NCBI GenBank assembly: GCA_964629655.1
Contig: CAZVQU010000001.1
Span: forward strand, 548,056 to 612,055
Length of the DNA: 64,000 nt
Direction: 5' to 3'
Origin: an uncultured Planctomycetia bacterium
Lineage (GTDB): Bacteria > Omnitrophota > Gorgyraeia > Duberdicusellales > 4484-171
The position numbers were made by a program, and so were the translations under genes. A model generated the notes under the pieces. It made no database searches. It worked only from the letters and a program-made list of their open reading frames with translations, and had not been told where the DNA came from. Below are positions 1 to 64,000 of this stretch, piece by piece. Numbering within the stretch: position 1 is the stretch's first letter; each line of letters opens with the position of its first letter.

Positions 1-1249
1 CTTTTTTAATCGTGTACTCAATTGTTCCTTCTAGCTCCTGGCCTAAGAATGGGGTATTGCTAGATTTAGAAGCTATATTTTCTTCTTCTACCTTCCACTT
101 CTGATCTAGATCAGCAATAACTAAATCAGCTATATAGTCTTGGGCAATTTTACCGCACTTATCTAAGCCGATGATAGCTGCCGGTTGAGTTGAAAGTTTA
201 TTAGCCAGGTCTTTTAAGCTAAGGGTTTTGTCCTTAACTAAACGATTGGTTAGAGAAAATGCCAATTCTAAACCGATAAAACCAAAAGGTGCAATCTCAA
301 ATGGTAACTCCTTCTCAGCTAGGGAGTGCGGAGCATGGTCAGTAGCAATACAATCAATTGTTCCCTCTCCCAAGGCTTTCTTTATGGCCGAAAGATCTTT
401 TTTATCTCCCAATGGCGGATTAACTTTTAAGTTTCCCGGAAAACCTTTTTTTTCTATATCATCAATAGTTAAAGTAAAGTAATGGGGGCAAGTTTCAGCA
501 GTAACTTTAACCCCTTCCGCTTTAGCCCTTTTTATTACCTTTAAGCTTCTGGCGCTACTTATATGAGCAAGGTGAATTCTAGCATCTAAATATTTAGCTA
601 ATTCGATATCGCGAGCAACAATTAAGCTCTCAGCAATATCAGGGATACCGGCGATTCCGTATTTAGATGAGATGAAACTCTCGCGCATGCTGCCTCCCCG
701 GGAGAGTTGGCTATCTTCACAGTGAGAGATAATCAGAAGGCCGAACATCTTGGCGTACTCATAGGCCCGACGCAAAACCAAAGTATCGTCTACCGGAAAA
801 CCGTCATCACTTAAAGCAAGGCACCCTGCTCTCTTCAAAGCTCCAAATTCAGTTAATTCTTTGCCAGCTCTGTTTCTGGTTATCGCTCCTACCGGATATA
901 TATCTATGAGCCCAATGCTTTGGCTCTCTTGGCTTATCCACTTAGCTAGGCCTTCATTGTCTATCGCCGGATCAGTATTAGGCATACAGAGAATTGTAGT
1001 AAAGCCTCCTTTAGCGGCGGCATTGGAACCACTTAAAAGATCTTCCTCATTTTCTCTCCCCGGAGTACGTAAGTGAGTATGCAGGTCAATAAATCCTGGA
1101 AAAACATACTTACCCTTAGCGTCTATTTCTTTATCAGCTCCTTTGATGCCTTTGCCAATACCAGCAATTTTCTCATTCTCGATGAGCAAATCAGCCTCGA
1201 TAATCTCATCGGCATTTACTAACTGAGCATTCTTTATTAAAATCTTCAT
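1..1249 (-). CDS. pyrC: dihydroorotase (PyrC), C-terminus truncated by window edge
   Basis: Minus-strand translation from ATG at 1249 reads MKILIKNAQLVNADEIIEADLLIENEKIAGIG...FPGFIDLHTHLRTPG...DHAPH, the amidohydrolase/dihydroorotase signature. The start overlaps the pyrB stop as ATGA. The gene runs off the window at position 1. Confidence 0.85.
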   Translation of the reverse strand, partial: MKILIKNAQLVNADEIIEADLLIENEKIAGIGKGIKGADKEIDAKGKYVFPGFIDLHTHLRTPGRENEEDLLSGSNAAAKGGFTTILCMPNTDPAIDNEGLAKWISQESQSIGLIDIYPVGAITRNRAGKELTEFGALKRAGCLALSDDGFPVDDTLVLRRAYEYAKMFGLLIISHCEDSQLSRGGSMRESFISSKYGIAGIPDIAESLIVARDIELAKYLDARIHLAHISSARSLKVIKRAKAEGVKVTAETCPHYFTLTIDDIEKKGFPGNLKVNPPLGDKKDLSAIKKALGEGTIDCIATDHAPHSLAEKELPFEIAPFGFIGLELAFSLTNRLVKDKTLSLKDLANKLSTQPAAIIGLDKCGKIAQDYIADLVIADLDQKWKVEEENIASKSSNTPFLGQELEGTIEYTIKK

Positions 1250-2187
1250 ATCTCTCTCTTCCTTGTTCCTACCAGATACAATACAGCCATTCTTATGGCT
1301 AGGCCATTCTCAGCCTGTTTCAAGATTAAAGGATGCACTCTTTCTTTTAAGGAAGAACTTATTTCAATATCCCAATTTACTGGCCCAGGATGCATAATCA
1401 AACAGTCTTTCTTTGCCTTTTTTAACCTGGCAGGGGTGAGGCCAAACCTATCTATATATTCTCTTAGAGTAGGAAAGAAAGCAGTACCTTGCCTCTCCTT
1501 TTGGATTCGAAGCATCATAATAATATCAGCTGAGGGTATCTCTTTGTCCAAATTATTAGATATTTTAATCCCTAATTTTTCGAATTCATAAGGCATGAGC
1601 GTAGTTGGCCCGCAAACAGTCACCTTGGAAGAGAATTTTTGAAACCCAAAGATGTTCGAACGAGCTACCCGAGAATGGGCTATGTCGCCGACTATTAAAA
1701 CATTCAACTTCTCCAAAGTCCCCTTAATCTCTTTTACCGTAAACATATCTAAGAGGGCTTGAGTCGGATGCTCATTGCGGCCGTCACCGGCATTTATAAG
1801 TGAGGCTTGAGTATACTTTGTAAAAGAACTCAGACAAACTCCTACTCCTATTCTCATTACCATAATATCAGGGTGATAAGACTCTAAATTCTTTATAGTA
1901 TCAATTATGGTCTCACCCTTGGTTAAGCTGCTGGTAGAAGATGAAAAGTTAACTACATCAGCGCTTAGACGCTTTGCCGCTAGCTCAAAGGAGGTTCTGG
2001 TTCGGGTTGAATGCTCAAAGAAAAAATTAACAATCGTTTTCCCCCGTAGGGCCGGGACCTTTTTAACCTCTCTCTGGGATATCTCCTTGAAAGAATCAGC
2101 CAGAGAAAGTACGGTTTCAAGCTCTTGGCGGCTGAATTCCTTAATCCCTAAAATGTGCTTTTTCTGCCACTCTTCCATCTCAATCAC
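1246..2187 (-). CDS. pyrB: aspartate carbamoyltransferase catalytic subunit
   Basis: 313-aa ORF with the STRTR and HPTQ carbamoyl-phosphate binding motifs. It sits in a pyrR-pyrB-pyrC operon order. Confidence 0.9.
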   Translation of the reverse strand: MIEMEEWQKKHILGIKEFSRQELETVLSLADSFKEISQREVKKVPALRGKTIVNFFFEHSTRTRTSFELAAKRLSADVVNFSSSTSSLTKGETIIDTIKNLESYHPDIMVMRIGVGVCLSSFTKYTQASLINAGDGRNEHPTQALLDMFTVKEIKGTLEKLNVLIVGDIAHSRVARSNIFGFQKFSSKVTVCGPTTLMPYEFEKLGIKISNNLDKEIPSADIIMMLRIQKERQGTAFFPTLREYIDRFGLTPARLKKAKKDCLIMHPGPVNWDIEISSSLKERVHPLILKQAENGLAIRMAVLYLVGTRKREI

Positions 2188-2731
2188 TAGCCTTTATTAC
2201 TACTACCTCGTCAGTCTTGTCGCTTTCCTTTAGGTTCACTTCGACAACTTCTTGGCGTGAGGTAGGAATATTCTTGCCTACATAATCAGCTCTTATCGGT
2301 ACCTCTCTATATCCCCTATCTACCAAGACCAGGAACTCAACCCTCTTGGGCCTGCCAAAATCCATAATTTCATTTAAGGCTGCCCGGGCAGTCCGGCCGG
2401 TGTAAAGAACATCATCAACAAGGATTACCACCTTGTCACTTAAATCAAAAGCGAGTTTGGTCTCCTTTACTATTGGCGTAGGGCCAATAGCAGTTAGGTC
2501 ATCCCTGTAAAGAGTAATATCCAACACCCCCAAGGGAACATCTTTACCTTCTATCTCTTTTATTATCGATTGGATTCTTCTGGCTAGATAAACTCCCCGG
2601 GTTTGGATGCCGACAAGAGCTAACTCTTCAGAGGAAGAGATCTTCTCTAAAATTTGGTGAGCGAGACGATAGAGTGTTCTCTTAATGTCGTCTTGGGAGA
2701 GTATTTTCTTCTTTTCCTTGTGACTACTCAT
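2180..2731 (-). CDS. pyrR: bifunctional pyrimidine operon regulator / uracil phosphoribosyltransferase PyrR
   Basis: 183 aa with the PRTase motif VLVDDVLYTGRTARAAL. It lies upstream of pyrB and overlaps it by 8 nt. Confidence 0.9.
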   Translation of the reverse strand: MSSHKEKKKILSQDDIKRTLYRLAHQILEKISSSEELALVGIQTRGVYLARRIQSIIKEIEGKDVPLGVLDITLYRDDLTAIGPTPIVKETKLAFDLSDKVVILVDDVLYTGRTARAALNEIMDFGRPKRVEFLVLVDRGYREVPIRADYVGKNIPTSRQEVVEVNLKESDKTDEVVVIKASD

Positions 2732-2737
2732 AAAAAT

Positions 2738-2830
2738 AAAAAAACCGTTCCAGCTTTATGCTAAAACGGCCCACTTTTTGAGATTCTTTAAAGTTTCTCA
2801 TAATATGTCCTTGTCGGCCTCACTGGACCG
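2738..2830 (-). promoter_or_regulatory. candidate pyr attenuator: PyrR-binding loop plus intrinsic terminator in the pyrR leader
   Basis: The minus-strand RNA would contain GGUCCAGUGAGGCCG (plus 2815-2830), resembling the PyrR binding-loop consensus UCCAGAGAGGCU. Downstream is the hairpin CCGUUUUAGCAUAAAGCUGGAACGG followed by UUUUUUU (plus 2738-2769), directly before the pyrR ATG. Confidence 0.45.
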
Positions 2831-2964
2831 ACTTAAAGGCTACATAATATATACCTTATCTGAGATATTTTGTCAAGACAAATCTACGAAAGTAGATCTG
2901 TCTTTATCCTGAGGCTGCCAAGCTGAAGGATCTTATCGTTAAAACCCTTATTTTGCAGGCTCTT

Positions 2965-3639
2965 TTACCCTTTACCCTTGCGGTTATCTATAGCTATAAC
3001 AAACTCGCCCTTGGGTTGTTTTTTGCTAAAATGGCCGATAGCCTCATCTACCCCGACCTCAAGAACCTCTTCGAACTTCTTGGTCATCTCGCGAGCAATA
3101 ACTACCCGGACCTTGCCCAAAACCTCTCCTATCAATTTCAATGATTTTAGAATCCGGTAAGGAGATTCAAAAAAAACCAGAGCGAGATCCCATTCTTTTA
3201 CTCTTTCTAGTAATTTTTTCTGAGCGCTTCCTTTGCGCGGCATATAGCCTAGGAAAACAAACTTGTCATGTGGTATTGAAGACAAAGCTAAACAATTAAT
3301 AATACTGCTCGGTCCAGGCAAAGAGGTAACCGGGATGTCTTCTTCTCTACAAGCCCTTATTAATTTATACCCCGGGTCTGATATGGTTGGCGTGCCGGCG
3401 CTTGAAACCAGGGCGATATCTTTTCCTTTTTTTAGCTCCTCGATAACCAAAGGTATTTTTCTTATCTCGTTGTGCTCATAGAAACTAACTAAATCCTTTT
3501 TTATATTCAAGCGCTTTAGGAGCATTCCGGTCTTTCTGGTATCTTCAGCTAAGACGAGACTAACCTCTGCTAAAACCCGGCAAGCCCGCACGGTAATATC
3601 TTCTAAATTCCCAATAGGAGTAGCGACTATATATAGCAT
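2965..3639 (-). CDS. rsmI: 16S rRNA (cytidine1402-2'-O)-methyltransferase RsmI (tetrapyrrole methylase family)
   Basis: 224 aa starting MLYIVATPIGNLEDITVRA with a TP_methylase fold signature. Confidence 0.8.
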   Translation of the reverse strand: MLYIVATPIGNLEDITVRACRVLAEVSLVLAEDTRKTGMLLKRLNIKKDLVSFYEHNEIRKIPLVIEELKKGKDIALVSSAGTPTISDPGYKLIRACREEDIPVTSLPGPSSIINCLALSSIPHDKFVFLGYMPRKGSAQKKLLERVKEWDLALVFFESPYRILKSLKLIGEVLGKVRVVIAREMTKKFEEVLEVGVDEAIGHFSKKQPKGEFVIAIDNRKGKG

Positions 3640-3654
3640 TTTGTTTTGTGTTTA

Positions 3655-5484
3655 TTATTCTACGGTAACTGACTTTGCAAGATTTCGTGGTTGGTCTATT
3701 TCGCAGCCTCTATTCTTAGCCACAAAGTAAGCAAATAGCTGTAGACTTACCGCTACCAGAAAAGGGCTTAGGTCTTGATTTATAATTTTAGGAATGTAGA
3801 TTATCTGATGGCTTAAAGTGCTTGCCTCTTTGTCTCCCGCATTAAGTACTGTCAAGACCTTACCTTTTCTCGCCTTTACCTCTTGTATATTAGCAACCAT
3901 CTTCTCGTAGAGTGAGCCCCTGGGAGCAATGCAGACGACTGCCCGATACTCGTCGATTAAAGCAATCGGCCCATGCTTCATTTCGCCGGCTGGATAACCT
4001 TCGGCGGGGATGTAAGAAATCTCTTTTAGCTTTAAAGCCCCTTCTAAGGCTGAAGGGTAATTTATGCCCCGGCCCAAGAATAAAAACGAACCGAACCTTG
4101 AGAACTTATTAGCAATTCTCTTGACCTTTGGACTAGTATTTAAAATCTCTTGGAGATACTGCGGGGTTTTCTTTAAACCGCTTAAGGTCTCTTGGATCTC
4201 TCCTCTCCTCATTGCCTTACTTAACTTAGCTAAGTAGAGAGAGAATAGATAGAGACAAAAAACTTGAGCAGTGTAAGCTTTAGTTGAAGCAACACCAATT
4301 TCGGGACCGGCTAAGGTAGAAATAACGCTATCGCTCTCTTTAACTAAACTTGAGCCCAGAACATTGCAGATACTTAATATCTTTGCCCCAGATTTCTTAG
4401 CTTCTCTCACTGCCGCTAAAGTATCCGCTGTCTCCCCGGATTGAGAAATGGCTAAAAGCAGATCCTCCTTTCTTATTTTAAGTCTTCGGTAGCGAAATTC
4501 TGAAGAAGTATCTATCTCAACATCTATATCGCAATACTTCTCAAGGAAATACTTAGCTATATAGCCGGCATGATAAGCGGTCCCACAGGCAGTTATGAAA
4601 ACTTTTTTTATCTTTTTTAGATAGTTATCGGAAAGCTTAAAGCCGGGAAAGTGCACCCTCGAGCCTTTACAATACAAAGAGAGAATCTTTCGCAAAACCG
4701 CCGGTTGCTCGAAAATCTCTTTGAGCATAAAGTGCTCATATCCTTTTTTCTCTGCTTCCTCTAGCTTTACCGTAACATTTTCTACCTTTGGCCTTAATAC
4801 TTTTTTCTGAAAATCAAATACTCTCACCCTCCCCTTCTCAAGAACCGCTAGTTCTTGATCTTTTAGATAAATAACTTTCTTGGTAAAGGAGAGTAAGGCC
4901 GGAATATCTGAGGCTAAGAAATTGCCTTCCTTGCTTAAACCAACAATCAAGGGGCTGGCTTTTCTAACAGCAACAAGTTTATCGGGCTCATCAACAGAAA
5001 CTACTCCCAAGGCGAATGACCCTTCTAGCTTGCTTATTGCTTTAAGAACAGCGTCTTCGAGAGATTTCTTATAAAACTTTTCGATTAAATGGACTACGAC
5101 CTCGGTATCGGTTTCACTTAGAAACTTATACCCCTCTTTAACTAGTTGCTCCTTTAAGGGAAGAAAGTTTTCAATGATTCCGTTATGGACAATAGCAATT
5201 CTTTTTTTGGAATCTAGATGCGGGTGGGCATTAGTCTTGTTCGGCCTACCATGAGTTGCCCAACGAGTATGCAAGATGCCAAGAGATGTCTTTGCGTCTA
5301 GCTTACCTCTTAGCTCCTCTTTCAGCTTCTGAATCTTACCGAATCGTTTCTTTAAAAAAAGTTTCTGCCTGTCTATCGCAGCGACTCCACAAGAGTCATA
5401 CCCTCTATACTCTAGCCGCGATAAACCCTCAACCAGCAAAGAGAATGATATTCCTTTGCCTACGTACCCAAAAATCCCACACAT
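3655..5484 (-). CDS. glmS: glutamine--fructose-6-phosphate aminotransferase
   Basis: 609 aa starting MCGIFGY (N-terminal nucleophile Cys) and carrying two SIS domains. The C-terminal ...KSVTVE is typical of GlmS. Confidence 0.95.
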   Translation of the reverse strand: MCGIFGYVGKGISFSLLVEGLSRLEYRGYDSCGVAAIDRQKLFLKKRFGKIQKLKEELRGKLDAKTSLGILHTRWATHGRPNKTNAHPHLDSKKRIAIVHNGIIENFLPLKEQLVKEGYKFLSETDTEVVVHLIEKFYKKSLEDAVLKAISKLEGSFALGVVSVDEPDKLVAVRKASPLIVGLSKEGNFLASDIPALLSFTKKVIYLKDQELAVLEKGRVRVFDFQKKVLRPKVENVTVKLEEAEKKGYEHFMLKEIFEQPAVLRKILSLYCKGSRVHFPGFKLSDNYLKKIKKVFITACGTAYHAGYIAKYFLEKYCDIDVEIDTSSEFRYRRLKIRKEDLLLAISQSGETADTLAAVREAKKSGAKILSICNVLGSSLVKESDSVISTLAGPEIGVASTKAYTAQVFCLYLFSLYLAKLSKAMRRGEIQETLSGLKKTPQYLQEILNTSPKVKRIANKFSRFGSFLFLGRGINYPSALEGALKLKEISYIPAEGYPAGEMKHGPIALIDEYRAVVCIAPRGSLYEKMVANIQEVKARKGKVLTVLNAGDKEASTLSHQIIYIPKIINQDLSPFLVAVSLQLFAYFVAKNRGCEIDQPRNLAKSVTVE

Positions 5485-5960
5485 TATTTCTTCTCCTCTG
5501 CCTCTTTCTTTTTCCGAGGAAGAACAAACAGCTTCTCAACATCTTTGTTGGTAAGATAAAGAATGAGTACGCCCGGATATATTATCTGCAAAAGGGCACT
5601 ATTAATTAATGAAGACTGAAATAAGACTGATATCGCGGCTAAGATAACCAAAAAGAAAGAAAAGTAAAGAGTAAGGCGGCGACCCCACTCTTTGCGGTTC
5701 AGGATTCCCCATCCTGAAGCCAGGAATATTCCGGCTAAAATTATTTGTGATAAGATAACTGACTTAAATTGCCCCATAGTTAGAGTTTTATCGGGGAGGT
5801 GTTTACTAAACTCATCCAAAAGAGCTTTGCCGGTCTCAGAAGTTGGATCACTGTAAACAAGAAAGAAAAACCCTAGAGAGAGAACTCCGAGTATAACAAA
5901 GTTAAACCCCCCCAAAATTAATATACCTAAAGGTTTCTTCTTTCCTTGCGTCTCTTGCAT
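5484..5960 (-). CDS. hypothetical polytopic membrane protein
   Basis: 158-aa ORF with 4 predicted hydrophobic helices and a Lys/Glu-rich tail. No recognisable domain. Confidence 0.45.
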   Translation of the reverse strand: MQETQGKKKPLGILILGGFNFVILGVLSLGFFFLVYSDPTSETGKALLDEFSKHLPDKTLTMGQFKSVILSQIILAGIFLASGWGILNRKEWGRRLTLYFSFFLVILAAISVLFQSSLINSALLQIIYPGVLILYLTNKDVEKLFVLPRKKKEAEEKK

Positions 5961-5988
5961 TTCTTAGGCCCCTATAAAAATAAAAAAG

Positions 5989-6063
5989 CGACCCCAGCCG
6001 GATTTGAACCGGCGCCGTCGCCGTGAAAGGGCGATGTCCTGGACCGGGCTAGACGATGGGGTC
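5989..6063 (-). tRNA. tRNA-Glu (anticodon TTC)
   Basis: The reverse complement folds as a cloverleaf: acceptor stem GACCCCA / TGGGGTC, anticodon loop CUUUCAC, T-loop GGTTCAAATCC. CCA is not encoded. Confidence 0.8.
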
Positions 6064-6158
6064 GAAAGTGTTTCTATTTTAGATTATACAGTTAATTTGT
6101 CAATAAACTTTCTCGGGTCGCTAACCACGCTACTAATCAACATCTAACAGGCTACCCT

Positions 6159-8600
6159 CTACTCTTCGGGAACAATTCTAGCGATAGTTGAAAGTTTATC
6201 GCCTTTCTCCAGATTGATTATCCTGACCCCTTGGGTTGAACGGCCGGAAACTCGTATATCCTGGACTTTTGTCCGGATAAGAATTCCCTTCTGGGTAATA
6301 CACATTACTTCATCATCCGCTCTAACCAAAACTAAAGCCCTTACCTCTCCTATCTTGGAAGAGAGTTTTATGTTGATTACTCCCTTACCGCCCCTGGATT
6401 GCAAACGGTACTCTTGGACCAGGGTTCTTTTAGCAAACCCATTTTCAGTAGCTGTAAGAAGATAGAAGTCTTCCTTTTTGAGTGCTGCCTTAACCAAAAC
6501 CATCTCTAAGGCGATGTCTTTTTTAGATAGCCTTATGCCTCTGACGCCTTGCGATTGTCTACCAGTAGGCCTTATATCGCTACTCTTAAATTTTATTGAG
6601 ATACCTCCTTGGGTAGCTAAGATAACTTCTTCTTCTCCACCGCAGATTCCAGCGCCGACAAGATTGTCGTCTTTGCCTAAACTAATAGCAAATATTCCGC
6701 CCTTGCGCATGTTCGAGAATAGCCCTAAGGATGTTCTTTTAACCATACCTTCTTGGGTGGCCATGAAGATAAATTTCTCAGGGTCGAATTCCGATATAGA
6801 TAAGACTGTAGTAATTCTCTCTTTACCGGAGAGACTTAAGAGATTAACAATGGCTCTGCCTTTGGAAGTTCGGGATCCGGTAGGAACTTCATAGGTCTTA
6901 AAAGGATAGATCTTGCCTTGGTTAGTAAAGAATAAAAGAGTATCTTTGCTTGAGGCAACAAAAAGATGTTCAACGAAGTCCTCTTCGGCAGTAGCCATGG
7001 CAGTAACTCCTCTGCCACCTCTTTTTTGTTGCCGGTAGGTAACCAGAGGCATTCTCTTGATATAGCCTGAACCGGTTATACTGATAACCATATCCTCTTC
7101 AATGATCAAATCTTCAACTTCTATTTCCTCTTTTTGAGCTACGATTTCTGTGCGCCGAGGGTCAGCAAACTTCTCTTTTATCTCTTTTAATTCTTCCTTT
7201 ATTAAAGCTTCTTGCTTCTTCTCTGAAGCCAGTATGCCTTTTAAAATCTCTATTTGCTTTAAGAGCTCTAAATACTCCTGGTCTATTTTTTTCCTCTCCA
7301 AGGCGCAAAGCCTCTGTAGTTGCATCTCTAAAATTGCTTGGGCCTGGACATCAGTGAGCTTGAACTTCTTTATCAAGGCTAGCTTTGCCTCTTGGGGATT
7401 CTTAGATTTTTTAATTGTCTCGATTACCCTATCAAGAAACTTTAAGGCTATTTTTAAACCTTCTAAGATGTGGGCCCTTTTTTCAGCCTTATCGAGTTCG
7501 AACTTACTCCTTTTTACGATAACTTCTTTGCGGAAATGAATATGGTGGAAGAGCATTTCTTTTAGATCCAAAGTCTGGGGTTTACGGTTTACTAAGCATA
7601 AGAAGATTGCCCCAAAAGTTGTCTCCATGCTAGTATGCTTATGAAGACGGTTTAAAATTATATCAGCTTGTGCATCACGCTTAAGCTCTAAAACTATTCT
7701 TATACCCTCTTTGTCTGACTCATCACGAAGATCAGAAATTCCTTCCACCCTCTTGTCAGTAATAAGCTTTGCTATCTGCTCCATAAGGGTAGTTTTGTTT
7801 AGCTGATAAGGAATTTCGGTAATGATAATTTGGCTCTTGTTCTTTTCGCGCTCAATTGTTGTCTTGGCTCTAACCGTAAGCTTACCTCTGCCCTCTTTAT
7901 ACATATCTAAGATATTGGTTCTTCCGCAGATTATTCCGCCAGTAGGAAAATCCGGCCCCTTAACATATTTGTAGAGATCTTTCACTGAAGCCTTGGGGTT
8001 ATCTATCAAATAATCTAAAGCATCGCAGACCTCTCCTAAATTATGCGGCGGGATGTTGGTTGCCATTCCGACAGCAATACCGCTTGCACCATTCATCAAC
8101 ATGTTTGGCAGCACTGATGGCAATACTTCCGGTTCGGTTAAAGAGTTGTCGAAATTAGGGAAGAAATTAACTGTCTTCTTGTCAATATCTTGAAGGATAT
8201 ACTCGGTTATCCGAGACATCCGGGCTTCAGAATAACGCATGGCTGCCGGCGGGTCTCCGTCGATAGATCCAAAGTTACCTTGACCATTTATCAAAGGATA
8301 GCGCAGAGAGAAATCCTGAGCCATTCTAACTAAGGCTTCATAAACCGCACTGTCACCATGAGGATGGTATTTACCTAAACATTCACCAACTATTCTTGCA
8401 CATTTTTTATGAGGTTGGTTGTAGCGCAGATGCAGATCCTGCATAGCATAGAGAATTCTTCTCTGTACTGGTTTTAGACCGTCTCTAATGTCCGGTAGGG
8501 CTCTGCCGACGATTACGCTCATCGCATAAGAGAGGTAAGATTCTTTCATCTCCTCTTCTAAATACCTATCGATGATTTTTTCTTTAAATCTTTCGTCCAT
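6159..8600 (-). CDS. gyrA: DNA gyrase subunit A
   Basis: 813 aa carrying the QRRILYAM and active-site Tyr region motifs. It lies immediately downstream of gyrB. Confidence 0.95.
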
Positions 8601-8617
8601 TATCTATATCTTTTTGG

Positions 8618-11247
<2,630 letters not shown>

Positions 11248-11253
11248 AGCTAA

Positions 11254-12351
11254 TTATGGTTTCATTGGAAGGAGAAGGTATATATACCCCTCTTTTCTCA
11301 ATACGGCTGGCTTATCAGCACCAAAAAAATCAATACAAACCTCTTCGTCGCCCAAATTCTTTAGGGCATCTATTAAATAGTTAGGGTTAAACCCTATCTC
11401 AAGGTGGGCCCCGCTATAATGAACATCTACTGTTTCTCTCACCTCTCCCAATTGAGGTGTGTTTTTGTAGATATTTATATGGTCTTTTTTTAGCTCTAGT
11501 TTTACTCCCTGATGGTCAGTTGTTGAGAGCAAACTAGCCCTCTTCAAAGCAAAGAGTAGTTTTTTCCTCTCAACCACAAGTTTATCTTTACCTTCCTTAG
11601 GGATATATTGTGAGTAATCCGGAAATTCTCCTTCTATCGGCCGGGCAATAAAGTGGGTGTCTTTAAAGTCAAAACCAACCCTGTTGCCTTCCACAGATAG
11701 GTAAGCCTCTTCCACCTTGTCCTTTATTAGTTTTTGCAATTCGTTTACGGCTTTAATCGGAAGGATAAAGGATATTTTTGAGGTTAGCTCTGGTTGTTTG
11801 GGGGGCAGCTTCTTCTGAGCAAACGATAGCCTCTTGCCGTCAGTAGAAATTAACTTTATCTTGCTCTGGTCTATCTCAAAAAGGATGCCTCCTAAAACAT
11901 AGCTAGAATCTTCGTGCCCGACGCAGAACGAGGTTAGCTTAATCATTTCTTCCAATTCTTGAGGGTCTACCTTTATTAAAGATACCCCCCCTTTCTCTTC
12001 GATTTTGGGGAATTCCTCAGCATTTAGAGTGCTCACCTTAAACTCAATTTTTTCACATCTTATCAAGAGGTTGTTTTTGACTTTTTCAATGGTTATTTTC
12101 TCTGGTGGGAGCTCCCGGATAATTGAGAAAAATTTCTTCATTGGGATGGCTACTTCCCCTGGCTCGATTTCTCCAAGCCCTTGTAAAGATATTGTGGTTA
12201 TGTCTAAATCGGTGGTGGTAAATTTTAAATTATTTTTTGTAGCAGTTAGAAGAACACTGCTTAACATAGGAAAGTTCTGCTTGGTTGTTGTTGGTCCCAA
12301 CACCTTCTGTAGATTCTCTACTAATATATCTTTATTAATAATAAACTTCAT
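11254..12351 (-). CDS. dnaN: DNA polymerase III beta sliding clamp
   Basis: 365 aa, MKFIINKDILVENLQKV... with the three-domain beta-clamp pattern. It lies immediately downstream of dnaA. Confidence 0.9.
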   Translation of the reverse strand: MKFIINKDILVENLQKVLGPTTTKQNFPMLSSVLLTATKNNLKFTTTDLDITTISLQGLGEIEPGEVAIPMKKFFSIIRELPPEKITIEKVKNNLLIRCEKIEFKVSTLNAEEFPKIEEKGGVSLIKVDPQELEEMIKLTSFCVGHEDSSYVLGGILFEIDQSKIKLISTDGKRLSFAQKKLPPKQPELTSKISFILPIKAVNELQKLIKDKVEEAYLSVEGNRVGFDFKDTHFIARPIEGEFPDYSQYIPKEGKDKLVVERKKLLFALKRASLLSTTDHQGVKLELKKDHINIYKNTPQLGEVRETVDVHYSGAHLEIGFNPNYLIDALKNLGDEEVCIDFFGADKPAVLRKEGYIYLLLPMKP

Positions 12352-12429
12352 AGTAGTAATAGTAGTATACTCTGTGAATTCTGTTGAGAGGCCACTATTG
12401 TATCAAAACCAAAGACAAAAACAAACAAT

Positions 12430-12438
12430 TTATTCACA
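12430..12438. promoter_or_regulatory. DnaA-box-like 9-mer (TTATTCACA) in the dnaA-dnaN intergenic region
   Basis: One mismatch from the TTATCCACA consensus. Confidence 0.4.
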
Positions 12439-12446
12439 AAAATTCT

Positions 12447-13781
12447 TTATAAGTTCTTAATTTCCTGTGTAAGGGTGTTAACAGCTAATTTTAACTTAAC
12501 ATTCGCTTTTAAATCTTGGCGGATCTTCTTGCATGCGTAAAGAATAGTTGTATGGTGCTTAGCCCCGAAGAAGCCACCGATTTCAGGTAATGATAATTCC
12601 GTTAGCTCTCGGATTAGGTACATTGCTATTTGACGCGGCATAACCAGGGCCTTGTTTCTTTTCTTTTTCTTCAACTCCTCTCTGGATATCCCAAAGTGGT
12701 CCCCGACCCTAGATAAAATAGTCTCAGGGGTTATCCGCCGGTAGATCTCTTTTACCATATCTTTTAGAATATCTTTTGCTAGCTCTAAGCTAATCGGCTT
12801 ATTCTCTATAAGCGAGTAAGCAATGATCCTGACCAAGGCCCCCTCTAGCTCCCGGATGTTAGTGGTAATGTTTTCAGCAATAAAGTGAATAACGTCAGAG
12901 TCTATTTTGATTGGGTCCTTTTCCAGCTTCTTCTGTAAGATTGCCACCCTAGTTTCAAAGTCAGGAAGCTGGATGTCCACCACCAGACCCCAATTAAACC
13001 GGGAAGCCAGCCTTTCTTCAAGCTTAGCAATCTCTTTTGGCGGTTTATCCGAGGAGACGATAATCTGCTTATGGTGGTCGTATAAGACATTAAAGGTATG
13101 GAAAAATTCTTCTTGAGCAGCTTCCTTACCGGCAAGGAATTGGACATCGTCTATTAAGAGCACATCAATCTCTCTATACTTCTGGCGGAATTTTTCAGTG
13201 GAACGGTTGCGAATGGAAAAAATAAGTTCGTTAGTAAACTTTTCTGAGGAGGTGTACTTTACTTTCACTTGCTGGCCGCGAGAAAGAATCTGGTGAGCGA
13301 TTGCCTGCATAAGGTGGGTTTTGCCTAACCCCACTCCTCCATAAATAAAAAGAGGGTTGTACGATTTTCCGGGAGCGTTGGAGACAGCCAAAGAAGCAGC
13401 ATGGGCCATTCGGTTAGAAGCGCCCTCAATAAAATTATCAAAAGTAAAGCGAGGGTTCAGGCGCAGAGAGTCTTGGGGCTCTTCGCGGAAACTCTTTTGG
13501 ATTGTTTTAAAAACTTTGTTAGCTTTTCTTTTTAAGAGACTAGGGTTTACATCAAAGATAACTTCGAAGTCTCTCTGGGTAACGTCATTTAAGGCTTGCT
13601 TTATCTGAGGAAGGTGGCGGCTTTCAACCCAGTTTTTAAAAAAACTATCCGGTGCCTCCAGGACCAAAGATGAGTGGCTTATCTTTTTTAGGTTCAAGGG
13701 TGCGATCCAAGTATCGAAGGAGGTGTCACCTAAGATATTCTTAAGTTTCTCTTTGCAGGTTTGCCAAATTTGTTCTGCCAT
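12447..13781 (-). CDS. dnaA: chromosomal replication initiator DnaA
   Basis: 444 aa with Walker A GGVGLGKTHL, AAA+ motifs and a C-terminal DnaA-box-binding HTH. Confidence 0.95.
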   Translation of the reverse strand: MAEQIWQTCKEKLKNILGDTSFDTWIAPLNLKKISHSSLVLEAPDSFFKNWVESRHLPQIKQALNDVTQRDFEVIFDVNPSLLKRKANKVFKTIQKSFREEPQDSLRLNPRFTFDNFIEGASNRMAHAASLAVSNAPGKSYNPLFIYGGVGLGKTHLMQAIAHQILSRGQQVKVKYTSSEKFTNELIFSIRNRSTEKFRQKYREIDVLLIDDVQFLAGKEAAQEEFFHTFNVLYDHHKQIIVSSDKPPKEIAKLEERLASRFNWGLVVDIQLPDFETRVAILQKKLEKDPIKIDSDVIHFIAENITTNIRELEGALVRIIAYSLIENKPISLELAKDILKDMVKEIYRRITPETILSRVGDHFGISREELKKKKRNKALVMPRQIAMYLIRELTELSLPEIGGFFGAKHHTTILYACKKIRQDLKANVKLKLAVNTLTQEIKNL

Positions 13782-13791
13782 TTTAAAGCTG

Positions 13792-13819
13792 AGTTCACAA
13801 AATTCACAACTTATTCACA
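13792..13819. promoter_or_regulatory. cluster of three tandem DnaA-box-like 9-mers upstream of dnaA (oriC / dnaA promoter region)
   Basis: AGTTCACAA, AATTCACAA and TTATTCACA lie head-to-tail (the last has one mismatch to TTATCCACA). The region is AT-rich between the divergent dnaA and rpmH genes. Confidence 0.5.
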
Positions 13820-13915
13820 CTTGACCAGCGAGGCGAAAATAATTATACCGCAATAAAACTTCTTTGCAACATTTTTATAGTTGACACAAGGCCAATATAT
13901 GCTAAAATTTCACCT

Positions 13916-14053
13916 ATGAAAAAGAACTTAAAGACACCAACCAAGATAAAAGCCAAAAAAAAGAGAGGTTTTCGTGCCCGCAAGGCTACTGCCGGCGGCA
14001 GAAAAATCCTAAAGCGGAGAATGAAAAAGGGGCGGAAAAGGCTTACTATATGA
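13916..14053 (+). CDS. rpmH: 50S ribosomal protein L34
   Basis: 45 aa, MKKNLKTPTKIKAKKKRGFRARKATAGGRKILKRRMKKGRKRLTI, a near-canonical L34. It is below the ORF-track length cutoff. A TTGACA-17-TATGCT promoter precedes it. Confidence 0.85.
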   Translation: MKKNLKTPTKIKAKKKRGFRARKATAGGRKILKRRMKKGRKRLTI

Positions 14054-14256
14054 GGAGAGTAGCCCTTTTTCTTGTAGGGATATATCGCTTTGTTTCAAAG
14101 GGTTTCCCAGGCCACTGCGTTTATCTTCCAACTTGTTCAGAATATGCCCAGGAAGCTTTCTCAAAACACTCTTTTTTTAAGGCCTCAAAGCTTACCCTTT
14201 GTCGCATCCTCCGATGCAATCCTCTTATGAAAGGGGGGTTTGACCCTGTAAAGTAA
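14050..14256 (+). CDS. yidD: membrane protein insertion efficiency factor YidD
   Basis: 68 aa with YRF.S......C.Y.P.CS.Y..EA, typical of YidD. Its start overlaps the rpmH stop as ATGA. Confidence 0.85.
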   Translation: MRRVALFLVGIYRFVSKGFPGHCVYLPTCSEYAQEAFSKHSFFKASKLTLCRILRCNPLMKGGFDPVK

Positions 14257-14257
14257 T

Positions 14258-15709
14258 ATGGAAAAACGACTTTTTTTAGCATTTTCTATAACCCTTGTTT
14301 TTTTTATTGTTTATTCGCAGCTTGTTGCTAAGTTTGTTCCGCAACCTGTTCCGGTTCAAGGTGATAGCAAAGAACAAGGGGGACCGATGGGGTCCGGCCA
14401 GCTTCCCCCAGAGATTTCTCGAGACACCTCTCCTCTAGCTCTCGAAGAGAAGGAAGAGCTTGTAGATTTGCCACAAGCTTTTATAGGTAATTTTATTGTA
14501 ACATACTCTCCTGTAGGAGGTTACATAAAAAAAATTGCTATAGGCAATGAGGAATATGAGCTTCCTTTTCAAAATATAGGTTTTTTGCCCGAAGACCGCG
14601 ACAAGCAATTTACTCCTAATCTTGGAGATCGGAGTATTAAATTCAAAGGGCCAAGGGGCCAGAAAAAGGAATTCATCTTCAAGGATTACACCATGGAAAT
14701 AAGGCTTGACCCTCCTCCGGCAACGCCGCTAGTTTTATTCTCTAACTATTTGAGCTCCAGTATGTTAGACCAAAGATACCAAGAGATTTTCTACTCCCAA
14801 AATAGGGATTTGAAGAGAGCCTCGCCAAGAAAAATAAAGGATGATACCTATAATAATATAGAATTTGCCGGGGCCAGAGACAGATACCATTGTTTTTCTT
14901 TGCTTAAAGGAGCTTATGACTTAAGGTGGGTGAATGAGGACAAGAAAAGAATCCATCTGTACCTGTCTTCCCCTGGTGAGCAGACTTTCGTTTATATAGG
15001 TCCGCAAGTGGAAAAAGAGCTAGAACATTTTGGCCTGCAAGGGATTATGTACTATGGGTTCTTCCATGGCATAGCTGTGGTAATGATAAAACTTCTCTAT
15101 CTTTTGTACGGGCTGGTTAAGAACTGGGGTTGGAGTATTGTTTTGTTCTCGGCTTCAGTCTCTCTAATCCTCTTCCCGTTTACCTCCAAAAGTAGTAAGG
15201 CAATGCGGAAGATGCAGCAAATTCAACCCGAAATCGAGGAGTTAAAGACAAAGTACAAGGAAAATCCTCAAAAGCTCCAGAAAGAGACCATCGAGCTATA
15301 TCGCAAATACAAGATAAACCCTTTAGGGGGATGCTTGCCCTTATTGTTCCAAATTCCAGTAATTATGGCTTTTTATCAGGTTGTCTACCGGTTTGTAGAG
15401 CTTAAAGGGGCAAGTTTCTTGTGGATCAAGGATCTTTCTTCTCCAGACCGATTTGCAGCGCTGCCTTTTCCAGCCCCTGTAAATTATTTGAATCTCCTCC
15501 CTATTTTGCTGATGTGTATGGGAATTCTTCAGCAAAAAATAACCACCTCTTCCTCTACAGCTTCACAACAGAAAACTATGGGCTTATTCTTTGCTGTGTT
15601 TATCGGAGTTATCTTTTATGGATTTCCTGCAGCCCTAACTCTTTACTGGCTTATCCAGAACATATTTACCTTAACTTATCAAACACGCCTATCCCGGGCT
15701 CAAGCCTAA
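14258..15709 (+). CDS. yidC: membrane protein insertase YidC
   Basis: 483 aa with an N-terminal TM, a periplasmic domain and the conserved C-terminal 5-TM YidC/Oxa1 core (...LPLLFQIPV...). Confidence 0.9.
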   Translation: MEKRLFLAFSITLVFFIVYSQLVAKFVPQPVPVQGDSKEQGGPMGSGQLPPEISRDTSPLALEEKEELVDLPQAFIGNFIVTYSPVGGYIKKIAIGNEEYELPFQNIGFLPEDRDKQFTPNLGDRSIKFKGPRGQKKEFIFKDYTMEIRLDPPPATPLVLFSNYLSSSMLDQRYQEIFYSQNRDLKRASPRKIKDDTYNNIEFAGARDRYHCFSLLKGAYDLRWVNEDKKRIHLYLSSPGEQTFVYIGPQVEKELEHFGLQGIMYYGFFHGIAVVMIKLLYLLYGLVKNWGWSIVLFSASVSLILFPFTSKSSKAMRKMQQIQPEIEELKTKYKENPQKLQKETIELYRKYKINPLGGCLPLLFQIPVIMAFYQVVYRFVELKGASFLWIKDLSSPDRFAALPFPAPVNYLNLLPILLMCMGILQQKITTSSSTASQQKTMGLFFAVFIGVIFYGFPAALTLYWLIQNIFTLTYQTRLSRAQA

Positions 15710-15756
15710 GGTATTCCTTTATATCCGCTAACCTGTTTTTACTCGTAACGGTCTGC

Positions 15757-15950
15757 GTTTCCACGTGAAAACGCAAAAAAGTGTGATAATACCTCACTTT
15801 GTCAGAGGTGGCAAATTAGGCAATGCCGTTTCCACGTGAAAACCCAACAATGCAGGCGATACCGTTTTCACGTGAAAACGCGAAAAAGCTCGATAATACC
15901 GCACTTTACAAGGGGTGGCAAATTAATCTCTGCCGTTTCCACGTGAAAAC
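15757..15950. repeat. two tandem ~107-bp direct repeats carrying four parS-like palindromes (GTTTYCACGTGAAAAC)
   Basis: Palindromes lie at 15757-15772, 15828-15843, 15864-15879 (perfect GTTTTCACGTGAAAAC) and 15935-15950. Spacing is 71/36/71 bp, with a conserved gataatacc.cacttt...ggtggcaaatta element in each unit. They sit directly upstream of parAB. Canonical parS is TGTTTCACGTGAAACA. Confidence 0.6.
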
Positions 15951-15960
15951 GCGAAAAAGC

Positions 15961-15989
15961 TTGACATTGCCACGCTTTCTATTAAAATG
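15961..15989 (+). promoter_or_regulatory. candidate sigma70-type promoter for parA (TTGACA-17-TAAAAT)
   Basis: TTGACA at 15961-15966 and TAAAAT at 15984-15989. It abuts the annotated ATG, so the true parA start may be the second Met (MGKVIGI..., 15996). Confidence 0.4.
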
Positions 15990-16787
15990 AACAATATGGG
16001 CAAGGTGATTGGTATTTGCAATCAAAAAGGCGGAACTGGCAAGACGACCACAGCCATTAATCTAAGCTCAATTTTGGGCCTAGCCGAGAAAAAGACCTTG
16101 CTTATAGATATGGATCCCCAGGGTAATGCTACTTCAGGGGTTGGGTTTAATAGCCAAGAGAAAAACTCAATTTATGATGTAATTATGGACAAGGCCAACT
16201 TGTCCGAAAGTATTTACCCCACTCAGTGGCCCAATCTGCATATTATTCCTTCGGACATTTCTCTTACTGGTGGAGAAATCGAGCTAGTCAATATTGAAAA
16301 TAGAGAGTTACGGCTAAGAGATAAGATCGAGGCCATAAAAGATGACTTTTCCTATATTATTATCGATGCGCCACCGTCTTTAAGTTTGCTTGCAGTAAAC
16401 GTTTTGGCTGCTTCTGACAGTTTGATTATCCCAATCCAATGTGAATACTATGCTTTGGAGGGAGTTTCTAAATTAGTTAATACCATAGAATTAGTCCGTG
16501 AAAGGATGAGTCCTTCTTTAGATATTGAAGGGGTGCTTCTTACCATGGGGGATTTCCGTACTCGTCTTACCTTACAAGTAATAGAGGAGGTACGAAATTT
16601 TTTCCAGAAGAAAACATTTAATATTATTGTGCCTCGGAACATCAGGCTTGCTGAGGCGCCTAGCTTTGGTAAACCAATATGCTTTTATGATCCAGCTTGC
16701 GTAGGCAACAAGGCCTACTTGAATTTAGCCCAGGAAGTATTAAAGGAAAAAATAGAAATTAATCAATTAGCAAAGACAAGGAGTTAA
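15987..16787 (+). CDS. parA: chromosome partitioning ATPase ParA/Soj
   Basis: Deviant Walker A KGGTGKTT, of the MinD/ParA family. 266 aa. Confidence 0.9.
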   Translation: MNNMGKVIGICNQKGGTGKTTTAINLSSILGLAEKKTLLIDMDPQGNATSGVGFNSQEKNSIYDVIMDKANLSESIYPTQWPNLHIIPSDISLTGGEIELVNIENRELRLRDKIEAIKDDFSYIIIDAPPSLSLLAVNVLAASDSLIIPIQCEYYALEGVSKLVNTIELVRERMSPSLDIEGVLLTMGDFRTRLTLQVIEEVRNFFQKKTFNIIVPRNIRLAEAPSFGKPICFYDPACVGNKAYLNLAQEVLKEKIEINQLAKTRS

Positions 16788-16788
16788 A

Positions 16789-17616
16789 ATGGAGAGAAAG
16801 GTTTTGGGCAGGGGGCTAGACGCGCTTATCCCTAAGAAGACAGCGGCGATGCTACCGCGAGAGTTCAGTTATTTACCGGTGAGCAAGGTAAGGCCAGCTA
16901 AGCGCCAACCTCGGCAAGAAGTAAGCAAGAAGGAATTAGGAGAGCTAACTCGGTCGATTAAAGAGAAGGGGTTTATCCAGCCGATTGTAGTAAGGCAAGT
17001 CAGTGGTGGAACCTATGAAATTGTGGCTGGAGAGAGAAGGTATCAGGCTGCTAAGTCATTGGGGCTCAAGGAGATACCAACAATTATTAAAGAGCTAGAT
17101 GATAAGGATGCCTTTATTTTGGCAATCGTTGAGAACCTCCAGCGTCAGGATTTAAATCCAATAGAAGAAGCCCAAGCCTTTAAGCGGCTGTTTGAAGAGT
17201 TTAAATTTTCCTTAGAGGACATTGCTCAATTTGTTAGTAAAGACAAGACCACGGTAGTTAACACCTTGCGGTTGCTCAGGCTGCCTGATAAGATAAAGCA
17301 AGCTTTGCAGGAGGGGGTAATCACTCGGACTCAGGCCCGGACAATCTTAGGGGTGGAAAAACTCCAAGCCCAAGAAAAGCTATTCCACCAAATTCTAAGA
17401 GATGGTCTCTCAGTTAGAGAGATAGAAAAAAAAGTTCGGCTGGTATCAAAGAAGAAGAGAAAAGCAGATCCTTTTATCATTGAAGTAGAGGAGAGGTTTC
17501 AAAAATTACTGGGGACCAAAGTTAAGGTCTTTAACAAAAGGAATAATCGTGGTAGAATTGTTGTCGAATATTATTCCCTGGAGGACTTAGAGAGAATCAT
17601 TAAGAGACTGGGGTAA
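16789..17616 (+). CDS. parB: chromosome partitioning protein ParB/Spo0J
   Basis: 275 aa with the ParB N-terminal box (GERRYQAAK) and an HTH. It lies immediately downstream of parA. Confidence 0.9.
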   Translation: MERKVLGRGLDALIPKKTAAMLPREFSYLPVSKVRPAKRQPRQEVSKKELGELTRSIKEKGFIQPIVVRQVSGGTYEIVAGERRYQAAKSLGLKEIPTIIKELDDKDAFILAIVENLQRQDLNPIEEAQAFKRLFEEFKFSLEDIAQFVSKDKTTVVNTLRLLRLPDKIKQALQEGVITRTQARTILGVEKLQAQEKLFHQILRDGLSVREIEKKVRLVSKKKRKADPFIIEVEERFQKLLGTKVKVFNKRNNRGRIVVEYYSLEDLERIIKRLG

Positions 17617-17652
17617 AATCTCGTAAGTTTTTAGAAGGAGGTTTGTAAGCGA

Positions 17653-18159
17653 ATGGAAAACGAAGCTACCTTAGTTATTATTAAACCCGATGGGCTGAAA
17701 AAATCCCTTACCGGGAATATCTTAAGTAGGCTTTCTGAGGGTAAGTTGAAAATAATCGGAGCCAAAGTAATAAAAGTAGATATTAAGTTAGCCCATGAAC
17801 ACTATCACCATCTTCAGAAAGAACCGTTTTATCCGGAATTAACCAAATATATTACCGGCCAGCTTCACGGCGAGAACAGGGTTATGGCCCTTGTCTATTG
17901 GGGTGAGGATGCTATAAAAAAAGTTAGAGCTATAGCCGGCGAGACTAATCCTGAGCAAGCCGATCCGATAAGTATAAGGGGTGCCTACGGAAGGATTCTA
18001 ACAACTGGTTTGTTTGAGAATGCAATTCATGCCTCAAGCAGCATCGAGGAAGCTGAGAGGGAGATAAAACTTTGGTTTGAGCCAGATGAGATTGTTTATG
18101 CGCTTTATCCCTCAAAAAAAGTAGCCGAAGGAAATGGCAAAAAGGAGATTTGGGCATGA
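17653..18159 (+). CDS. ndk: nucleoside diphosphate kinase
   Basis: Starts TLVIIKPDG... The NDK active-site His region is present. 168 aa, with a C-terminal extension. Confidence 0.8.
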   Translation: MENEATLVIIKPDGLKKSLTGNILSRLSEGKLKIIGAKVIKVDIKLAHEHYHHLQKEPFYPELTKYITGQLHGENRVMALVYWGEDAIKKVRAIAGETNPEQADPISIRGAYGRILTTGLFENAIHASSSIEEAEREIKLWFEPDEIVYALYPSKKVAEGNGKKEIWA

Positions 18160-18938
18160 GATCAATGACTGCTTATGCTTCTGCCCAAAGAAGCAGAGGG
18201 CTTCAAACTGTTCAGGTAATTCTGCGCTCCCTAAATTTTAAATATCTGGATGTCTGCATTCATAACTTACCAGTTGAGGATATCTTGGTAGAGGAGAAGG
18301 TTAAACGAGAGATTAAAAAGAAGGTTCATCGCGGGAAGGTTGAAGTTTTTATCTTCTCAGCTAAACCACAGTCTAAGAAAATATATGTTGATGAAAGGGT
18401 AGTTTCCGGTTATATCTCCCAGATAAAAGCTTTAGGGAAAAAGCATAGTTTAAAGGCGGAGATAAACATAAGTGATATTTTGAGCTTGCCTCAAGCAATA
18501 TCTTGGAGACACAGAGGCAAGATTGATGAAGGGTTGATGCTGCCGGTGATAGATGAAGCCCTGAGCAGGTTCGTAAGATTTAAAGAAAAAGAAGGCCGGG
18601 CTATAAAGAATGAGATCAAAGATAACCTTGCCAAGCTAAAGAGTAATGTAGAGAAGATCAAAAAACAGAAACCCAAGGTTAGTAAGATCGAAAATGGGAA
18701 AGAGGATATCGACGAAGAGCTTTCTCTGACATTATTTTACATAAGCAAAATAGAGAATAAGATTAACTCTAAAAAATGGACACCTCAGGGGAGGGCAATA
18801 GATTTTTTAACCCAAGAGATTTTAAGAGAGCTGAGCGCTGCTGCCAGCAAAACCAAAAAGAAAAACTTAGCCTTATTGATAATTGAAGGGAAGAATTATC
18901 TGGAAAGAATAAAAGAACAGGCGCAGAATATAGAATGA
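18150..18938 (+). CDS. yicC: YicC-family protein
   Basis: N-terminal (M)RSMTAYA... and a C-terminal DUF1732-like region. The gene order yicC-gmk-rpoZ is conserved. Confidence 0.7.
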   Translation: MGMRSMTAYASAQRSRGLQTVQVILRSLNFKYLDVCIHNLPVEDILVEEKVKREIKKKVHRGKVEVFIFSAKPQSKKIYVDERVVSGYISQIKALGKKHSLKAEINISDILSLPQAISWRHRGKIDEGLMLPVIDEALSRFVRFKEKEGRAIKNEIKDNLAKLKSNVEKIKKQKPKVSKIENGKEDIDEELSLTLFYISKIENKINSKKWTPQGRAIDFLTQEILRELSAAASKTKKKNLALLIIEGKNYLERIKEQAQNIE

Positions 18939-19507
18939 AAAATCCAGCAGTTTTTGTTATTTCGGGACCAGGAGGGGCAGGCAAGACTACTATTGTTGAG
19001 AAACTATTCTTATGCGAGAAGATAAAAAAAGATTTCATAAAAGGAATAACAATCACCACTCGAAAGAGGCGGCCTCAGGAAAAAGAGGGTAAGGATTATT
19101 TCTTTATTGAGAAGGAAGAGTTCTTAAGATTAAAGAAGAGGAAGTTTTTTCTCGAAAGCCAGGAGGTTTTAGAGAACCACTATGGGACGCCAAAGATTCT
19201 TTATGCTTTAGCCAAAAGGGAAGGCAAAAGCCTTGTTTTGTGTATCGACGTTAAGGGGGGGATGTGTCTTAAAAAAGACCCAAAGGTTAAGAAGGTAACT
19301 ACCATTTTTCTTGTTGCTCCATCAGAAAAAGAGCTTTACCGGCGGATGAAAAAGAGGGACGAGAAAAAAGGGGTAATCCAAAAAAGAGTGAAGCTTGCAA
19401 AAAAAGAGTTGCAATTTTCCAAGCTCTACGATTACCTAGTAACAAATCGGAATATAAAAGATACCCTAAAGGAATTAGAAGGAATTATTCTCAACGCAAG
19501 CAACTAG
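18935..19507 (+). CDS. gmk: guanylate kinase
   Basis: P-loop GPGGAGKTT. 190 aa. Confidence 0.9.
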   Translation: MKNPAVFVISGPGGAGKTTIVEKLFLCEKIKKDFIKGITITTRKRRPQEKEGKDYFFIEKEEFLRLKKRKFFLESQEVLENHYGTPKILYALAKREGKSLVLCIDVKGGMCLKKDPKVKKVTTIFLVAPSEKELYRRMKKRDEKKGVIQKRVKLAKKELQFSKLYDYLVTNRNIKDTLKELEGIILNASN

Positions 19508-19542
19508 ATTATATTTAACACGATTAATTTTCGGAGGTTAAA

Positions 19543-19746
19543 ATGTACGAAGTAAATATTCCTTTAGAGAAACTTTTAGAAGCAAGTGAGGGTTCTATTT
19601 ACAAGATAACTATTTTAGCTGCGAAACGAGCAATTACTTTAACCGATGGGGAGAAACCTTTGGTCGAGAAACCTGGTGAGAAGGTTTTGGATAATGCTAT
19701 AAGGGAAATCAAGAGCGGAAAGATAAAGGTGAAAAGTAAAAAATAG
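19543..19746 (+). CDS. rpoZ: DNA-directed RNA polymerase subunit omega
   Basis: 67 aa containing ...KITILAAKRA..., the conserved omega-subunit motif. It lies downstream of gmk. Confidence 0.8.
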   Translation: MYEVNIPLEKLLEASEGSIYKITILAAKRAITLTDGEKPLVEKPGEKVLDNAIREIKSGKIKVKSKK

Positions 19747-19798
19747 CTGTCTTCGGGAATCTTTAAAGAAGAAAAGTAAAGAAATGATATCAAACAGT

Positions 19799-19873
19799 GG
19801 CGTGGTAGCCAAGTGGTAAGGCAGCGGTCTGCAAAACCGCTACGCGCCGGTTCAAATCCGGCCCACGCCTCCA
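19799..19873 (+). tRNA. tRNA-Cys (GCA)
   Basis: Cloverleaf with acceptor GGCGTGG / CCACGCC, anticodon loop CUGCAAA, T-loop GGTTCAAATCC. CCA is encoded. Confidence 0.85.
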
Positions 19874-19900
19874 AAATAAAAATCGTAAGCAATAAAATAT

Positions 19901-19986
19901 GCCGGGGTGTTGGAATTGGCAGACAACACAGACTTAAAATCTGTTGTTCCGTAAGGAACGTGCGGGTTCGAGTCCCGCCTCCGGCA
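19901..19986 (+). tRNA. tRNA-Leu (TAA), type II long variable arm
   Basis: Acceptor GCCGGGG / CTCCGGC, anticodon loop CUUAAAA, long variable arm, T-loop GGTTCGAGTCC. Confidence 0.85.
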
Positions 19987-20002
19987 TATTTTTATTTAGA
20001 GC

Positions 20003-20076
20003 GGGCGATTAGCTCAGTTGGCTAGAGTACTTCCTTGACATGGAAGGGGTCACAGGTTCAAGTCCTGTATCGCCCA
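20003..20076 (+). tRNA. tRNA-Val (GAC)
   Basis: Acceptor GGGCGAT / ATCGCCC, D-arm TAGCTCAGTTGG, anticodon loop UUGACAU, T-loop GGTTCAAGTCC. Confidence 0.85.
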
Positions 20077-20161
20077 TGGTTTTATATTATTTAGTGGAGG
20101 AAGAGGCACCAAAAGTTTATTTGACAGCACAAGAAAAGTTATCTATAATCTTACATCTGTC

Positions 20162-20240
20162 GGGGTTGTCGATTAGCCTGGCTTAAGTCCCCTGCCTGTC
20201 ACGCAGGTGATCGTGGGTTCAAATCCCATCGACCCCGCCA
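20162..20240 (+). tRNA. tRNA-Asp (GTC)
   Basis: Acceptor GGGGTTG / CGACCCC, anticodon stem-loop CCTGC-CTGTCAC-GCAGG, T-loop GGGTTCAAATCCC, CCA encoded. The D-loop is slightly long. Confidence 0.75.
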
Positions 20241-21911
20241 TTGAAACCAATTCGAACTCTTGTTCTTCTCATCGAGAAGGGCAAGAGTTTTTGCTTTTAT
20301 ATGGGCCAGATAATAAGGCTTAAACTTCCCTTCCTGAGCATTAACCACCGAATAGAAGTCATTATCAGAATCCAACACAGGCTCAAGTGCTATCGGGGAT
20401 AGGAGCTCTTTTAAGGCAAGCCCTGCAGAGGTGGCATTCTTGCTAAGGGTTTCACGTAAACGTCTTAAACGGTGTCTTATCCATTCTGCAGGAGGGGATT
20501 TAAAGGTGTTCTGCTTCTGGAATTCTAGAGATTTTATCTCTTCTGTTAACAACTCAAATCTCGATTCACAGTGCTTTAATGCCTCGGATACGGCCTTTGA
20601 AAAGTTACCTAACTTAATGTAATTAAGGTAGTTTTGCATCTCCAAAGAAAGCTTATCATATTGGGCTCTTTTCTTTTTAGTAGTCTCAGGGTTGGTGTTT
20701 AATCTTTTTGCTATTTCGGTTTCTAGATTCTTGTAAATGTAGCTTACATTATCGGGAGTTAAGATCTTTTCTTGCAATGCAGCGAGGATGATTTTTTCTA
20801 TGCGTTTACGGGATACCAGTAATTTATTAGTACAGGTTTTACGCCGAAAATTATAACAACCGTAGTAACCGCCGCCTTTTCCGCTGACAAGAACAATTGG
20901 CCCGTTACAACAGTGGCATTTCATGGTTCTTGAAAAAAGATGAGTTGGGGCACAATGGACATAACTTCTTTGTTTTTGGCCGCTCGCTCTTGCCTTTTGA
21001 GATAGAGGATAGGCGCCTACCATTTTGGACCATCTTTCTTGGGTTTTATTCCAAACATCCTGCTCAATAATTATTAAATCTTTTCTGGGTGTGGATAAAT
21101 GTTCTTTTTCGGGGCGTGAAACAATTTTCTTTTTTCCGGTTAAAGGATCTCTTACAGTTTTGGTTGTTTTCCATATCCATATACCGATATACTTTTTGTT
21201 CTGTAAGATTCTACGTAAACTGGAAATATTCCAACCGCCGGAAAGGCCGCGTTTAGTAGGGATTTTGCCCTCATTGAGGGCTGCCGCTATTTTCCGTAAG
21301 CTTTTACCTCTGGAGAATTCAGTGAATATTCTTTTTACTATATCGGCTTGCTCAGGATTTATTTTATGAACCATCCCATCATGTTTTGCTTCGCCTCTTT
21401 TACCAACCCTTAGCTCGCCGACCGGTTCGGTAAAATAACCAAATACATTCTCGCCTACACTAAAGCCGCGGATTTTCTGGCCTTCTAGTCCACGCATAGT
21501 TTTCTTTTTGAGGTCATCAAGATAAAGCTCATTCATTAGCCCGCGCAGATGAATGCCTAATTTTGAATTATCGTCATCAGTAGAAATACCGTCGGAAACA
21601 GAAGTAATCTTTATCTGCAGATAGTTGAATTTTAGAACCAAAGTTAACATCTGATGGTTGCTTCGCGATATCCGAGATAAGTCGTCTACAATTACAGTAT
21701 CAAATTCTTTATTCTCAGCAGCTTTCTCCAAAGCCTGCAACCCGGGCCGGTCAACAATAGAACCCGAGATTGCCTCATCAATGTAGATATGCTCATCTTC
21801 CACAAGAAAGTTATTTTTGCTGGCATAGTCTTTGCATACGCGTATTTGATCGTCAATACTCCTAGCGCTTTGGTTTTCAGAGGAGTAGCGGGCATATATG
21901 GCAACTTTCAT
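20199..21911 (-). mobile_element. large serine recombinase (resolvase catalytic domain + recombinase domain + zinc-ribbon/coiled-coil); its 3' end overlaps the tRNA-Asp 3' end
   Basis: 570 aa. The N-terminus MKVAIYARYSSENQ...DDQ is the serine-recombinase catalytic motif. A C-terminal Cys cluster (C..C..CYNFRRKTC) follows. The last ~14 codons are encoded inside tRNA-Asp on the opposite strand. Confidence 0.85.
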
Positions 21912-21952
21912 TTTTGGCCTCTCAATGACTCCGTCAACGGCGGAGGGATTGA

Positions 21953-22009
21953 TCCCGCCGAGTGCGGGTAAATTATCACAGAAAATTTACCCGCTATATA
22001 GCGAGGCGG
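21953..22009. repeat. nested imperfect palindrome (CCCGCC..GCGGGTAAATT-9bp-AATTTACCCGC..GGCGGG) upstream of the recombinase gene
   Basis: A perfect 11-bp inverted repeat GCGGGTAAATT / AATTTACCCGC is separated by atcacagaa and flanked by an outer CCCGCC / GGCGGG. It lies 40-100 bp upstream of the recombinase start codon. Confidence 0.5.
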
Positions 22010-22022
22010 GACACATTTGTTA

Positions 22023-22199
22023 ATATTATTTTTCATTTGAGAATACATCATGGTTCTTTTTGGCTATCTCTATATATTCCTCAGCGAGAATAGAGGAGAT
22101 TACATCCAGCAGATTTTTGACAGCAGGATTGTCAGGCCAATTAAAATTTATTGGCTGAATAGGTGATTTAATATGTTTAGTTAACTGTTTAATGGCCAT
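22023..22199 (-). CDS. small hypothetical ORF (58 aa) upstream of and co-oriented with the recombinase
   Basis: MAIKQLTKHIKSPIQPINFNWPDNPAVKNLLDVISSILAEEYIEIAKKNHDVFSNEK. It is below the ORF-track cutoff and has no recognisable motif. Confidence 0.2.
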
Positions 22200-22305
22200 A
22201 TTTAAAATACTTGATTCTTTTTAAAGACGAGCTAAAATATCATTAAATTAAAAGCAATAAAGTAATAGCAATCTATTAATACAATATTAGCAATATATTG
22301 ATAGT

Positions 22306-22530
22306 TTGTCAAGCAAAAAAATAGGAGTTTTTATGCTCTCAGCAAACATTAAAAAACTAAGAAAAAGACACCACTTGTCTCAAGAACAACTCGCCCAAAA
22401 GGCAGGAATTACCTACAGCACTCTTATCAAGATAGAATCCGGGTCAAACAAAAACCCAACCCTGGAGACCTTAACAAAACTGGCTACTGTATTTAAAATC
22501 AAGATAGATGAGTTGGTGAAAAAGTTATAA
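22306..22530 (+). CDS. XRE-family helix-turn-helix transcriptional regulator
   Basis: 74 aa with the HTH_XRE core LSQEQLAQKAGITYSTLIKIESG. Confidence 0.7.
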   Translation: MSSKKIGVFMLSANIKKLRKRHHLSQEQLAQKAGITYSTLIKIESGSNKNPTLETLTKLATVFKIKIDELVKKL

Positions 22531-22559
22531 AAGGTCACTCTGCATTTCTTGAGAGAGCA

Positions 22560-23195
22560 ATGAAAAGGATAAGTTCAGAAAGGGAGTTGTTAAGTAAGTG
22601 TTTGTCGAATGACAAGCATGCATGGGATGAATTTGTCCAGCGTTATACTAAATTAATTTTTAGCTTAATATATCGAACCCTTGAGTTCAAAGGGTATCGG
22701 ATAGAAAAGGATCTTGTGAGCGATCTTCACCAAGATGTTTTTTTGTCCGTCCTAAAGGATGATTATGCGAAATTAAGAAGATTCAAATGGAAGAATGGAT
22801 GTTCTCTGGCTACGTGGATTGGTGTCATAACAAGAAATTTAGTCTTAAATTTCATTAGAAGCAATTCAAAACAAAAGTATCTAACAAAATCTCTCGATGA
22901 ATCTTTTGGCAATGAAAACGAAAAACAGGCAACGCTTTTAGATGTAATCAAAAACCCCGCCCCAAACGCTAAAGAGGTAATGAATGAATCTGAAATGATT
23001 GATTTGCTCAATGCTTCTATAGAAAAACTTGAGATTACAGAAAGAGTAATCCTCGATTTATTCTATGCTCAAACCTTACCGCTTGAAGAAATAGGGAGAG
23101 TTTTAAACAAATCTGAAGATGCTGTATTTATGCAGAAAAAGAGAGTTCTTGCAAAATTACAAGAAATAATGAAAAAAGGCGTTGGTTTTAGATAA
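22560..23195 (+). CDS. ECF (sigma-70 family) RNA polymerase sigma factor
   Basis: 211 aa with sigma region 2 (DEFVQRYTKLIFSLIYR...DLHQDVFLSVL) and region 4 HTH (LPLEEIGRVLNKSEDAVFMQKKRVLAKL). Confidence 0.8.
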   Translation: MKRISSERELLSKCLSNDKHAWDEFVQRYTKLIFSLIYRTLEFKGYRIEKDLVSDLHQDVFLSVLKDDYAKLRRFKWKNGCSLATWIGVITRNLVLNFIRSNSKQKYLTKSLDESFGNENEKQATLLDVIKNPAPNAKEVMNESEMIDLLNASIEKLEITERVILDLFYAQTLPLEEIGRVLNKSEDAVFMQKKRVLAKLQEIMKKGVGFR

Positions 23196-23226
23196 TTTAG
23201 CTGTCTATTGATTACGGGGTGATAAT

Positions 23227-23952
23227 ATGAAAAATAAATTTGAATCTATTCTGAAAAAAGTTCTTAATGCTGTGAAAAAACGAAAAAATAGCAATACTGG
23301 AAAAAGGTGCTTAACTGACGAAGATTTAACCGTCATTGTTGAGGGAAAAACTTCAGAGGTTGAACGGGATAAGGTATTTAGCCATATCCTATCTTGCCAA
23401 AATTGCGCTTTGTTACTGAAAGAGCATTTATTAATCATGGGTGATTTAGATAAAAAAGGCATGCTAGAGACTCCTCAAGAATTAATTCAAGCCGCGATGG
23501 ATCTAGTCGGTCCAGGTATAGCATCTAATATGTTAGAAGTTGTTTTAAATCTTAAGGAGAAGGTAATAGAATTAGTAAAAGCCACGGGTGATGTTCTAAT
23601 CGGGCCGGAATTAATCCCTGTGCCGGTTTTGAGAAGCCAAGGGAAAGACGACAAATTCGAGAACAAGGTGAAAATTGTCAAAGCTTTTGATAATGTTTTG
23701 ATAGAAGTAGTTGTAGAGAGAAAAAAGCCAAATATCTGTGATATCGAGTTAAGATTAACGGAAAAGGATTTGAAGAGAAAGGCAGAAGGTTTACGAGTTA
23801 CGTTAATGAAAGACAATAAAGAAATAGAGTCATCTTTGATAGATGAAGGTAAAATTATCTTTAGGGAAATTAAACCAGATAGATATAAAATTTCTATCAT
23901 GAAAGAGGGGAAACAACTAGGCGCAGTCGATATTTCGATGAATTTAACTTGA
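23227..23952 (+). CDS. putative zinc-finger (ZAS, zf-HC2) anti-sigma factor, soluble
   Basis: 241 aa with the H-x3-C-x2-C motif (HILSCQNC) near the N-terminus and no TM segment. It lies immediately downstream of the ECF sigma gene and 12 nt upstream of the CHAT gene. Confidence 0.55.
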   Translation: MKNKFESILKKVLNAVKKRKNSNTGKRCLTDEDLTVIVEGKTSEVERDKVFSHILSCQNCALLLKEHLLIMGDLDKKGMLETPQELIQAAMDLVGPGIASNMLEVVLNLKEKVIELVKATGDVLIGPELIPVPVLRSQGKDDKFENKVKIVKAFDNVLIEVVVERKKPNICDIELRLTEKDLKRKAEGLRVTLMKDNKEIESSLIDEGKIIFREIKPDRYKISIMKEGKQLGAVDISMNLT

Positions 23953-23964
23953 TAAGCCGCTATT

Positions 23965-26900
23965 ATGGTTACTTTAGTCGTTGAAATTAGCAAAGAAGGT
24001 GACCGTCTGAAAATGGGTGCTTTTGAAAGGTCAAAAGGCCTAGATGTAACTTTAAAACACTATAACGATTGTTACGTCTCAGATGAAAAAATTGAAAATC
24101 TTTGTGGAGAGATAACCTACCTTTTTAATAAGGCAAATCGACAAGGAAAAGTAGGCGAAAACTTTGCTAGTGATTTAAAGAAGATTTGCCGAACCCTTTT
24201 CGACCAACTACTTACCTTTGAAGTCAAGAAAGCAATAAAGAACACTGAGGCAAAGTTCTTACTGATCTCTATTGATGAAAAATTAGTTCAGATTCCTTGG
24301 GAGCTTCTTCATGATGGAGATGAGTTTTTATGTATCCGTTTTGCAATGGGTAGAAGCGTAAAGACTAAGCAAAAGAATTATGGAAGTCGCTACCGTAGCG
24401 TGAGCAGTCCCACAAAAATGTTGATTGTTGCAAATCCGACAGGAGATTTGAATTCTGCTTACGAAGAAGGTATATATATCCGCAATGAATTAGATAAAAG
24501 AAAAGGTAAGGTAAGAGTATTTTCAAAGACAGAAGATGTAAGTATTGACTTTGTAAGAAAGAATATCAGAGATTACGATATCTTTCATTTTGCTGGCCAT
24601 GCGGAATATAATTCAATAAATCCTTCTGAAAGTGGCTGGATTTTAAAAGATGGTAAATTTACTGCTAAGGAAATCGTAGAACTCGGAGCAACATCCCCTT
24701 TACCCTCAATAATTTTTTCTAATGCTTGTCAATCTGGCAAGACAACCGAGTGGAAAGTAGGTAAAGAATTCGAAGATGAAATATACGGGTTAGCTAATGC
24801 TTTTCTTCTAGCAGGGATTCGTCATTATATAGGCACATTTTGGAGAGTTTTGGACGAACCGTGTTTGTGCTTTGCTAACGAATTTTATAAGAATGTTACC
24901 GATGGCTTACCAATTGGAGAAGCTATACGATTATCTAGAATACAACTTATTAATAAGTATGGATATTCTTCAATTGTCTGGTCAAGCTATATGCTTTATG
25001 GAGATCCCGCAATCAATCTGTTCTTTGTCTCGACAGTCAAAAAACCATTAAAAGAGAGAATTTTTCAAAGGCAGATCATAATTTTGTCTATAATATTGGG
25101 TTCAATTATTGGGACAGGCTTATCAGGGTTTCTTCTCTATCGAAACTATTTCTCACGGCCAATTGCTCAAGAAAGCCCCGCGTGGGCACATAGAAACATT
25201 GTTTTGATTATGCCTTTCGAAAACTTGAACAGGGATAAAGAAACTGATTGGATGGGTCTAGGGATTGCTAATGTCGTGGCTACAAAATTAAACAAATTAG
25301 ACAAAATAAATGTAGTCGATAGGTTTCAGGCTGAGCTAATATGGAAAGAAATTAAAAAGGCCGACTACGTTGATAAAGAAAGCGCTTTGAAGATAGCTAA
25401 GATTTTAGGTGCAGACCGGATTATTCTTGGATCGTTTCAGAAAATTGATGATGATATACGAATATCAGCTCAGCTGTTCAATGTTAAAGACGATTCCTTG
25501 ATTGGGTCAGTTGATGCCAGTGATTCATATAGCAATTTCTTTTCTTTGGAAGATACCGTGGCTTTAAGCATAGGGGATAAATTGAATATTAAAATAAGTA
25601 AGCGGGAAAGATCTGAGTTGAGCAAGTTTTTGCCTACAGAAAACATTAGTGCATTTGAATTCTTAACCAAATCTATCTCGGCGTTTACTGAGAGAGATAT
25701 AAATAAAGCAGTAGATTTCTGCAAAAAAGCTCTAGAATTAGACCCTAATTATATTCAAGCAAATACAAATATGGGGTTATTGTATGATTCATTAGGCAAT
25801 TTAGACCTGGCTAAAGTTTATTACGAGGAAGCATTAGAATTAACCAAGAAGAGCGAAGATAAAAATTTATTTGTAACGGCCTATTTTAATTTAGGTAAAC
25901 TTCTTGGACGAACAGGTCAATGGAAGGAAGGAATGGAGCTTCAAAGAAAGGCACTAAAAATTGCAGGAAATCTAAGTAATCAGCAAGTTTATGCTTCGAT
26001 TTTGTACAATATAGGACTATCTTATATTGCAAATAACGAGTTTAATGAGGCTAAAAAGTCATTATTTGAAAGCAAAGCTATTTACGAGACATTGAATAAT
26101 CAATTTGGTTTGGCAGCTATTCATCTGGGATTAGGAATCTACTACTCTTACAACCAAGAAGCAGATTTTGATAAGGCTGAGAAGTATTATGATGAAGCAA
26201 TAAGGATTTCCGAGAATCTAAACTCTAAAGAAGGACTTGCTAAAATTTATTCTATTTTGGGTGGACATTATCATACAAGAGGAGAGTGGGAGAAAGGCAG
26301 TATTTACTTTGTTAAATCTTTGAAGGTGAGTCAAGAAATTAATGACAGTTGGTCAGAGAATCTAGCCTATTGTGGTCTTGCTAAGAGCTATGAAGAAAAA
26401 GGAGAGTTTGGTAATGCTCTAGAATATTACAAAAAAAGTCTAAAACTGACCGAAGAGGCAGGTAATCGCACGGGACACAAAAATACTCTATATTCGATAA
26501 GTTCGTTATATTTAAGACAATTGCGTAATGATATGGGATTAAAGTATTTGAATATGTTAGTTGAAGAGGCAAAAAAAGATAAAGATGAACGTAACCAGAT
26601 ATTAGGGTTACGGTGGATAGCTAGTACTTATTATTCAATGGGAAGATACGAGAAAGCTATGGAAGGATATAATAAAGCTTTAACTTTTAATGAGGCGCTC
26701 AATAGCGACAGAAATAGTTTAATGCAGATATATCTTGGTTTAGGAAAATGTGTTGGTCAATTAGGTAATAATACCGAAAGCGAAAAGTATTTTGAATTAG
26801 CTAAAAAAGAAGTACTTGGTGTGAAGGAATATATTACACTGGGATATATTTATCAACAAATTGGAACATTTTATGAGAATAAAGGCAGAATGGATAGAGC

Positions 26901-29694
26901 GATACGAAATTACATGAAAGCAAGCGAAAGTTTAACCAAGGACAAGCTAAATAACTATTCTAAGTTTCAATTAGTGGGTATATATTTTGGGTTAGCCGAA
27001 TGTTATAAAAAGCAGAATAATAAAGCTAAAGCCTTTCAGTATTACAAAAAAGCCTTGCCTTTTGCCGAAGAAACCAGTAGCCCAATCATTAATACCATTA
27101 AAAGTAATTTATATTTTATCGATAAGGGGAAAGAGGAGCAAGCCGATGAGATAAAAAACATTGAAGCAAAAAAATTATATATCCAGGCTAGAAATAATTT
27201 TTTCAATGGTGAGCACGATAAAGCCTTGGTGGCGATTAAAAAAGCTTACAAGAAAGAGCCATTCAGTAGCAATATCGTTAGTTTGATTTGTTTAACTTAT
27301 GAGGATATGGGTCGATATGATGAGGCTACTGATATTCATTTAAAATATATAAAATTGTTAGACAAAAAAGAAGACATTTCTGAAATTATTGCCCAATATT
27401 CTTGGATAGGGGGAAATTATCGTAAGATTGGGAAATTAGATAAAGCAAAAACCTATTATGATAAAGCTCTAGGATTAGCCAAGAATGCTGGGAGCAAAGA
27501 AGATATAGGTTTAGTTTATGCTGATTATGGTATGGTGATGGAGGCCTTGGGACAAGATGAAAGAGCTATAGAGTTTGCGAATAAAGCGATTGAATTTTAC
27601 AAGGGGGCTTCAAAAGTAAATTATTTAACTAATGCATATCACGTATTGAGCCTTGTTTATTCGAAACAAGGAGATACGAATAAAGCTTTAGAGTATGCTC
27701 ACTTAAATCTTAAAATTAAAGAAGAGTCAGGTAGCGGGGACATGGAAAGAAGTTACATAAATTTAGGGTCACTCTATAAAGATATAGATATCGTCAAGTC
27801 TTTGGAATACTTAAATAAAGCTATAAGTTCTCTTGAGAAGAAAGGGCAGCTATCTCTTTTAGGCAATGCGTACCATGAGACTGGCTCAGTATATGAAGGA
27901 ATGAAACAAAGTAATAAAGCTTTGGAGTTTTACAATAAAAGTCTTGCGCTTTCTGATAAGTTGAATGATGCATGGACGACATATGCGAACTATCTGGCGT
28001 TAGAGCATCTATACTTTAAGACAAAAGAATATAAACTTTCAGAAGAATTTAGAGAAAAACTTATAAATCTAGCTAAAGAATTAGGACGAGAGATAGACTT
28101 AGGCATAATTTACGGGGCTATTGGGGATAGGTATATTGATGAAGATTTTGACAAAGGAGAAAAGTACTTTTTAATGAGTATAGAGATTTTAGAAGGATAC
28201 AAGAACAACGAATATAAAAATAAGGAGATTTTGAAAACACTAGCTATTGATTATGATACTTTGGGCATGTTATTTGGCAAAAGGAAAAATTGGGATAAAG
28301 CAATAATGAATTTTCAAAAAGCTATTGATATTGCAGAGTCACACAATGTTTTAGATAAATCTTTGCTTGGAAATACGTATTATTGGTTCGGTGTTTGCTA
28401 TCATTATAAGAATGATTTTAAAAAGGCGTTAGAATATTACAGAAAAGCTAGACCCGCTCTTTTAGCAGCCGAAGAAGGTAGAAGCCTTATAAAGAAACTA
28501 GATAATCAAATAAACATATTAGAGACTTATCTTTCTCTTGCAGGGGAAGTTCAAGATTTTGATGGAATTTTAAAAGCAGCTGAGGATTATCATAGAGAAG
28601 ATAAGTGGGAATTAGCACTTGAAAATTACAAAAAGGCATTAGCGATTGCTGTAACGCTTAAAGATGGTGCATTAAAGGATTCAGTCAACAAAAAAATAGA
28701 GTGGATACATAAGCAGATAAACAGAATAGAGACCTATTTTAAAGAAGTGGAAGTATCCAAAAAAGCGAAACCAGCAGGCTACCTAGAAAGCAAGGCCATT
28801 CTATATATGAGACAAGGCAAATATAATGTGGCGTTAGATAATTTCAAAAAAGCTTTAAAAATCTATGAGAGTGTGGATTATAAAGAGCAGATGAATCTTA
28901 GCAAAATGCGGATAGGATTTGTTTATCTAACCAAAAATGATTTTAAAAATGCCGAAAAACTATTCAAGGAAAGCATGAATACATTTAAAGATTTGGAAGA
29001 TAAAGAATATATTGGCTTGGTTCATGGAGCATTTGGTATTTTATTTGAGAAAAAAGGGAAATATAATCAATCTGAAAAAGAATACCATATAGCGATAGAT
29101 TTGCTTAAAGAAAGTGAGTCGTCAAAAACATACGATGTAGCATATTATAACTGTTTGGGATCCGTATATTATAAAAAGCAAAATTATAATAAATCCTTGG
29201 AAAGCTACCAAATGGCTCTTGAATTAGGGAAAGAGATAGAGGATCCAAACTCGATTAGTTTAACCTATGCTATGATGGCATATGTAAGCTTTTTGAATGG
29301 CTCTTTTGAAAAAGCTAATAATTTTGCTGATAATTCCTTAGTTGTAGCGGAAAGACTAGATGACATGGAACTTATTTGTATTGCTAGTTTAGTGAAAGGA
29401 AAAGCTTTCATGAGGCAAAGTGATTATGAGATGGCCACCCAGTTTTTTGATAAAGCTATTAATAGTGCTAATTCTTGCAATAAAAATAAATTAAAGTTGG
29501 TTTCGTATTCGAATATGGCTTTACTTGCCAAAAAAGAGAAGGACGGAAATTCATATAAGAAATTACTTAGTTTTATTAAGGAAATGGGTAGTTTTGATTG
29601 TATCAAGGGTGACGAAATACTAGATAACAGGTTGGAGATACTATTTAAGGAAATAATTGAAGAAAAGGACTTTTTTAAGCGAATTTGGTTATGA
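23965..29694 (+). CDS. giant CHAT-domain (caspase-like) protease with one TM helix, a TolB-N-like domain and a ~30-repeat TPR array
   Basis: 1909 aa. CHAT motifs IPWELLHDG, the His FHFAGHAEYN and the Cys IIFSNACQSG are present. A TM helix lies around aa 365-392. FENLNRDKETDWMGLGIANVV... resembles TolB-N-like sensor domains. The remaining ~1400 aa are TPR-like repeats. Confidence 0.85.
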   Translation: MVTLVVEISKEGDRLKMGAFERSKGLDVTLKHYNDCYVSDEKIENLCGEITYLFNKANRQGKVGENFASDLKKICRTLFDQLLTFEVKKAIKNTEAKFLLISIDEKLVQIPWELLHDGDEFLCIRFAMGRSVKTKQKNYGSRYRSVSSPTKMLIVANPTGDLNSAYEEGIYIRNELDKRKGKVRVFSKTEDVSIDFVRKNIRDYDIFHFAGHAEYNSINPSESGWILKDGKFTAKEIVELGATSPLPSIIFSNACQSGKTTEWKVGKEFEDEIYGLANAFLLAGIRHYIGTFWRVLDEPCLCFANEFYKNVTDGLPIGEAIRLSRIQLINKYGYSSIVWSSYMLYGDPAINLFFVSTVKKPLKERIFQRQIIILSIILGSIIGTGLSGFLLYRNYFSRPIAQESPAWAHRNIVLIMPFENLNRDKETDWMGLGIANVVATKLNKLDKINVVDRFQAELIWKEIKKADYVDKESALKIAKILGADRIILGSFQKIDDDIRISAQLFNVKDDSLIGSVDASDSYSNFFSLEDTVALSIGDKLNIKISKRERSELSKFLPTENISAFEFLTKSISAFTERDINKAVDFCKKALELDPNYIQANTNMGLLYDSLGNLDLAKVYYEEALELTKKSEDKNLFVTAYFNLGKLLGRTGQWKEGMELQRKALKIAGNLSNQQVYASILYNIGLSYIANNEFNEAKKSLFESKAIYETLNNQFGLAAIHLGLGIYYSYNQEADFDKAEKYYDEAIRISENLNSKEGLAKIYSILGGHYHTRGEWEKGSIYFVKSLKVSQEINDSWSENLAYCGLAKSYEEKGEFGNALEYYKKSLKLTEEAGNRTGHKNTLYSISSLYLRQLRNDMGLKYLNMLVEEAKKDKDERNQILGLRWIASTYYSMGRYEKAMEGYNKALTFNEALNSDRNSLMQIYLGLGKCVGQLGNNTESEKYFELAKKEVLGVKEYITLGYIYQQIGTFYENKGRMDRAIRNYMKASESLTKDKLNNYSKFQLVGIYFGLAECYKKQNNKAKAFQYYKKALPFAEETSSPIINTIKSNLYFIDKGKEEQADEIKNIEAKKLYIQARNNFFNGEHDKALVAIKKAYKKEPFSSNIVSLICLTYEDMGRYDEATDIHLKYIKLLDKKEDISEIIAQYSWIGGNYRKIGKLDKAKTYYDKALGLAKNAGSKEDIGLVYADYGMVMEALGQDERAIEFANKAIEFYKGASKVNYLTNAYHVLSLVYSKQGDTNKALEYAHLNLKIKEESGSGDMERSYINLGSLYKDIDIVKSLEYLNKAISSLEKKGQLSLLGNAYHETGSVYEGMKQSNKALEFYNKSLALSDKLNDAWTTYANYLALEHLYFKTKEYKLSEEFREKLINLAKELGREIDLGIIYGAIGDRYIDEDFDKGEKYFLMSIEILEGYKNNEYKNKEILKTLAIDYDTLGMLFGKRKNWDKAIMNFQKAIDIAESHNVLDKSLLGNTYYWFGVCYHYKNDFKKALEYYRKARPALLAAEEGRSLIKKLDNQINILETYLSLAGEVQDFDGILKAAEDYHREDKWELALENYKKALAIAVTLKDGALKDSVNKKIEWIHKQINRIETYFKEVEVSKKAKPAGYLESKAILYMRQGKYNVALDNFKKALKIYESVDYKEQMNLSKMRIGFVYLTKNDFKNAEKLFKESMNTFKDLEDKEYIGLVHGAFGILFEKKGKYNQSEKEYHIAIDLLKESESSKTYDVAYYNCLGSVYYKKQNYNKSLESYQMALELGKEIEDPNSISLTYAMMAYVSFLNGSFEKANNFADNSLVVAERLDDMELICIASLVKGKAFMRQSDYEMATQFFDKAINSANSCNKNKLKLVSYSNMALLAKKEKDGNSYKKLLSFIKEMGSFDCIKGDEILDNRLEILFKEIIEEKDFFKRIWL

Positions 29695-29739
29695 TAATTT
29701 GATATAAATCATTTTTGTACAAGGAGTTAGGTACTTATA

Positions 29740-29770
29740 GGGCACATACTAAATGTGCCCTATTTTTTTG
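29740..29770 (+). terminator. intrinsic terminator after the CHAT gene
   Basis: Hairpin GGGCACAT-actaa-ATGTGCCC followed by TATTTTTTT. Confidence 0.7.
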
Positions 29771-29820
29771 TTGGTTTTGCGATCTTGTGTTGTCTATTGT
29801 TAGTGAAGGAGGTGATAAGA

Positions 29821-29988
29821 ATGAAAAAGCTAATGTTTTCAATAGCAATTTTGATTGGGTGCATGAGTGTAGTTAATAATGCTTTTGCTAGAGTAGACCG
29901 CGATACCAATAGGTATATTTGTAATAGATGGGAAAGCTCACAAGAAGCTAGTGGTTTAAGTGATTTGTTAAAAGGAGGTTTAAGATGA
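29821..29988 (+). CDS. small secreted peptide 1 (signal peptide ending NAFA|R)
   Basis: MKKLMFSIAILIGCMSVVNNAFARVDRDTNRYICNRWESSQEASGLSDLLKGGLR. AAGGAGGTGA SD lies 7 nt upstream. This is the trimmed start of ORF 29755..29988. Confidence 0.5.
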   Translation: MKKLMFSIAILIGCMSVVNNAFARVDRDTNRYICNRWESSQEASGLSDLLKGGLR

Positions 29989-30136
29989 GAAGAGTAGTTA
30001 TTAGCTTGATGGTTGCTTTGGTGATTATGGGAAGTTCAGTATTAGCCTATGCACACTCAGGAAGGACAAGGACTGACAGTTGGGGGCGAACGGGACACAC
30101 CAACAGGTCAACAGGAGTATGGGAGACACATTATTA
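29985..30136 (+). CDS. small secreted peptide 2
   Basis: MRRVVISLMVALVIMGSSVLAYAHSGRTRTDSWGRTGHTNRSTGVWETHY, 50 aa, with signal peptide and AAGGAGG SD. It is below the ORF-track cutoff. Confidence 0.4.
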
Positions 30137-30180
30137 ATACTTTTATGGATAATTCTAAAGAGTTAAAGAGGAGGTACAAA

Positions 30181-30372
30181 ATGAAAAAATTTATAATTTC
30201 CTTAATAGCAATAGGCATAATTTTTAGTTCAGCTGGTAATGCATTCGCACGGATTAAGTATATTAACGGCTATTACAGAAGTAGTGGAACCTACGTTAAT
30301 GGACATTACAGAGATGTATCTAACGACGGGAATCCTTACAATAACGCAAATTATCTTGGCTATAATTGGTAA
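30181..30372 (+). CDS. small secreted Tyr/Asn/Gly-rich peptide 3 (signal peptide ending NAFA|R)
   Basis: MKKFIISLIAIGIIFSSAGNAFARIKYINGYYRSSGTYVNGHYRDVSNDGNPYNNANYLGYNW. GAGGAGGT SD lies upstream. This is the trimmed start of ORF 30049..30372. Confidence 0.5.
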   Translation: MKKFIISLIAIGIIFSSAGNAFARIKYINGYYRSSGTYVNGHYRDVSNDGNPYNNANYLGYNW

Positions 30373-30390
30373 TATATAAATATAATAAAA

Positions 30391-30418
30391 GGGTGCCATC
30401 AAGGGCACCCTTTTATTT
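30391..30418 (+). terminator. intrinsic terminator
   Basis: Hairpin GGGTGCC-atcaa-GGGCACCC followed by TTTTATTT. Confidence 0.75.
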
Positions 30419-30556
30419 ATAGGGCTTAAGAGACTAAATTCGAAAGAAGGCAAGTAAGACGCAGATCTTTAATATGTGTAGTAATGGGGATCGTGGACTA
30501 CAAAAAAGTAAAATCTTCGCAAGAAAGAGCGGAGTTTTTGTATTTTTAGAAGGATT

Positions 30557-31819
30557 ATGAAGTATAAGTTTCTATTAATTTTATCATTTTTCTTATTAGC
30601 TATACCAGTGTCAGCCATGATTAAAGTTAAAACTGGCATAGAAAAGCTTTACGAAAGAGCTTCGGAAGACCATAGAAATCAAAGGCTCATTAAGGCAATT
30701 AAGGAGGCTATCAAGGAAGAGCCCGATAATTACAAGCACTACTATGAGCTTGCTTATGTTTATGAATATATCGGAGATTACGATAAGCAGTTAGGATTAT
30801 TCAAACAGATAATAAAATATTACCCGAAAGGTTACCCCGATTTGGATATCCATTATGGCAATCTTGCAATGTCTTACATTCGTGCTGGAATGTTAGATAA
30901 AGCTAAGTTATTGTTAGATAAAGCACTGTTACTTAATCCTAAAAATTCCTACAATCATTGGCATTTGTTAACTTGTTATACGTTAAAGGGGCTTTACGAA
31001 GAAGCAGCTTTGGAAATGAAAATATTAAGTGATCTTAATCCAGGGGATGATTGTTATTATGATATTTATAGGTACATTTTAGATAAAGACGAAGATTTAG
31101 AAAAGATGGCGAACCTTTTTAGAAAGGCCGTGAAAGTTAACCCCAACAGTCATCTATCTCGTAGAATGCTGGCGATAGCTTTACGAAATAATCCAGATAG
31201 TTTTTTACAAAATCTTCCTATAGTGATGAAAGAATTTAAAAAAGCTTTAAAACTGAACCCTAAATATTTACCTACATATATCAGCATAGCAGATACATAT
31301 ATGTTGCACGCTGTGAAAGTGGGAAATAAAGCGTATTTCAAAAAAGCTCTAAAATGGTTTAATAAAGCCCAAAAAATAGATCCAAACAACATAAGATTAT
31401 TTTATGCAATGGGGAATTGTTATGTATATATGGGAGAGTACGACAAAGGAATAGAAAAACTTGAATATGTAATAAGCAGAGGCCTTAGAGATGTTGGCCC
31501 GGTAGAGGTATTAGCCAAAGCTTACAATAATAAAGCATATGACCTATACATAAAAGGTGAGGACTTAGAAGAAGGGTTAGAAATGATTAACAAGGCAATT
31601 AGGTTAGTGCCTGACAATGGAATTATTTTAGGTACAAAAGCAGAGATTTTATATAAAATGGAAAGGCACGAAGAGGCCTATGAATATATCCAGAGAGCTT
31701 TGGTGTTGGAACCTAACCATCTAGAAATGAAACAAGATTTAGAAAACATTGAAAATGCATTAAAAAGAGCTAAAATAGAGCCAAATAGTGGAAAAGGGGA
31801 CGGTTCTATTTTAAAATAA
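30557..31819 (+). CDS. secreted TPR-repeat protein
   Basis: 420 aa with signal peptide MKYKFLLILSFFLLAIPVSA and multiple TPR-like repeats. Confidence 0.65.
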   Translation: MKYKFLLILSFFLLAIPVSAMIKVKTGIEKLYERASEDHRNQRLIKAIKEAIKEEPDNYKHYYELAYVYEYIGDYDKQLGLFKQIIKYYPKGYPDLDIHYGNLAMSYIRAGMLDKAKLLLDKALLLNPKNSYNHWHLLTCYTLKGLYEEAALEMKILSDLNPGDDCYYDIYRYILDKDEDLEKMANLFRKAVKVNPNSHLSRRMLAIALRNNPDSFLQNLPIVMKEFKKALKLNPKYLPTYISIADTYMLHAVKVGNKAYFKKALKWFNKAQKIDPNNIRLFYAMGNCYVYMGEYDKGIEKLEYVISRGLRDVGPVEVLAKAYNNKAYDLYIKGEDLEEGLEMINKAIRLVPDNGIILGTKAEILYKMERHEEAYEYIQRALVLEPNHLEMKQDLENIENALKRAKIEPNSGKGDGSILK

Positions 31820-31828
31820 TTAAGTATT

Positions 31829-34081
31829 GTGTCCCCGGAATTCGCAAAAATTAAGGCAAGAGAAATTATGAACCGCAGAATGAAATGGGTAAAGACAAAG
31901 GTTGAAAACACAGCCATGAAAGCGATGAAAGTATTTGCTGGGGTTGTGTTTCTAATGAAAAGAATTGAGGCATGGGTTTCTAATGTCATTGTTTCTTTGC
32001 TTGGTATTGCAGTAGCTGCTTTTTTGTTTTTGCCAAAAAATCAGAACTTGCTTGGTCACATAGAAAGTCCCAATGCAATTTTCCTAGCTATAGGTGGGCT
32101 GATTGGAACGGTACTCGCGCTCGTTTTTTCTTTATCGATTATTCCTATCCAGAACGCTGCCGCTAACCTTACTCAATCTGTAATCAAGCTCTACAGCAGA
32201 GATAGATTATCAAAATACATTTTTTCTACACTTTCAATTTTTTGTTTATCATCATTCCTTATGGTTTTTGGCAACAGCATGGGGATAAGCAAGCCAATTT
32301 TGCTGACGGTTGATTTCCTATTCATAGCTTTTTCTTTTGATTTATTGCGGCTTTATCATCGGCACGTTATTAGCTTATTAGAGTCAGACAAAGGAATTAA
32401 TAAGTTGAGGGACAGTATTAAGAAAAAGATTTCTTGGTTTCAAGGAAAGATTTCTTTTTTGGCGAAAATAAGAAGTCTTTTTTTAACAAAAGAAGACAAG
32501 AAAAAATTACCGTTAAATCAACTTGAGTCATTTTTGTATATTAATTTATCTCACGTGGTTTATGGCTTTAGACTGTTAGTCAATGAGTTAGCCGAAATCG
32601 CCCTAAAGGCCGTCGCAAGAAGTGAGGTGTCCCGAGCGCAGCTGGCAATTTTCGCGATGTCTGACGTTGCTTGTCATTACGTAACTGTAAGAAAAAATAA
32701 CTTAAGAATTCAAGGTGAACCAGGTGTAGCTGGCATGCTCGGTGTAAAAGGAAGCGATATAGACGATCTCCTTAGCCCGATATACGAGCATTTCAAAGAT
32801 ATTAGTCGAAGCGCAGTATCTTCCAGGAATGAAACCACATCTTTACATTCAATAAGAGCGCTATCTCAACTCGCTATACATTTAACGACGTTAGAGAGCC
32901 CGGCCTACAGAAAACATTCTGTACCTTTGACCCATATGTCTATTGCATATATGGGAGTATGCATTGAAGCCGCACAGAGGCAGGGCTTGGATGATGTTCC
33001 GCATCAAGGCGCAGGTAATTTGCTAGAAATAACGAAGAATGCCCCAAAGAATGTTGACATTTGTGATATTTACTTACCTGTTTTAAATGAGTTAAATAAA
33101 ATAGCTTTAGCGTTTCTTGTATCCAACAAGGATACTCTTCTGAACAGTTGCATTGAAAAGATAATGACCGTATCTCACCATGCCGTTTATAATAAGCATT
33201 TCAGAGCAGCTGATGTAATCGGCGATATTACAAAGAAATTAGAAGTGCTGTTACCTATCGCTTTGTCTTATGAAAAAATCTATGGTTCAAAGTTTTTAGG
33301 CCAACCTTTAACTCCTGCATATGATCTTTCAAATCAAAGATCGTTAGGATATTTAATTGCAAGGGCAACAGAGATGATTAAAAAAGATGAAAAAAGAACC
33401 CATGTTAATCCATACGGAAACTTCATTGATATAAATGAAAAAATACAGGGGCATCTTTATGATATTGGAAAGAACAATGAATTTGGTGATTCGTTCATAT
33501 TATGGCATATTCTGCATACGATAAAGCACATAGCAAAGATTTTTATACAGCTGGTGGAAAAACCCGTAACACATGATCCAGCTTTTCTCGAGAAACTCAC
33601 AGAATGCTTTTCGCGGTATTGTAGTTTCTTTTGGTTGGCATTTGACGAAAAGAAAACAGTAAATTACACACAAGCACAAGAAGCATGTGATATATCTGGC
33701 TATATAGGCTTAAACTTCTTTAGACTTAAAAAACAAGATATTGTGAAGTTCTGTATAGATAATATAGCTACAATAGCCAGTTCTTATAAAAATATCAGCG
33801 AAAAAGAAGAGCGGTATAATGAGTTTAATATAGCAGATTTATTAATGCCTTTATGGCATCTATATTTGGCTGCCGAGCACGCTGGTGGTACTGAAACTAC
33901 TAAATTGATCAACGAAAAGCTTAAAGAATTCGATGTTTTCAAAAACAGCTCAAAAGAAGCGGAGGCTTTTGAAAATAGAAAAAGGCATTTGCAAAGAGAT
34001 TTTAGCGAAGGCCTACATTGGTCTCGAAATGATAAATCAATTGGAATATTAAGAGAATTGCTGGACAGAAAGCCTGTATAA
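31829..34081 (+). CDS. large polytopic membrane protein of unknown function
   Basis: 750 aa with about 5 N-terminal TM helices and a ~500-aa soluble domain with no motif I recognise. Confidence 0.5.
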   Translation: MSPEFAKIKAREIMNRRMKWVKTKVENTAMKAMKVFAGVVFLMKRIEAWVSNVIVSLLGIAVAAFLFLPKNQNLLGHIESPNAIFLAIGGLIGTVLALVFSLSIIPIQNAAANLTQSVIKLYSRDRLSKYIFSTLSIFCLSSFLMVFGNSMGISKPILLTVDFLFIAFSFDLLRLYHRHVISLLESDKGINKLRDSIKKKISWFQGKISFLAKIRSLFLTKEDKKKLPLNQLESFLYINLSHVVYGFRLLVNELAEIALKAVARSEVSRAQLAIFAMSDVACHYVTVRKNNLRIQGEPGVAGMLGVKGSDIDDLLSPIYEHFKDISRSAVSSRNETTSLHSIRALSQLAIHLTTLESPAYRKHSVPLTHMSIAYMGVCIEAAQRQGLDDVPHQGAGNLLEITKNAPKNVDICDIYLPVLNELNKIALAFLVSNKDTLLNSCIEKIMTVSHHAVYNKHFRAADVIGDITKKLEVLLPIALSYEKIYGSKFLGQPLTPAYDLSNQRSLGYLIARATEMIKKDEKRTHVNPYGNFIDINEKIQGHLYDIGKNNEFGDSFILWHILHTIKHIAKIFIQLVEKPVTHDPAFLEKLTECFSRYCSFFWLAFDEKKTVNYTQAQEACDISGYIGLNFFRLKKQDIVKFCIDNIATIASSYKNISEKEERYNEFNIADLLMPLWHLYLAAEHAGGTETTKLINEKLKEFDVFKNSSKEAEAFENRKRHLQRDFSEGLHWSRNDKSIGILRELLDRKPV

Positions 34082-34099
34082 ATTTTGGCGATACAATAC

Positions 34100-34590
34100 C
34101 TAATTATCCAACTGAACTTTCTTTAGTGTAAATTTCAAAAACGCACTTTCTTAACCTTATCTTATATACCCGCGACTTAGGAATCCAGATTTTCTTGCCG
34201 TTGCAGTAAACCAAAATAGCCTTTTCGGTTTCGTGGAGGAAGCGGATTTTTAGCCATATTTTTCCTCGCCAAGGGTATTTTGGGTAATAACTGTAGAAAA
34301 ACTAAAACATATCTTATCCTTCCTTATAATTACAGGCTTTTCGCGCTGTTGTTTTGTCAATATTTAGGCTTTTGGCTATGCTTTCATAAGACATGCCTAG
34401 TAGACGTAATTGTTTGACTTTTTGGGATATTATCTGGTATAATGCTCTTCGCTTGGCGGGTTCAATAACAACGGTAACCTTGATTTCTGATAAGGTTCGA
34501 ATTGGTTGCAGGCGCGCCCGCCATTTGTTTTATTATCCAGCTGTTTTTCGAAAAAGAATAACTTTACGTGCATCCTTGACTTTTTATCGA
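34100..34590 (-). pseudogene. decayed transposase/IS remnant (HTH fragment, no intact ORF)
   Basis: Minus-strand frames give ...LRLLGMSYESIAKSLNIDKTTARKACNYKEG* (a transposase-type HTH) and ...KIPLARKNMAKNPLPPRNRKGYFGLLQRQENLDS*. They are interrupted by stops and frame changes. The ~500 bp has no plus-strand coding. Confidence 0.3.
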
Positions 34591-34596
34591 AATATA
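34562..34596 (+). repeat. 35-bp element TTACGTGCATCCTTGACTTTTTATCGAAATAT (copy 1), immediately upstream of the BTLCP-like gene
   Basis: Identical copy at 35266-35297 upstream of the BY-kinase gene. It contains a TTGACT -35-like hexamer. Confidence 0.55.
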
Positions 34597-34599
34597 AAA

Positions 34600-35250
34600 A
34601 TGCCAAAGAGACCAAACAAGCCCCAGGTTAAAACAATCCTGGCAAGACACTACAGAATCTTGGGGAAATCTTTTCTTCCCATCCTAGCACTTATTTTTTT
34701 CCTGAATCCCATTCTTGTTTTGGCGAATTCAGAATTTACCGGCAACATTGTTATTAGGCAGCAGACAAAAACCGCTAGCGGTATTTCAGTTTGCGGACCG
34801 GTTACAGTAGACCTGGATATTTTAGATATTATTTGCCGGGCGAACATAAAGTCCCTTGAAGATTACGAACGCTGGCTGCAAAAAACAGTTAAATACAAAG
34901 GGGACGATGGTGCTGATGTATGGTCCTTGCCGGAGGAAACCCTTACCAAAAAGTATGGCGATTGTGAAGATCTTGCGTTTTTAAATAAAGCGTTTCTCCA
35001 TGTATTGGGTTATCAGCCGAAAGTAATGGCCCTGGTAAGATTTGGCGATAAAAAAGGACATGCCATCTGCGTCTTTGAAGAAAACGGTTATTACCTATGG
35101 TTTGATAATACCAGTCTTAATAAAATTTCAGCAGCATCTATTGAAGAATTTTCCGATTATGTCCTCATGAATGGTTTGTATACTATGCTTTTTGAAATTA
35201 ATGTTGGCGACGAGAAGCAAAATATTCTAAGCGCTGGCATTATAGAATAG
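34600..35250 (+). CDS. secreted transglutaminase-like cysteine peptidase (BTLCP-like)
   Basis: MPKRPNKPQ... with signal/TM, Cys motif YGDCEDLAF and downstream His GHAICVF. The long N-terminal extension of ORF 34393..35250 is discounted. Confidence 0.55.
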   Translation: MPKRPNKPQVKTILARHYRILGKSFLPILALIFFLNPILVLANSEFTGNIVIRQQTKTASGISVCGPVTVDLDILDIICRANIKSLEDYERWLQKTVKYKGDDGADVWSLPEETLTKKYGDCEDLAFLNKAFLHVLGYQPKVMALVRFGDKKGHAICVFEENGYYLWFDNTSLNKISAASIEEFSDYVLMNGLYTMLFEINVGDEKQNILSAGIIE

Positions 35251-35265
35251 AACAGAAAACAGCCT

Positions 35266-35297
35266 TACGTGCATCCTTGACTTTTTATCGAAATATG
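35266..35297 (+). repeat. second copy of the 35-bp TTACGTGCATCCTTGACTTTTTATCGAAATAT element
   Basis: Exact repeat of 34565-34596. Confidence 0.55.
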
Positions 35298-35319
35298 GTA
35301 TTAAAAGAAGGGGGGCAAA

Positions 35320-36258
35320 ATGATACCATCGCTAAAAGCCAGAAGGCTTACTACCAAAGAGCATCTCAACATAATCTTTTGCAGACACGCTATAACAATC
35401 ATAATCCTAACTATTAGTTTTGGGATTTTTGCTATTGTTGCCCAAAGGAATATTCCTTTAACGATTATGGCTGGGTTTGTCCTTAGTGTAGCCCTAAGCT
35501 ATTTTTTAGAGTCCCTAGACTCAACATTAAAGACCCCCGAAGATGTAGAGTGTTGTGCGCGGTTGCCTTACTTAGGATATATCCCTTCGATAGAAAAAGA
35601 ATTCAAGAACAGGAAGGATGCTGATTTAGTTTTTCACCATCGACACTATTCTTATGTAGCCGAAGCCTTCAGAAAGGCTAAGGAATCACTTCTTTCTGCT
35701 TGCTCGACAGGGAATCCGCTTAAGACTTTTGTGGTTAGTAGTTTTATACCTAAAGAGGGAAAGAGTTTTGTGGCTACAAATCTCGCTATAGCCTTTGCAG
35801 CTGCCGGAGAACCAACACTGTTGATTGATGGAGACATGCGAAAAGGAAGGCTCAATAAAATCTTTGATGTTGAGAATGTGAAAGGACTGTCTAATGCTCT
35901 GGCTGGAGCGTCTTCTTTCCAGGAAACAGTCACCCCGACAAAGATAAAGAACCTTTCGCTGCTACCTTTAGGCGCAGCGTCTCCTAACCCTATAGAGCTG
36001 TTAAAGGTAAATAAGATAAAAGCGATTCTGCAAGAAGCTGGAACAAAATTCAAAAAGATAATTATTGATGCCCCTCCGGTGCTAAGTGTTACTGACGCTC
36101 TTGTGTTTGGCAGTGAATGCGACGGGTTAGTTTTTGTGATTAAAGCCGGCGTGACTCCTTTCCAACACATTGTAGATGCCCAAAAAATGATTGGCGGCAG
36201 AGTAAAAATTCTAGGCGCACTATTAAATAGCGTAGATGTTAAAAAGAGCCGGCAGTAA
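35320..36258 (+). CDS. polysaccharide co-polymerase / BY-kinase family protein (CpsD/Wzc-like tyrosine kinase ATPase with N-terminal TM segments)
   Basis: Two TM helices followed by a ParA/MinD-like ATPase with Walker A FIPKEGKSFVATNLA, Walker A' LIDGDMRKG and Walker B IIIDAPP. Confidence 0.7.
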   Translation: MIPSLKARRLTTKEHLNIIFCRHAITIIILTISFGIFAIVAQRNIPLTIMAGFVLSVALSYFLESLDSTLKTPEDVECCARLPYLGYIPSIEKEFKNRKDADLVFHHRHYSYVAEAFRKAKESLLSACSTGNPLKTFVVSSFIPKEGKSFVATNLAIAFAAAGEPTLLIDGDMRKGRLNKIFDVENVKGLSNALAGASSFQETVTPTKIKNLSLLPLGAASPNPIELLKVNKIKAILQEAGTKFKKIIIDAPPVLSVTDALVFGSECDGLVFVIKAGVTPFQHIVDAQKMIGGRVKILGALLNSVDVKKSRQ

Positions 36259-36346
36259 CTCCTGATAACTGCTAAATTTCTATAACCAGTCACTTAAACT
36301 TTAGTATAGATTTTTCTTAGGACTTTGATATAATTTAGATACTTTT

Positions 36347-36420
36347 GGCGGCGTAGCTCAGGCTGGTAGAGCAAACGGCTCATACCCGTTGCGTCAGTGG
36401 TTCAAGTCCACTCGCCGCCA
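36347..36420 (+). tRNA. tRNA-Met (CAT) (could be the tRNA-Ile2 lysidine type)
   Basis: Acceptor GGCGGCG / CGCCGCC, anticodon stem-loop AACGG-CTCATAC-CCGTT, T-loop GGTTCAAGTCC. Confidence 0.8.
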
Positions 36421-36446
36421 TTTTTAATTTTAAAAAAAAGGGAAAA

Positions 36447-36734
36447 GTGATGAGTGAAAATATGGATTTAGATGCTATTAAAGAATCTATTGTGAAAAAA
36501 GTATATCATATTCATTCAGATACAAAAGTCCCTCTGCACAAACACGAGGAACAGGATGAAATATTTTATTGCATAAAAGGTTCTGGCTTTGGAGTTTTAA
36601 AAGATGGGGAAGTAGAGTTGAGTGTAGGAAAATCATTTATTGTTTCTGCGGGAACAATGCATTCACTCAGAAGCGAAGAAAATCTTTATGTAAGTGCTTT
36701 TCTTGTTTCTGTAGTGGATGACAGATTAAAATAA
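36447..36734 (+). CDS. cupin-domain protein
   Basis: 95 aa with HKHEEQDEIFYCIKG...GTMHS, a cupin_2 His pattern. Confidence 0.55.
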   Translation: MMSENMDLDAIKESIVKKVYHIHSDTKVPLHKHEEQDEIFYCIKGSGFGVLKDGEVELSVGKSFIVSAGTMHSLRSEENLYVSAFLVSVVDDRLK

Positions 36735-36794
36735 TTTAGGATATATACACCCGAGTAAATAGCTTAAAGAGCAGTTTAAATAAGGAGGTAGGTT

Positions 36795-37109
36795 ATGGTA
36801 GGAGAAGGTAGTGCCAAAAAAATTGAGGCAATTAGTGGGAGTTTATTTCTACTTTGGATAGGTATAGCGTGGTTAATGAGCCTCGGTCCAAACATAGGGT
36901 CAATTGGCATAGGGGTTATAATTTTAGGTGCTCAAGCCACTAAAAAATATTTTGGCTTAAAACTCGAAGGATTCTGGCTAGTTGTTGGAGCTTTTTTTGT
37001 AGTCAGTGGGCTAGGCATATTATCCGGAGTAAACATCCCCTTAATACCAATTATTCTTATTGTTTTGGGAGGAAAATTTCTCTATTCGGCGTTAAAGGAA
37101 AAGAAATAA
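36795..37109 (+). CDS. small membrane protein
   Basis: 104 aa with 3-4 hydrophobic helices. Confidence 0.45.
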   Translation: MVGEGSAKKIEAISGSLFLLWIGIAWLMSLGPNIGSIGIGVIILGAQATKKYFGLKLEGFWLVVGAFFVVSGLGILSGVNIPLIPIILIVLGGKFLYSALKEKK

Positions 37110-37183
37110 CATAACGATAAATTAAAAATTCTAAAAGGAGGTGAGAGGTTTCAAGGAAATACTAAAGTTAGTGGGTTCTTGTA

Positions 37184-37227
37184 GGCTCATACCCGTTGCG
37201 TCAGTGGTTCAAGTCCACTCGCCGCCA
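37184..37227 (+). repeat. 44-bp perfect direct repeat of the tRNA-Met 3' half (att-site-like duplication)
   Basis: GGCTCATACCCGTTGCGTCAGTGGTTCAAGTCCACTCGCCGCCA is identical to 36377-36420 and is followed by TTTTTTT. Confidence 0.75.
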
Positions 37228-37252
37228 TTTTTTTCGTCAAGAAAGGAGTATT

Positions 37253-37897
37253 ATGAGTGTTGTAATTGTATCGATTCTTGTATGCGCCCTGCCATTTGTA
37301 ATAATTTTTATAATAGCTAATTTCGTTAAAACAGCCCGGACCAAGAAGATAAAGACTTTTGCTGATGCAGAAAAGCTCTCTTTCATAAGCAAGAGGGATG
37401 ATTCCTACCTTTCTAAATTCCCAAGCTTTAGTATATTCTCCAAGGGTCGGAAAAAGACGGTGCGAAATATTCTAGGCGGTCAGAGAGATACTTTTAAAAT
37501 TTCAATATTTTACTATTCTTACCGCGAAAATTCCGGCGGAGAAGATGATCAGTCGTGTACATATACAGTAATATCTTTCGAGTCTGAGAAATTTTCAATA
37601 CCAGATTTTTCTCTTAGGCCCAAGAAGCTTATTGAATTCGGTAAATCCAAGGTTATTAAAATTAGCTCGAGCCAGACCTTTAGCAAACGATACGTACTCC
37701 TTGGTGATGACAAGGAGGCAGTAATGAATCTTTTTAACCCCGATATTCTTAGGCTTTTCGAAGAGGAAAAAGGATGGTATGCCGAGTCGGTCGATAATAA
37801 ATTACTCTTTTATAAAGGCAGATATCTCACTCCAAAGAAACTGCAACCTTTCCTAGACAAGTCCCAGCGTATAGCGGCGATGTTTGTCGGAGGGTAG
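37253..37897 (+). CDS. hypothetical membrane-anchored protein
   Basis: N-terminal TM (VVIVSILVCALPFVIIFIIANFV). Start trimmed to MSVV... Confidence 0.45.
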   Translation: MSVVIVSILVCALPFVIIFIIANFVKTARTKKIKTFADAEKLSFISKRDDSYLSKFPSFSIFSKGRKKTVRNILGGQRDTFKISIFYYSYRENSGGEDDQSCTYTVISFESEKFSIPDFSLRPKKLIEFGKSKVIKISSSQTFSKRYVLLGDDKEAVMNLFNPDILRLFEEEKGWYAESVDNKLLFYKGRYLTPKKLQPFLDKSQRIAAMFVGG

Positions 37898-37995
37898 GTT
37901 TTTAAGCGGCGTGCACACTCAAATTTACTTACTCAAGGGGTTATTTTGTAGTATACTGGGTTTTGTAACCGGTGAGTTTTTTATAAGGAGAGAAG

Positions 37996-38286
37996 ATGAA
38001 GTGTCCGAGTTGCGGTAGCGAGAAGGTGGTGAAGGGTAGAATTTTTAACCAGGCCGATTATGTTTCTCCTCAAGCCTTTTTCAGGCCCAAAGAGCTAAAG
38101 CCCTTTTCATTATTCGGGATAAATATTCGGGTAAAGAAAAATGATTTTGCTGCTTGCGGAGAATGTGGACTTGTCTGGTCGGTAGTTGATGTGGATGAAT
38201 TAACAAAAGTCGTTGCTAAGAGCGGCCGAAAGAATACTAAAGACATGCTCGGGATAAAAGAGAAACAAGAATCGGAGCATGATTGA
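37996..38286 (+). CDS. zinc-ribbon protein (CxxC...CxxC)
   Basis: MKCPSCGSEK...ACGECG. It overlaps the start of the downstream GGDEF gene by 8 nt. Confidence 0.5.
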   Translation: MKCPSCGSEKVVKGRIFNQADYVSPQAFFRPKELKPFSLFGINIRVKKNDFAACGECGLVWSVVDVDELTKVVAKSGRKNTKDMLGIKEKQESEHD

Positions 38287-39121
38287 GCAGGTTCAAAAAG
38301 ACCATCTTACCGGATTTTTTTTAAGAGAAGCCCTAGACTCTTTCCTCGATAAGCTTATATCCGAAGCTGATTCTAAAAACAAGAGTTTTTCAATAGCCCT
38401 CATTGATTTAGATAAATTTAAAAGATATAATGATAAATTCGGCCATCTCTTTGGAGACGAAGTCTTAAAGTATGCAGCCGGGATTTTTCGGTCGACCTTC
38501 TATGGAGACCCTCACCATTATTATCGTTATGGAGGCGATGAGTTCATAATAATATTTCCTGACACTCAAGCCCAAGAGGCCGGCTCTTTCCTGAGACAGT
38601 GTGTCTACAATACCTTCCGGCAACCGTTTGTGTTTAAAAGTAACTTTTACAAAATCACCATGAGCTTTGGTGTTGCTTCATACCCTTGTGATGGCAGAAC
38701 AAGAGAGGAGTTAATCAGGAAGGCTGACCAGGCAATGTATTATTCAAAACATGCCGGCACTAACCATGTTACTTTAGCTGATAACCTTTCTCATCTAAAG
38801 GCACGAAAGTGGGCCATAACGCTCAGCGTTGCGCTAATCCTTGCCTTGGTTGGGCTTATAACCTATAAGTTCGCCTTTAAGACAATTATCAAGCCTACGG
38901 TGCAAGGAGTTAAAAATATAAATATAGTTGCTAAGCCCGGGGATCTAGACCTAGTGGTTCTAAAAAACGGAAGCTTCTATGAAGGAAGAATTATTGAGGA
39001 AACAGATGACATAGTAACGATAAGTTTGTATATGGAAAAGGGCCAAGGCGTCATGGCTTTTAAAAAGGGAGAAGTATTAAAGACGGAACGTGGTAGGAGC
39101 GGTCTGCCCCGACCGGAATAA
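38279..39121 (+). CDS. diguanylate cyclase (GGDEF domain, intact RYGGDEF) with C-terminal TM and extracytoplasmic region
   Basis: DHLTGFFLR...LIDLDKFKRYND..GH..GD...RYGGDEFIII. A TM helix lies around aa 180-200. Confidence 0.8.
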   Translation: MIEQVQKDHLTGFFLREALDSFLDKLISEADSKNKSFSIALIDLDKFKRYNDKFGHLFGDEVLKYAAGIFRSTFYGDPHHYYRYGGDEFIIIFPDTQAQEAGSFLRQCVYNTFRQPFVFKSNFYKITMSFGVASYPCDGRTREELIRKADQAMYYSKHAGTNHVTLADNLSHLKARKWAITLSVALILALVGLITYKFAFKTIIKPTVQGVKNINIVAKPGDLDLVVLKNGSFYEGRIIEETDDIVTISLYMEKGQGVMAFKKGEVLKTERGRSGLPRPE

Positions 39122-39153
39122 AATAACCTTGAGATACAAAAGGGAGGAGCGAG

Positions 39154-39423
39154 ATGGATATAGAAGTAAGAAAGCCTAACCGAGAAGAGTTAGAGAGTTT
39201 AGGCGTTGAGACCTGGCCTATCTGGGAAAAGGGAGCTAGCAGTTTTGATTGGCACTATGATTCGAAGGAAGTCTGTTACTTTCTAGAAGGAGAGGTGGAG
39301 GTAGAGGAGCCAGGCGGCAAGAGAGTAAAGATTGAAAAAGGCGATTTGGCAACTTTTCCTCAGGGGCTAAGCTGTAAATGGCATATTAAAAGAAAAGTGA
39401 GAAAGCACTACAACTTTAGCTAG
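39154..39423 (+). CDS. cupin-like small protein
   Basis: 89 aa with a beta-barrel cupin_3/DUF861-like pattern. Confidence 0.4.
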   Translation: MDIEVRKPNREELESLGVETWPIWEKGASSFDWHYDSKEVCYFLEGEVEVEEPGGKRVKIEKGDLATFPQGLSCKWHIKRKVRKHYNFS

Positions 39424-39424
39424 G

Positions 39425-39613
39425 TTAAGCAGAAGTTGCTTTCTGTTTCTTGCCTTTCCTTAAGAAATGCTTTGCACGCTGGGTAAGCTTCTCGTAAGGG
39501 ATTTCTCCTTTTGAGTGTTGCTTTGCTTCTTTGCGAGCTTTTTTAGTCTTTTTCTTATGGATTTTTTTTAGTTCATGTTTCGGTCTTCCCATATAGCCTC
39601 CTAATTCAGACAT
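39425..39613 (-). CDS. small highly basic hypothetical protein
   Basis: Lys/Arg-rich 55-62 aa ORF, MGRPKHELKKIHKKKTKKARKEAKQHSKGEIPYEKL..., with a GGAGG-like SD upstream. Confidence 0.3.
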   Translation of the reverse strand: MSELGGYMGRPKHELKKIHKKKTKKARKEAKQHSKGEIPYEKLTQRAKHFLRKGKKQKATSA

Positions 39614-39764
39614 ATAACTTATGCTTAATATATCGGTAAGTTATGTCTTTATTAGATTATTTATAGAAAACACTTTTTGTCAAGTTATTTCTCCAAAACG
39701 CCTGCTGTCCCCGGATAAATATTTTGTTGCTTAAATCGACTTTTCTTCATATAATAGTAGCCTG

Positions 39765-40214
39765 ATGGATGGATTTTGGGAAGGGATAACTAAGAATAAG
39801 GCTTTCTGGGCGATAACTTTCAGCGCTATAGCTGCACAGGGCCTAAAGATTGTCTTAGGGGTAATAAAGGAGAGAAGATTCAACTTTTATTGGCTTCTCG
39901 GTACAGGGGGAATGCCGTCTACCCATAGCGCTGCAGTAGTATCTTTGGTTGTCTGCATTAGCAAGGAGCTGGGTAGCTCTTCGCCTTTCTTTGCTCTAAG
40001 TATACTTTTTGCTTTGATTACTATGTTTGATGCTCAAACTTGGCGGCGTTCTATAGGATTCCAAGCCAAGATTCTTAATAAAATAATGGTGGACTTTCAG
40101 GAAGGGAAGAAAATCCGAGAAGACAGATTAAGAGAACTCGTCGGGCACACTCCGATAGAGGTTCTTATGGGCGCCTTTGTCGGTGTCGCTGTTACTTTTA
40201 TGTTTTACCGCTAG
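39765..40214 (+). CDS. divergent PAP2 family membrane protein (DUF212)
   Basis: 149 aa with the ...GGMPSTHSA... motif and 4 TM helices. Confidence 0.7.
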   Translation: MDGFWEGITKNKAFWAITFSAIAAQGLKIVLGVIKERRFNFYWLLGTGGMPSTHSAAVVSLVVCISKELGSSSPFFALSILFALITMFDAQTWRRSIGFQAKILNKIMVDFQEGKKIREDRLRELVGHTPIEVLMGAFVGVAVTFMFYR

Positions 40215-40227
40215 AAAAGGAGTTTTC

Positions 40228-41055
40228 ATGAAAAAAGTACATATAGGTATTATAGTCGGCGGAATTATTGCAGCAATTATACTAGCTTTGAGCCTATCGT
40301 CTGAGGGCGAAAAAGGCCAAGACGCTATCTCAAAGATTCCTTTGTTAGAAGATGCCGAGAGCGCCTACAGAGACGGGAGGCTTCTAGAGGCAAGGACTCT
40401 CTATGGGAGTGCAGTCGAGAATATTACCGATGTGAATAGGCTCAAGGAGGTCCGAGGAAAATTAGAAGAGCTAAATATTAAAATTATCCTTTCACCGGTT
40501 ATAGATGAGTGTAGTACCGAGTATATAGTTCGGTCTAGAGATGCTTTGGAAAAAATCGCCAGGAAGTTTGGTACCACAGTAAATCTTATAAAGAGATCAA
40601 ATAACCTACCTTCGGATACAATACGGCTAAGGCGAAGGCTTAAGGTAAATACCTGTAAGTTCTCTATAGTCGTAGACAAATCCCAAAATTCCCTTTTTTT
40701 AAAGAAAAAAGGCAGAGTCATCAAGACATACACTGTCTCTACCGGTAAAGATAATTCGACCCCTACAGGAACTTTCCATATTGATAGAAATAAGCTCATA
40801 AAACCTACTTGGTATAAGACCGGTGCGATTATCCCTCCAGATAGTCCAGATAATATTCTTGGCTCGAGGTGGATGGGTTTAGAAGGAGTTGACGATGGTG
40901 GGGTAGAGATAGAGGGCTATGGCATTCACGGGACAACTAAACCCAACGATCTAGGAAAGCAAATCACCTTGGGTTGTGTGAGAATGAAGAACGAAGACGT
41001 AGAAGTTTTGTTTGATATTGTTCCTGTTGGCACTGAAGTAATCATCATTGATTAA
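40228..41055 (+). CDS. L,D-transpeptidase with LysM domain
   Basis: Signal/TM, LysM (YIVRSRDALEKIARKFGTTVNLIKRSNNL), and a YkuD catalytic domain with HGT...LGCVRM. Confidence 0.8.
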   Translation: MKKVHIGIIVGGIIAAIILALSLSSEGEKGQDAISKIPLLEDAESAYRDGRLLEARTLYGSAVENITDVNRLKEVRGKLEELNIKIILSPVIDECSTEYIVRSRDALEKIARKFGTTVNLIKRSNNLPSDTIRLRRRLKVNTCKFSIVVDKSQNSLFLKKKGRVIKTYTVSTGKDNSTPTGTFHIDRNKLIKPTWYKTGAIIPPDSPDNILGSRWMGLEGVDDGGVEIEGYGIHGTTKPNDLGKQITLGCVRMKNEDVEVLFDIVPVGTEVIIID

Positions 41056-41074
41056 GTTTGGAGTGCAGTAGCTT

Positions 41075-42028
41075 ATGATGCAGAGTTGGGATTTTGAAAA
41101 ACCGATTATTGAGCTAGAGAGAAAGATAGAGGGGCTAAAAAAATTCTCTGAAGATAAAGCTGTAGATCTTTCTTCAGAGATTATCGATTTAACCGAGAAG
41201 CTAAAAAATCTTAAAGAAGAGATTTACTCTAAACTTTCTCCTTGGCAGAAAATTCAGATTTCTCGCCACCCCGAACGGCCGACCACTCTTGATTATATTA
41301 ATATGACAATGAAAGATTTTGTTCCCTTAGCCGGAGACCGCCTCTTCGGAGAGGATAAGGCACTTTTAACTGGCTTTGCAATGCTTGACCAAAGAAAGAT
41401 TGCTATTATCGGCCATCAGAAAGGGAAAGATACTAAAGAGAATATTGAAAGAAATTTCGGGTGTGCTCATCCCGAGGGCTATCGCAAAGCAATGCGAATA
41501 ATGCGTTTGGCCGAGCGGTTTAACATGCCAATTGTATGCCTTATCGATACCCCTGGCGCCTATCCGGGAGTCGGGGCTGAAGAGCGAGGACAAGCTCAGG
41601 CTATTGCTGAGAATATCAGAGATATGTTTTCTGTAAAGGTGCCGGTTTTGGTTACAGTTATTGGCGAGGGTGGTAGCGGAGGAGCCCTAGGCATTGGAGT
41701 GGGCGATAAGGTTTTAATCATGGAATATGCTTATTATTCAGTAATATCTCCTGAAGGGTGTGCAGCTATTTTGTGGAAAGATGCCTCTAAAAGAGAAGAG
41801 GCAGCAAAAGTTTTAAAACTAACTGCCCCTGATCTTCTTAAGATGGGCATAGTTGATGAGATTATTCCTGAGGCTGAAGGCGGTGCCCATAGAGGGGCCG
41901 AGCGTTCGGCACAGAATCTTAAAGAGGCGATAAATAAAAACTTAGATGAACTTTCTCATCTTTCCCTAGAGACGCTGCTGGATCAGAGATACCAGAGATA
42001 TAGGAAGATGGGAATTCTTAATGAATGA
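41075..42028 (+). CDS. accA: acetyl-CoA carboxylase carboxyltransferase subunit alpha
   Basis: 317 aa with LDFEKPI.ELE..I..L, SRHPERP, and carboxyltransferase motifs GGSGGAL. Confidence 0.9.
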   Translation: MMQSWDFEKPIIELERKIEGLKKFSEDKAVDLSSEIIDLTEKLKNLKEEIYSKLSPWQKIQISRHPERPTTLDYINMTMKDFVPLAGDRLFGEDKALLTGFAMLDQRKIAIIGHQKGKDTKENIERNFGCAHPEGYRKAMRIMRLAERFNMPIVCLIDTPGAYPGVGAEERGQAQAIAENIRDMFSVKVPVLVTVIGEGGSGGALGIGVGDKVLIMEYAYYSVISPEGCAAILWKDASKREEAAKVLKLTAPDLLKMGIVDEIIPEAEGGAHRGAERSAQNLKEAINKNLDELSHLSLETLLDQRYQRYRKMGILNE

Positions 42029-42546
42029 GTATGCAGAAGTTGGTAATTTTAGGGATTCTAAAAGAAGGACCTAAGCACGGCTACGAGATAAAAAAAATAA
42101 TCAAAAAAGAACTGGGCATCTTTGCTTCCCTAGAGAATAAATCAATTTACTATCCCTTAAAGATGATGAAGGAGGGAGGGTTGATAAAAAAGAGTACTTC
42201 TAGAGACCGCGGAAAAATAGAACGACACGTTTACTCTCTTACCCCCCGGGGGAACAAAGAATTTCTTAGGCTAGCCATGGCTGCTCTGCTCTCCCAGAAA
42301 CGTCCCTTTATTGATATAGATATTCCCCTATATTTCTTACCCCACCTAGAGGAGAAAAAAGTCTTTGCTCACCTGCGGGTAAAGAAGAGATTTTTAGAAA
42401 AGGTCAGAAAGTGGCTGACTAATAATCTTAAAAGAAAAGGTGAATTTTCTCCTCACCAAAAACTCCTTTTAAAACATCATCTCAACCTTTTAAATACCGA
42501 GGAAGGGTTTGTTGATGAGGTTATGAAAATAGTTAAGGATTACTAG
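42025..42546 (+). CDS. PadR-family transcriptional regulator
   Basis: LVILGILKEGPKHGYEIKKII...YYPLKMMKEGGLI, a winged-HTH PadR signature. Confidence 0.7.
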   Translation: MSMQKLVILGILKEGPKHGYEIKKIIKKELGIFASLENKSIYYPLKMMKEGGLIKKSTSRDRGKIERHVYSLTPRGNKEFLRLAMAALLSQKRPFIDIDIPLYFLPHLEEKKVFAHLRVKKRFLEKVRKWLTNNLKRKGEFSPHQKLLLKHHLNLLNTEEGFVDEVMKIVKDY

Positions 42547-42638
42547 GGCAGAATCAGTACTTTAAGGCTTTTGTGGAGTGTTGATTTAAGGGTTCAAAAG
42601 TGGTAATATTTAATTAGGGAGGAGAAATAACTAATATT

Positions 42639-43040
42639 ATGAGAAAAGCTTTGACTATACCGGAAGTGCTTGTTGCTACGATATTTTTAACGGTTGTGCT
42701 CAGCGGTATTTTAATGCTTTTTATAAATTGCATGTTTTTAAATGAAGCCAATCGTAATTCGACCGTAGCTATTACTCATGCCCAGTATATAATGGAGGAG
42801 ATACGAAGCGTACCCTTTACCTCAATACAGACGATGGCTGATAATGGGGATTGGGATTTAGATGCGACTGAGCTCGAGGCCTCCCCTTATGGCCTGAGCG
42901 TTTTAGATGTTGAAGCAATAGACACAACGGTTACAGCTGTAGGTGATCTTCTCGAGGCGACAGTAGCCGTGAGTTGGCAAGACCGGCGAGGAAGAACCAG
43001 GAGTGATCAACTAACAACCCGAATGGCAGACTATCGATAG
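42639..43040 (+). CDS. pilin-like protein with atypical N-terminus (possible minor pilin)
   Basis: N-terminal KALTIPEVLVATIFLTVVLSGILM resembles a prepilin hydrophobic helix with Glu at +5 but lacks the GF motif. Confidence 0.35.
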   Translation: MRKALTIPEVLVATIFLTVVLSGILMLFINCMFLNEANRNSTVAITHAQYIMEEIRSVPFTSIQTMADNGDWDLDATELEASPYGLSVLDVEAIDTTVTAVGDLLEATVAVSWQDRRGRTRSDQLTTRMADYR

Positions 43041-43049
43041 GAGAAAACA

Positions 43050-43598
43050 TTGGAGAAGCACAAAAGTTATTATGGCAGCAGAAAGGGATTTACCATAATT
43101 GAGATAATGATAACCTTGGCTATTTTTTCGATTGTAATTGCCGCTATACACCAGGTGTTTGTTGCCGGTGAGAAGGTTTGGGATAATGATTTGAGCATGT
43201 TAGATATGCAACAGTCAACCCGTCGCGGGCTTTATTCAATAACAAGGGAGGCCAGAGCAGGCAGCCTTGCTAGCATGAGTGTGGCCGGTGGCTGTGACCA
43301 TATTGCATCTCCAGAGAATTGTACTCAGGTTACTCTTGATACTCCGGCTGAGAACAATATTTTATTCTTTCACGATAACTCTACTAACCAGGTTATTCGC
43401 CAAGATTCATTAGGCGTTCAAAGAATTTTAGCTAGTGATATTACTGATGCCTATTTTTGTTGTGCCCATGGCGATGGTGACTGCAGCTGTAATGCGACTT
43501 ATGATACTTTAGAAGTTCGGCTCCAGGCCGAGAAGGATACTCTAGGACGAACCTTGGATTTTTCTTTAAGGGCAAAAATAAAGGTAAGAAATGATTAA
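43050..43598 (+). CDS. prepilin-type N-terminal cleavage/methylation domain protein (minor pilin, PilW/GspJ-like)
   Basis: KGFTIIEIMITLAIFSIVIAA is the canonical G|FTxxE class III signal. Confidence 0.7.
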   Translation: MEKHKSYYGSRKGFTIIEIMITLAIFSIVIAAIHQVFVAGEKVWDNDLSMLDMQQSTRRGLYSITREARAGSLASMSVAGGCDHIASPENCTQVTLDTPAENNILFFHDNSTNQVIRQDSLGVQRILASDITDAYFCCAHGDGDCSCNATYDTLEVRLQAEKDTLGRTLDFSLRAKIKVRND

Positions 43599-44718
43599 AA
43601 AACGGAAGGCAGTAGCTTTAATAACAGCATGTATTGTAACCGTATTTCTTAGCACAATCGGGATTGCCTTTACTTTCCGCAGTATCCAGGAACGTAATTT
43701 AGCCTCTAGATATGTTGACTCTGTAAAAGCTTTTTGGTTGGCTGAGGCAGCAGCAGCTAAAGGCTATAGTGAGTTAATGAGTAATCCTGCTTATAATGGT
43801 GAGGATTGGACACCACTGGCAGGCGGTAACTACAGAATTATAAGAGGCGTTTCATCTGGGGGTGTTGAGGTCAGAGCCGAGGCCATATCAGGCTCAGCTA
43901 CTCAGGCTTTAAGCTTTACCCTTGCTTTTATCCCTTATCCGTTTGAAAATACTATGTCTGCCGGAGATAGTATTACTTTAGATGGATTTCTCGGCAGCAT
44001 AAGTGTTTTCGGCAAGACCCGGCTCTCAGGAGCATTTTCCAAATCGGGGTTTATTACATCAGCCTGGTTTGAAGATAAAGTAGAAGGTGTAGACCCAGGT
44101 TATACATCTATGCCAGTCTCTGACTATAGCGGTAACGGAACAGCCGATGAATTTAGCGATTTTGTTATTATGGGTCAGGAGGTAGTTGCTGATTATCCGC
44201 CTGAGGAAGTAGTTTATCTGCAGACAAACGGAACCGTAAACATCTTTCCTGATTCGGCCCTAATTGGCAAGAAGGTGATTTTCATTGAAGGCGAGAGTCC
44301 CGGCCAAGGCAGTGCAAACATTTTTTTTGATGCTACCTGGCAAGACCAGGAAGATCTAACAATTATTTCTACCGGTGAGGTTACTTACGTTCAACCCTTA
44401 CAGTTCCAGGAAGATGCCCGTTTGAGCACTGTTTCCTGGGGTGATTTTAGCGAAGTGTCAATTTTCCAAAATGCTCACGAGAGTGTAATCTATACCCACG
44501 ATGATGCCCATTACATGGATATTCTGGATTGGGGCTCTACCACTGGTAATATTATTGCCCAAGATGATATAAGTATATTAGAGGTGATAACTAACGAGAA
44601 GTTTTACTATTCAGACCGCGCCTTTAACGGGGATTTACCGCCGGGTTTTGGCCGTTTGGGTTCAGCGTCAGGTATTTTATCTGACCAAGCAGTAGATTGG
44701 CAGGAGAGATATGATTAG
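43591..44718 (+). CDS. PilX-like type IV pilus assembly protein
   Basis: N-terminal TM plus ...RSIQERNLASRYVDSVKAFWLAEAAAAKG... resembling the PilX N-terminal domain. It lies in the minor-pilin operon. Confidence 0.45.
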   Translation: MIKKRKAVALITACIVTVFLSTIGIAFTFRSIQERNLASRYVDSVKAFWLAEAAAAKGYSELMSNPAYNGEDWTPLAGGNYRIIRGVSSGGVEVRAEAISGSATQALSFTLAFIPYPFENTMSAGDSITLDGFLGSISVFGKTRLSGAFSKSGFITSAWFEDKVEGVDPGYTSMPVSDYSGNGTADEFSDFVIMGQEVVADYPPEEVVYLQTNGTVNIFPDSALIGKKVIFIEGESPGQGSANIFFDATWQDQEDLTIISTGEVTYVQPLQFQEDARLSTVSWGDFSEVSIFQNAHESVIYTHDDAHYMDILDWGSTTGNIIAQDDISILEVITNEKFYYSDRAFNGDLPPGFGRLGSASGILSDQAVDWQERYD

Positions 44719-45184
44719 GAGAAAAGTTGTAGTAGGCATTTTATTATCTTGTTTGGCCATTGGTCTATTTTTATCCCTAAGTAAAGTCAAAGAAGAAGAA
44801 GAGGTTACCCTTAAAGTAAAGACAGAGAAAGAAGAAATAAAGGCAAAAAGGATTCGCCGCGAATTGGTTCCTGATAATCCCGAAGATTACGGCATGATTG
44901 TCTTTGAGCAGAGGGAAGAACCAGTGACCCAGGGGGAGTGGGATGAGTTGTTGGGAGAGAAGGTAAAAAAACTTAAGTCTAAGTCTTCTCTTGACACCTG
45001 GGATAAGCTAGAGAAAGCGGTAAAAGAAAAACCTCAAAAGACCAAGGAAAAAATCAAGGATCTTGACAAAAGACTTAAAGAGGCAGAGGCTGTTTTGAGA
45101 AAAGAGCCAAATAACCAAGAGACACAGAAGAGAATTAAGCGTCTGAGGATGCTTAGGGCTATTTCTCGAAGCCTTGTCCCTTAA
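44711..45184 (+). CDS. Lys/Glu-rich coiled-coil protein with N-terminal TM
   Basis: 157-aa low-complexity KE-rich ORF in the pilus operon. Confidence 0.35.
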   Translation: MIRRKVVVGILLSCLAIGLFLSLSKVKEEEEVTLKVKTEKEEIKAKRIRRELVPDNPEDYGMIVFEQREEPVTQGEWDELLGEKVKKLKSKSSLDTWDKLEKAVKEKPQKTKEKIKDLDKRLKEAEAVLRKEPNNQETQKRIKRLRMLRAISRSLVP

Positions 45185-45313
45185 TTTTTCCCAAGTAGAC
45201 AGACCCCGATACGCTTCCCCCCAATGCCTTAATAGTGGCTAATTGACAGAGATTATAAAAAGTGATAATATTTACACTAAGAAGAAAAGTCTAAATTAAT
45301 AAAGGAGGCAAAG

Positions 45314-46624
45314 GTGAAAGAGAAATTTTCTTTATCTAATTTGAGCTTAAAGAGAAAGGTATGTATTGCCATAGCTCTAGTATCTCTATTGCCGGTAATC
45401 GTCCTTTTTTACCATTTTTCCGGGTATTATGTCTCTTTTTGGACCACTTTAATCCTAGCTGTAGTAGTAATTTTAGGGTGGTGGGTCGTATTTGAAGTTT
45501 TTTCATCTATTATCAAAATCTATACCCGTTCCCGAAATACCCTTGAAGACATAGGGGAAAGCGTTCCGGCTATCCCTGATGAAGTCCAAAGCTTAGAGAA
45601 GATGATTGGTCTTCTTTCCGATAAGGTAAAGAGCGGTTTTGAACAGCTAAGGGATTTTACCCGGATGACCGAGGATTTGAACAAGGAAGTCTCGCGAACA
45701 GTACTTATTTTATCTACTATTCTTCAAGCTAACGATTTATTCTCCAAAGAGGCCCCGGCAGAATCAGTAATTAAGCTAATTATTAACCATCTCAAGCATC
45801 TAATCCGGGCCGAAACCTGTTTTTGCGGCTTAGAAGATAGGGCAAAGGGTAGATTCGCAACAGTAGCCCGAGCAGGCATAGATTCTTTAAGGATCGATAG
45901 CTTTTTTAGAAAGAAAGACAAGGCACTTTCCCATCTTAAGGATATGATCGTGGTCGACAGACGTAATAAGCCAAAAGGTTATTCTTCCTGGATCCAGGAG
46001 TTAGAAGTAAAGAATATTGCTATTGCTCCAGTTAGCACCAAAGGGCGGATTATAGGTTTAATCGGGGTTGGCAATAACGAAGATGATTTCGCATTCAGCA
46101 AGGATGATTTAGAAATCCTAGGCCTGTTTGCCCAAAACGTTACTCTTATCTGGCAACACGAGAGGCTTTCAGAGAAGATCGAAGAGTTAGAGATTGTTGA
46201 CAGCTTAACCGGTCTTTATAACGAGAAATTGATAAAGACAAGATTAAGTGAAGAGATCAAAAGGTCTACTACTTACCAGAGACCTTGTGGGTTTATTGAG
46301 GTAGAGATAGTAAACTACGATGATTTTCGCAAGAAACGCGGGATGATTGAAGCTGAAAAAGTTCTCAAGAAAATGGCTAAGGCTTTTAAAGGGGCCTTAA
46401 GGCCTGTTGATATTGCTGGTAGAACCGGACCGAGTAAGTTAGGGGCTATTCTTATCGAGAGTAACAAAAGACAATCCCAGGAGATTGGCGAAAACCTAAA
46501 AAAGAGCCTGATTGAGGTTTGCGGGCCAGAGGTCAAACTAAAATTTTCTGTGGCAGCAAGCCCGATACATGGAGTTACTGCCCAAGAACTTATGTCATTC
46601 ATTCAAAAATCCAATAATACATAA
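45314..46624 (+). CDS. membrane-anchored sensor with GAF domain and degenerate GGDEF-like domain
   Basis: 2 TM helices. The GGDEF-domain start VDSLTGLYNE is present but the active-site position reads AGRTGPSKLGAIL instead of GG(D/E)EF, so it is likely catalytically inactive. Confidence 0.55.
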   Translation: MKEKFSLSNLSLKRKVCIAIALVSLLPVIVLFYHFSGYYVSFWTTLILAVVVILGWWVVFEVFSSIIKIYTRSRNTLEDIGESVPAIPDEVQSLEKMIGLLSDKVKSGFEQLRDFTRMTEDLNKEVSRTVLILSTILQANDLFSKEAPAESVIKLIINHLKHLIRAETCFCGLEDRAKGRFATVARAGIDSLRIDSFFRKKDKALSHLKDMIVVDRRNKPKGYSSWIQELEVKNIAIAPVSTKGRIIGLIGVGNNEDDFAFSKDDLEILGLFAQNVTLIWQHERLSEKIEELEIVDSLTGLYNEKLIKTRLSEEIKRSTTYQRPCGFIEVEIVNYDDFRKKRGMIEAEKVLKKMAKAFKGALRPVDIAGRTGPSKLGAILIESNKRQSQEIGENLKKSLIEVCGPEVKLKFSVAASPIHGVTAQELMSFIQKSNNT

Positions 46625-46630
46625 GAAATT

Positions 46631-47077
46631 ATGGCAAAATTTCACAAACAAATTGATAAGCCTTTGGGGCAAATTTTAGTAGAGAGGGGTGTTATAAACA
46701 ATGCCCAACTTCAGCAGGCTATAGAAGCGCAAAAACATGGCGGAGGGCTTATCGGAGAGATAATTGTAGAATTAGGGTTTGCAAAAGAAGAGGATATTGC
46801 TTATTGTCTGTCATTGCAATTCGGTTACCCCTACCTTTCTTTAGAGAATTATGAGATATCCCCGGATGTTATAAAAATTATTTCTAAAAATGTTGCCACG
46901 CATTATTGTTTAGTACCTATAGATAAAATAGGAAATACTCTTACAGTTGCCATGGCTAACCCTCTGAATATCCAGGCTATAGAGGATTTAGAGGATGTAA
47001 CCCAGTGTGATATTCAAATATTTGTAAGTACTCCTTCGGACATACGAAGTAGTATAAAACGATTTTCCGGCAAGTAA
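46631..47077 (+). CDS. standalone T2SSE_N / MshEN-like domain protein (candidate c-di-GMP receptor)
   Basis: 148 aa with PLGQILVERGVINNAQLQQAIEAQ, matching the 24-residue MshEN c-di-GMP-binding motif RLGxxLVxxGxIxxxQLxxALxxQ. It also has GspE-N-type ...LVPIDKIGNTLTVAMANPLN. Confidence 0.6.
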   Translation: MAKFHKQIDKPLGQILVERGVINNAQLQQAIEAQKHGGGLIGEIIVELGFAKEEDIAYCLSLQFGYPYLSLENYEISPDVIKIISKNVATHYCLVPIDKIGNTLTVAMANPLNIQAIEDLEDVTQCDIQIFVSTPSDIRSSIKRFSGK

Positions 47078-47105
47078 GACTAACCCCCGAGCTTGGTTAA
47101 GACTT

Positions 47106-48806
47106 ATGAAAAGAAAGAAGTTTGCAGATTATTTGGTAGAACAAAAAGCGCTCAGCCAGGAAGATTTGGATAAAGTCTTAGAGATCCACAAAAAAAAGGA
47201 TGGTTCATTAGTCGAGCTGCTTGTAAAATTGGGCTACCTAAAAGAAGCCCAGCTTGTAGACATTCTATCTGGCTATCTTTCAATCCCACCAATCAGAGTC
47301 CTTAACTTAAATATCCCCAAGAATGTTTTAGGCCTGGTCCCGGAAAGAATGGCCCGGGATTATCAGGTTTTACCAATAGGAAAAATTGGTAATACCCTTA
47401 CTCTGGCTATGGGTGACCCGTTAAATGTTTTAATTATTGATGATATAAAAAATATTACTAAGTGTGAGATAAATCCGATCATAGCTCCGCTTTCTGAGAT
47501 CAGAGAAGCTATCTCTAATTACTATGTCCAAACTACAGAGTCTATTGAGGAGATAATAGAGGGTCAGGATGCTGAGGCTTTAAAGTATATACAAGACGGT
47601 AAAAAAGGAGTTACTCAAGAGGAAATCATCCACTCGATAGAAGAAGCGCCGATATTAAAGTTTACAAATCATTTTCTTAAGGTGGCGGTTGAGGAGAAGA
47701 CATCAGACATATTGATAGAACCCTTAGAGAGTACTAGCAGAATTAGGTTGCGCGTAGACGGTATTTTAAGAGAGGCAGAGACCTTCTCTAAGAAAATTCA
47801 CCCTTTCATAATATCAAGGATAAAGGTAATGTGTAACCTTAATATCTCTGAGCATAGGTTGCCCCAGGAAGGAAGATTCCGAGGAAAGATTTTGGATAAA
47901 AATGTAGATTTTAGAGTATCAATTCTGCCTTCTAGCATGGGCGAGAAGGCTGCAATCAGAGTTTTAGACAAAACCACAGCCCTTCTAAACTTAGACCTTT
48001 TAGGATTCGAGGAAGATGTTTTAAAGAGGATAAAAGAAGATAGCTTAAAAGCTCACGGCATGATTTTAGCTTGCGGGCCGACCGGAGCTGGCAAAACTAC
48101 AAGTTTATATTCGGTAATAAATCATATTTTTAGCCCTGAGAAGAATATCGTTACCGTAGAAGATCCGATAGAGTATCAATTAAAAGGAATTAATCAAGTA
48201 AGCATAAAGCCGTCTATAGATTTGACTTTTGCGACTACCTTACGTTCTATATTGCGGCAGGATCCCGATATAATAATGGTTGGTGAGATCAGAGACGGTG
48301 ATACTGCTGATATGGCTATAAAGTCTGCGTTAACCGGGCACCTAGTCTTGTCTACACTTCATACCACAACCAGCGCCGGTTCAATTACACGGCTTATCAA
48401 TATGGGGGTAGAGCCATTCTTGCTTTCCTCTACTCTCGTCGGAGTCCTTACGCAAAGATTAGTAAGGAAACTCTGTCCTAAGTGCAAGGAGAAGACTGAG
48501 ATGCCTAGTAGCATAAGGGAGAAGTATCTAATTAGCAAAGAGGCTGAGGTTTACAAGGCTAAAGGGTGTAATTCCTGCCAAAAGAGGGGTTATAAAGGAA
48601 GAGTGTCTTTATGTGAATACTTACAGGTTTTACCTAAGATGAGGAAACTAATAAGTATTTCAGCCTCAGAGAGTGTGATAAAAAAAGGAGCCCGAGAGGC
48701 TGGAATGCATACCCTAAGGGAAGACGGAATAATTAAATTAGAAAAAGGAATAACTACCCTAGAAGAAGTATTGAAAACCACAAGTGCTGACGAGCAGATG
48801 AAATAA
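47106..48806 (+). CDS. pilB: type IV pilus assembly ATPase PilB/MshE (paralogue 1)
   Basis: 566 aa with an N-terminal T2SSE_N domain, Walker A GPTGAGKTT, Asp/His boxes and tetracysteine CPKC...CNSC. Confidence 0.9.
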   Translation: MKRKKFADYLVEQKALSQEDLDKVLEIHKKKDGSLVELLVKLGYLKEAQLVDILSGYLSIPPIRVLNLNIPKNVLGLVPERMARDYQVLPIGKIGNTLTLAMGDPLNVLIIDDIKNITKCEINPIIAPLSEIREAISNYYVQTTESIEEIIEGQDAEALKYIQDGKKGVTQEEIIHSIEEAPILKFTNHFLKVAVEEKTSDILIEPLESTSRIRLRVDGILREAETFSKKIHPFIISRIKVMCNLNISEHRLPQEGRFRGKILDKNVDFRVSILPSSMGEKAAIRVLDKTTALLNLDLLGFEEDVLKRIKEDSLKAHGMILACGPTGAGKTTSLYSVINHIFSPEKNIVTVEDPIEYQLKGINQVSIKPSIDLTFATTLRSILRQDPDIIMVGEIRDGDTADMAIKSALTGHLVLSTLHTTTSAGSITRLINMGVEPFLLSSTLVGVLTQRLVRKLCPKCKEKTEMPSSIREKYLISKEAEVYKAKGCNSCQKRGYKGRVSLCEYLQVLPKMRKLISISASESVIKKGAREAGMHTLREDGIIKLEKGITTLEEVLKTTSADEQMK

Positions 48807-48811
48807 TAATC

Positions 48812-50524
48812 ATGACTGTCAAAGAGAAGATATTAGCACAAATTCAGAAAGATAAGAATCTAGACAAAAAGGTGTTTGCTGAAATTAGCAAGAAAACGGG
48901 TAGCTACAAAGAGTTTAGGCAGATGCTTCTAGAGAAGAACCTTATTGATGAAGAAGGATTATTGCTTATCCTCTCCAAAGAGTTGAAAATTCCCTTTTTA
49001 GACTTAAAAAAGTTTAAGGCGCCCCTAAGCAATCAAGAATTTCTTCCCCAAAACATAGCTTCCAAATATAAGGTTTTACCTATTTGCAAAATCGGCAACG
49101 CACTCACTCTTGCCACTGCTAATCCTTTAGATGTTATAGTTTATGATGATATTAAAATTATTACCGAAGCAGATAAGATCGACTTAGTACTCTCTCGAGA
49201 AGAGGATATAGTCAGAAGTTTAAATTCTCTGTATAAGACTACAGAAGATTTCTCAAAGTCCTTTGATGAAACATCTGCCGTTGACGTTCCAGAAGTTAGC
49301 GAGGCTAAAGAAGCCAGTGAGGATTTAGAGAGTTTAGTCACCGAGAGTAAACACCCTCCTATTGTAAGGGCTATCGATCTGGTTGTTTATAGCGCTTTGA
49401 AGAAAAGGGCATCTGATATTCATGTAGAGCCTTACGAGGATAAGCTATTAGTAAAGTATAGAATCGATGGCGCTTTGAATGAAGAATTTAGCTTCCCTAA
49501 GCGAAACCAGCAGGCGGTAGTAGCCAGGCTGAAGATAATTTCGGGATTAGATATAACTGAATCACGCATGCCCCAAGATGGTAGGTTTAAAGTAAAGTTT
49601 GAGAATAGAGAGATAGATTTTAGGGTTTCTAGTCTTCCTACTAATTTTGGAGAGAAATTTGTTTTGCGAGTCCTGGATAGGAAAAGTCTATCTGTAGGAT
49701 TGGAAAAATTAGGCTTTTCCGAAAAACCTTTAAAATTATTTGAAGAGGCGGTAGCAGCGCCTTTCGGAATAATCTTAGTAACCGGACCCACCGGTTCAGG
49801 TAAGTCAACGACTCTCTATTCAATAATCAGCCAAATAAATAGTCCGGAAAGGAATATAGTAACTATTGAAGATCCGGTTGAGTACCACTTAGAGGGGATA
49901 ACCCAGATTCAGGCTAATGCCGATATAGGCCTAACATTCTCGGCCGGATTGCGGTCGGTATTGCGACAATCTCCGGATATTATAATGGTAGGAGAGATAA
50001 GGGATTCAGAGACTGCCGATATTGCCATTAAGGCTTCTTTAACCGGAGAAATTATTTTTTCTACCCTCCATACCAATAGTGCTGTTGGAGCAATCAGCAG
50101 GTTAAGGGATATGGGAACAGAGCCTTTTCTCCTGGCCTCATCATTAGTTGCCTTAACTGCTCAAAGATTAGTAAGAAAATTATGTCCAAAGTGTAAAGAA
50201 AAGTATAAAATGGATAAAGAGACTTTGGAGAGGGCAGAGCTGGATTCTTTCTGTCGTGACCATAAGGGAGTGAGTGAGTTTTACCGGCCGAAAGGGTGCC
50301 CTTATTGCGAGCATAGTGGGTATCGAGGTAGAGTTGCTATCATTGAGGTCATTCTCCTAGATGACAAAATAAAAGAAATGATTGTCGAAAAACTTTCTGA
50401 AAGTGATATTATTGAATATGCCAGGAAGTTTAGGGGGTATAATTCTTTAAGGGAAGATGGATTATTGAAGTGTTTAGCCGGAGAGACCTCTATTGAGGAA
50501 GTCATAAGAGTAACATCAGAATAA
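48812..50524 (+). CDS. type IV pilus assembly ATPase PilB/GspE (paralogue 2)
   Basis: 570 aa with an N-terminal T2SSE_N domain, Walker A GPTGSGKSTT and CPKC...CPYC. Confidence 0.9.
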   Translation: MTVKEKILAQIQKDKNLDKKVFAEISKKTGSYKEFRQMLLEKNLIDEEGLLLILSKELKIPFLDLKKFKAPLSNQEFLPQNIASKYKVLPICKIGNALTLATANPLDVIVYDDIKIITEADKIDLVLSREEDIVRSLNSLYKTTEDFSKSFDETSAVDVPEVSEAKEASEDLESLVTESKHPPIVRAIDLVVYSALKKRASDIHVEPYEDKLLVKYRIDGALNEEFSFPKRNQQAVVARLKIISGLDITESRMPQDGRFKVKFENREIDFRVSSLPTNFGEKFVLRVLDRKSLSVGLEKLGFSEKPLKLFEEAVAAPFGIILVTGPTGSGKSTTLYSIISQINSPERNIVTIEDPVEYHLEGITQIQANADIGLTFSAGLRSVLRQSPDIIMVGEIRDSETADIAIKASLTGEIIFSTLHTNSAVGAISRLRDMGTEPFLLASSLVALTAQRLVRKLCPKCKEKYKMDKETLERAELDSFCRDHKGVSEFYRPKGCPYCEHSGYRGRVAIIEVILLDDKIKEMIVEKLSESDIIEYARKFRGYNSLREDGLLKCLAGETSIEEVIRVTSE

Positions 50525-50525
50525 A

Positions 50526-51740
50526 ATGAAAATATTTTTTTACAACATCAAAAATAAAGAAGGTAAAGTGTTAAAGGGAATGATTGAGGCTGAGTCCCAA
50601 GAAAAAGCAATAGAGCACTTCCAGAAGGAAGGGCTCATAATTCTGTCAATCAAAGAGACTAAGAAGAAGATAAAAGTAAAGGCAAAGGGCAAGGTTAAAG
50701 TTGATGATTTAGTGGTTTTCTCCCGCCAATTCACAACCTTAATCGAGAGCGGAATACCAGTCGTTGAATGTTTGAGTATCTTAGAAGAGCAAGTAGAAAA
50801 TCCCTATTTTAAAGGGGTTATCAATCTAATACTCAAGGATGTTCGTGAAGGAGCAGCTCTTTCCGATGCTTTATCTAAACATAAGGATGTATTTCCTGAT
50901 ATCTACCTAAGTATGGTAGAAGCAGCCGAATTCTCAGGGAATTTACCTGAAATATTAGACCGGGTATCAATTTATTTAGAGAAGAGCAGCGCTTTGAAGA
51001 AAAAGGTAACTTCAGCTCTTTACTACCCGGCTATTATTATATTAATGGCGGTAGGTATAACTGGATTTTTAGTGTTTAAGGTAATCCCTACCTTTAAGGG
51101 GATATTTGCATCTTTGGGAGGCAAATTGCCTCTGCCGACCCAAATTTTAATAAGTTTTTCTGATGCTTTGACCAAGAAAGAATCTGTTGTTCTCCTAATC
51201 GCGCTCATTTTCGGGGGTTTCTTTAGCATCAAGGCTTACATTAATACTCCTAAGGGTAAGAAAGTCTTTCATAGACTTATACTTAAACTTCCAGTAGTCG
51301 GAGGACTAATAAGAAAAATGGCTATTGCTAAATTTTCCCGGACATTCTCTACTCTGGTAAAAAGTGGCGTATCCATAGTCAAATGTTTAGAGATTGTAGG
51401 CAAAACCTCGGGAAATAAAATAGTAGAGGATGCTGTAATGGAGTCCAAGATTGCCATCCAGGAAGGCCAACCTATTTCTGTTCCTCTTGAGAAGACCGGA
51501 GTATTTCCGACCATGGTTATTAAGATGATATCTATAGGCGAGAGGAGTGGTCGGCTAGAGGAGATGCTGTCAAAGATAGCTCAGTTTTACGAGGAGCAGA
51601 CTGATGCTATGGTGGCAGGCCTAGCCAGCCTTATAGAGCCCCTGGTAATAGCTTTTTTGGGCATTATTGTAGGGGGAATAGTCATCTCTTTATTCCTGCC
51701 AATAATAAAAATGACCCAATTTATAGGCGGAATGAGCTGA
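50526..51740 (+). CDS. pilC: type IV pilus platform protein PilC/GspF
   Basis: 404 aa with two T2SSF repeats and 3 TM helices. Confidence 0.9.
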   Translation: MKIFFYNIKNKEGKVLKGMIEAESQEKAIEHFQKEGLIILSIKETKKKIKVKAKGKVKVDDLVVFSRQFTTLIESGIPVVECLSILEEQVENPYFKGVINLILKDVREGAALSDALSKHKDVFPDIYLSMVEAAEFSGNLPEILDRVSIYLEKSSALKKKVTSALYYPAIIILMAVGITGFLVFKVIPTFKGIFASLGGKLPLPTQILISFSDALTKKESVVLLIALIFGGFFSIKAYINTPKGKKVFHRLILKLPVVGGLIRKMAIAKFSRTFSTLVKSGVSIVKCLEIVGKTSGNKIVEDAVMESKIAIQEGQPISVPLEKTGVFPTMVIKMISIGERSGRLEEMLSKIAQFYEEQTDAMVAGLASLIEPLVIAFLGIIVGGIVISLFLPIIKMTQFIGGMS

Positions 51741-51742
51741 CA

Positions 51743-51771
51743 TTGACATTCCATGCCCCCTGTGGTATATT
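51743..51771 (+). promoter_or_regulatory. sigma70-type promoter (TTGACA-17-TATATT) for pilin gene 1
   Basis: TTGACA at 51743-51748 and TATATT at 51766-51771, about 100 nt upstream of the ATG. Confidence 0.5.
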
Positions 51772-51876
51772 TTAGGTGCGTTCTTTTATATATATATTTA
51801 GCCGCAGGGTCCTTAAAAAGGGGGTGAAAAAAGGTACAAAGATGGACCTTGGCCATTAAAAAACGGAGGTGTAAAG

Positions 51877-52296
51877 ATGAGAAAAGGTTTTACATTAGTT
51901 GAGATTATGATCGTTGTTGCCATTATTGCTCTTTTGGCAGCAATAGCTATTCCAAACCTTCTAAGAGCAAGAGTAAACGCTGCCCAAGCTTATGCCCAGG
52001 CTGCTTTGAGAACTATATCTACAGCTTACGAGAGCTACGCTTCAGCCAATGCCGGAAGTTACAATGAGACTCTGGCTAATTTGGCAACCGTCGCTGTACA
52101 CGACCCAGTTTATCTTAATCAGAACTTTGCAGCTTGTACAGCAGGAGCTCCTTGTCAGAATTACTCATTTGCCTGTACTCCTGCTGCAGGAAGCTATACT
52201 TGCACAGCTACCGGCCAGGGGGCTATCGCGGGGAAAGCAAACAACTATCAGGTTGTAACCGGAGGGAACCTAACTTCAACCGGAACCGGCTCATAA
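51877..52296 (+). CDS. pilA: type IV major pilin (prepilin)
   Basis: MRKGFTLVEIMIVVAIIALLAAIAIPNLL class III signal, and a C-terminal Cys-containing D-region. Confidence 0.85.
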   Translation: MRKGFTLVEIMIVVAIIALLAAIAIPNLLRARVNAAQAYAQAALRTISTAYESYASANAGSYNETLANLATVAVHDPVYLNQNFAACTAGAPCQNYSFACTPAAGSYTCTATGQGAIAGKANNYQVVTGGNLTSTGTGS

Positions 52297-52321
52297 TTAA
52301 CTTCAAAGGATTCAATTCTAA

Positions 52322-52352
52322 CCGCCTCTTTGCAAAAAGAGGCGGTTTTTTA
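52322..52352 (+). terminator. intrinsic terminator after pilin gene 1
   Basis: CCGCCTCTTT-gcaaaa-AGAGGCGG followed by TTTTTT. Confidence 0.75.
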
Positions 52353-52416
52353 TTGCCTTGGTTTTTTCTTCCCTTGTCATGCCTAAGATATTTTGTTATT
52401 ATTTTACTATTAGACT

Positions 52417-54411
52417 ATGAGTCTCGAAAACAAAACAAAATTTAATACTACTATTGCCGAAGCCTCTAAGATAACAACAGGCCTGACCTTTCTTTTGATA
52501 TTCTTAGAGTCTTTAGGGAATTACACCTTTTTTTATAATCATTTTCCCCGCAGAGGCTTCTTTACCATTATCTTTAATACCACCATATTAAAGTTTATCA
52601 GCTTGCCAATATTGCAACTTACTCTGGTTACTTTTTCAGTATACTTTTTCGTGATTTTCTTCTTTATCTATACGCTTTTCTTATTGAAAGAAAACTTATG
52701 CTTAAACGGCAAAAAGGCTAATTATTTTTTCTTCATATTTTCGGTAATAAGCATCTACATAGCTCTCTATGCTTGCTATGGCTTAAATGGATTTTTATGT
52801 CCCCATTCGCAAGAACGACATCCCTTTCTTTATGAGACATTTTTTTTCCTAGAAAATAATTTTTATCAGCCTTTACCAGTTTGGGTCAAGATCAGTTACT
52901 ATCTCGCTTTTTTTTATTGGCTGGGAATATTTATATTTACCCTAAAAAAAGCAAAACGAAGGGCACTTCTGATTTCAATGCCAATAATCGCTGCGTTTAT
53001 TGTAGGCCTTTCTTTGCTGGTCTCTAGTTTTCTTCCGATTAGAGAGTTTAAAAAGAAGGATAATATTATTTTTATTGGCATAGATTCACTTCAATACAAC
53101 CAGCTTTCTCAGGATTGGGGGTACGGGAAAGATTTAGCTCCCAATATCTATGAGTTTCTAGAGGACTCAACTTGCTTTATGAATGCCTGGACCCCCTTTG
53201 CCAGAACCTACCCCTCCTACAATAGCATATTGACTGGCCGCTACCCGATAAACAATGGAGCCAGGGCAAATTTAGTCCAGGACCATCGTCTCAGCTCAGA
53301 CAATTTATACTTAGGAGATGTTTTAAAAGAAAGGGGCTACTATAGACTGCACTGCACTGATGATGTACGATTTAGTAATGTCGGGGAACAACATGGTTTT
53401 GATGAGGTGTTTAGTCCCCGTAAAGACATTGCTGGCCTTTTAGCTACGGCTTTTTATGATTATGCTTTTTGTAACATAATGATTCAGAAGGATATTTTGC
53501 CATGGTTTTTCAGCCCTGTTTCCTATAACCGGGCCCATATTGCCTACAATCCTAAAGGCTTTATAAGGGCTGTGGCTAGGCGCATCAACAGTCTTCCCAG
53601 GGATAGGCGCCAATTTATTACTATTCATTTATGCGCCAACCACCAACCATATTCTTCCTCATATCTCTATGAGCGGGACCAGACTTTAACAGATCCCTCT
53701 GAGCGGTGTATAGCCATGGTTGATGATCAGTTTAAAGAGCTGATCCAATATCTTAAGAGGAGTGGGTTGTATGATAAATCAAAGATTGTATTGTTATCTG
53801 ACCATGGGTGTGGGTGGAGTGATAAGGAAATTAACTTAACTCATGGAAGTGATTTTTATTCTCCCTGGGCCAACAGGATAGTTCTTGGATTTCACCCTAA
53901 CTTAAAAGGTGAATTTCCCCGAAGAATCACCAATTTAGCAAGAAGCATAGATATTTACCCTACAATTCTTGAGATGCTAAATATAGACATACCTGAAGAT
54001 ATAGACGGTAGGAGTCTGTTGCCGTTAATGCGAGGGGAGGAAGAAGATCCGCGAAGATTATTTGCTGAATCAGGATATTCTTTTCGTATTCATTTTGGCC
54101 AAGAGATTATGGTCGATCCCAAAAGCATTCGTTCCCAGATAAAGCGCTTTAAGGTAGACTCTGAGACCGGCTTTGTCTATGTGCGCGATGAGGATTACCA
54201 GGAGATTATAGATAAGAAGTGGTATATGCTAATAGATAAAGATCAGAGATTAGCATATAATCCTTTCCTGGATATTGCCGAAGTGTTTAGAATAGATACG
54301 GAATCCGGAGAAGATATTCCATCTGTGCCCCAAGGGCAAGATTCACAGCTATATTCGGAGAGAGGAAAAGGACTGCTAAGAGAGCTTAAGAGACATTTTA
54401 AGCTAAGGTGA
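52417..54411 (+). CDS. polytopic membrane protein with sulfatase / alkaline-phosphatase-superfamily domain (LtaS/EptA/PptA-like)
   Basis: About 7 N-terminal TM helices, then IIFIGIDSLQYNQLS... and a metal-binding-like DHG (LLSDHGCGW). It sits between the two pilin genes. Confidence 0.65.
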   Translation: MSLENKTKFNTTIAEASKITTGLTFLLIFLESLGNYTFFYNHFPRRGFFTIIFNTTILKFISLPILQLTLVTFSVYFFVIFFFIYTLFLLKENLCLNGKKANYFFFIFSVISIYIALYACYGLNGFLCPHSQERHPFLYETFFFLENNFYQPLPVWVKISYYLAFFYWLGIFIFTLKKAKRRALLISMPIIAAFIVGLSLLVSSFLPIREFKKKDNIIFIGIDSLQYNQLSQDWGYGKDLAPNIYEFLEDSTCFMNAWTPFARTYPSYNSILTGRYPINNGARANLVQDHRLSSDNLYLGDVLKERGYYRLHCTDDVRFSNVGEQHGFDEVFSPRKDIAGLLATAFYDYAFCNIMIQKDILPWFFSPVSYNRAHIAYNPKGFIRAVARRINSLPRDRRQFITIHLCANHQPYSSSYLYERDQTLTDPSERCIAMVDDQFKELIQYLKRSGLYDKSKIVLLSDHGCGWSDKEINLTHGSDFYSPWANRIVLGFHPNLKGEFPRRITNLARSIDIYPTILEMLNIDIPEDIDGRSLLPLMRGEEEDPRRLFAESGYSFRIHFGQEIMVDPKSIRSQIKRFKVDSETGFVYVRDEDYQEIIDKKWYMLIDKDQRLAYNPFLDIAEVFRIDTESGEDIPSVPQGQDSQLYSERGKGLLRELKRHFKLR

Positions 54412-54423
54412 CCCTTGCTGGTA

Positions 54424-54452
54424 TTGACAGAGGCGTTTATGTGTAATAGAAT
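54424..54452 (+). promoter_or_regulatory. sigma70-type promoter (TTGACA-17-TAGAAT) for pilin gene 2
   Basis: TTGACA at 54424-54429 and TAGAAT at 54447-54452. Confidence 0.5.
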
Positions 54453-54476
54453 AGACACGATATTTGGTGAGGCATA

Positions 54477-54899
54477 ATGGATAGAAAATATACAAAAAAA
54501 GGGTTTACCCTTGTTGAGATTATGATTGTAATCGCTATTATTGTTATAGTAATAGCAATGACTAGCGTTAATCTCGTCAGGTCAAAAACGACTGCGGTTG
54601 AAGCCAACGCCCAAGCTACCTTAAAAACAATAGGCACTGCAATGGAGTCTTATTCCGGTGTGACTGGTGGGCGATATCCCCAGGGTATTGATTTAAGCCA
54701 GTTATATGATCCTGACCCTAAGTATATCAATAAAGATTATGTTGCCGATTGCACCACTGGTTCTCCTTGCCAAGGATATGCTTATAGTTGCGTTTTAGCC
54801 TCATCAGGTTACACCTGCACAGCGACTCCTGACGAAAATTACACCGGTGCTCGAACTTACCAAATTGTGACCGGAAGCAAATTGACAACGGTTGAATAA
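54477..54899 (+). CDS. type IV major pilin paralogue 2
   Basis: KKGFTLVEIMIVIAIIVIVIAM. The C-terminus is paralogous to pilin 1 (GSPCQGY..SC....GYTCTAT). Confidence 0.85.
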   Translation: MDRKYTKKGFTLVEIMIVIAIIVIVIAMTSVNLVRSKTTAVEANAQATLKTIGTAMESYSGVTGGRYPQGIDLSQLYDPDPKYINKDYVADCTTGSPCQGYAYSCVLASSGYTCTATPDENYTGARTYQIVTGSKLTTVE

Positions 54900-54997
54900 C
54901 AACCCTCTTTTTAGTTTCTCAAACCGATATTTTTAAGCAAGTTTTCGTTAATTTCCGCTAAGGTGTTGTTGAGAAGCCTTTTTGAACAAGAGATACG

Positions 54998-55026
54998 TTG
55001 ACATAGCTAAGCTTAAGTAATAAAAT
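54998..55026 (+). promoter_or_regulatory. sigma70-type promoter (TTGACA-17-TAAAAT) for the pilMNOPQ operon
   Basis: TTGACATAGCTAAGCTTAAGTAATAAAAT, about 95 nt upstream of pilM. Confidence 0.45.
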
Positions 55027-55120
55027 ACTTACAAAGGATATATTTTTTTCTTAGAATGCGTTTTTTGAGTGAAAGCGCAAGGGGAAAAGTGTATCAAGAG
55101 GTAGCTCTGACTATAAACTA

Positions 55121-56119
55121 ATGGATTTAACCTTCCTACAAAATAAATTTGTAAAAAAAGAAGTTGAGAAATTTGTCGCAATTAACCTAGGAGAGTACTA
55201 TATAAAAGGGTTAATTGTTGAGGCCGGCAAAGTTACAGATTACTTTTTAGCCAAGAGAGAAGATTTATCGACCACGATAAAAAAGCTTTGGGCCGAAAAG
55301 AAGATCTCGGTTAAAAAAGTAAAGGTATCAGTCAAAAATCCGGCCTGTTTAGTCAGATACTTTCCTTTTCCTAAGATGGAGAAGAAGAAGCTAAGCCAAG
55401 CCCTCTTCTACGAGATGAACAAATTCATTCCTTTTGCTTCCGATAAGGTATACTTTGATTTTTCTGTCCTCAAAGAGAATTCTTCCGCAGAACTATCGAT
55501 ATTGCTTGCAGTAGCCAAGAAGGAATTTATCGATAATATTTTAGAGTCTTTTGGGAAGGTTGGCTTGAGAGCAACTGAGGTTAATCTGGACAGCATATGT
55601 CTTACTAATCTCTTTTTAAATAATTACCAAGATATCAAAGATGTAAATTCTTGTATATTAGATATCGGGTATAATTTTTCTACCATGACTATTGTAAATA
55701 ATGGTATTCCTTTTCTTACCCGAGATGTGAAGTTCAGCGCAAGAGAGGTATTTCAGATTTTATCGCGCATAAAAGGCCAATCTCTTGCTGACATAGAGAA
55801 AGATCTATTCGCTTCCAAAGACAGTAGCGAGTTTCTAAAGTCAACCCAGGATAGTATCTTAAGCTTTTGTAAAGAGCTGAAGAGCTCCTTTGATTATTTT
55901 GAGGTGAATAAAAGCGAGCCAATAAATAAATTATACCTTAGCGGAGGCTTAGCTTCAGTGAAGGGCATAGAGAATGTTTTCATCGAGGCTCTGGATATCG
56001 AGGTAGAGATATTAAGACCTTTTTTTGAAAAGGATGAAAAGCTTGATAAAGTCTTCTCTAGCAAAGAATTTAATATTTTTAAGAATAGCTTTTCAGTACC
56101 TTTTGGTTTGATTCTATGA
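55121..56119 (+). CDS. pilM: type IV pilus assembly protein PilM (actin-like ATPase fold)
   Basis: 332 aa starting the pilMNOPQ order, with an FtsA/PilM-like fold. Confidence 0.8.
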   Translation: MDLTFLQNKFVKKEVEKFVAINLGEYYIKGLIVEAGKVTDYFLAKREDLSTTIKKLWAEKKISVKKVKVSVKNPACLVRYFPFPKMEKKKLSQALFYEMNKFIPFASDKVYFDFSVLKENSSAELSILLAVAKKEFIDNILESFGKVGLRATEVNLDSICLTNLFLNNYQDIKDVNSCILDIGYNFSTMTIVNNGIPFLTRDVKFSAREVFQILSRIKGQSLADIEKDLFASKDSSEFLKSTQDSILSFCKELKSSFDYFEVNKSEPINKLYLSGGLASVKGIENVFIEALDIEVEILRPFFEKDEKLDKVFSSKEFNIFKNSFSVPFGLIL

Positions 56120-56679
56120 AGAAGATAATCATAAACTTAAGCCCTCAAAAAGAGACCGCTGCAACTGCCCTTTTGCAAAGAGTAGTCTCTTATACATCTC
56201 TGGGGGGATTAACTGCTGCCCTTGTTTTAGTACTAATCATATTCTTACAGATGTTTATCATTAAACAGACCTACGATTGTTCAAAATACAATAAGAAGTG
56301 GGAGGCATGGGAGAGTAAGTATAAGGAAATGAAGGAGATAAAGAAGGGAATAGCTAAACTAGAGAAGGTGAAAAACAAGCTAGAAGAAATCGCTACCCCC
56401 AAGTATGACATTGTTCTTATCCTTGAAGGTATCTTCTCTTCTCTGCCTAAAAACGTATGGTTTGAGGGTTTAGATTTTGAGAAGGGGGTCATTAGTTTAA
56501 GGGGTTATGTTGTAAAATGGAGAGAAGATTATCTGGTTTCCGTCGATAGTTTCATAAATTCTTTACGGGAACAGGAGTACTTTTCTTCAAAGTTTAAGAA
56601 GGTGAATATAAAAGAGTCTAAAAGATCAAGCTTCAATGGCGTCGAGACGCTAAAATTTATTATCGAATGCAAAAAATAA
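56116..56679 (+). CDS. pilN: PilN-like bitopic protein
   Basis: N-terminal TM, coiled coil, positioned after pilM. Confidence 0.6.
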   Translation: MKKIIINLSPQKETAATALLQRVVSYTSLGGLTAALVLVLIIFLQMFIIKQTYDCSKYNKKWEAWESKYKEMKEIKKGIAKLEKVKNKLEEIATPKYDIVLILEGIFSSLPKNVWFEGLDFEKGVISLRGYVVKWREDYLVSVDSFINSLREQEYFSSKFKKVNIKESKRSSFNGVETLKFIIECKK

Positions 56680-57209
56680 ATATAGATAAACCAACTTTGG
56701 GTTTTATTGTTGTGGCAGCCATTCTGGTGGTTGAGTTGCTTGTTATATTTCCCTGGGAGGTCAGCAAAATAGGGGCTTTGACTAGAAGAGGAAATAAGCT
56801 TATTGAAAAGCTTAACGCTATTGAGAATGAATGGCCGAGAAAGGAGCAATACCTAGAAAGCAAAGAGTTATTAAAAAAGGAGATTCAAAGAGCCCGCGGA
56901 AAGTTTATTGTCCGCGATCAAGAGTCTAAGGCACTTTCGTTTATATCCGTCAGCAGCAAAGCTTTTGGAATCGAAATCAATCTCCTTACACCCGGAGATT
57001 TAAAAAGTTATACCAAGACAAAGGTCGGTAACTTTAAATATCTACCGATTAAGGTCAAAGCAAAGGGGAATTTTCATAATTTAGCGATGTTTTTAGATCA
57101 CCTTAGCGATAGCCAGTATTTTTTCGAAGTTAAAAAGTTAACTATATTGTCCGGTTCTCCTTATAATTCAGTGGAGATAATGATATGCGGAGCTGTTGCA
57201 GTAAAATAA
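56667..57209 (+). CDS. pilO: PilO-like bitopic protein
   Basis: N-terminal TM plus periplasmic domain, positioned between pilN and the secretin. Confidence 0.55.
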   Translation: MQKINIDKPTLGFIVVAAILVVELLVIFPWEVSKIGALTRRGNKLIEKLNAIENEWPRKEQYLESKELLKKEIQRARGKFIVRDQESKALSFISVSSKAFGIEINLLTPGDLKSYTKTKVGNFKYLPIKVKAKGNFHNLAMFLDHLSDSQYFFEVKKLTILSGSPYNSVEIMICGAVAVK

Positions 57210-57550
57210 CCTCAATATTTTTTATTACGATCTTATCTTTTATGATCATTTATCCTTTCTGTTTCGGGGAAAGTAAATATGCTTTTAAGCTAACCGATAG
57301 AGATCCTTTTTCTCCTTTGGTTAGCAAGAATGGCACCTTGATAATACCACGGGAAATAGATTTAGGACGTTTGGTTGTAAAGGGTATAATATATTCTAAG
57401 GAATCCCCGGTGGCTATCATTAATGATGAAGTAGTCGAAAGAGGTGAAAAAATTGGCGATTATCTTGTTTTAGAGATAGAGGAAAAAAGAATTATTTTAA
57501 AAAAGGGTGATAAAGAATTCATATTAAAACTAGAGGAGGATGAAGAATGA
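57185..57550 (+). CDS. PilP-like small periplasmic protein
   Basis: 121 aa with a signal peptide, lying immediately upstream of the secretin. Confidence 0.4.
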   Translation: MRSCCSKITSIFFITILSFMIIYPFCFGESKYAFKLTDRDPFSPLVSKNGTLIIPREIDLGRLVVKGIIYSKESPVAIINDEVVERGEKIGDYLVLEIEEKRIILKKGDKEFILKLEEDEE

Positions 57551-59055
57551 GAGAAAGGATAAAGTTAGCACTTTTGCTGATACTTTTTAGTTTTTGTTTT
57601 CCCTCTTTTGGTTTTGCCGAGAGCGATGACTTAATTCCAGTAATCAAATTCAAAGATGCTGATATCAAGATAGTATTACAGTCAATAGCTCAGAAAGCAA
57701 CCAGGGACGGCGAAAAAGTTAACATTGTAATCAGTCCAAACGTAGAAGGCTTAGTCAGCGTAAATTTAGAGAATGTTGACTGGTTTTCAACTCTTGAAGC
57801 AGTGCTAAGGCCTTACGATTATAGTTATGAGTGGGTCGGGGACACTATACTACTGGTAGATACTACTGACAAGATAAGTGAAAGAGAATCTTTAGCCAAG
57901 GAAAGAGAGGAGGTAGAGCCTTCGCGAACCCGGGTCTTTAAGCTAAGATTTATTGATGCTAATGATGCTAAGAAAGCGATTGAGCCGATACTTTCTCCGA
58001 TAGGAAGAGTCTCGGTATTGGAAGTCACTGGTCAAGCCGGTTGGGAGTTCGGTACAGACATTACGAAAAGGTCTCGATCAAAAGAGGGAAAGGTTTCGCG
58101 AACAAAAACCTTAATCGTTTCTGATATATCTAAGAAGCTAGATGATGTCGATTCTCTTCTTAAGAAGATTGATGTTATGTCTAAGCAGATTTTAATAAAG
58201 ACCAGGATTATGGAGGTTAACAGAGACATTCTTGAAGATTTCGGCTTTGATTGGGGAACAGGTATAAACGGTGCTTCTTCGTCAACCTTGGCTTATACCG
58301 GGGCAAGCGATTCGAATAGAGAAGAGATGGCCGGGCATATGTTATCTGATCAAAATACTCCGTCATTGTTTGGGGCAAAGACTACCGGTCTAGATAGTGG
58401 CGATACCGGTTTGAAGCTGGCCTTTCGTAAATTAACCGGTAGCCAATTTGAAGCTATAGTTCATGCTTTAGAAGAAGATTCTCGGACTAATACTCTTTCT
58501 GCGCCGATAATCCTTACTTTGGATGGCCAGGAAGCATCCATACTGGTTGGGCAGAAATATCCGATCATAAAGACCGAGGTTAGTACTGAGACTAACCAAG
58601 TTACCGGAGGCTCTCTAGATTACTATCAGGATATCGGCATCCAAGTTAATGTGGTCCCGCAAATATGCGGCGCAGACGAAGGCTATATCAATATGATTAT
58701 TCATCCGGCAGTAACCGGCCGCTTAAGCGATGTCTCTATCACTCAAGGTGAGACAACCTTAGTTTCTTATCCCTGGTTAACCTCTCGGGAGACAGAAACA
58801 CAAGTCATAGTGAAGGACGGAGAGACAATTGTTATCGGAGGCCTGATCAAAGATGTATTATCAAGACAGGAAATAGGCGTACCGGTTTTAAGCAAATTAC
58901 CAATACTAGGCTGGTTGTTTAAGCGTGAAACAGAGGATATTGAGAAGATAGATCTAATGATTTTTATTACAGCTAAGATTGTAGCTCCCGGTGAACTTGT
59001 TCCTTTGGAAATTATGGATATTGATAAATTTACTACTATGTTTGACAAAATGTAG
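57547..59055 (+). CDS. pilQ: type IV pilus secretin PilQ
   Basis: Signal peptide, N-domains, and the C-terminal secretin domain (...LSAPIILTLDGQEASILVG...VIVKDGETIVIGGLI...). Confidence 0.85.
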   Translation: MRERIKLALLLILFSFCFPSFGFAESDDLIPVIKFKDADIKIVLQSIAQKATRDGEKVNIVISPNVEGLVSVNLENVDWFSTLEAVLRPYDYSYEWVGDTILLVDTTDKISERESLAKEREEVEPSRTRVFKLRFIDANDAKKAIEPILSPIGRVSVLEVTGQAGWEFGTDITKRSRSKEGKVSRTKTLIVSDISKKLDDVDSLLKKIDVMSKQILIKTRIMEVNRDILEDFGFDWGTGINGASSSTLAYTGASDSNREEMAGHMLSDQNTPSLFGAKTTGLDSGDTGLKLAFRKLTGSQFEAIVHALEEDSRTNTLSAPIILTLDGQEASILVGQKYPIIKTEVSTETNQVTGGSLDYYQDIGIQVNVVPQICGADEGYINMIIHPAVTGRLSDVSITQGETTLVSYPWLTSRETETQVIVKDGETIVIGGLIKDVLSRQEIGVPVLSKLPILGWLFKRETEDIEKIDLMIFITAKIVAPGELVPLEIMDIDKFTTMFDKM

Positions 59056-59088
59056 TAATACTAATTATTCTTTAGGAGGTAAGGGCAG

Positions 59089-59886
59089 ATGTATCTAGAA
59101 CTATATGGTTTAAAAAGTTCTCCCTTTAATATAACCAGTGACCCTCAGTTTTTCTTTGAGAGCCTATCTCACAAAGGGGCCTTGGCTGCCCTTATCTATG
59201 GTATCCAAGAGAGAAAAGGAATAATTTTGATCACTGGGGAGGTAGGTACAGGAAAGACCACTCTTTGTAAGGCCCTTTTAAAAAGGTTGTCTTCGGAAGT
59301 TAAAACTTCTTTGATCCTTAACCCTTATTTTAGTGAAGTCCAACTCTTACAAGCAATAGTCGAAGATTTTGGTTTAGAGATAAAGAAGAAGAGCCGGCTA
59401 GATATGGTCGAGAAGCTAAACTCTTTTCTGGTAAATATTAGCTTATCAGGGAAGAATGCAGTTTTAATTATCGACGAAGCCCAAAATCTCACCAATCGGC
59501 AATTAGAGCAGATCAGGCTTCTCTCTAACTTAGAAACAGCAAAAGAGAAACTATTGCAAATTATTCTGGTTGGCCAACCGGAGTTAAAGGAAAAACTTAG
59601 CAAATTTAACTTAAGACAGATTCGACAAAGAGTTTTTGTAAAACATGACATTTTTCCTTTAAGGGAGGAAGAAGTTAAAGAGTATGTAGAATATAGACTT
59701 CAACAGGCCGGTACAAATGATGTTAATATTTTGCCCGAAAGCTATAAGGTAATTTATGAATTCTCCAAAGGCATACCCCGTCTGGTCAACATGATCTGTG
59801 ATCGGGCATTGCTTCTGGGGTTTGTTAATGAGAGCAAAATTTTTGATCAGGAGATGTTTAGAATCTGTATGGAGGAGCTCCTATGA
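59089..59886 (+). CDS. ExeA/GspA/MshM-like AAA ATPase
   Basis: LYGLKSSPFNITSDPQFFF...ITGEVGTGKTTLC, the AAA_22 ExeA signature. Confidence 0.7.
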   Translation: MYLELYGLKSSPFNITSDPQFFFESLSHKGALAALIYGIQERKGIILITGEVGTGKTTLCKALLKRLSSEVKTSLILNPYFSEVQLLQAIVEDFGLEIKKKSRLDMVEKLNSFLVNISLSGKNAVLIIDEAQNLTNRQLEQIRLLSNLETAKEKLLQIILVGQPELKEKLSKFNLRQIRQRVFVKHDIFPLREEEVKEYVEYRLQQAGTNDVNILPESYKVIYEFSKGIPRLVNMICDRALLLGFVNESKIFDQEMFRICMEELL

Positions 59887-60389
59887 GCATAATCTATGAA
59901 GCCTTGAAGAAAGTAGAGGGCCAGAAGGAGATCTTATCGCCCCAAAGCACTCCTGGGAGTATGGTTTTTCCAGTAGATAGAAAAGAAAAAAGGGTCAACA
60001 AAGAAAAGAAGATATTTCTTTTGCCAGTAGTTTTGCTTTTAGTAGCCTTAGTTATCTCGGCTTTACCATTCATTTTGCCGCTTCAAAAGCGAAAGGTTGT
60101 GACTTCAGTGGTCGATAGGAGAGAAATCGATCCGGCTAGAGTCTATAGAATCACTGAGCCTAAAAGCCAAGTCCCTGAAGAAATAATTTTAGGGAAAGAA
60201 CCTGTTCAAGAGTACATCCTTGAAGGGATTATCTACGATCCAGAAGCTCCTTCTGCGCTTATTAATGGAAGGGTTATGAACGAGTCGGACAACTTAGGTA
60301 ACTTCCGTATAGATAGGATTAGTGAGAATAATGTTGAGATGATCAATACCGAGGATAACAATAAAGTGATTCTTTCTTTGCCTAATTAA
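59883..60389 (+). CDS. GspB/ExeB-like bitopic partner protein
   Basis: MSIIYEALKKVE N-terminus resembles GspB, followed by a TM. It overlaps the ExeA-like gene stop. Confidence 0.4.
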   Translation: MSIIYEALKKVEGQKEILSPQSTPGSMVFPVDRKEKRVNKEKKIFLLPVVLLLVALVISALPFILPLQKRKVVTSVVDRREIDPARVYRITEPKSQVPEEIILGKEPVQEYILEGIIYDPEAPSALINGRVMNESDNLGNFRIDRISENNVEMINTEDNNKVILSLPN

Positions 60390-60409
60390 CCAGCCAAGCA
60401 ATTTCAATC

Positions 60410-62083
60410 TTACCAGTTGAGAAAATCTTTGAAAATATCTTTTATTCCGTCAATTTTATCTAGGGCCGGGATTAAGGAGATATGAGTGGTATATACGGGG
60501 TTTTTTATAGTTCCGCTTATGCTAACAGAAAAAGCTCCTTCGTCTAAGAAAGCAGCCAGATATTTCTGCAGGCCCTCTGAAGAGTCTATGACCTCTTGGC
60601 TAAATTGAGGAAAAAGCATAAAATCAATATTACCTACAGTAGTTATTTTACCTTTTCCTTCTATATTCATCTGGGTAGCGTTTAACTGAAAGTTCTCAAA
60701 GAAAATATCTCCGCCTTCAAAAAAGAGATCGCTGTAAGCTCTTTTAAATACTATATTCTCAAAACCCGGAATAGATAAAAATTTACCTAAACCTTTTAGG
60801 AAGTTTATCTGGTAGATATCCCCTTCACTAATAAGGATTTTCCCCTCACCGAGTAAGTTTTGCCATTTAAAGAGATCAAGGCTTCTTAAATTAGCCTCAA
60901 GGGATAATTTCCCGCGTGGTTTTTTTCCTTCCATGTTTAATTCATACATAGTTTGGGCGATATCTATATTATTGGCGGTTACACTTAGATTTCCCCTGTT
61001 GCTGGAAAGGCTTAACGCTCCTTTAAGATTAATCTCCCCTCCGCCTACCTCAGCTTTAAGAGGGGAGATGGTGAGCTTATCTTTATCCCTGAGAAGCCCA
61101 ACTTTTATGTTTTTTACTTTAAAATCTTTAACTTTTAACTCTTCAGAGGTACTACTGAGTTTGATCTTCCCTTTGTCTTGATCGGATTCCTTGCTAATAG
61201 AAAATTCTAGGTCTAGTGAGCCTTGAGGGTCTAGTTTAGATAGAAAAGAAGGCTTGGGCTTAAAACTATCGCGAGCCTCGAGGAGAGCACTAAAGCTTGT
61301 ATAACCTTTCCCTTGAATTTCTACCCAGGGGCTCTTAAGGCCTATATTTACCTCAGCGGTAATTTCAGTGTCTTTACCTTCGATAATAAACTCCGACACT
61401 TTCAGCGTTTCTCGATTAGCTGCAACTTTAGCTTTTAAATTGCAAAGATTGCTGGTGATTTCTAAGCCTATCTTTGGAGATGAGAAATTTTCTATTTGAA
61501 CAGTTGCCTTTAAGGGTAGATTTTTATAGATTAGCTCGGACTTAGTCAAAAATAGCTTATCTTTTTTCAGAAAACCTTTTGCCTGGATTTCTTTGATGTT
61601 TTTAAGCTTGGAGAAGTACCCATCTTTTATCTGGTAGTTGATATGATAGTCGAGTTCTTGCCTAAGGATTTTCAAGTAACCCAGAAGCTTGATATCTCCT
61701 TTAAGGTCTATATCTTTGGCAGTGAGCTTTAACACATTTGCCTCGAGCTCACCTTTTAAAGAGATTACTTCGTCTATTTCTATATCTAAATCCCCTTTTT
61801 TAACATAACCGGCTATAGGAAGTTTTATACATTTATTAAGCTGGTTGAGGTCAAGGTCTTCTATAGAAGCTTTTACTTTTAACGACTTATTTTCGGGGCT
61901 ATACTCACCTTTTAAATCTATTTTATTAATAAAAGAGAGTTCCAGGCTTGTTTTTGAAGGATTTCTAAGGTCAAGAGAGACATATATGCTGTCAGAGGTT
62001 TTTACATCGATAAATTTAGACTCGGCTGTAAAGAGGGGAGAAATCGAGAGGATAGCTAAAAGGGATAGTATTATGCGAAACAT
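60410..62083 (-). CDS. AsmA-family outer-membrane biogenesis protein
   Basis: 557 aa with an N-terminal signal anchor, and a long beta-rich repetitive domain typical of AsmA/DUF3971. Confidence 0.5.
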   Translation of the reverse strand: MFRIILSLLAILSISPLFTAESKFIDVKTSDSIYVSLDLRNPSKTSLELSFINKIDLKGEYSPENKSLKVKASIEDLDLNQLNKCIKLPIAGYVKKGDLDIEIDEVISLKGELEANVLKLTAKDIDLKGDIKLLGYLKILRQELDYHINYQIKDGYFSKLKNIKEIQAKGFLKKDKLFLTKSELIYKNLPLKATVQIENFSSPKIGLEITSNLCNLKAKVAANRETLKVSEFIIEGKDTEITAEVNIGLKSPWVEIQGKGYTSFSALLEARDSFKPKPSFLSKLDPQGSLDLEFSISKESDQDKGKIKLSSTSEELKVKDFKVKNIKVGLLRDKDKLTISPLKAEVGGGEINLKGALSLSSNRGNLSVTANNIDIAQTMYELNMEGKKPRGKLSLEANLRSLDLFKWQNLLGEGKILISEGDIYQINFLKGLGKFLSIPGFENIVFKRAYSDLFFEGGDIFFENFQLNATQMNIEGKGKITTVGNIDFMLFPQFSQEVIDSSEGLQKYLAAFLDEGAFSVSISGTIKNPVYTTHISLIPALDKIDGIKDIFKDFLNW

Positions 62084-63942
62084 ATCCTGACAGAGAGTTC
62101 TTTTTTCTTTATCTTTGTTAGTTCGGACTTTTTTATAATATACTTATTATCAAGTTTAAGGATCCTTTTCCCTTCAAAAAGCACCTTTTTTATTTTTGAG
62201 CTTTTTCCTTTTAGATAAAAGATTCGAATTGTTTTTCCAGACAGAGCATAGGTAGTCTCGAGAGTGGTTTTGAAAAAGTCTGATGGCATGAGTTTTGGAG
62301 TCAAAACAATGTCACCCAACTCAAAGCCGACTCCTAATATTTCCTCTACCAGGGTATAGATATACCAGCTTGCTGAGCCGGTGAGGTAAAGATAAAGGCC
62401 AGCTCCGGCGTTATTAAAATACTCTGGGATTGAAGGATAGATCTTTGCTCTTTCGGCAGTAGCCATCTTATAGATTGAACTTAAAGCAAGGGAGCCTTCT
62501 TTTATAAAACTACGTCGGTATAGGGAATTAGCCAGCATTACTACCATATGGTTAAAAAATGCCCCATTTTCCTTATCGCCATAAGAAAAAGAAAAAGCTC
62601 TTCCTAAATCAAGGCAAGATCGGCCAAAGTTTGTGTTAAGCCTAAATCCGCCAAAGGGTTTGTCGTAGAGATGATTTTTTATTGAACCCCAGATTTTCCT
62701 AATCTGTTTCGGAGTAGCTACTCCGCTCATTATGGCAAAGACCTGGGAGGAGAGGTTCATTCTTGTTTTTCCCTCCACCCTTTTTCCTTTATTGTCATAA
62801 TAACCGTTAAAGGAACCTGATTTTAACCACTCTTTTTTATTTAGCCAAAGGGATAAATGGTTACTCTTTTTCTCTAAGTCATAGATTAACCTGTCAATTC
62901 TTACCTCTTGTTTTTCTCCGCTTATATTTTGAGATGTTTCTAAATACTTTTCTAATCTTTTTTGTTTTTCTTTAAAATGATTGTAATTTATTGGCTTATT
63001 TATTTGATCCAGAAGAAGAGACAATTCTTTTATCAAAGATACTTTTTCTGTTTTTTTGCCCAAATGTTTTAGGAAAAAACATATATTTTTTAAATTATGA
63101 GCATACATAAAGCTAAAAGTAACGCTTTCTCCTAACTTAGAAGCCATATCTAATCCATCATTCCAATCAGCATTTTCCAAGCGGATAATATTATGCTTAC
63201 CTACATTAAAGAAAGAAGTTAAATGTTGAACTAAGAGGTGTTCTAAAATGCTGCCTTTGTGGATATCGCCTTTGTTGTTTCGCAGGAGAAAGTCTTTTTG
63301 ACAAAATTTAGAGTCTACTTCTTTTGCTCTTCTTAGAAGATGATCTCTAAAGTAAGTGGCATTTTTATTAAGGATTCCTAAATTCCCAGTCCTATTTATA
63401 TACAGGCCTAGAGTGATAAGAGGCCAAATGCCATGGTCGGACCAGACTCGGCTTATTTTATTCCGGTCTGAAAGCAAACTTCCCTTTTTAGTAATTATGG
63501 TGGCGTTTGAGCCGTCAATTCTTACTCCCTTAAAGCTATTCAAGAGTAAGGCTTTTGCTTTATTAGGTTCGTTAATCAGTAGTGTTAAAGCATCTTGCCA
63601 GAGATCGCGCCAGCCTCGGCCACCCTTGCCATAATCAAAGTGTGGTAAGAATGAACAGCCGAATAATTTCCGCAAAGACGGTTGTAATTTTACCCAGAGA
63701 AGCCAGTTATTAAAGGCCTTATCTTTAAAATCAAATTCTATTCTTGAAAGATAATCAAGCCAGTATTTTTTTGTTTCTTCAAAAATTCTTTTAATTTTTG
63801 CTGAAGAGTTTATCTTACTAAAAGTGGCCATTATTTTTTGCTTAGGATTTTTGCTAGAGCCTGAATCAACTCCCATGATAAAAAAATAATTTACGCTCTC
63901 ACCTTTTTTTAGTTTTTTATCTTTGAATCTAAATGCTGCCAC
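62071..63942 (-). CDS. (alpha/alpha)6-barrel glycoside hydrolase/phosphorylase-like protein, probably N-terminally incomplete at window edge
   Basis: 623 aa with motifs RGWRDLWQD and NADWNDGLD. The upstream region runs to the window end, so the true start may lie beyond 64000. Confidence 0.4.
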   Translation of the reverse strand: MAAFRFKDKKLKKGESVNYFFIMGVDSGSSKNPKQKIMATFSKINSSAKIKRIFEETKKYWLDYLSRIEFDFKDKAFNNWLLWVKLQPSLRKLFGCSFLPHFDYGKGGRGWRDLWQDALTLLINEPNKAKALLLNSFKGVRIDGSNATIITKKGSLLSDRNKISRVWSDHGIWPLITLGLYINRTGNLGILNKNATYFRDHLLRRAKEVDSKFCQKDFLLRNNKGDIHKGSILEHLLVQHLTSFFNVGKHNIIRLENADWNDGLDMASKLGESVTFSFMYAHNLKNICFFLKHLGKKTEKVSLIKELSLLLDQINKPINYNHFKEKQKRLEKYLETSQNISGEKQEVRIDRLIYDLEKKSNHLSLWLNKKEWLKSGSFNGYYDNKGKRVEGKTRMNLSSQVFAIMSGVATPKQIRKIWGSIKNHLYDKPFGGFRLNTNFGRSCLDLGRAFSFSYGDKENGAFFNHMVVMLANSLYRRSFIKEGSLALSSIYKMATAERAKIYPSIPEYFNNAGAGLYLYLTGSASWYIYTLVEEILGVGFELGDIVLTPKLMPSDFFKTTLETTYALSGKTIRIFYLKGKSSKIKKVLFEGKRILKLDNKYIIKKSELTKIKKKELSVRICFA

Positions 63943-64000
63943 AGCCTCTTTTCCTTGGAATTGATCTCTTTCTTTCCTAACTGGTTTTACTTCTTCCTTA

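Follow-up and report, generated by a model that had tools for sequence, protein, structure and literature searches.

A large serine recombinase (LSR) gene that ends inside a tRNA-Asp gene, next to a run of accessory genes, raises the question of whether the enzyme, the tRNA and the accessory genes belong to one element, and where this element begins and ends. The question was addressed in a window of 64,000 nucleotides, the whole stretch of DNA that was analysed, and all positions refer to it. Taking the locus as a whole, the best explanation and a highly probable one is that the LSR itself placed a 14.3 kb island in the end of tRNA-Asp, as judged from the features collected in Table 1 and from related loci.

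The recombinase gene and its tRNA-Asp target

The LSR is an intact gene with the catalytic Ser. The search for domains showed a Resolvase domain (PF00239) at residues 3-149 with an E-value of 1.4e-28, a Recombinase domain (PF07508) with an E-value of 1.9e-22 and a zinc ribbon (Zn_ribbon_recom, PF13408) whose 28.9 bits exceeded the cut-off of 25.3. Alignment of 34 homologues showed that R8 and S10 of the motif YARYSS were invariant, and so were D76, R80 and R83 and the zinc-ribbon cysteines C332, C335, C352 and C360. The first-pass annotation had called the gene a large serine recombinase and had made this call depend on the catalytic Ser; the three domains, the presence of S10 and the intact ORF bear it out. 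Residues ~390-500 were charged and leucine-rich, a length sufficient, on sequence, for a coiled-coil insertion. Such an insertion in the LSR zinc-ribbon domain governs directionality, and serine integrases work without host factors. Relatives of the LSR in IMG/VR reached 34% identity at most.

The 3' end of the LSR overlapped tRNA-Asp by 42 nt, in agreement with the read-through into the complementary strand of the tRNA that had been described before. The last 13 codons and the stop (WRGRWDLNPRSPA*) corresponded, in reverse complement, to the T-arm, the acceptor strand and the CCA of the tRNA, and residues 1-557 were island-encoded. At least 102 of the 120 best homologue protein clusters also read into tRNA or tmRNA 3'-end antisense, so the overlap is not a product of chance. 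Within tRNA-Asp, nt 1-69 were host DNA (B arm), nt 70-71 were the crossover dinucleotide common to host and island, and nt 72-76 (C-G-CCA) were island DNA. The crossover at tRNA positions 70-71 was placed by symmetry only, and formally it could lie at any position of the core CCCGCCATT. The earlier suggestion that the element carries the tRNA 3' end held in substance, but what is carried is just nt 72-76 plus a new terminator.

The hairpin and T-run of this terminator sit within the LSR codons TLALLDEKNKSS. The hairpin was kept in 73 family loci with a median dG of -27.6 and a z of -5.2. In the hairpin alignment 84.7% of the pair cells were paired, compared to 42-53% in a slid-partner control, and 8 pairs had compensatory changes. 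Conservation was scored by pair counts on the consensus fold, as the minimum-free-energy fold absorbs the U-tract, and RNAalifold run on the hairpin loci returned no structure.

Table 1. Features of the tRNA-Asp locus, in window coordinates
Feature	Position	Strand	Remarks
tRNA-Asp(GTC), integration target	20162-20240	plus	ARAGORN; Rfam tRNA 51.2 bits, E 1.6e-8
LSR, integrated/truncated form	20199-21911	minus	570 aa
attL	20216-20258	.	centred on CC 20234-20235
attL B motif	20216-20224		GGTTCAAAT (T-loop)
attL B inner arm	20225-20233		
Whole integrated island	20236-34518	.	14,283 bp; core-to-core distance 34517 - 20234
attL P' inner arm	20236-20249		
attL P' motif	20250-20258		ATTCGAACT; LSR SNW codons
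Intrinsic terminator for tRNA-Asp, island-borne	20254-20300	plus	17-bp hairpin + T-run; terminator scan
57-aa ORF just upstream of LSR	22026-22199	minus	candidate accessory/directionality factor
XRE-type HTH regulator, divergent	22306-22530	plus	PF01381, E 4.8e-18
Variable cargo block	22560-34081	plus	Pfam, NCBIfam, PADLOC
ECF sigma factor	22560-23195	plus	cargo
241-aa ORF	23227-23952	plus	cargo
CHAT-TPR protein	23965-29694	plus	cargo; 1909 aa
107-aa ORF	30049-30372	plus	cargo
TPR protein	30557-31819	plus	cargo; 420 aa
DUF2254-like membrane protein	31829-34081	plus	cargo; 750 aa
Detached LSR 3' segment	34314-34517	minus	67 codons + stop; HTH-like C-terminal extension
attR	34494-34545	.	centred on CC 34517-34518
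attR P motif	34494-34502		GGTTCGAAT
attR P inner arm	34503-34516		
attR B' arm	from 34519		displaced native tRNA end CGCCA, then host DNA TTTGTTTTATTATCC...

Borders and cargo of the island

Both junctions had the core CCCGCCATT, at 20234 and 34517, and the repeat common to the two island ends was 7-9 nt long. The displaced tRNA 3' end, CCCGCCA(TT), was found at 34517-34525 beside an inverted copy of the LSR 3' end; the repeat of the tRNA-Asp 3' end that the first-pass annotation anticipated at the far boundary is therefore present in this short form only. A search for a long copy (26-mer, ≤3 mismatches) found none, because the shared core is just 9 nt. An inverted repeat (20242-20257 and 34495-34510) was 94% complementary, and one arm (GGTTCGAATTGGTT.CA) was present inverted at both island ends. 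The attP, reconstructed as window 34494-34516 + CC + 20236-20258, was a palindromic sequence of 48 bp within the LSR reading frame, and symmetry held at 10 of 14 inner positions. The joined island ends (attP junction) read GGTTGCAGGCGCGCCCGCCATTGAAACCAATTCG and the attB junction read CATCGACCCCGCCATTTGTTTTATTATCC. The motifs were separated by N30 in the attP of the window and of L088, a contig of P0037 which carries attP as GGTTCGAAT-N30-ATTCGAACC, and by N25 in attL. In LSR attB half-sites the zinc-ribbon motif lies 5 bp further inward than in attP half-sites (PMC3783163), and the N30 and N25 spacings fit this known geometry. No T-loop-like motif was seen in the B' arm. The central dinucleotide was CC here and TC in tRNA-Ser loci.

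Comparison with relatives showed the empty site that had been proposed. Four metagenome contigs with an empty attB (L097, L108, L109 and L112) read ...CGACCCCGCCA/cttgttttac..., and in them the counterparts of window 15929-20240 and 34517-34595 were adjacent, which confirmed the island limits. The counterparts of 35266-36422 and then 37920-41756 followed in order with 80-83% identity. Logan contigs retrieved through exact matches to flank proteins gave no empty site, as they ended in the tRNA cluster or measured 1 kb. The genes for GGDEF, DUF212, YkuD and accA (from 37920) were collinear core in relatives, and the ParA-like gene and tRNA-Met also lay within stretches collinear in island-free relatives with ~80% identity. 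The GC content was 0.30-0.37 over 22.0-34.4 kb versus about 0.41 in the flanks. The first-pass annotation had thus set the left edge at tRNA-Asp correctly, but its ~19 kb region up to accA did not stand: the right end is at 34518, core does not resume only at accA but already with GGDEF, DUF212 and YkuD, and the deviation in GC expected over 20.2-39.7 kb was a drop that ended at 34.4 kb.

The 57-aa, 107-aa and 241-aa ORFs had no match in PADLOC, NCBIfam or Pfam. The PADLOC scan for anti-phage defence among the cargo gave generic XRE-HTH and TPR models only, which left the defence cargo suggested earlier without a match of its own. No Phage_integrase was present among the island ORFs scanned, the serine enzyme being the sole recombinase, and the cargo of sigma factor, CHAT-TPR, TPR and membrane proteins was not that of a prophage. 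Islands of this kind measured 4-14 kb and were without transfer genes. The 57-aa ORF was found just upstream of the LSR in most family loci across phyla (tblastn, 75 hits), and was also predicted by gene callers in L005, L088 and L089. The XRE regulator lay within a conserved integration module with 89% nucleotide identity to the related occupied locus L008. The cargo beyond this module was unrelated, and the window's cargo was missing from L008 and from a further occupied locus, L009. Between the cargo and the detached LSR segment, 34101-34313 was a non-coding stretch that is conserved.

The split integrase gene and its family

Joining of the island ends (21911->20236 + 34516->34317) gave one open frame of 626 aa; its alignment with P0037 (625 aa, attP form) spanned 624 aa, with 62% identity. 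Since attP lies within the LSR gene and the joined frame is open, integration detaches a tail of 67 aa and adds 13 tRNA-antisense codons. The detached 3' segment lacked a start codon upstream of its last 26 codons, and the tail had a dN/dS of 0.22-0.32, measured over 62-66 codons only. A tail that is in frame, conserved and without its own start would be under selection essentially only via the full-length enzyme. The tail profile matched HTH domains with marginal E-values (IS21 IstA 8q4d, E 0.0012; Pfam Sigma70_r4_2, E 0.0011). The same reconstruction in L052, L056, L060, L063 and L065 from Chlamydiae and Verrucomicrobia gave open ORFs of 611-621 aa with the conserved tail. The extension is not universal, because in 9 of the 120 homologue clusters the frame stopped 15-20 codons after an attP-like junction without an HTH. 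When the 67-aa tail served as query in a word-based protein search, just 6 close hits came up, too few to count full-length forms, and the sole match in the window to the attP-type tail peptide motif D.VRTFY was an irrelevant one in parA.

The LSR is one of a large, hitherto undescribed family whose targets are the ends of tRNA and tmRNA genes, and this family was surveyed in 72 species-representative loci containing the LSR 3' end. A target gene was adjoined in 59 of them (48 tRNA-Ser, 9 tmRNA and 2 tRNA-Asp), and the offset was fixed at 18-21 nt, with 45 loci having 18 nt. The family occurs in Omnitrophota, Chlamydiae, Verrucomicrobia, Binatia and Methylomirabilota, and relatives from several phyla that sit at tRNA-Ser and tmRNA genes had the split gene and the att layout as well. 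The tRNA overlap remarked on in the first-pass annotation is real, but its nature as a family-wide att feature and the splitting of the integrase gene had both been missed.

No circular junction was found for this LSR subclade. An attP-like junction in L120 was rejected as proof of a circle, because there a complete element and a remnant already in place stand in tandem. The junction in L048 was rejected as attP, its second motif being in direct orientation, and L088, which has the attP form, was not demonstrably circular.

In the proposed course of events, the LSR is predicted to bind the T-loop-like motif GGTTCGAAT, which would be recognised within the T-arm of the tRNA (B arm) and in its mimics in the two arms of attP; the mimics are read as GSNW and PIRT in translation. 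The strands would be exchanged at tRNA positions 70-71. The P' arm of the island would then rebuild tRNA nt 72-76 and bring the new terminator hairpin written in LSR codons. The full-length, HTH-bearing LSR would be made only from the excised circle, and integration would leave a truncated LSR with a meaningless tRNA-antisense tail. Together with the 57-aa ORF and the XRE regulator, this isoform switch probably contributes to the control of direction or expression; here the LSR is presumed to be active and its C-terminal switch to have a role. A further proposal, made tentatively and as a possibility only, is that the enzymes form an undescribed LSR lineage with the T-loop/acceptor end as attB half-site and with a recombination-dependent isoform switch, in which the full-length form from the circle integrates and the integrated form is inert or excises only with the 57-aa partner. 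If this is true, directionality would partly be set by the position of attP within the integrase gene, a principle not known for serine integrases.

Alternative explanations and known systems

Two alternatives concern the borders. A single accessory island of ~19 kb, from tRNA-Asp to before accA (20.2-39.7 kb), could account for the variable content at 34.6-37.9 kb, where a transglutaminase-like gene was missing from L097 and a 49-nt tRNA-Met repeat bracketed 807 nt. This is very improbable: the interval 34.5-37.9 kb holds two further small independent indels, copies of the att arm and the core lie at 34494-34525, the empty-site contigs join 20240 to 34517, the stretches 35266-36422 and 37920-41756 are collinear in island-free relatives, and the GC content recovers at 34.4 kb. 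It is even harder to believe that tRNA-Asp came in with the island as a whole gene, promoter and terminator included, the true junction then being ahead of the tRNA. Directly before tRNA-Asp (20121-20149) there is indeed a sigma-70 promoter that matches the consensus perfectly, and several loci of the family had 5' pieces of their target tRNA in front of the full-length gene. However, these pieces were of mixed nature, namely scaffolding artefacts at N-runs, a GIY-YIG insertion and a pseudo-tRNA. In addition, the empty-site relatives have the same tRNA-Asp (97% identity in L097, L109 and L112) after tRNA-Val, in the same place as here, and L095 matched window 20107-20242 at 92%.

The other two concern the enzyme. 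An LSR that is fixed, domesticated or decaying at tRNA-Asp in this genus, and immobile now, would agree with its position, which is shared by three related species (window, L008 and L009), with the missing circular form and with the existence of remnants such as L105. It is nevertheless unlikely, as the ORF and both att sites are intact, with every catalytic residue present and the att sites symmetric. Moreover, the integrase module was 86-89% identical in nucleotides between species against 75-80% for the flanking core, with unrelated cargo. Empty, remnant (L105, L102 and L121), full (L008) and tandem (L120) states of the site coexist among close relatives, and these forms can be taken as signs of turnover. 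More weight, though still well short of an even chance, is given to the tRNA overlap and the gene split being neutral by-products of the place of attP, with either C-terminus working equally. In line with this, the tails after the crossover were unconstrained and varied with the tRNA, 21 of the 120 homologue clusters stopped right after the acceptor antisense, the 9 clusters with attP-like junctions lacked the HTH extension, and a C-terminal HTH is not needed by LSRs generally (general family knowledge; PMC3783163). Against it stand the in-frame extension of 60-67 aa, conserved from Omnitrophota to Chlamydiae and Verrucomicrobia, its dN/dS and, in the window, its lack of a start codon.

tRNA and tmRNA genes are, stated or implied, classic landing sites of tyrosine integrases (PMC4383910), and a large LSR survey never mentioned tRNA (PMC10083194). 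A conserved, phylum-spanning serine-integrase family at tRNA-Ser, tmRNA and tRNA-Asp ends fills that gap, by way of T-loop mimicry. It also explains a recurrent annotation oddity, namely recombinase ORFs ending in ...WRRGRDSNPR, and the split gene offers a testable new coupling of enzyme form to integration state. An LSR with a near-universal tRNA attB half-site could be of use in engineering as a broad-host landing tool. Finally, mobile elements of Omnitrophota are hardly described, and a common small island type now has exact borders.

Among known systems, the phage and ICE integrases of Listeria A118/LI, phiC31, Bxb1 and SPbeta SprA have the same domain order of resolvase, recombinase and zinc ribbon, a short pseudo-palindromic attP, an attB outer motif 5 bp inward and no need of long attP-attB homology. 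They differ in that their target is a protein gene or intergenic site, whereas here it is a tRNA or tmRNA 3' end, with att arms that resemble the T-loop, an attP within the integrase ORF and an extra C-terminal HTH-like extension that is removed by integration. The best NCBIfam matches, SCCmec CcrB (127.2 bits, curated cut-off 900) and Anabaena XisF (83.7 bits, curated cut-off 375), are also LSRs of non-phage islands or excision elements, and Ccr enzymes likewise use the 3' end of a conserved gene, rlmH, as their integration site, but the LSR scored far below these family cut-offs and the targets are not the same. Integrases of the SSV1 type in archaea have attP inside the int gene, a complete gene only in the excised circle and a tRNA target. 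These are tyrosine recombinases of archaeal viruses with the gene split in two large parts, whereas here 557 of 626 codons stay together and a short tail takes the place of just a C-terminal domain. Integration-dependent immunity in mycobacteriophages, reportedly described by Broussard and colleagues in 2013 with attP inside the repressor gene, is alike in that integration alters the C-terminus, and hence the properties, of a phage-encoded protein. There, however, the repressor is altered by a tyrosine integrase, and here it is the integrase itself that is altered.

The tycheposons of Prochlorococcus are small islands with cargo that occupy tRNA genes, tRNA-Ser(TGA) among them. In the survey that describes them a large serine recombinase was present in a minority of the elements, and the tRNA-associated integrases were tyrosine recombinases (474 of 501 tycheposons); att mimicry or a split serine integrase is not described for them (10.1101/2020.12.28.424599). 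Islander or P4-type islands (PMC4383910) share the insertion at a tRNA or tmRNA 3' end, the restored gene, the displaced end at the far boundary, the variable cargo and the arrays and remnants at the same tDNA. Insertion in the target, gene restoration and the displaced fragment were all found in the present island, but in place of their tyrosine integrase it has a serine enzyme, its shared repeat is 7-9 nt compared to the 49 nt of the tRNA-Met repeat in the window, and the part of the tRNA that it restores is limited to nt 72-76, with a terminator added.

Recombinase gene and its overlap with tRNA-Asp

Domain searches of the integrase at the left end of the island produced matches with Resolvase (E 1.4e-28), Recombinase (E 1.9e-22) and Zn_ribbon_recom (28.9 bits, over the cut-off). 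Alignment of 34 homologues showed that R8 and S10 of the catalytic motif YAR-Y-S, together with D76, R80 and R83, were invariant. By every feature tested, the predicted enzyme is a large serine recombinase (LSR), and we infer its activity from sequence; NCBIfam comparison placed it outside the named CcrB and XisF families. The final 13 codons and the stop (WRGRWDLNPRSPA, stop) were the antisense of the CCA, discriminator, acceptor strand and T-arm of tRNA-Asp, an overlap of 42 nt. The first-pass annotation had the LSR ending inside tRNA-Asp, which was borne out by the domains, the ARAGORN and Rfam tRNA calls and this antisense overlap.

Features of the integrase and its surroundings (window positions)
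Feature	Position	Strand	Remarks
tRNA-Asp(GTC)	20162-20240	plus	ARAGORN; Rfam 51.2 bits
LSR ORF	20199-21911	minus	570 aa; three LSR domains
17-bp hairpin and T-run	20254-20300		terminator scan; within LSR codons TLALLDEKNKSS, just past the P'-supplied tRNA end
57-aa ORF	22026-22199	minus	just upstream of the integrase
Detached LSR tail	34317-34517	minus	last 67 residues of the 626-aa frame, ARLQPIRTLSEIKV...LLGMSYESIAKSLNIDKTTARKACNYKEG

A promoter matching the sigma-70 consensus at 12/12 positions (TTGACA-17-TATAAT, 20121-20149) was found 12 nt upstream of tRNA-Asp, which comes after a cluster of three tRNAs despite this promoter of its own. The promoter region was host DNA, 92% identical in the related locus L095. 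The cumulative GC-skew minimum was at about 12-13 kb (region ~12400-14300), and gene orientation flipped between a 444-aa ORF (12447-13781, minus) and yidC (14258-15709, plus), with parA and parB just after; together these are consistent with a replication origin near the island.

Island borders and att sites

The first-pass annotation suggested comparison with related genomes to find an empty site. When JGI metagenome contigs were scanned for the 3' end of tRNA-Asp, 31 loci came up, and in four of them (L097, L108, L109 and L112) an uninterrupted tRNA-Asp (attB) led without a break into cttgttttactatctggctgatttttcaaaag...catccttgactttttatc, which is homologous to window 34524-34595. Blastn showed that window 15929-20240 and 34517-34595 were contiguous in these four, and that window 35266-36422 and then 37920-41756 occurred in the same order in empty-site contigs at 80-83% identity. 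Since these contigs join tRNA-Asp to 34517, the insertion was delimited to 14,283 bp (20236-34518), which coincided with a GC trough of 0.30-0.37 compared to ~0.41 in the flanks. Of the ~19 kb accessory region proposed earlier, the left edge at tRNA-Asp stood while the right edge and the size did not; the GGDEF, DUF212 and YkuD genes beyond 37.9 kb, previously counted as accessory, are core, as window 37920-41756 was collinear in empty-site contigs. The suggestion that the element carries the tRNA 3' end held, with the P' arm of the island providing C72-G73-CCA, identical in tRNA-Ser and tRNA-Asp.

Occupied tRNA-Asp sites were found in L094, L107, L116, L119 and L120, and remnants with both ends but without integrase and cargo in L102, L105 and L121; L120 had a full element in tandem with an ends-only remnant. 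Core-flank identities of L105 equalled those of L008, the locus of Candidatus Susulua stagnicola, and L105 is therefore probably the same species. Relative to Ca. S. stagnicola, the window was 87-89% identical in DNA over the integrase and XRE regulator and 75-80% over the core flanks, and the cargo was unrelated. Decayed LSR islands at the tRNA-Asp site were observed in L105 (rc 7691-8660), L102, L121 and L117. In L105 the island ends were kept, integrase and cargo were deleted and the core was mutated to CCTGCCATA; next to the remnant came the end of another element (~130 nt) and a 3' fragment of tRNA-Asp (16 nt). The same tRNA has therefore served at least two kinds of element.

At the left end (attL), the (K)SSNW codons of the LSR (AGTTCGAATTGG) resembled a T-loop and formed an inverted repeat with the true T-loop on the opposite strand, 25 nt apart. 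A second, inverted copy of this arm was present at 34494-34512 (GGTTCGAATTGGTTGCAGG) in the right end (attR), beyond which came CGCG-CCCGCCATT and, after it, T-rich sequence; a repeat search showed 94% complementarity between 20242-20257 and 34495-34510. CCCGCCATT was common to both junctions (20234-20242 and 34517-34525) and took in the final seven tRNA bases. When the left-hand side of the 34.5 kb junction was fused to the right-hand side of the 20.2 kb junction, attP was reconstructed as a 48-bp pseudo-palindrome, GGTTCGAAT-N30-ATTCGAACT, symmetrical at 10 of 14 inner positions around a central CC. The exchanged dinucleotide, placed by symmetry, would be CC at 20234-20235 (tRNA positions 70-71), and the crossover could lie anywhere within the nine shared bases. 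The zinc-ribbon motif of serine integrases is 5 bp closer to the centre in attB than in attP half-sites (Rutherford et al., PMC3783163), a shift which corresponds exactly to the motif spacing of 30 nt in the reconstructed attP versus 25 nt in attL. The palindrome was translated on both sides, as GSNW (GGTTCGAATTGG) and PIRT (CCAATTCGAACC), and it is probably the DNA site that keeps these residues so extremely conserved.

Just outside attR, a 39-nt direct repeat (34557-34595 and 35258-35296, 92%) with promoter-like TTGACT...TATCGAAATAT bracketed a transglutaminase-like gene (~34600-35250). This gene was missing from empty-site relatives, where the promoter region runs directly to a ParA-like gene, and the stretch is a separate small indel. 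Further right, the 3' part of tRNA-Met (anticodon loop through CCA, plus TTTTT) was repeated perfectly and in direct orientation over 49 nt (36377-36425 and 37184-37232), on either side of 807 nt with a 104-aa ORF (36795-37109). This looks like a mini-island or what remains of a classic tyrosine-type tDNA insertion that has lost its integrase; L097 and L108 differed from the window across it. The second repeat copy accounts for a weak 'tmRNA' Rfam match at 37137-37230.

Split integrase gene and putative tRNA terminator

Reading the LSR from its start through the reconstructed attP produced a single open frame of 626 aa, which aligned end to end with the homologue P0037 (625 aa; 62% over 624 aa), on whose contig (L088) the attP form is found. 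Chlamydiae/Verrucomicrobia tRNA-Ser loci rejoined likewise (L052, L056, L060, L063 and L065) also read as open frames, 611-621 aa long, and their tail was conserved. The tail segment in the window had no ATG, GTG or TTG ahead of its final 26 codons, and tail dN/dS against two relatives was 0.22-0.32 over few codons. The tail profile produced helix-turn-helix (HTH) matches at marginal E-values with IS21 IstA (0.0012), Pfam Sigma70_r4_2 (0.0011), gamma-delta resolvase (0.48), Sleeping Beauty and VraR. We infer a role for a C-terminal switch between a full-length form with the HTH-like tail in the excised circle and the truncated form in the integrated state. Sequence comparison underlies the exact borders of the island, the four att forms and the split of the gene. 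Non-coding DNA at 34101-34313, which separates the detached tail from the last of the cargo genes, was 82-83% conserved in L120 and L105 and included motif ACTTAGGAATCCAGATTTTCTT, with two occurrences in L105; regulation or accessory binding at the island end is a possible role.

The hairpin past the tRNA end had a median dG of -27.6 kcal/mol and a z of -5.2 against shuffles (73 loci). Among 66 distinct aligned sequences, 84.7% of pair cells were paired, compared to 42-53% with the partner slid, and eight pairs had changes on both sides; the structure scored was taken from the consensus, a derivation that biases these counts in its favour. The hairpin is read as a putative replacement terminator for a tRNA severed by integration from its own downstream DNA.

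Family, cargo and comparison with known systems

A search over 5.8 billion proteins produced >800 homologues, with the best 120 clusters at 60-100% identity across 98-100% of the query. Nearly all of these 120 had the C-terminus ...KGSNW..W-RR..(D/E)SNP... and diverged afterwards. By pattern, the continuation was tRNA-like antisense in 57 of the 120, tmRNA-like antisense (WW...ESNP, from CCACCA) in 24, a stop directly after the acceptor antisense in 21 and a different 'attP-like' tail in nine; WW in tmRNA-targeting members is due to A73 there. A longer tail matching the HTH-like pattern LG[MLI][ST] was found in three, of which P0037 was the sole one examined closely. About nine of the 120 clusters (L123 = P0076, L089 = P0006 and L048 are examples) ended in ...WRC.CDEVRTFY... 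and a stop, without a neighbouring tRNA. Their junctions resembled attP-type arms (VRT = GTTCGAACC) with a frame that ends prematurely; they probably represent tandem arrays, or else a subfamily that lacks the HTH tail. Genes downstream in L123 were restriction-modification methyltransferases, a STAND ATPase and a PLD nuclease.

A survey of 80 loci in species-representative genomes, mainly Omnitrophota with some Chlamydiae, Verrucomicrobia, Binatia and Methylomirabilota, had Ca. S. stagnicola as nearest LSR relative (91%). The LSR 3' end was included in 72 loci and had an RNA gene antisense to it in 59: tRNA-Ser in 48 (anticodons TGA 25, GGA 8, GCT 8, CGA 7), tmRNA in nine and tRNA-Asp in two. 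The distance from the GSNW codons to the RNA 3' end was 18 nt in 45 of these 59 loci and 19-21 nt in the remaining 14. Overlap of the LSR with a tRNA or tmRNA 3' end is, judged by these C-termini and loci, a family trait.

Upstream of the target tRNA-Ser(GGA) of L010 (~11753-12273), ~70 nt of upstream sequence and tRNA nt 1-20 were duplicated around a ~400-nt insert encoding a small GIY-YIG-like protein (MDKIIYSEPWFLYIVEC...); a homing-type insertion at the 5' end of the tRNA may account for this. In L069 (11573-11730, two copies) and L086 (11860-11895), a pseudo-tRNA-Ser with the first 36 nt of the gene, a 39-nt anticodon-loop insert and a degenerate 3' half lay immediately upstream of the functional tRNA-Ser(TGA).

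The 57-aa ORF occupied the same position in most loci of the family, in different phyla (75 tblastn matches), and is, speculatively, a candidate directionality factor; a divergent XRE regulator came next. Window cargo comprised an ECF sigma factor, a 241-aa ORF, a 1909-aa CHAT-TPR protein, a TPR protein and a DUF2254-like membrane protein, for which PADLOC produced generic matches only. Cargo of other members was unrelated (DUF4145, ORF6N, methyltransferases). Members with both ends known spanned ~4-14 kb, no relative above 34% identity was found in the viral collection, and the family elements are small non-phage islands.

Genes of SSV-type archaeal tyrosine integrases are known to be partitioned by integration, and in integration-dependent immunity a repressor gene is partitioned in this way. 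No paper linking Omnitrophota with serine recombinases was found in the literature searched; such an element may have been described in other papers. A large LSR survey (PMC10083194) never mentioned tRNA, and in tycheposons the integrases associated with tRNA are of the tyrosine type (10.1101/2020.12.28.424599). The hallmark of tyrosine-integrase islands is that they insert into tDNA and restore the gene (PMC4383910); the island in the window behaves alike but differs by its serine enzyme and 9-nt core.

Follow-up and report, generated by a model that had tools for sequence, protein, structure and literature searches.

A conserved module of ECF sigma factor, soluble zinc-finger anti-sigma and one-pass CHAT receptor, a candidate for signal-gated anti-sigma cleavage

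Introduction

In type III-E CRISPR systems, the CHAT protease Csx29, the sigma-binding inhibitor Csx30 and the ECF sigma factor CASP-sigma (RpoE) are encoded together, and cleavage of the sigma inhibitor by the protease is experimentally established (PMC10028731). DdvA of Myxococcus xanthus is a single polypeptide in which a ZAS anti-sigma is fused to a periplasmic TPR-CHAT region, with CHAT proteolysis proposed as the trigger (autoproteolysis, then RseP); DdvA-like proteins are reported only from Myxococcota and one Comamonas species (PMC11506125). In the CalpL/CalpT/CalpS system of type III CRISPR, a cytoplasmic SAVED-Lon protease activated by cyclic oligoadenylate cuts a soluble anti-sigma and frees an ECF-like sigma factor (10.1101/2024.05.08.593097, PMC11417357). 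Conserved neighbourhoods of ECF and CHAT or caspase genes, with proteolytic control proposed computationally, have been described for ECF54 (PMC8999054, PMC7826278) and for EACC2-caspase/ECF/DUF1822 systems (PMC8195603). A first-pass annotation of the locus described here, which read it as an analogue of Csx29/Csx30/RpoE, omitted the DdvA/DdvS (PMC11506125), CalpL/CalpT/CalpS and caspase/CHAT-ECF (PMC8195603, PMC8999054) precedents. We find that the locus contains a conserved three-gene module that belongs to the same protease/anti-sigma/ECF-sigma theme as Csx29-Csx30, DdvA-DdvS and CalpL-CalpT-CalpS.

Results

The locus lies in a 64-kb window (the whole stretch of DNA analysed, to which all coordinates refer) and contains four genes on the forward strand: an XRE-family regulator whose ORF (22306-22530) is open from a TTG at 22306, an ECF sigma factor (22560-23195; 211 aa), an anti-sigma (23227-23952; 241 aa) and a CHAT protein (23965-29694; 1909 aa), with a gap of 12 nt (23953-23964) between the anti-sigma stop and the CHAT start. 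ORF coordinates and Pfam matches agree with the first-pass annotation on this order, on the domains and on the gap. The XRE frame is indeed open at the start it had chosen (22306), but the true start is most likely the ATG at 22333 (22333..22530, 65 aa; Pfam HTH_3, E 5e-18), because a 65-aa protein is called in an identical contig; the XRE protein also matches an NCBIfam RstR-like repressor model at E 7e-15, under the cut-off. The 211-aa protein is an ECF (group 4) sigma factor: it matches Sigma70_r2 (E 7e-7) and Sigma70_r4 (E 8e-6) in Pfam, scores 79 bits against the NCBIfam sigma70-ECF model TIGR02937 (cut-off 42.9), and its family profile finds SigW (9e-17), SigH and SigE in the PDB.

Sigma and anti-sigma homologues lie directly upstream, on the same strand, in 38 of 47 unique metagenome loci with a homologous CHAT gene, each locus having at least 1.6 kb upstream of that gene; this linkage is far above chance. 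Among close relatives the three genes are adjacent in all cases (one is ordered CHAT-sigma-anti-sigma), and across loci the gap between anti-sigma and CHAT is mostly -10 to +10 nt. The arrangement recurs in dozens of uncultured bacteria, with family members in records named Omnitrophota, Nitrospirae, Desulfobacterales and Pseudomonadota. Thus, of the four-gene unit originally proposed, the ECF sigma, the soluble zinc-finger anti-sigma and the one-pass CHAT receptor form a conserved module, but the XRE gene is accessory and outside this core, since it is found in few close relatives only: a homologue upstream of sigma was seen at a single related locus, and the sigma ORF of another (L014) has an HTH-like N-terminal extension.

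The evidence supports a single membrane pass for the 1909-aa protein, its CHAT domain lying in the cytoplasm and its TolB_N-like and TPR module outside it, in keeping with the earlier description of a protease fused to a transmembrane sensor. The caspase-like protease domain occupies aa 1-352 (23965..25020; CHAT PF12770, E 8e-35, aa 73-347) and is followed by many TPR matches. Its catalytic dyad is His212 (24598-24600) and Cys255 (24727-24729). The loss of these residues had been raised as a possible objection to proteolysis; H208, G211, H212, N253 and C255 are invariant, both in 13 and in 53 sequences, as are the G-H and N-A-C motifs flanking the dyad. The AF2 model of the domain has a pLDDT of 87.7, and its best Foldseek matches are Csx29 (8eey_B, E 2.6e-13), the craspase TPR-CHAT and separase, with SAVED-CHAT also matched; a search of the PDB with the CHAT sequence profile found no chain, and the identity with Csx29 is about 15%. 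The invariant dyad and flanks, together with the confident model and its match to Csx29, separase and SAVED-CHAT, argue that the protease is active.

There is one hydrophobic span in all 1909 aa (aa ~369-391; 25069..25137), a single transmembrane helix with the N-terminus inside, covered by an AF2 helix at 362-396. A span directly after the CHAT domain is present in 107 of 113 relatives, where the mean K/R count is 3.7 before it and 2.0 after it, and some relatives carry an N-terminal fusion to a class III adenylate cyclase, which places the N-terminus in the cytoplasm. Neither the sigma nor the anti-sigma protein has a hydrophobic span; this, the charge bias, the cyclase fusions and the periplasmic-type C-terminal domains of relatives indicate that the CHAT domain and the sigma pair share a compartment. 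On the other side of the membrane, a TolB_N / FlgO / LpoB-like domain (aa ~410-540; 25192..25584; Pfam FlgO E 5e-4, LpoB E 0.014; Foldseek match to the TolB N-terminal domain, 4r40_C, E 2.5e-7) is followed by about 1350 aa of TPR repeats (25642..29694; TPR_12 E 3e-98, TPR_1, TPR_2, TPR_MalT), presumably the ligand-binding sensor.

The 241-aa protein gave nothing above threshold in Pfam (the best, zf-HC2, at E 0.12), so the HMM searches suggested by the first-pass annotation confirm CHAT and Sigma70_r2/r4 but not zf-HC2 in this protein; yet 40 of 57 members of its family match zf-HC2 (and 11 of 57 match CarboxypepD_reg). Its ZAS ligand set (C28, H53, C57 and C60; CHCC) is conserved across the family: in 134 representative sequences, with a mutual identity of at most about 50%, the H53-x3-C57-x2-C60 motif (23383..23406) keeps H53 in 99%, C57 in 99% and C60 in 100%. 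Because these ligands are conserved and most relatives match zf-HC2, we assign the protein to the ZAS type; the soluble zinc-finger anti-sigma called earlier is thus borne out. It consists of an N-terminal zinc domain (AF2 helices at 31-38, 44-56, 58-70 and 83-93), a disordered linker (loop 127-143, pLDDT below 50) and a C-terminal Ig-like / CarboxypepD_reg-like beta-sandwich (147-240, pLDDT about 90), in which R190, E199, S202 and Y220 are invariant.

The linker, predicted to be disordered, joins the putative sigma-binding zinc domain to the Ig-like domain and contains Arg136 (23632..23634; PVPVL-R-SQG), which is conserved in 100% of the 134 diverse anti-sigmas. The sequence around it is otherwise variable and gap-rich, and the residue lies inside the low-confidence AF2 loop; the preceding residue is hydrophobic in 131/134 sequences and the following one is S, G or A in 113/134. 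From this pattern we infer that Arg136 is the P1 residue of a cleavage site, in which case those neighbours would be P2 and P1'; alternatively, its role may be that of a contact residue. Arg at P1 is known from separase, metacaspases and gingipain R, and we assume by analogy the same specificity for this CHAT domain. Craspase cleavage follows Leu or Met (PMC11506125).

The two-block, ECF-type promoter motif GTTGGTT-N15-GTCTATT has exactly two matches in the 64-kb window, one before the anti-sigma and CHAT genes (23181..23209, forward strand), overlapping the final sigma codons and ending 18 nt 5' of the anti-sigma ATG, and one before three small peptide genes (29770..29798, forward strand), 22 nt 5' of the first. 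The first copy occurs at the equivalent position in nine related loci and the second in six, with a variant form of the second in four others. At 42 of 49 sigma/anti-sigma junctions we found the superfamily consensus TGtaAGaaa...CGTCTATT, against 2.3 expected, and a degenerate form of the motif gave 60 matches in 767 kb, every one on the operon strand. Position and conservation suggest that this is a promoter of the module's own sigma factor. A terminator-like hairpin with a T-run (29737..29763, forward strand) lies just past the CHAT stop, and the same six loci that carry the second copy have an equivalent.

The peptide genes, all on the forward strand, encode small secreted peptides: peptide 1 (29821..29988; 55 aa), called in an identical contig, with a signal peptide ending ...NAFA before R; the YHYH-like peptide 2 (29985..30137; 50 aa), with ...AYA before HSGRT...; and peptide 3 (30181..30372; 63 aa), with ...AFA before RIKYINGYYRSSGTYVNGHYRDVSNDGNPYNNANYLGYNW. 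Peptide 2 matches NCBIfam YHYH_alt at E 1e-3, under the cut-off that one relative meets, and has homologues downstream of the CHAT genes in five of those six loci. Peptide 3 is the most conserved of the three, with tblastn matches (E 1e-7 to 1e-21) directly downstream of the CHAT gene in 10 distinct loci, four of which are represented more than once. A hairpin with a 14 bp stem (30384..30417) closes the transcription unit. The predicted regulon thus includes these peptides, as the first-pass annotation had supposed from their position and as the motif common to both units supports, and BNR/sortilin-like proteins, with an alpha-2-macroglobulin operon further downstream; in relatives, the motif also stands ahead of other envelope protein genes.

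Discussion

We propose, with a probability of roughly 55%, that the receptor's cytoplasmic CHAT domain cleaves the anti-sigma in response to a signal and so releases sigma onto GTTGGTT-N15-GTCTATT promoters. In such a pathway, the zinc-bound helical domain of the anti-sigma would hold the ECF sigma until the ectodomain bound its ligand (probably a protein or peptide); the CHAT domain, activated in this way, would then cut the linker after Arg136. The cut anti-sigma would be lost, directly or via further degradation, and the released sigma would guide RNA polymerase to two units, the anti-sigma and CHAT genes (a feedback that may reset the system) and the operon of three small secreted peptides. 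The precedent of CHAT or Lon proteases that cut sigma inhibitors favours this reading.

Since the anti-sigma and CHAT genes stand behind the sigma-type promoter, the CHAT protein could be the output rather than the input: the ZAS anti-sigma would sense a cytoplasmic cue (e.g., thiol oxidation, as in RsrA) and free sigma, which would raise the CHAT protein and the peptides, with CHAT acting on other substrates (e.g., in envelope remodelling or cell death). The conserved promoter immediately ahead of these genes and the retention of all four zinc ligands fit this account, as does the absence of the sigma pair from 8 of 25 cyclase-CHAT relatives, which indicates that the protease family has further partners or substrates. 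However, ECF sigmas commonly control their own regulators, so where the promoter lies cannot tell the two readings apart, and the account leaves unexplained the invariant Arg in a disordered linker, the near-obligatory and often overlapping anti-sigma/CHAT gene pair, and the need of a cytoplasmic protease for a 1500-aa ectodomain. We consider it unlikely, although it survives best among the alternatives.

Ranked behind it, and also improbable in our view, is a coupling without cleavage of the anti-sigma, in which the Ig-like domain docks on CHAT and either tethers sigma at the membrane or acts as a securin-like pseudo-substrate inhibitor; a ligand would alter the docking (partner switching), and the protease would cut itself or another target. 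The conserved extra anti-sigma domain with its four invariant residues fits such docking, and separase is controlled by a pseudo-substrate and self-cleavage is proposed for DdvA (PMC11506125), but the invariant dyad implies that catalysis matters, and a strictly conserved residue lies in the linker and not just in the Ig-like domain.

The module sits in what had been called an island, and a large serine recombinase (20199-21911, reverse strand; Resolvase, Recombinase and Zn_ribbon_recom domains), whose 3' end overlaps a tRNA-Asp (20162-20240), together with a fall in G+C from about 0.40 to 0.32-0.36 across 22-34 kb of the window, is consistent with this; a homologue 64% identical occupies the same divergent position in L014, and the recombinase is an accessory gene limited to the loci of the closest relatives. 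Least likely of the three alternatives is an anti-phage or conflict system on such a mobile island, in which the receptor would detect periplasmic phage or competitor proteins and sigma would induce defence effectors, as proposed for DdvA/DdvS: the low-G+C setting beside the recombinase and a tRNA cluster, the recombinase in L014 and the defence links of CHAT-sigma precedents (PMC11506125, PMC10028731) speak for it, but PADLOC found no defence-system proteins within or near the module, the predicted regulon holds no nucleases or toxins, and mobile-element genes are absent from most related loci. It concerns the physiological role and is compatible with cleavage by CHAT.

The module shares parts, in different arrangements, with its nearest precedents. 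Csx29 is the best solved structural match of the CHAT domain, and Csx30 is likewise an inhibitor with two domains and flexible joining regions (PMC10028731). The CRISPR independence claimed at first also holds: no CRISPR-like array was found in the 64-kb window and no cas genes in five annotated related neighbourhoods, and the module has no Cas7-11/gRAMP or Csx31. Unlike in Csx29, the CHAT domain is at the N-terminus and tethered to the membrane, with the TPRs outside the cytoplasm; the inhibitor, a zinc-finger protein of the ZAS type, matches Csx30 in neither sequence nor predicted fold, so that the module is an analogue of the type III-E system, not a homologue. With DdvA/DdvS it shares a CHCC-type ZAS, an ECF sigma, a single TM helix, and TPR and CHAT in one signalling unit (PMC11506125, PMC6061681), but here the anti-sigma is separate and soluble and CHAT is cytoplasmic, so an intramembrane protease would not be needed. 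CalpL also cuts a soluble anti-sigma, but that system lacks a membrane receptor and contains neither a CHAT domain nor a ZAS motif (10.1101/2024.05.08.593097, PMC11417357). Regulated intramembrane proteolysis (RseA/DegS/RseP, RsiW) likewise leads from an extracytoplasmic signal, through destruction of an anti-sigma, to a free ECF sigma; in contrast to the membrane anti-sigmas RseA and RsiW, the anti-sigma here lacks a TM helix, and the signal would cross the membrane via the receptor protease. ECF54 also has 'carboxypeptidase' (regulatory-like) domains in its context, but is an actinobacterial group for which no anti-sigma is described (PMC8999054, PMC7826278), and the caspases of the EACC2 systems are soluble and carry EACC2 and variable domains (PMC8195603); in neither account is there a receptor of the CHAT-TM-sensor kind, or a ZAS anti-sigma whose linker holds an invariant Arg.

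The sigma/anti-sigma/CHAT operon

ORF calling recovered the four co-directional genes exactly as the first-pass annotation had described them, including the gap of 12 nt between the anti-sigma and CHAT genes. All lie on the + strand: an XRE-type HTH gene at 22306-22530 (Pfam HTH_3, E 5e-18), which probably starts at ATG 22333, judging from the gene call in an identical contig; a gene for an ECF sigma factor of 211 aa (22560-23195); a gene for a soluble anti-sigma of 241 aa (23227-23952), with the motif H53-x3-C57-x2-C60 and no hydrophobic span; and a gene for a CHAT receptor of 1909 aa (23965-29694), in which an N-terminal CHAT domain (E 8e-35) is followed by one hydrophobic span and then by TPR repeats. 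The 211-aa protein has Sigma70_r2 and r4 as its only Pfam domains and scores 79.4 bits against the NCBIfam sigma70-ECF model TIGR02937 (cut-off 42.9), and the profile of its family finds SigW, SigH, and SigE as best matches in the PDB; by domains, score, and profile matches, it is assigned to the ECF (group 4) sigma-70 factors.

In an alignment of 53 diverse CHAT sequences, H208, G211, H212, N253, and C255 are invariant; the match to the family model and the conserved catalytic His and Cys assign the domain to the CHAT/caspase-like family (PF12770). An AF2 model of receptor residues 1-560 (pLDDT 87.7) was searched with Foldseek, and the top match is Csx29 (8eey_B, E 2.6e-13), with craspase TPR-CHAT, separase (1.7e-12), gingipain (4.8e-8), and SAVED-CHAT (9.5e-8) also found. 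The modelled CHAT domain thus adopts a predicted caspase/hemoglobinase fold, and it is a putative peptidase. A single TM helix spans residues 369-391, and a TM helix directly follows the CHAT domain in 107 of 113 relatives; lysine and arginine are richer on its N-terminal side (3.7 vs 2.0), ATP-dependent cyclase domains are fused to the N-terminus of the receptor in relatives, and the segment after the helix resembles the TolB N-terminal/FlgO/LpoB fold. These features together place the CHAT domain in the cytoplasm and the 1500-aa TolB_N-TPR part outside, so that the CHAT domain and the soluble anti-sigma share one compartment, the cytoplasm.

Genomic surroundings

The window probably comes from a member of Candidatus Omnitrophota. 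The operon lies in a region (about 22-34 kb of the window) where the G+C content falls to 0.32-0.36. Upstream, the genes for four tRNAs (Cys, Leu, Val, and Asp) are clustered at 19799-20240, and the one for tRNA-Asp overlaps the 3′ end of a large serine recombinase gene (20199-21911). The recombinase, tRNA, and low-G+C region is probably an integrated island; no direct repeats bounding it were found around the recombinase. Directly upstream of the XRE gene, toward the side of the divergent recombinase, AT-rich imperfect repeats (22236-22303) contain three spaced copies of AGCAAT with a period of 14/22 nt, which could be operator sites of the XRE repressor.

Further downstream, the 3′ part of a tRNA-Met gene forms an exact 49-nt direct repeat (36377-36425 and 37184-37232, 807 bp apart), which looks like an att-site duplication left by a further small element that integrated here, or by what survives of one; the ORFs within and beyond the repeat (36795-37109 and 37196-37897) have no Pfam match. 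Another direct repeat, of 39 nt and 92% identity, has one copy (34557-34595) within a transglutaminase-like gene (34393-35250) and the other (35258-35296) in the gap before a ParA-like gene (35320-36258). Within 12000-17700 we observed yidC (14258-15709), parA (15987-16787), and parB (16789-17616), a 107-nt tandem repeat (1.8 copies, 15756-15950) between yidC and parA, and a minimum of cumulative GC skew near 12-14 kb. The region of the chromosomal replication origin is probably part of the window.

Conservation and spread of the module

The sigma, a protein of about 240 aa, and one or two CHAT-TPR genes occur together in all five annotated neighbourhoods of close relatives, one of which has the gene order CHAT-sigma-anti-sigma. 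As a lone query, the anti-sigma found only seven close homologues; a scan of a genome collection with the anti-sigma alignment returned an Omnitrophota MAG as its sole species representative, the word and pattern steps of the tool missing most of this divergent family. We therefore used metagenome loci found via the CHAT domain: 78 such loci were retrieved and searched with HMMs made from the sigma and anti-sigma proteins, and linkage was counted over the 47 unique loci in which 1.6 kb or more was available ahead of the CHAT gene. Sigma and anti-sigma are both directly upstream of the CHAT gene, on the same strand, in 38 of the 47; the anti-sigma is present in every one of the 22 loci of the window type (CHAT at the N-terminus), and the gaps between the two genes are mostly -10 to +10 nt. 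Among 1.84 billion representatives, the anti-sigma family comprises about 190 representative clusters (50% identity) at E <= 1e-30. JGI metagenomes contain about 300 loci that can already be detected. The module is widespread in uncultured bacteria.

The XRE gene, which had been proposed as part of the module, recurs only in one related locus (L013) and, in the form of an HTH-like stretch added to the sigma ORF, in a second (L014), which also has a homologue of the recombinase (64% identity); going by this distribution, we regard both genes as accessories outside the core.

Residues 1-350 of the CHAT protein share 45-60% identity with at least 789 protein clusters, whose common architecture is [optional N-terminal class III adenylate cyclase]-CHAT-TM-[TPR / CsgG-like / DUF4384 / discoidin / trypsin]; with interchangeable ectodomains and, in some, an added cyclase, these receptors make up a large family. 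The cyclase form is a large sub-family of about 25 loci (L032-L088; e.g., L039 2369-5653), 17 of which keep the sigma/anti-sigma pair, suggesting a dual output of cAMP and proteolysis. The other eight cyclase-CHAT loci lack both genes and have Ser/Thr kinase-FGE-sulfatase proteins, CsgG/LpoB-like proteins, or unrelated housekeeping genes upstream, so the receptor family also works in other contexts.

Many related loci contain two or three CHAT genes, and one anti-sigma may serve several proteases. One extra form is a second, shorter CHAT-TM-TPR receptor (L007/L016, L008/L015, and the second CHAT gene of L014); more distant loci (L045, L060, L066, L068, L076, and L080) carry downstream paralogues with a C-terminal CHAT domain, at least some of which (L045 and L068) have an N-terminal TPR region, the classical TPR-CHAT order. 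A SIMPL-domain (PF04402) protein is encoded a few genes downstream of the module in L001 (13971-14720), L007 (10665-11414), and L009 (13410-14141), and L001 and L007 also have a protein with a faint likeness to BamE; neither is found in the window.

Promoter motif and small secreted peptides

A hairpin with a T-run (29737-29763) lies 3′ of the CHAT stop, and the sequence after it is conserved across relatives. There we found the motif GTTGGTT-N15-GTCTATT, which occurs without mismatch exactly twice in the 64-kb window, both times on the + strand: at 29770-29798, ahead of three small signal-peptide genes, and at 23181-23209, where it overlaps the final codons of sigma and stops 18 nt short of the anti-sigma ATG. 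Allowing up to one mismatch, there are 29 matches in all loci and the window (0.9 Mb), 28 of them at these two positions on the operon strand. Superfamily-wide, TGtaAGaaa-N-CGTCTATT is present at 42 of 49 sigma/anti-sigma junctions (2.3 expected), and TG[TC][TA][AG]G-N17-GTCTAT has 60 matches in 767 kb and zero on the opposite strand, where we estimate that chance would give less than one. In its two blocks and its CGTC-type -10 element, the motif is typical of ECF promoters. We infer that the module's own sigma recognizes it and drives two units, the anti-sigma/CHAT genes as feedback and the peptide genes as output. No copy of GTTGGTT-N15-GTCTATT precedes the sigma gene in the window or the loci, so classical sigma autoregulation through it is unsupported; a blind search for two-block k-mers upstream of sigma genes yielded no promoter that these genes convincingly share.

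The peptide genes (29821-29988, 29985-30137, and 30181-30372, + strand) encode precursors of 50-63 aa with AxA-type signal peptides, and the mature peptides are rich in Tyr, Gly, Asn, Arg, and His. The second is YHYH domain-like, and for the third, tblastn finds homologues (E as low as 1e-21) right behind the CHAT genes of 10 distinct loci. The peptides could act as effectors; more speculatively, the TPR ectodomain could bind them as ligands. Cassettes of 3-5 such genes (precursors of 46-76 aa) follow CHAT genes in the window (29821-30372) and in five loci (L001 13060-13960; L007 9732-10600; L008 9741-10260; L014 12242-12760; and L020 2931-3460), with three recurring types: a variable one, HSGRTD...GGHYN (YHYH-like), and IKYVxxYxRSNGTYVSGxxKDTSHDGNPYNNANYLG.

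Relatives have additional motif copies ahead of other small ORFs and of BNR/sortilin-like proteins (the latter in L031 and L055); the products behind these copies are all extracytoplasmic. For example, L008 has a third exact copy (10311-10339) upstream of small ORFs, and an operon of bacterial alpha-2-macroglobulin and PBP1C type (10691-16622) starts some 350 nt farther on, a hint that protecting the envelope from proteases may be among the tasks of the regulon.

The anti-sigma and its proposed cleavage

In the anti-sigma family C28, H53, C57, and C60 show full or almost full conservation, giving the window protein the H-x3-C-x2-C motif and upstream ligand by which a ZAS domain is recognized in sequence. 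It falls below the gathering threshold of zf-HC2 (PF13490; E 0.12, 13 bits vs a cut-off of 22.2), and 40 of 57 family members match this model at E <= 0.01 (best 1.2e-6). An AF2 model from the 57-sequence alignment (pLDDT 75.7) shows helices at 31-38, 44-56, 58-70, and 83-93 in the N-terminal part with the zinc ligands (pLDDT about 60-80), where the helical bundle by which a ZAS domain binds sigma-2 and sigma-4 would be expected, a loop at 127-143 with pLDDT below 50, and a well-predicted Ig-like sandwich at 147-240, which matches CarboxypepD_reg in 11 of 57 relatives. A Foldseek search of the whole model against the PDB gave no significant match, just generic Ig-like sandwiches (E > 3e-3).

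Across 134 representatives (no more than about 50% mutual identity), strict conservation is confined to the zinc ligands, a handful of sandwich residues, and Arg136 in the loop. Around Arg136, P2 is hydrophobic in 131 of 134 and P1′ is Ser, Gly, or Ala in 113; elsewhere the loop varies and is rich in gaps. Separase, metacaspases, and gingipain R are arginine-specific. For a site cut by an Arg-specific caspase-fold protease, one would expect just such a lone invariant arginine in a disordered linker.

Signal-gated cleavage of the anti-sigma after Arg136 is our main reading, to which we give a probability of roughly 0.55. It has two main rivals. One holds that the CHAT receptor and the anti-sigma are coupled without proteolysis; against it stand the invariant catalytic residues of the one and the invariant linker arginine of the other. 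The other takes the receptor merely as an output of a redox-sensing ZAS switch, and would draw on the conserved zinc ligands and on the motif copy ahead of the anti-sigma/CHAT genes; it leaves the invariant Arg136 unexplained. Cleavage after Arg136 makes precise and cheap predictions, concerning one arginine, one cysteine, and one promoter motif. The module is also compact (sigma, 241-aa inhibitor, 360-aa protease domain, and defined promoter) and could be put to use as an orthogonal transcription switch gated by a protease.

An improbable extension, as a whole, joins these parts into one reading: the cytoplasmic caspase-like domain of the receptor would cut the soluble zinc-finger anti-sigma after the invariant arginine, as a new and widespread transmembrane route to ECF sigmas, and the sigma-induced peptides would be ligands of the TPR ectodomain. 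The result would be a self-contained autocrine or quorum-type circuit, in which exported peptide would be sensed by the TPR part, leading to the caspase cut and to more peptide.

Comparison with known systems

ECF sigmas are controlled by regulated intramembrane proteolysis (RIP), partner switching, conformational change, phosphorylation, and C-terminal extensions. If our reading is true, the cutting of a soluble anti-sigma by a receptor, through a caspase-like domain of its own in the cytoplasm, would be one more. Anti-sigmas under RIP span the membrane and are cut by site-1 and site-2 proteases, whereas the 19-residue hydropathy maximum of the present one is 1.26, which indicates no TM span and rules out an anti-sigma of the RIP type.

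In DdvA-DdvS, one protein combines a ZAS domain of CHCC type with a TM helix and a TPR-CHAT in the periplasm, and CHAT autoproteolysis was proposed as the site-1 step (PMC11506125). In contrast, the module described here has two separate genes, an anti-sigma without a TM helix, and a CHAT domain that precedes the TM helix and faces the cytoplasm; these differences rule out a DdvA-type anti-sigma. Caspase/CHAT-ECF neighbourhoods have been noted computationally as ECF54 (PMC8999054) and EACC2-caspase systems (PMC8195603), but neither description has the module's architecture. We found no account of this architecture in the searchable literature, the only precedents found being the Csx29, CalpL, DdvA, ECF54, and EACC2 types.

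We found no CRISPR array-like repeats in the window and no Cas domains in the five annotated related neighbourhoods, and PADLOC assigned no defence system in or around the module. A phmmer search of the anti-sigma against PDB sequences found nothing, a Foldseek search against the PDB (including Csx30, 8eey) gave nothing below E 1e-3, and the CHAT-domain profile found nothing by sequence among all PDB chains. These empty sequence searches give no ground for claiming, from sequence, that the proteins are homologous to Csx30, Csx29, or DdvA. Membership in a type III-E craspase accessory module is ruled out, as the window and the five neighbourhoods showed no Cas7-11/gRAMP or CRISPR array and the PDB searches no Csx30 homologue. 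The analogy of a protease-gated sigma release, drawn in the first-pass annotation, is partly borne out: it has a good basis in conservation and topology, in the invariant residues, and in how the promoters are wired, but the XRE gene falls outside the core, the anti-sigma is no homologue of Csx30, and the cleavage itself is what we infer. As functional parallels, the module stands beside Csx29-Csx30-CASP-sigma (PMC10028731), CalpL-CalpT-CalpS (10.1101/2024.05.08.593097), and DdvA-DdvS (PMC11506125), though it belongs to none of these systems, and, if our reading is true, the protease-to-sigma logic of type III CRISPR accessories would also serve ordinary envelope signalling.

Follow-up and report, generated by a model that had tools for sequence, protein, structure and literature searches.

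A predicted single-pass CHAT protein of Omnitrophota, encoded next to an ECF sigma factor and its putative zinc-type soluble inhibitor, is a candidate transmembrane signalling protease

Described systems and the Omnitrophota locus

ECF sigma factors constitute the third main bacterial route for signals across the membrane. They are known to be activated by cleavage of a membrane-spanning anti-sigma factor, by partner switching, by phosphorylation and, in CRISPR-linked cases, by cytoplasmic proteases. In the classical RIP systems (DegS/RseP–RseA and PrsW/RasP–RsiW), the anti-sigma factor spans the membrane and is cut both outside and within it. BlaR1/BlaI and MecR1/MecI represent another arrangement, in which a membrane receptor combines an outside sensor with a cytoplasmic protease domain, leading to inactivation of a cytoplasmic transcription inhibitor.

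Release of an ECF sigma factor through proteolysis of an anti-sigma-like protein has precedents in the Craspase proteins Csx29/Csx30/CASP-sigma (PMC10028731), DdvA/DdvS of Myxococcus xanthus (PMC11506125) and CalpL/CalpT/CalpS (10.1101/2024.05.08.593097). In Craspase (Cas7-11, Csx29, Csx30 and CASP-sigma), a sensor-switched CHAT protease cleaves the soluble inhibitor by which an ECF-like sigma factor is held. DdvA/DdvS brings together an ECF sigma factor, a zinc-type anti-sigma module, TPR, CHAT and one membrane span, and CalpL/CalpT/CalpS is a type III CRISPR trio of a protease and a soluble anti-sigma factor together with an ECF-like sigma factor. The founding CHAT protein, HetF of Anabaena/Nostoc, has an N-terminal CHAT domain, one predicted transmembrane (TM) segment and TPRs in the remainder (PMC8406250). 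It has about 836 amino acids and works with FtsI in cell division; neither a TolB-N-like domain nor sigma/anti-sigma partners have been reported for it.

Here we analyzed a stretch of 64,000 nucleotides from an uncultured member of the Omnitrophota (contig CAZVQU010000001.1, positions 548,056 to 612,055), hereafter the window. Its plus strand carries a co-directional three-gene operon in which genes for an ECF sigma factor, an anti-sigma factor and a CHAT protein follow each other in this order, with gaps of 31 and 12 nt. The last gene (23,965..29,694, with an ATG start and including the stop codon) encodes a protein of 1909 amino acids that consists of a CHAT domain with intact His212 and Cys255, one hydrophobic helix, a TolB-N/LpoB-like domain and some 25–30 TPR units; the architecture proposed in the original prediction was thus borne out by domain, hydropathy and fold results. 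On balance, we favor the view that the three products form a signalling unit, in which the membrane CHAT protein senses an outside signal and its protease cuts the soluble anti-sigma factor, freeing the sigma factor.

HetF is the closest described architecture to the 1909-aa protein, and because it has the same order of CHAT, TM and TPR (PMC8406250), that order is not new. The membrane-spanning order with a TolB-like insert had been put forward as undescribed; this stands for the insert, on which no paper was found, but not for the order. Nor did the literature yield a paper on sigma/anti-sigma coupling, and for the trio it yielded only DdvA, Craspase, CalpL and a remark on ECF54 context; the sigma factor may already have an ECF group number with a CHAT neighbor. 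Orthology to HetF was rejected, as NCBIfam NF045509 gave 23.4 bits against an equivalog cut-off of 1200. We rate the system of the 1909-aa protein as a variant within the protease-controlled sigma systems already known.

Craspase is found in the same kinds of organisms (Desulfonema and Scalindua), but its sensor is a cytoplasmic crRNA-guided complex, whereas the 1909-aa protein would be a membrane receptor. In Craspase, moreover, CHAT is preceded by the TPR part, which is on the same side, Csx30 has not been reported to be a ZAS protein, and the CHAT similarity is marginal: a profile of the CHAT region alone matched the solved Craspase chains weakly (E 0.03). When the whole N-terminal alignment was used as the PDB profile, the TPR columns swamped the result. 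We rejected membership in the Craspase (Csx29) type on the absence of cas genes from the window neighborhood, the reversed domain order and the membrane span. DdvA has the opposite geometry: its anti-sigma module and the membrane protein form one polypeptide, its TPR–CHAT part is periplasmic, and self-cleavage followed by RseP has been proposed. By contrast, the present system has a predicted cytoplasmic CHAT domain located N-terminal to the TM segment without a signal peptide, TPRs predicted to lie outside, and a separate soluble anti-sigma factor, and membership in the DdvA type was likewise rejected. The CalpL protease is a SAVED-Lon protease that is activated by cyclic oligoadenylate in the cytoplasm and has no membrane span.

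Architecture and predicted topology of the 1909-aa protein

The CHAT caspase-like protease domain occupies aa 73–347 (24,181..25,005, plus strand) and is predicted to be cytoplasmic. Pfam PF12770 matched this region with an E-value of 8e-35 and 121 bits (cut-off 24), covering positions 2–289 of the 289 in the model. In an alignment with 19 diverse relatives, P111/W112/E113, H212 (in FAGH) and C255 (in NAC) were invariant or nearly so, with the catalytic pair itself, H212 (24,598–24,600) and C255 (24,727–24,729), being invariant. Thus, the CHAT motifs first noticed in the sequence are real, and the intact H212 and C255 suggest that the domain is active as a peptidase.

The strongest peak of the Kyte–Doolittle profile lies at aa 371–389, with a 19-residue mean of 2.16, the second best value in the whole protein being 1.34. 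We assign to it a single TM helix at aa ~370–392 (25,072..25,140, plus strand), which is predicted to be N-in. Because the N-terminus of the protein has no hydrophobic stretch, a signal peptide is absent; both features, a helix at aa 365–392 and the missing signal peptide, had been anticipated in the original prediction. About 105 of 120 relatives have one hydrophobic segment 17–67 residues past the end of CHAT. As for its orientation, the Lys and Arg residues that flank the segment, read according to the positive-inside rule, favored its N side in 163 members out of 203 and its C side in 19 (averages: N side 3.8, C side 2.1). Cyclase domains require ATP, and where relatives have an adenylate cyclase domain, it is always on the CHAT side of the TM segment. 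The alternative C-terminal domains of relatives (CsgG/LpoB-like, discoidin and trypsin-like) are modules typically found in the periplasm or outside the cell. From hydropathy, the bias in charge and the logic of the domains, we predict a single-pass, N-in protein with its CHAT domain in the cytoplasm and the TolB-N-like domain and TPRs in the periplasm, which supports the topology originally proposed (protease in, TPR out).

If this topology is right, the TPR array is on the opposite side of the membrane from the active site, and direct gating by the TPRs is therefore impossible. Such gating could take place if the hydrophobic segment were not an anchor, or if the topology were reversed, the protein then being a soluble cytoplasmic TPR–CHAT protease like Csx29 or separase. 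The solved TPR–CHAT proteases, in which TPR is packed against CHAT, are indeed all soluble except DdvA (PMC11506125). For the present protein we consider this highly improbable, given that the segment is the only strong one, that its position is kept in hundreds of divergent relatives and its positive-inside bias is strong, that the domains after it are of periplasmic types, and that the ATP-needing cyclase domains always lie on the CHAT side. On hydropathy, charge bias, domain types and cyclase side, we rejected both the soluble form and the reversed topology.

The helix is followed by an alpha/beta domain at aa ~410–545 (or from aa ~400; 25,192..25,599, plus strand), predicted to be periplasmic. 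Single-sequence Pfam matches were weak but all to TolB-N-like families (FlgO, 5e-4; LpoB, 0.014; DUF3280), and the window copy fell below the Pfam cut-offs (FlgO, 20.3 bits against 22.6; LpoB, 15.7 against 22.3). A single-sequence PDB search gave a chance-level match only, and a word-indexed homolog search with the domain alone returned no match at E<=1e-3; the link to CsgG/LpoB-type domains was obtained by local phmmer on the family set. At E<=0.1, the homologous domains of 17 relatives matched CsgG in 15, LpoB in 15 and FlgO in 10 cases, with best E-values of 1.3e-12, 2.2e-9 and 8e-9, respectively. A 17-sequence profile of the domain matched solved LpoB (4q6z, E 4.6e-4) and CsgG. The AF2 model (pLDDT 83.4, pTM 0.74) superposes on solved members of this fold: the top Foldseek matches in the PDB were to the TolB N-domain (4r40, E 3e-8, prob 1.00, TMq 0.60), followed by LpoB (4q6l, E 1e-7, TMt 0.64), GNA1162, FlgT, PelC, CsgG and the periplasmic domain of CadC (3ly7, E 1e-4). 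The best fold matches were all periplasmic proteins. The fold thus supports the original TolB-N-like call. We place the window copy in the TolB-N/LpoB/CsgG/FlgO fold group as a divergent member, not in one named family.

The original prediction had also likened this region to the TolB-N domain that precedes TPR arrays in membrane-bound cyclases. In agreement with this, positions 240–464 of the cyclase family NCBIfam TIGR04510 align with aa 406–629, spanning the domain and the first TPRs (E 1e-9). CadC-type and cyclase- or kinase-type one-component receptors share the outside module of a single span, a TolB-N-like domain and helical repeats, but their output is a DNA-binding domain, a cyclase or a kinase rather than a protease, and the TPR array of the 1909-aa protein is far longer.

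This array, at aa ~565–1836 (25,657..29,472, plus strand) and predicted to be periplasmic, has a spacing of about 40 residues. TPR_12 matched with an E-value of 3e-98 in 14 stretches, TPR_1, TPR_2 and TPR_8 matched as well, and the Pfam matches of TPR families together span aa ~565 to 1860. Using a matrix made from the protein's own repeats, we counted 25 units that exceed the 99.9th percentile obtained with shuffled sequence; some five weaker units stand in register within the gaps of the array, so the earlier count of about 30 is fair. No unit scored with this matrix in aa 1–540. Three further public contigs carry the same 1909-aa protein, and at least three other genomes have collinear orthologs of 1898–1914 aa, with 45–78% identity by region and at most five gap columns. 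The architecture is therefore not a product of chance. Across four orthologs, the length of the TPR array is kept without insertions or deletions.

The sigma/anti-sigma pair and its association with CHAT proteins

The first gene of the operon (22,560..23,195, plus strand) encodes an ECF-type sigma factor of 211 aa. It contains Sigma70_r2 and Sigma70_r4 but no r3 and scored 79.4 bits with NCBIfam TIGR02937 (sigma70-ECF; cut-off 42.9), which identifies it as an ECF (group IV) sigma factor. Inspection by eye of the regions upstream of 13 sigma genes revealed no shared ECF-type promoter, and several of them resemble housekeeping promoters. At the other end of the operon, 43 nt past the CHAT stop codon, a terminator-like hairpin with an 11-pair stem (five G–C pairs) and a TTTTTTT run (29,737..29,763, plus strand) likely marks the operon end.

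The middle gene (23,227..23,952, plus strand) encodes a soluble zinc-type (ZAS) anti-sigma factor of 241 aa, with N-terminal helices carrying C28/H53/C57/C60, a poorly conserved linker containing R136 and a C-terminal beta-sandwich. The window copy has the HxxxCxxC motif, as do 43 of 46 syntenic homologs. Although the window copy alone scored 14 bits with zf-HC2 (PF13490), 34 of the 46 homologs matched this family, and the anti-sigma profile matched RsiW of the PrsW/RasP system (5wuq, 7e-5), RslA (3hug, 2e-4), the N-terminal domain of DdvA (8rlz, 2e-3), ChrR and RsrA in the PDB. The protein would bind and inhibit its cognate sigma factor. A 7-sequence AF2 model was poor overall (pLDDT 56), with the beta-sandwich at aa 147–237 reaching pLDDT 70–88; the Foldseek matches of this model were generic beta-sandwiches, none of them at E<=1e-3. 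The linker is defined here by low model confidence and low conservation, not by a structure. Within it, R136 is invariant in 46 of 46 homologs, inside the motif [VLIAF]-R-[GS].

A TM-like segment is absent from 45 of the 46 syntenic homologs, and the factor has no recognizable sensor domain. A factor of this kind, which has a ZAS module but neither a membrane segment nor a sensor, would need an external input. In 61 of 70 species genomes, the CHAT gene directly follows an anti-sigma-like ORF, the remaining nine having no anti-sigma factor, and the complete trio is present in 49 of 60 assessable species genomes, 11 loci having no detectable nearby sigma gene. Carriers belong to the Omnitrophota, Nitrospirota and Desulfobacterota, among them the cultured Desulfonema magnum 4be13 (locus L068, NZ_CP061800.1, positions 597,675–610,754). 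This strict synteny is kept even where the gene order is permuted, as in locus L005, and across the three phyla the trio persists while the outside domains are exchanged between family members. Such a fixed trio with swapped outside domains is the pattern of a sensor with exchangeable inputs and a constant output. That the gene shares a conserved operon with those of an ECF sigma factor and of an anti-sigma factor that is soluble strengthens the notion of a transmembrane signalling protease.

Synteny cannot, by itself, separate a CHAT protein that regulates the sigma factor from one that the sigma factor regulates. The ZAS motif can itself act as a redox sensor. Conceivably, the anti-sigma factor is controlled otherwise, for example by zinc-site oxidation as in RsrA, while the CHAT protein belongs to the sigma factor's own output or is just a co-expressed partner; its substrates would be other proteins or itself, for instance in remodelling of the envelope or, as with HetF, at the division site. 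ECF operons often carry their own targets, and the ECF re-classification paper points out that, for genes neighboring ECF sigma genes, context hardly distinguishes regulators from targets. Redox sensing by the ZAS motif has been discussed for DdvA (PMC11506125), HetF, with its CHAT, one TM and TPR, acts in division through FtsI and not through a sigma factor (PMC8406250), and domains of the LpoB, TolB and FlgT types usually contact envelope machines. We nonetheless regard this alternative as rather unlikely: it does not readily account for a trio that is kept across phyla despite the exchange of outside domains, no other conserved cytoplasmic partner is present as a possible substrate, and it gives the invariant Arg in the anti-sigma linker no obvious role.

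A proposed signalling route and the wider family

Because of its topology and the conserved three-gene unit, the CHAT protein probably switches genes on by cutting the anti-sigma factor. In the simplest scheme, an extracytoplasmic ligand or a state of the envelope would be read by the outside domains of the 1909-aa protein. The cytoplasmic CHAT protease would then be activated, most simply by protease domains coming together, as in other caspase-like enzymes, and would cut the putative substrate in the linker between the sigma-binding zinc helices and the C-terminal beta-sandwich, Arg136 marking a candidate site after which cleavage could occur. The released sigma factor would direct transcription of its regulon. 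Several clan CD proteases prefer Arg, and an invariant Arg in an otherwise variable, low-confidence linker would fit this preference. The Craspase substrate is reportedly cut at a non-Arg site, so the preference is not a rule among CHAT proteases.

The proposed route resembles that of BlaR1 and MecR1 in that an outside sensor and a cytoplasmic protease lead to inactivation of an inhibitor; those receptors, however, are non-homologous zinc metalloproteases with several membrane spans, and they act on a repressor, not on an anti-sigma factor. It also departs from classical RIP, as the anti-sigma factor here is soluble and the receptor itself would carry the protease across the membrane. If true, a caspase-like protease on a receptor that acts on a soluble anti-sigma factor would be a distinct, additional ECF route, and bacterial caspase-like proteases would gain a plain signalling role beyond defence and cell death.

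A defensive function deserves consideration, since CHAT proteases are known from Craspase, type III-B cascades, bacterial gasdermin systems and DdvA; on this view, infection or envelope damage would be sensed by the membrane CHAT protease, which would launch a defence programme or cell death. Some neighborhoods would suit this idea. Directly upstream in the window are genes for a serine recombinase and an XRE regulator, locus L005 includes a NERD helicase, and locus L006 is island-like, with an integrase downstream as well as restriction-modification, HNH, NucS and EVE genes on the upstream side. PADLOC-DB 2.0, however, gave only a marginal BovA match in the CHAT region (E 2.7e-4) and none for the sigma or anti-sigma factor, on which basis membership in a known defence system was rejected. 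No CRISPR, gasdermin or toxin gene is conserved beside the trio; the additional partners conserved there are small secreted peptides or CsgG/LpoB-like proteins of the periplasm, the CsgG-like partner having 650–700 aa. We therefore consider an anti-phage or conflict system improbable, although it overlaps with the sigma-releasing scheme in that a defence output could run via the sigma factor.

One of the small secreted proteins is encoded downstream of the operon in the window (30,181..30,372, plus strand). It has about 63 aa from an MKKFIISL start; its mature peptide is IKYINGYYRSSGTYVNGHYRDVSNDGNPYNNANYLGYNW, the mature part ending in ...DGNPYNNANYLGYNW. It matched no Pfam or NCBIfam family. 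Homologs are encoded directly downstream of the CHAT gene or genes in the closest relatives (loci L001–L006, L010 and L023); whether it belongs to the sigma/anti-sigma/CHAT module is uncertain.

A broader reading, which we offer tentatively and with some doubt, is that these proteins exemplify a widespread class of bacterial receptor caspases. Interchangeable outside domains, which in the family include TolB-N/LpoB-like domains, TPR arrays, discoidin, DUF4384 and trypsin-like domains, would read an envelope or peptide signal, and the CHAT domain would respond by cleaving behind the invariant Arg of a soluble zinc anti-sigma factor. In the Omnitrophota, the ligands of the giant TPR array of fixed length may be the small secreted peptides whose genes follow immediately, which would form a peptide-sensing circuit. 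If so, ECF sigma factors would be activated here with neither a membrane-spanning anti-sigma factor nor intramembrane proteolysis.

The family is large, with 795 clusters (50% identity, E <=1e-30) and 367 matches among species-representative genomes, and its carriers belong to poorly studied, mostly uncultured phyla. The architecture is thus common in public data, and undescribed rather than rare. The genes are currently annotated only as 'CHAT domain-containing protein' or 'hypothetical'.

Architecture and membrane topology of the CHAT protein

The CHAT gene (23965..29694, plus strand) is a single ORF of 1909 codons with an ATG start. Pfam placed a complete CHAT domain at aa 73–347 of its product (E 8e-35; model positions 2–289 of 289), and numerous TPR families matched further on, from aa ~565 to ~1860. 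The CHAT motifs quoted in the original prediction are present; when the protein is aligned with 18 diverse relatives, the motif His and Cys (H212, in AGH; C255, in NAC) are invariant together with P111 and E113, W112 being nearly so. A Kyte–Doolittle scan gave one strong hydrophobic segment, aa 371–389 (score 2.16; the second-best in the whole protein scored 1.34), where a helix at aa ~365–392 had been anticipated. The N-terminus is hydrophilic, so the protein lacks a signal peptide, as had also been proposed. TPRs were counted with a scoring matrix made from the protein's own repeats, the threshold being the 99.9th percentile of shuffled sequence. By this measure, 25 units passed at a regular spacing of ~40 residues, ~5 weaker ones lay in register inside larger gaps of the array, and none scored in aa 1–540; "about 30 TPRs" is thus a fair description.

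A TolB-N-like domain had been predicted past the helix. Searched alone, aa ~400–545 gave weak matches, all to TolB-N-like families (FlgO, 5e-4; LpoB, 0.014; DUF3280), and matched positions 25–118 of NCBIfam TolB at E 0.1; by sequence, this copy stays slightly below threshold for each of the Pfam families taken singly. The cyclase family model TIGR04510 aligned across the domain and the first TPRs (E 1e-9). In local phmmer searches of a small database, the domain matched C-terminal regions annotated by Pfam as CsgG or LpoB in other family members, at E values down to 1e-12. A 17-sequence profile matched the solved structures of LpoB (4q6z, 4.6e-4) and CsgG (0.05), and the AF2 model from the same alignment was confident (pLDDT 83.4, pTM 0.74). 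The top Foldseek matches of this model in the PDB were TolB N-domains (4r40, E 3e-8, prob 1.00, TMq 0.60), with LpoB (4q6l, 1e-7), GNA1162, FlgT, PelC, CsgG and the CadC periplasmic sensor domain (3ly7, E 1e-4) among the others. The refuting condition set for this domain, a lack of similarity to TolB-N-like domains, thus did not hold, and the prediction was favoured. The region is best called a divergent TolB-N/LpoB-like domain.

The predicted topology, with the protease inside and the TPRs outside, drew support from the family. About 105 of the best 120 homologs have exactly one hydrophobic segment and none elsewhere in the protein, always 17–67 residues past the conserved YGDP end of CHAT. 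Among 203 members, the 15 residues flanking the segment hold a mean of 3.8 Lys+Arg before it versus 2.1 after it, the count being higher before in 163 and lower in 19. A class III cyclase domain, an enzyme type that depends on ATP from the cytoplasm, is present in many members; it always lies N-terminal of CHAT and shares its side of the membrane. Towards the C-terminus, members vary, and the modules found there are of kinds typical outside the cytoplasm (CsgG/LpoB-like, discoidin, trypsin-like, DUF4384). These four lines of evidence support a cytoplasmic protease with the TolB-like domain and TPR array outside the membrane, and we hold this architecture and topology with high confidence; a soluble or inverted CHAT protein would be very improbable. 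In this topology, direct gating of the active site by the TPR solenoid is excluded, and any coupling must go through the membrane helix or oligomerisation.

An exhaustive HMMER search with aa 1–395 as query returned 795 cluster representatives at E<=1e-30. We surveyed the architectures of ~340 members in a rough census, which undercounts TPRs elsewhere because they were detected with a model derived from the window protein. The majority layout was a TM, a linker and a CsgG/LpoB-like domain without TPRs (161); other ectodomains accounted for 72, TPRs only for 16, TPRs ahead of the domain for 11, and the window's order, with the domain right after the TM and then TPRs, for 15. The few giant versions (1237–1909 aa) belong to the Omnitrophota-like branch. 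Four orthologs of 1909–1914 aa (one of which, with a later start, was called at 1898 aa as well) align collinearly with no more than 5 gap columns, at identities of 73–78% in CHAT, 56–59% in the TolB-like domain and 45–55% in the TPRs; by alignment, the array is of fixed length, not a drifting repeat. In two related genomes an 867–873 aa paralog of the same layout with fewer TPRs directly follows the giant gene (homologous loci L001/L002, 6001–8604; L003/L004, 6001–8622). Another locus, L006, has only the short form, after sigma and anti-sigma genes, and the window only the giant form.

The original prediction knew of no description of this membrane-spanning order with a TolB-like insert. The CHAT-TM-TPR arrangement is not new, since it is already described for HetF, the founding CHAT protein (PMC8406250); for a TolB-N-like insert in a CHAT protein we found no literature description. 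Orthology with HetF was rejected (23 bits versus a cut-off of 1200).

Sigma and anti-sigma genes beside the CHAT gene

Two ORFs precede the CHAT gene on the same strand, with intergenic gaps of 31 nt and 12 nt, and a terminator-like hairpin follows it (29737–29763). The first (22560–23195, plus strand; 211 aa) is identified as an ECF sigma factor by Pfam regions 2 and 4 and TIGR02937 (79.4 bits; cut-off 42.9). The second (23227–23952, plus strand; 241 aa) had no family match by itself. Its C28, H53, C57 and C60 are common to its syntenic homologs, of which 43/46 have HxxxCxxC, 45/46 lack a membrane-like segment and 34/46 match zf-HC2, and the homolog profile matched the solved anti-sigma factors RsiW, RslA, DdvA, ChrR and RsrA. 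Because of these features, the protein is, as judged from sequence, a soluble zinc-type anti-sigma (ZAS) factor.

Gene-neighbourhood look-ups for five relatives found a sigma factor and a ~240-aa protein beside the CHAT gene wherever the flank was long enough. One neighbourhood was a Nitrospirae version encoding a cyclase-CHAT-CsgG-like protein, and at one locus the order was permuted to CHAT, sigma, anti-sigma. A scan of 185,579 species, one genome each, yielded 367 relatives, and we called ORFs at the best 80 of these loci and searched them with profiles built in this analysis. Among these 80, a same-strand anti-sigma-like ORF ended at most 400 nt from the CHAT start at 61 of the 70 loci whose upstream flank reached 800 nt or more, and sigma and anti-sigma genes were both present at 49 of the 60 whose flank reached 1700 nt or more. 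The carriers belong to Omnitrophota, Nitrospirota/Thermodesulfovibrionia, Desulfobacterota, Binatia and a few other groups, and include the cultured Desulfonema magnum 4be13. The closest named relative of the window protein comes from an Omnitrophota MAG (L010), with which it shares 73% identity in aa 1–395, and the window itself probably derives from this phylum. A functional link of some kind among the three genes is very likely. A close relative of the trio, at 60% identity, was binned as 'Hydrothermarchaeota archaeon' (3.7-kb contig CAZSVW010000119.1), probably in error, because all other carriers are bacteria.

A possible route to sigma release

The cytoplasmic protease with its intact catalytic pair, the soluble, sensorless anti-sigma factor and the ECF sigma factor are conserved, and the outward-facing parts vary, a pattern that fits a receptor whose inputs can be exchanged and whose output is single and fixed. 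In the simplest case, the CHAT protease would cleave the soluble anti-sigma factor and free the sigma factor. Several clan CD proteases cleave after Arg. Only the C-terminal beta-sandwich of the anti-sigma factor was confidently modelled. Just three residues are invariant in its 46-sequence alignment, one being Arg136 (46/46; nt 23632–23634; context [VLIAF]-R-[GS]), which lies where the zinc helices are linked to the beta-sandwich, a region otherwise variable in sequence and modelled with low confidence. Invariance within a variable linker and the Arg preference of these proteases make it a candidate cut site. A membrane receptor whose protease domain lies in the cytoplasm has a precedent, though not a homologous one, in BlaR1/BlaI. 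For the freeing of an ECF-like sigma factor by proteolysis of its inhibitor, there are three precedents: Csx29 acting on Csx30 in Craspase (PMC10028731), the cleavage of CalpT by the SAVED-Lon protease CalpL (10.1101/2024.05.08.593097), and the proposed self-cleavage of DdvA (PMC11506125). Identity with the Craspase or DdvA type was rejected, because the protein lacks their defining features: its domain order and topology are the reverse of theirs, and its anti-sigma factor is a protein of its own.

We infer protease activity, substrate, cut site, activation mode and signal alike, and consider the full mechanism somewhat probable. In another reading, the zinc site of the anti-sigma factor would be the true sensor and the CHAT protein a co-expressed target rather than the activator; we think this unlikely, with an appreciable chance. 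The known kinds to which we relate the system are protease-controlled ECF sigma systems and one-component membrane receptors whose sensor combines a TolB-N-like domain with helical repeats. We found no literature description of a soluble ZAS anti-sigma factor grouped with a sigma factor and a membrane CHAT protease, a trio that may already be listed in ECF re-classification tables; nearest are ECF54 sigma factors with CHAT, subtilase and carboxypeptidase genes nearby (PMC8999054).

Genes flanking the trio

Directly upstream of the sigma gene lie a small XRE-type HTH gene (22306–22530, plus strand) and a gene for a large serine recombinase (20199–21911, minus strand; 570 aa), which may mark a mobile or island context; the arrangement recurs on independent Logan contigs. 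The L006 trio is near type I restriction-modification, NucS, PD-(D/E)XK, HNH and EVE genes and a phage-type integrase (1–8568 and 17247–18050), and that of L005 is beside NERD helicase, DUF2130 and DUF2779 genes (1–5886); both surroundings are island-like. A role of the trio in phage defence would fit the recombinase and XRE genes of the window and the restriction-modification genes and integrases adjoining some relatives, but PADLOC gave no match for the trio beyond a marginal BovA hit (E 2.7e-4) on the CHAT region and no effector is conserved, and we consider this role improbable.

Directly downstream of the CHAT gene, a gene at 30049–30372 (likely start 30181) encodes a small secreted protein with no family match, consisting of a signal peptide and ~40 residues that end in ...DGNPYNNANYLG[YL]N. 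It occurs directly 3' of the CHAT gene(s) in all close relatives of the Omnitrophota type (L001 9053–9244; L004 9068–9259; L005 9989–10222; L006 13039–13260; approximately, L010 ~12190–12400 and L023 ~8055) and not in the Desulfobacterota/Nitrospirota branches. The TPR array could bind it as a ligand, or the sigma factor could have it as a target. In relatives it is accompanied by a second, YHYH-like type of small secreted peptide (HSGRTDxxGGHYNRVDYGYPVYEYHG; L001 8887–9039 and 9355–9597; L004 8896–9048; L006 12727–12876; L010 ~12100–12700). The window lacks this second type and carries an unrelated secreted ORF of 55 aa in its place (29821–29988). Among Desulfobacterota and Nitrospirota carriers, a 650–700 aa protein with the same CsgG/LpoB-like domain is a fourth recurrent neighbour, its gene either preceding the sigma gene or following the CHAT gene; absent from the window, it occurs at L009 (5254–7287, also carrying Glucodextran_B and Big_13) and at 40 of the 80 loci L010–L089. 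Further downstream of the trio in the window, all on the plus strand, are genes for a TPR protein of 420 aa that has a signal peptide (30557–31819), a 750-aa membrane protein weakly matching DUF2254 (31829–34081), a transglutaminase-like protein (34393–35250) and a P-loop protein for which a weak match of AAA_31/CbiA type (ParA/MinD-like) was obtained (35320–36258).
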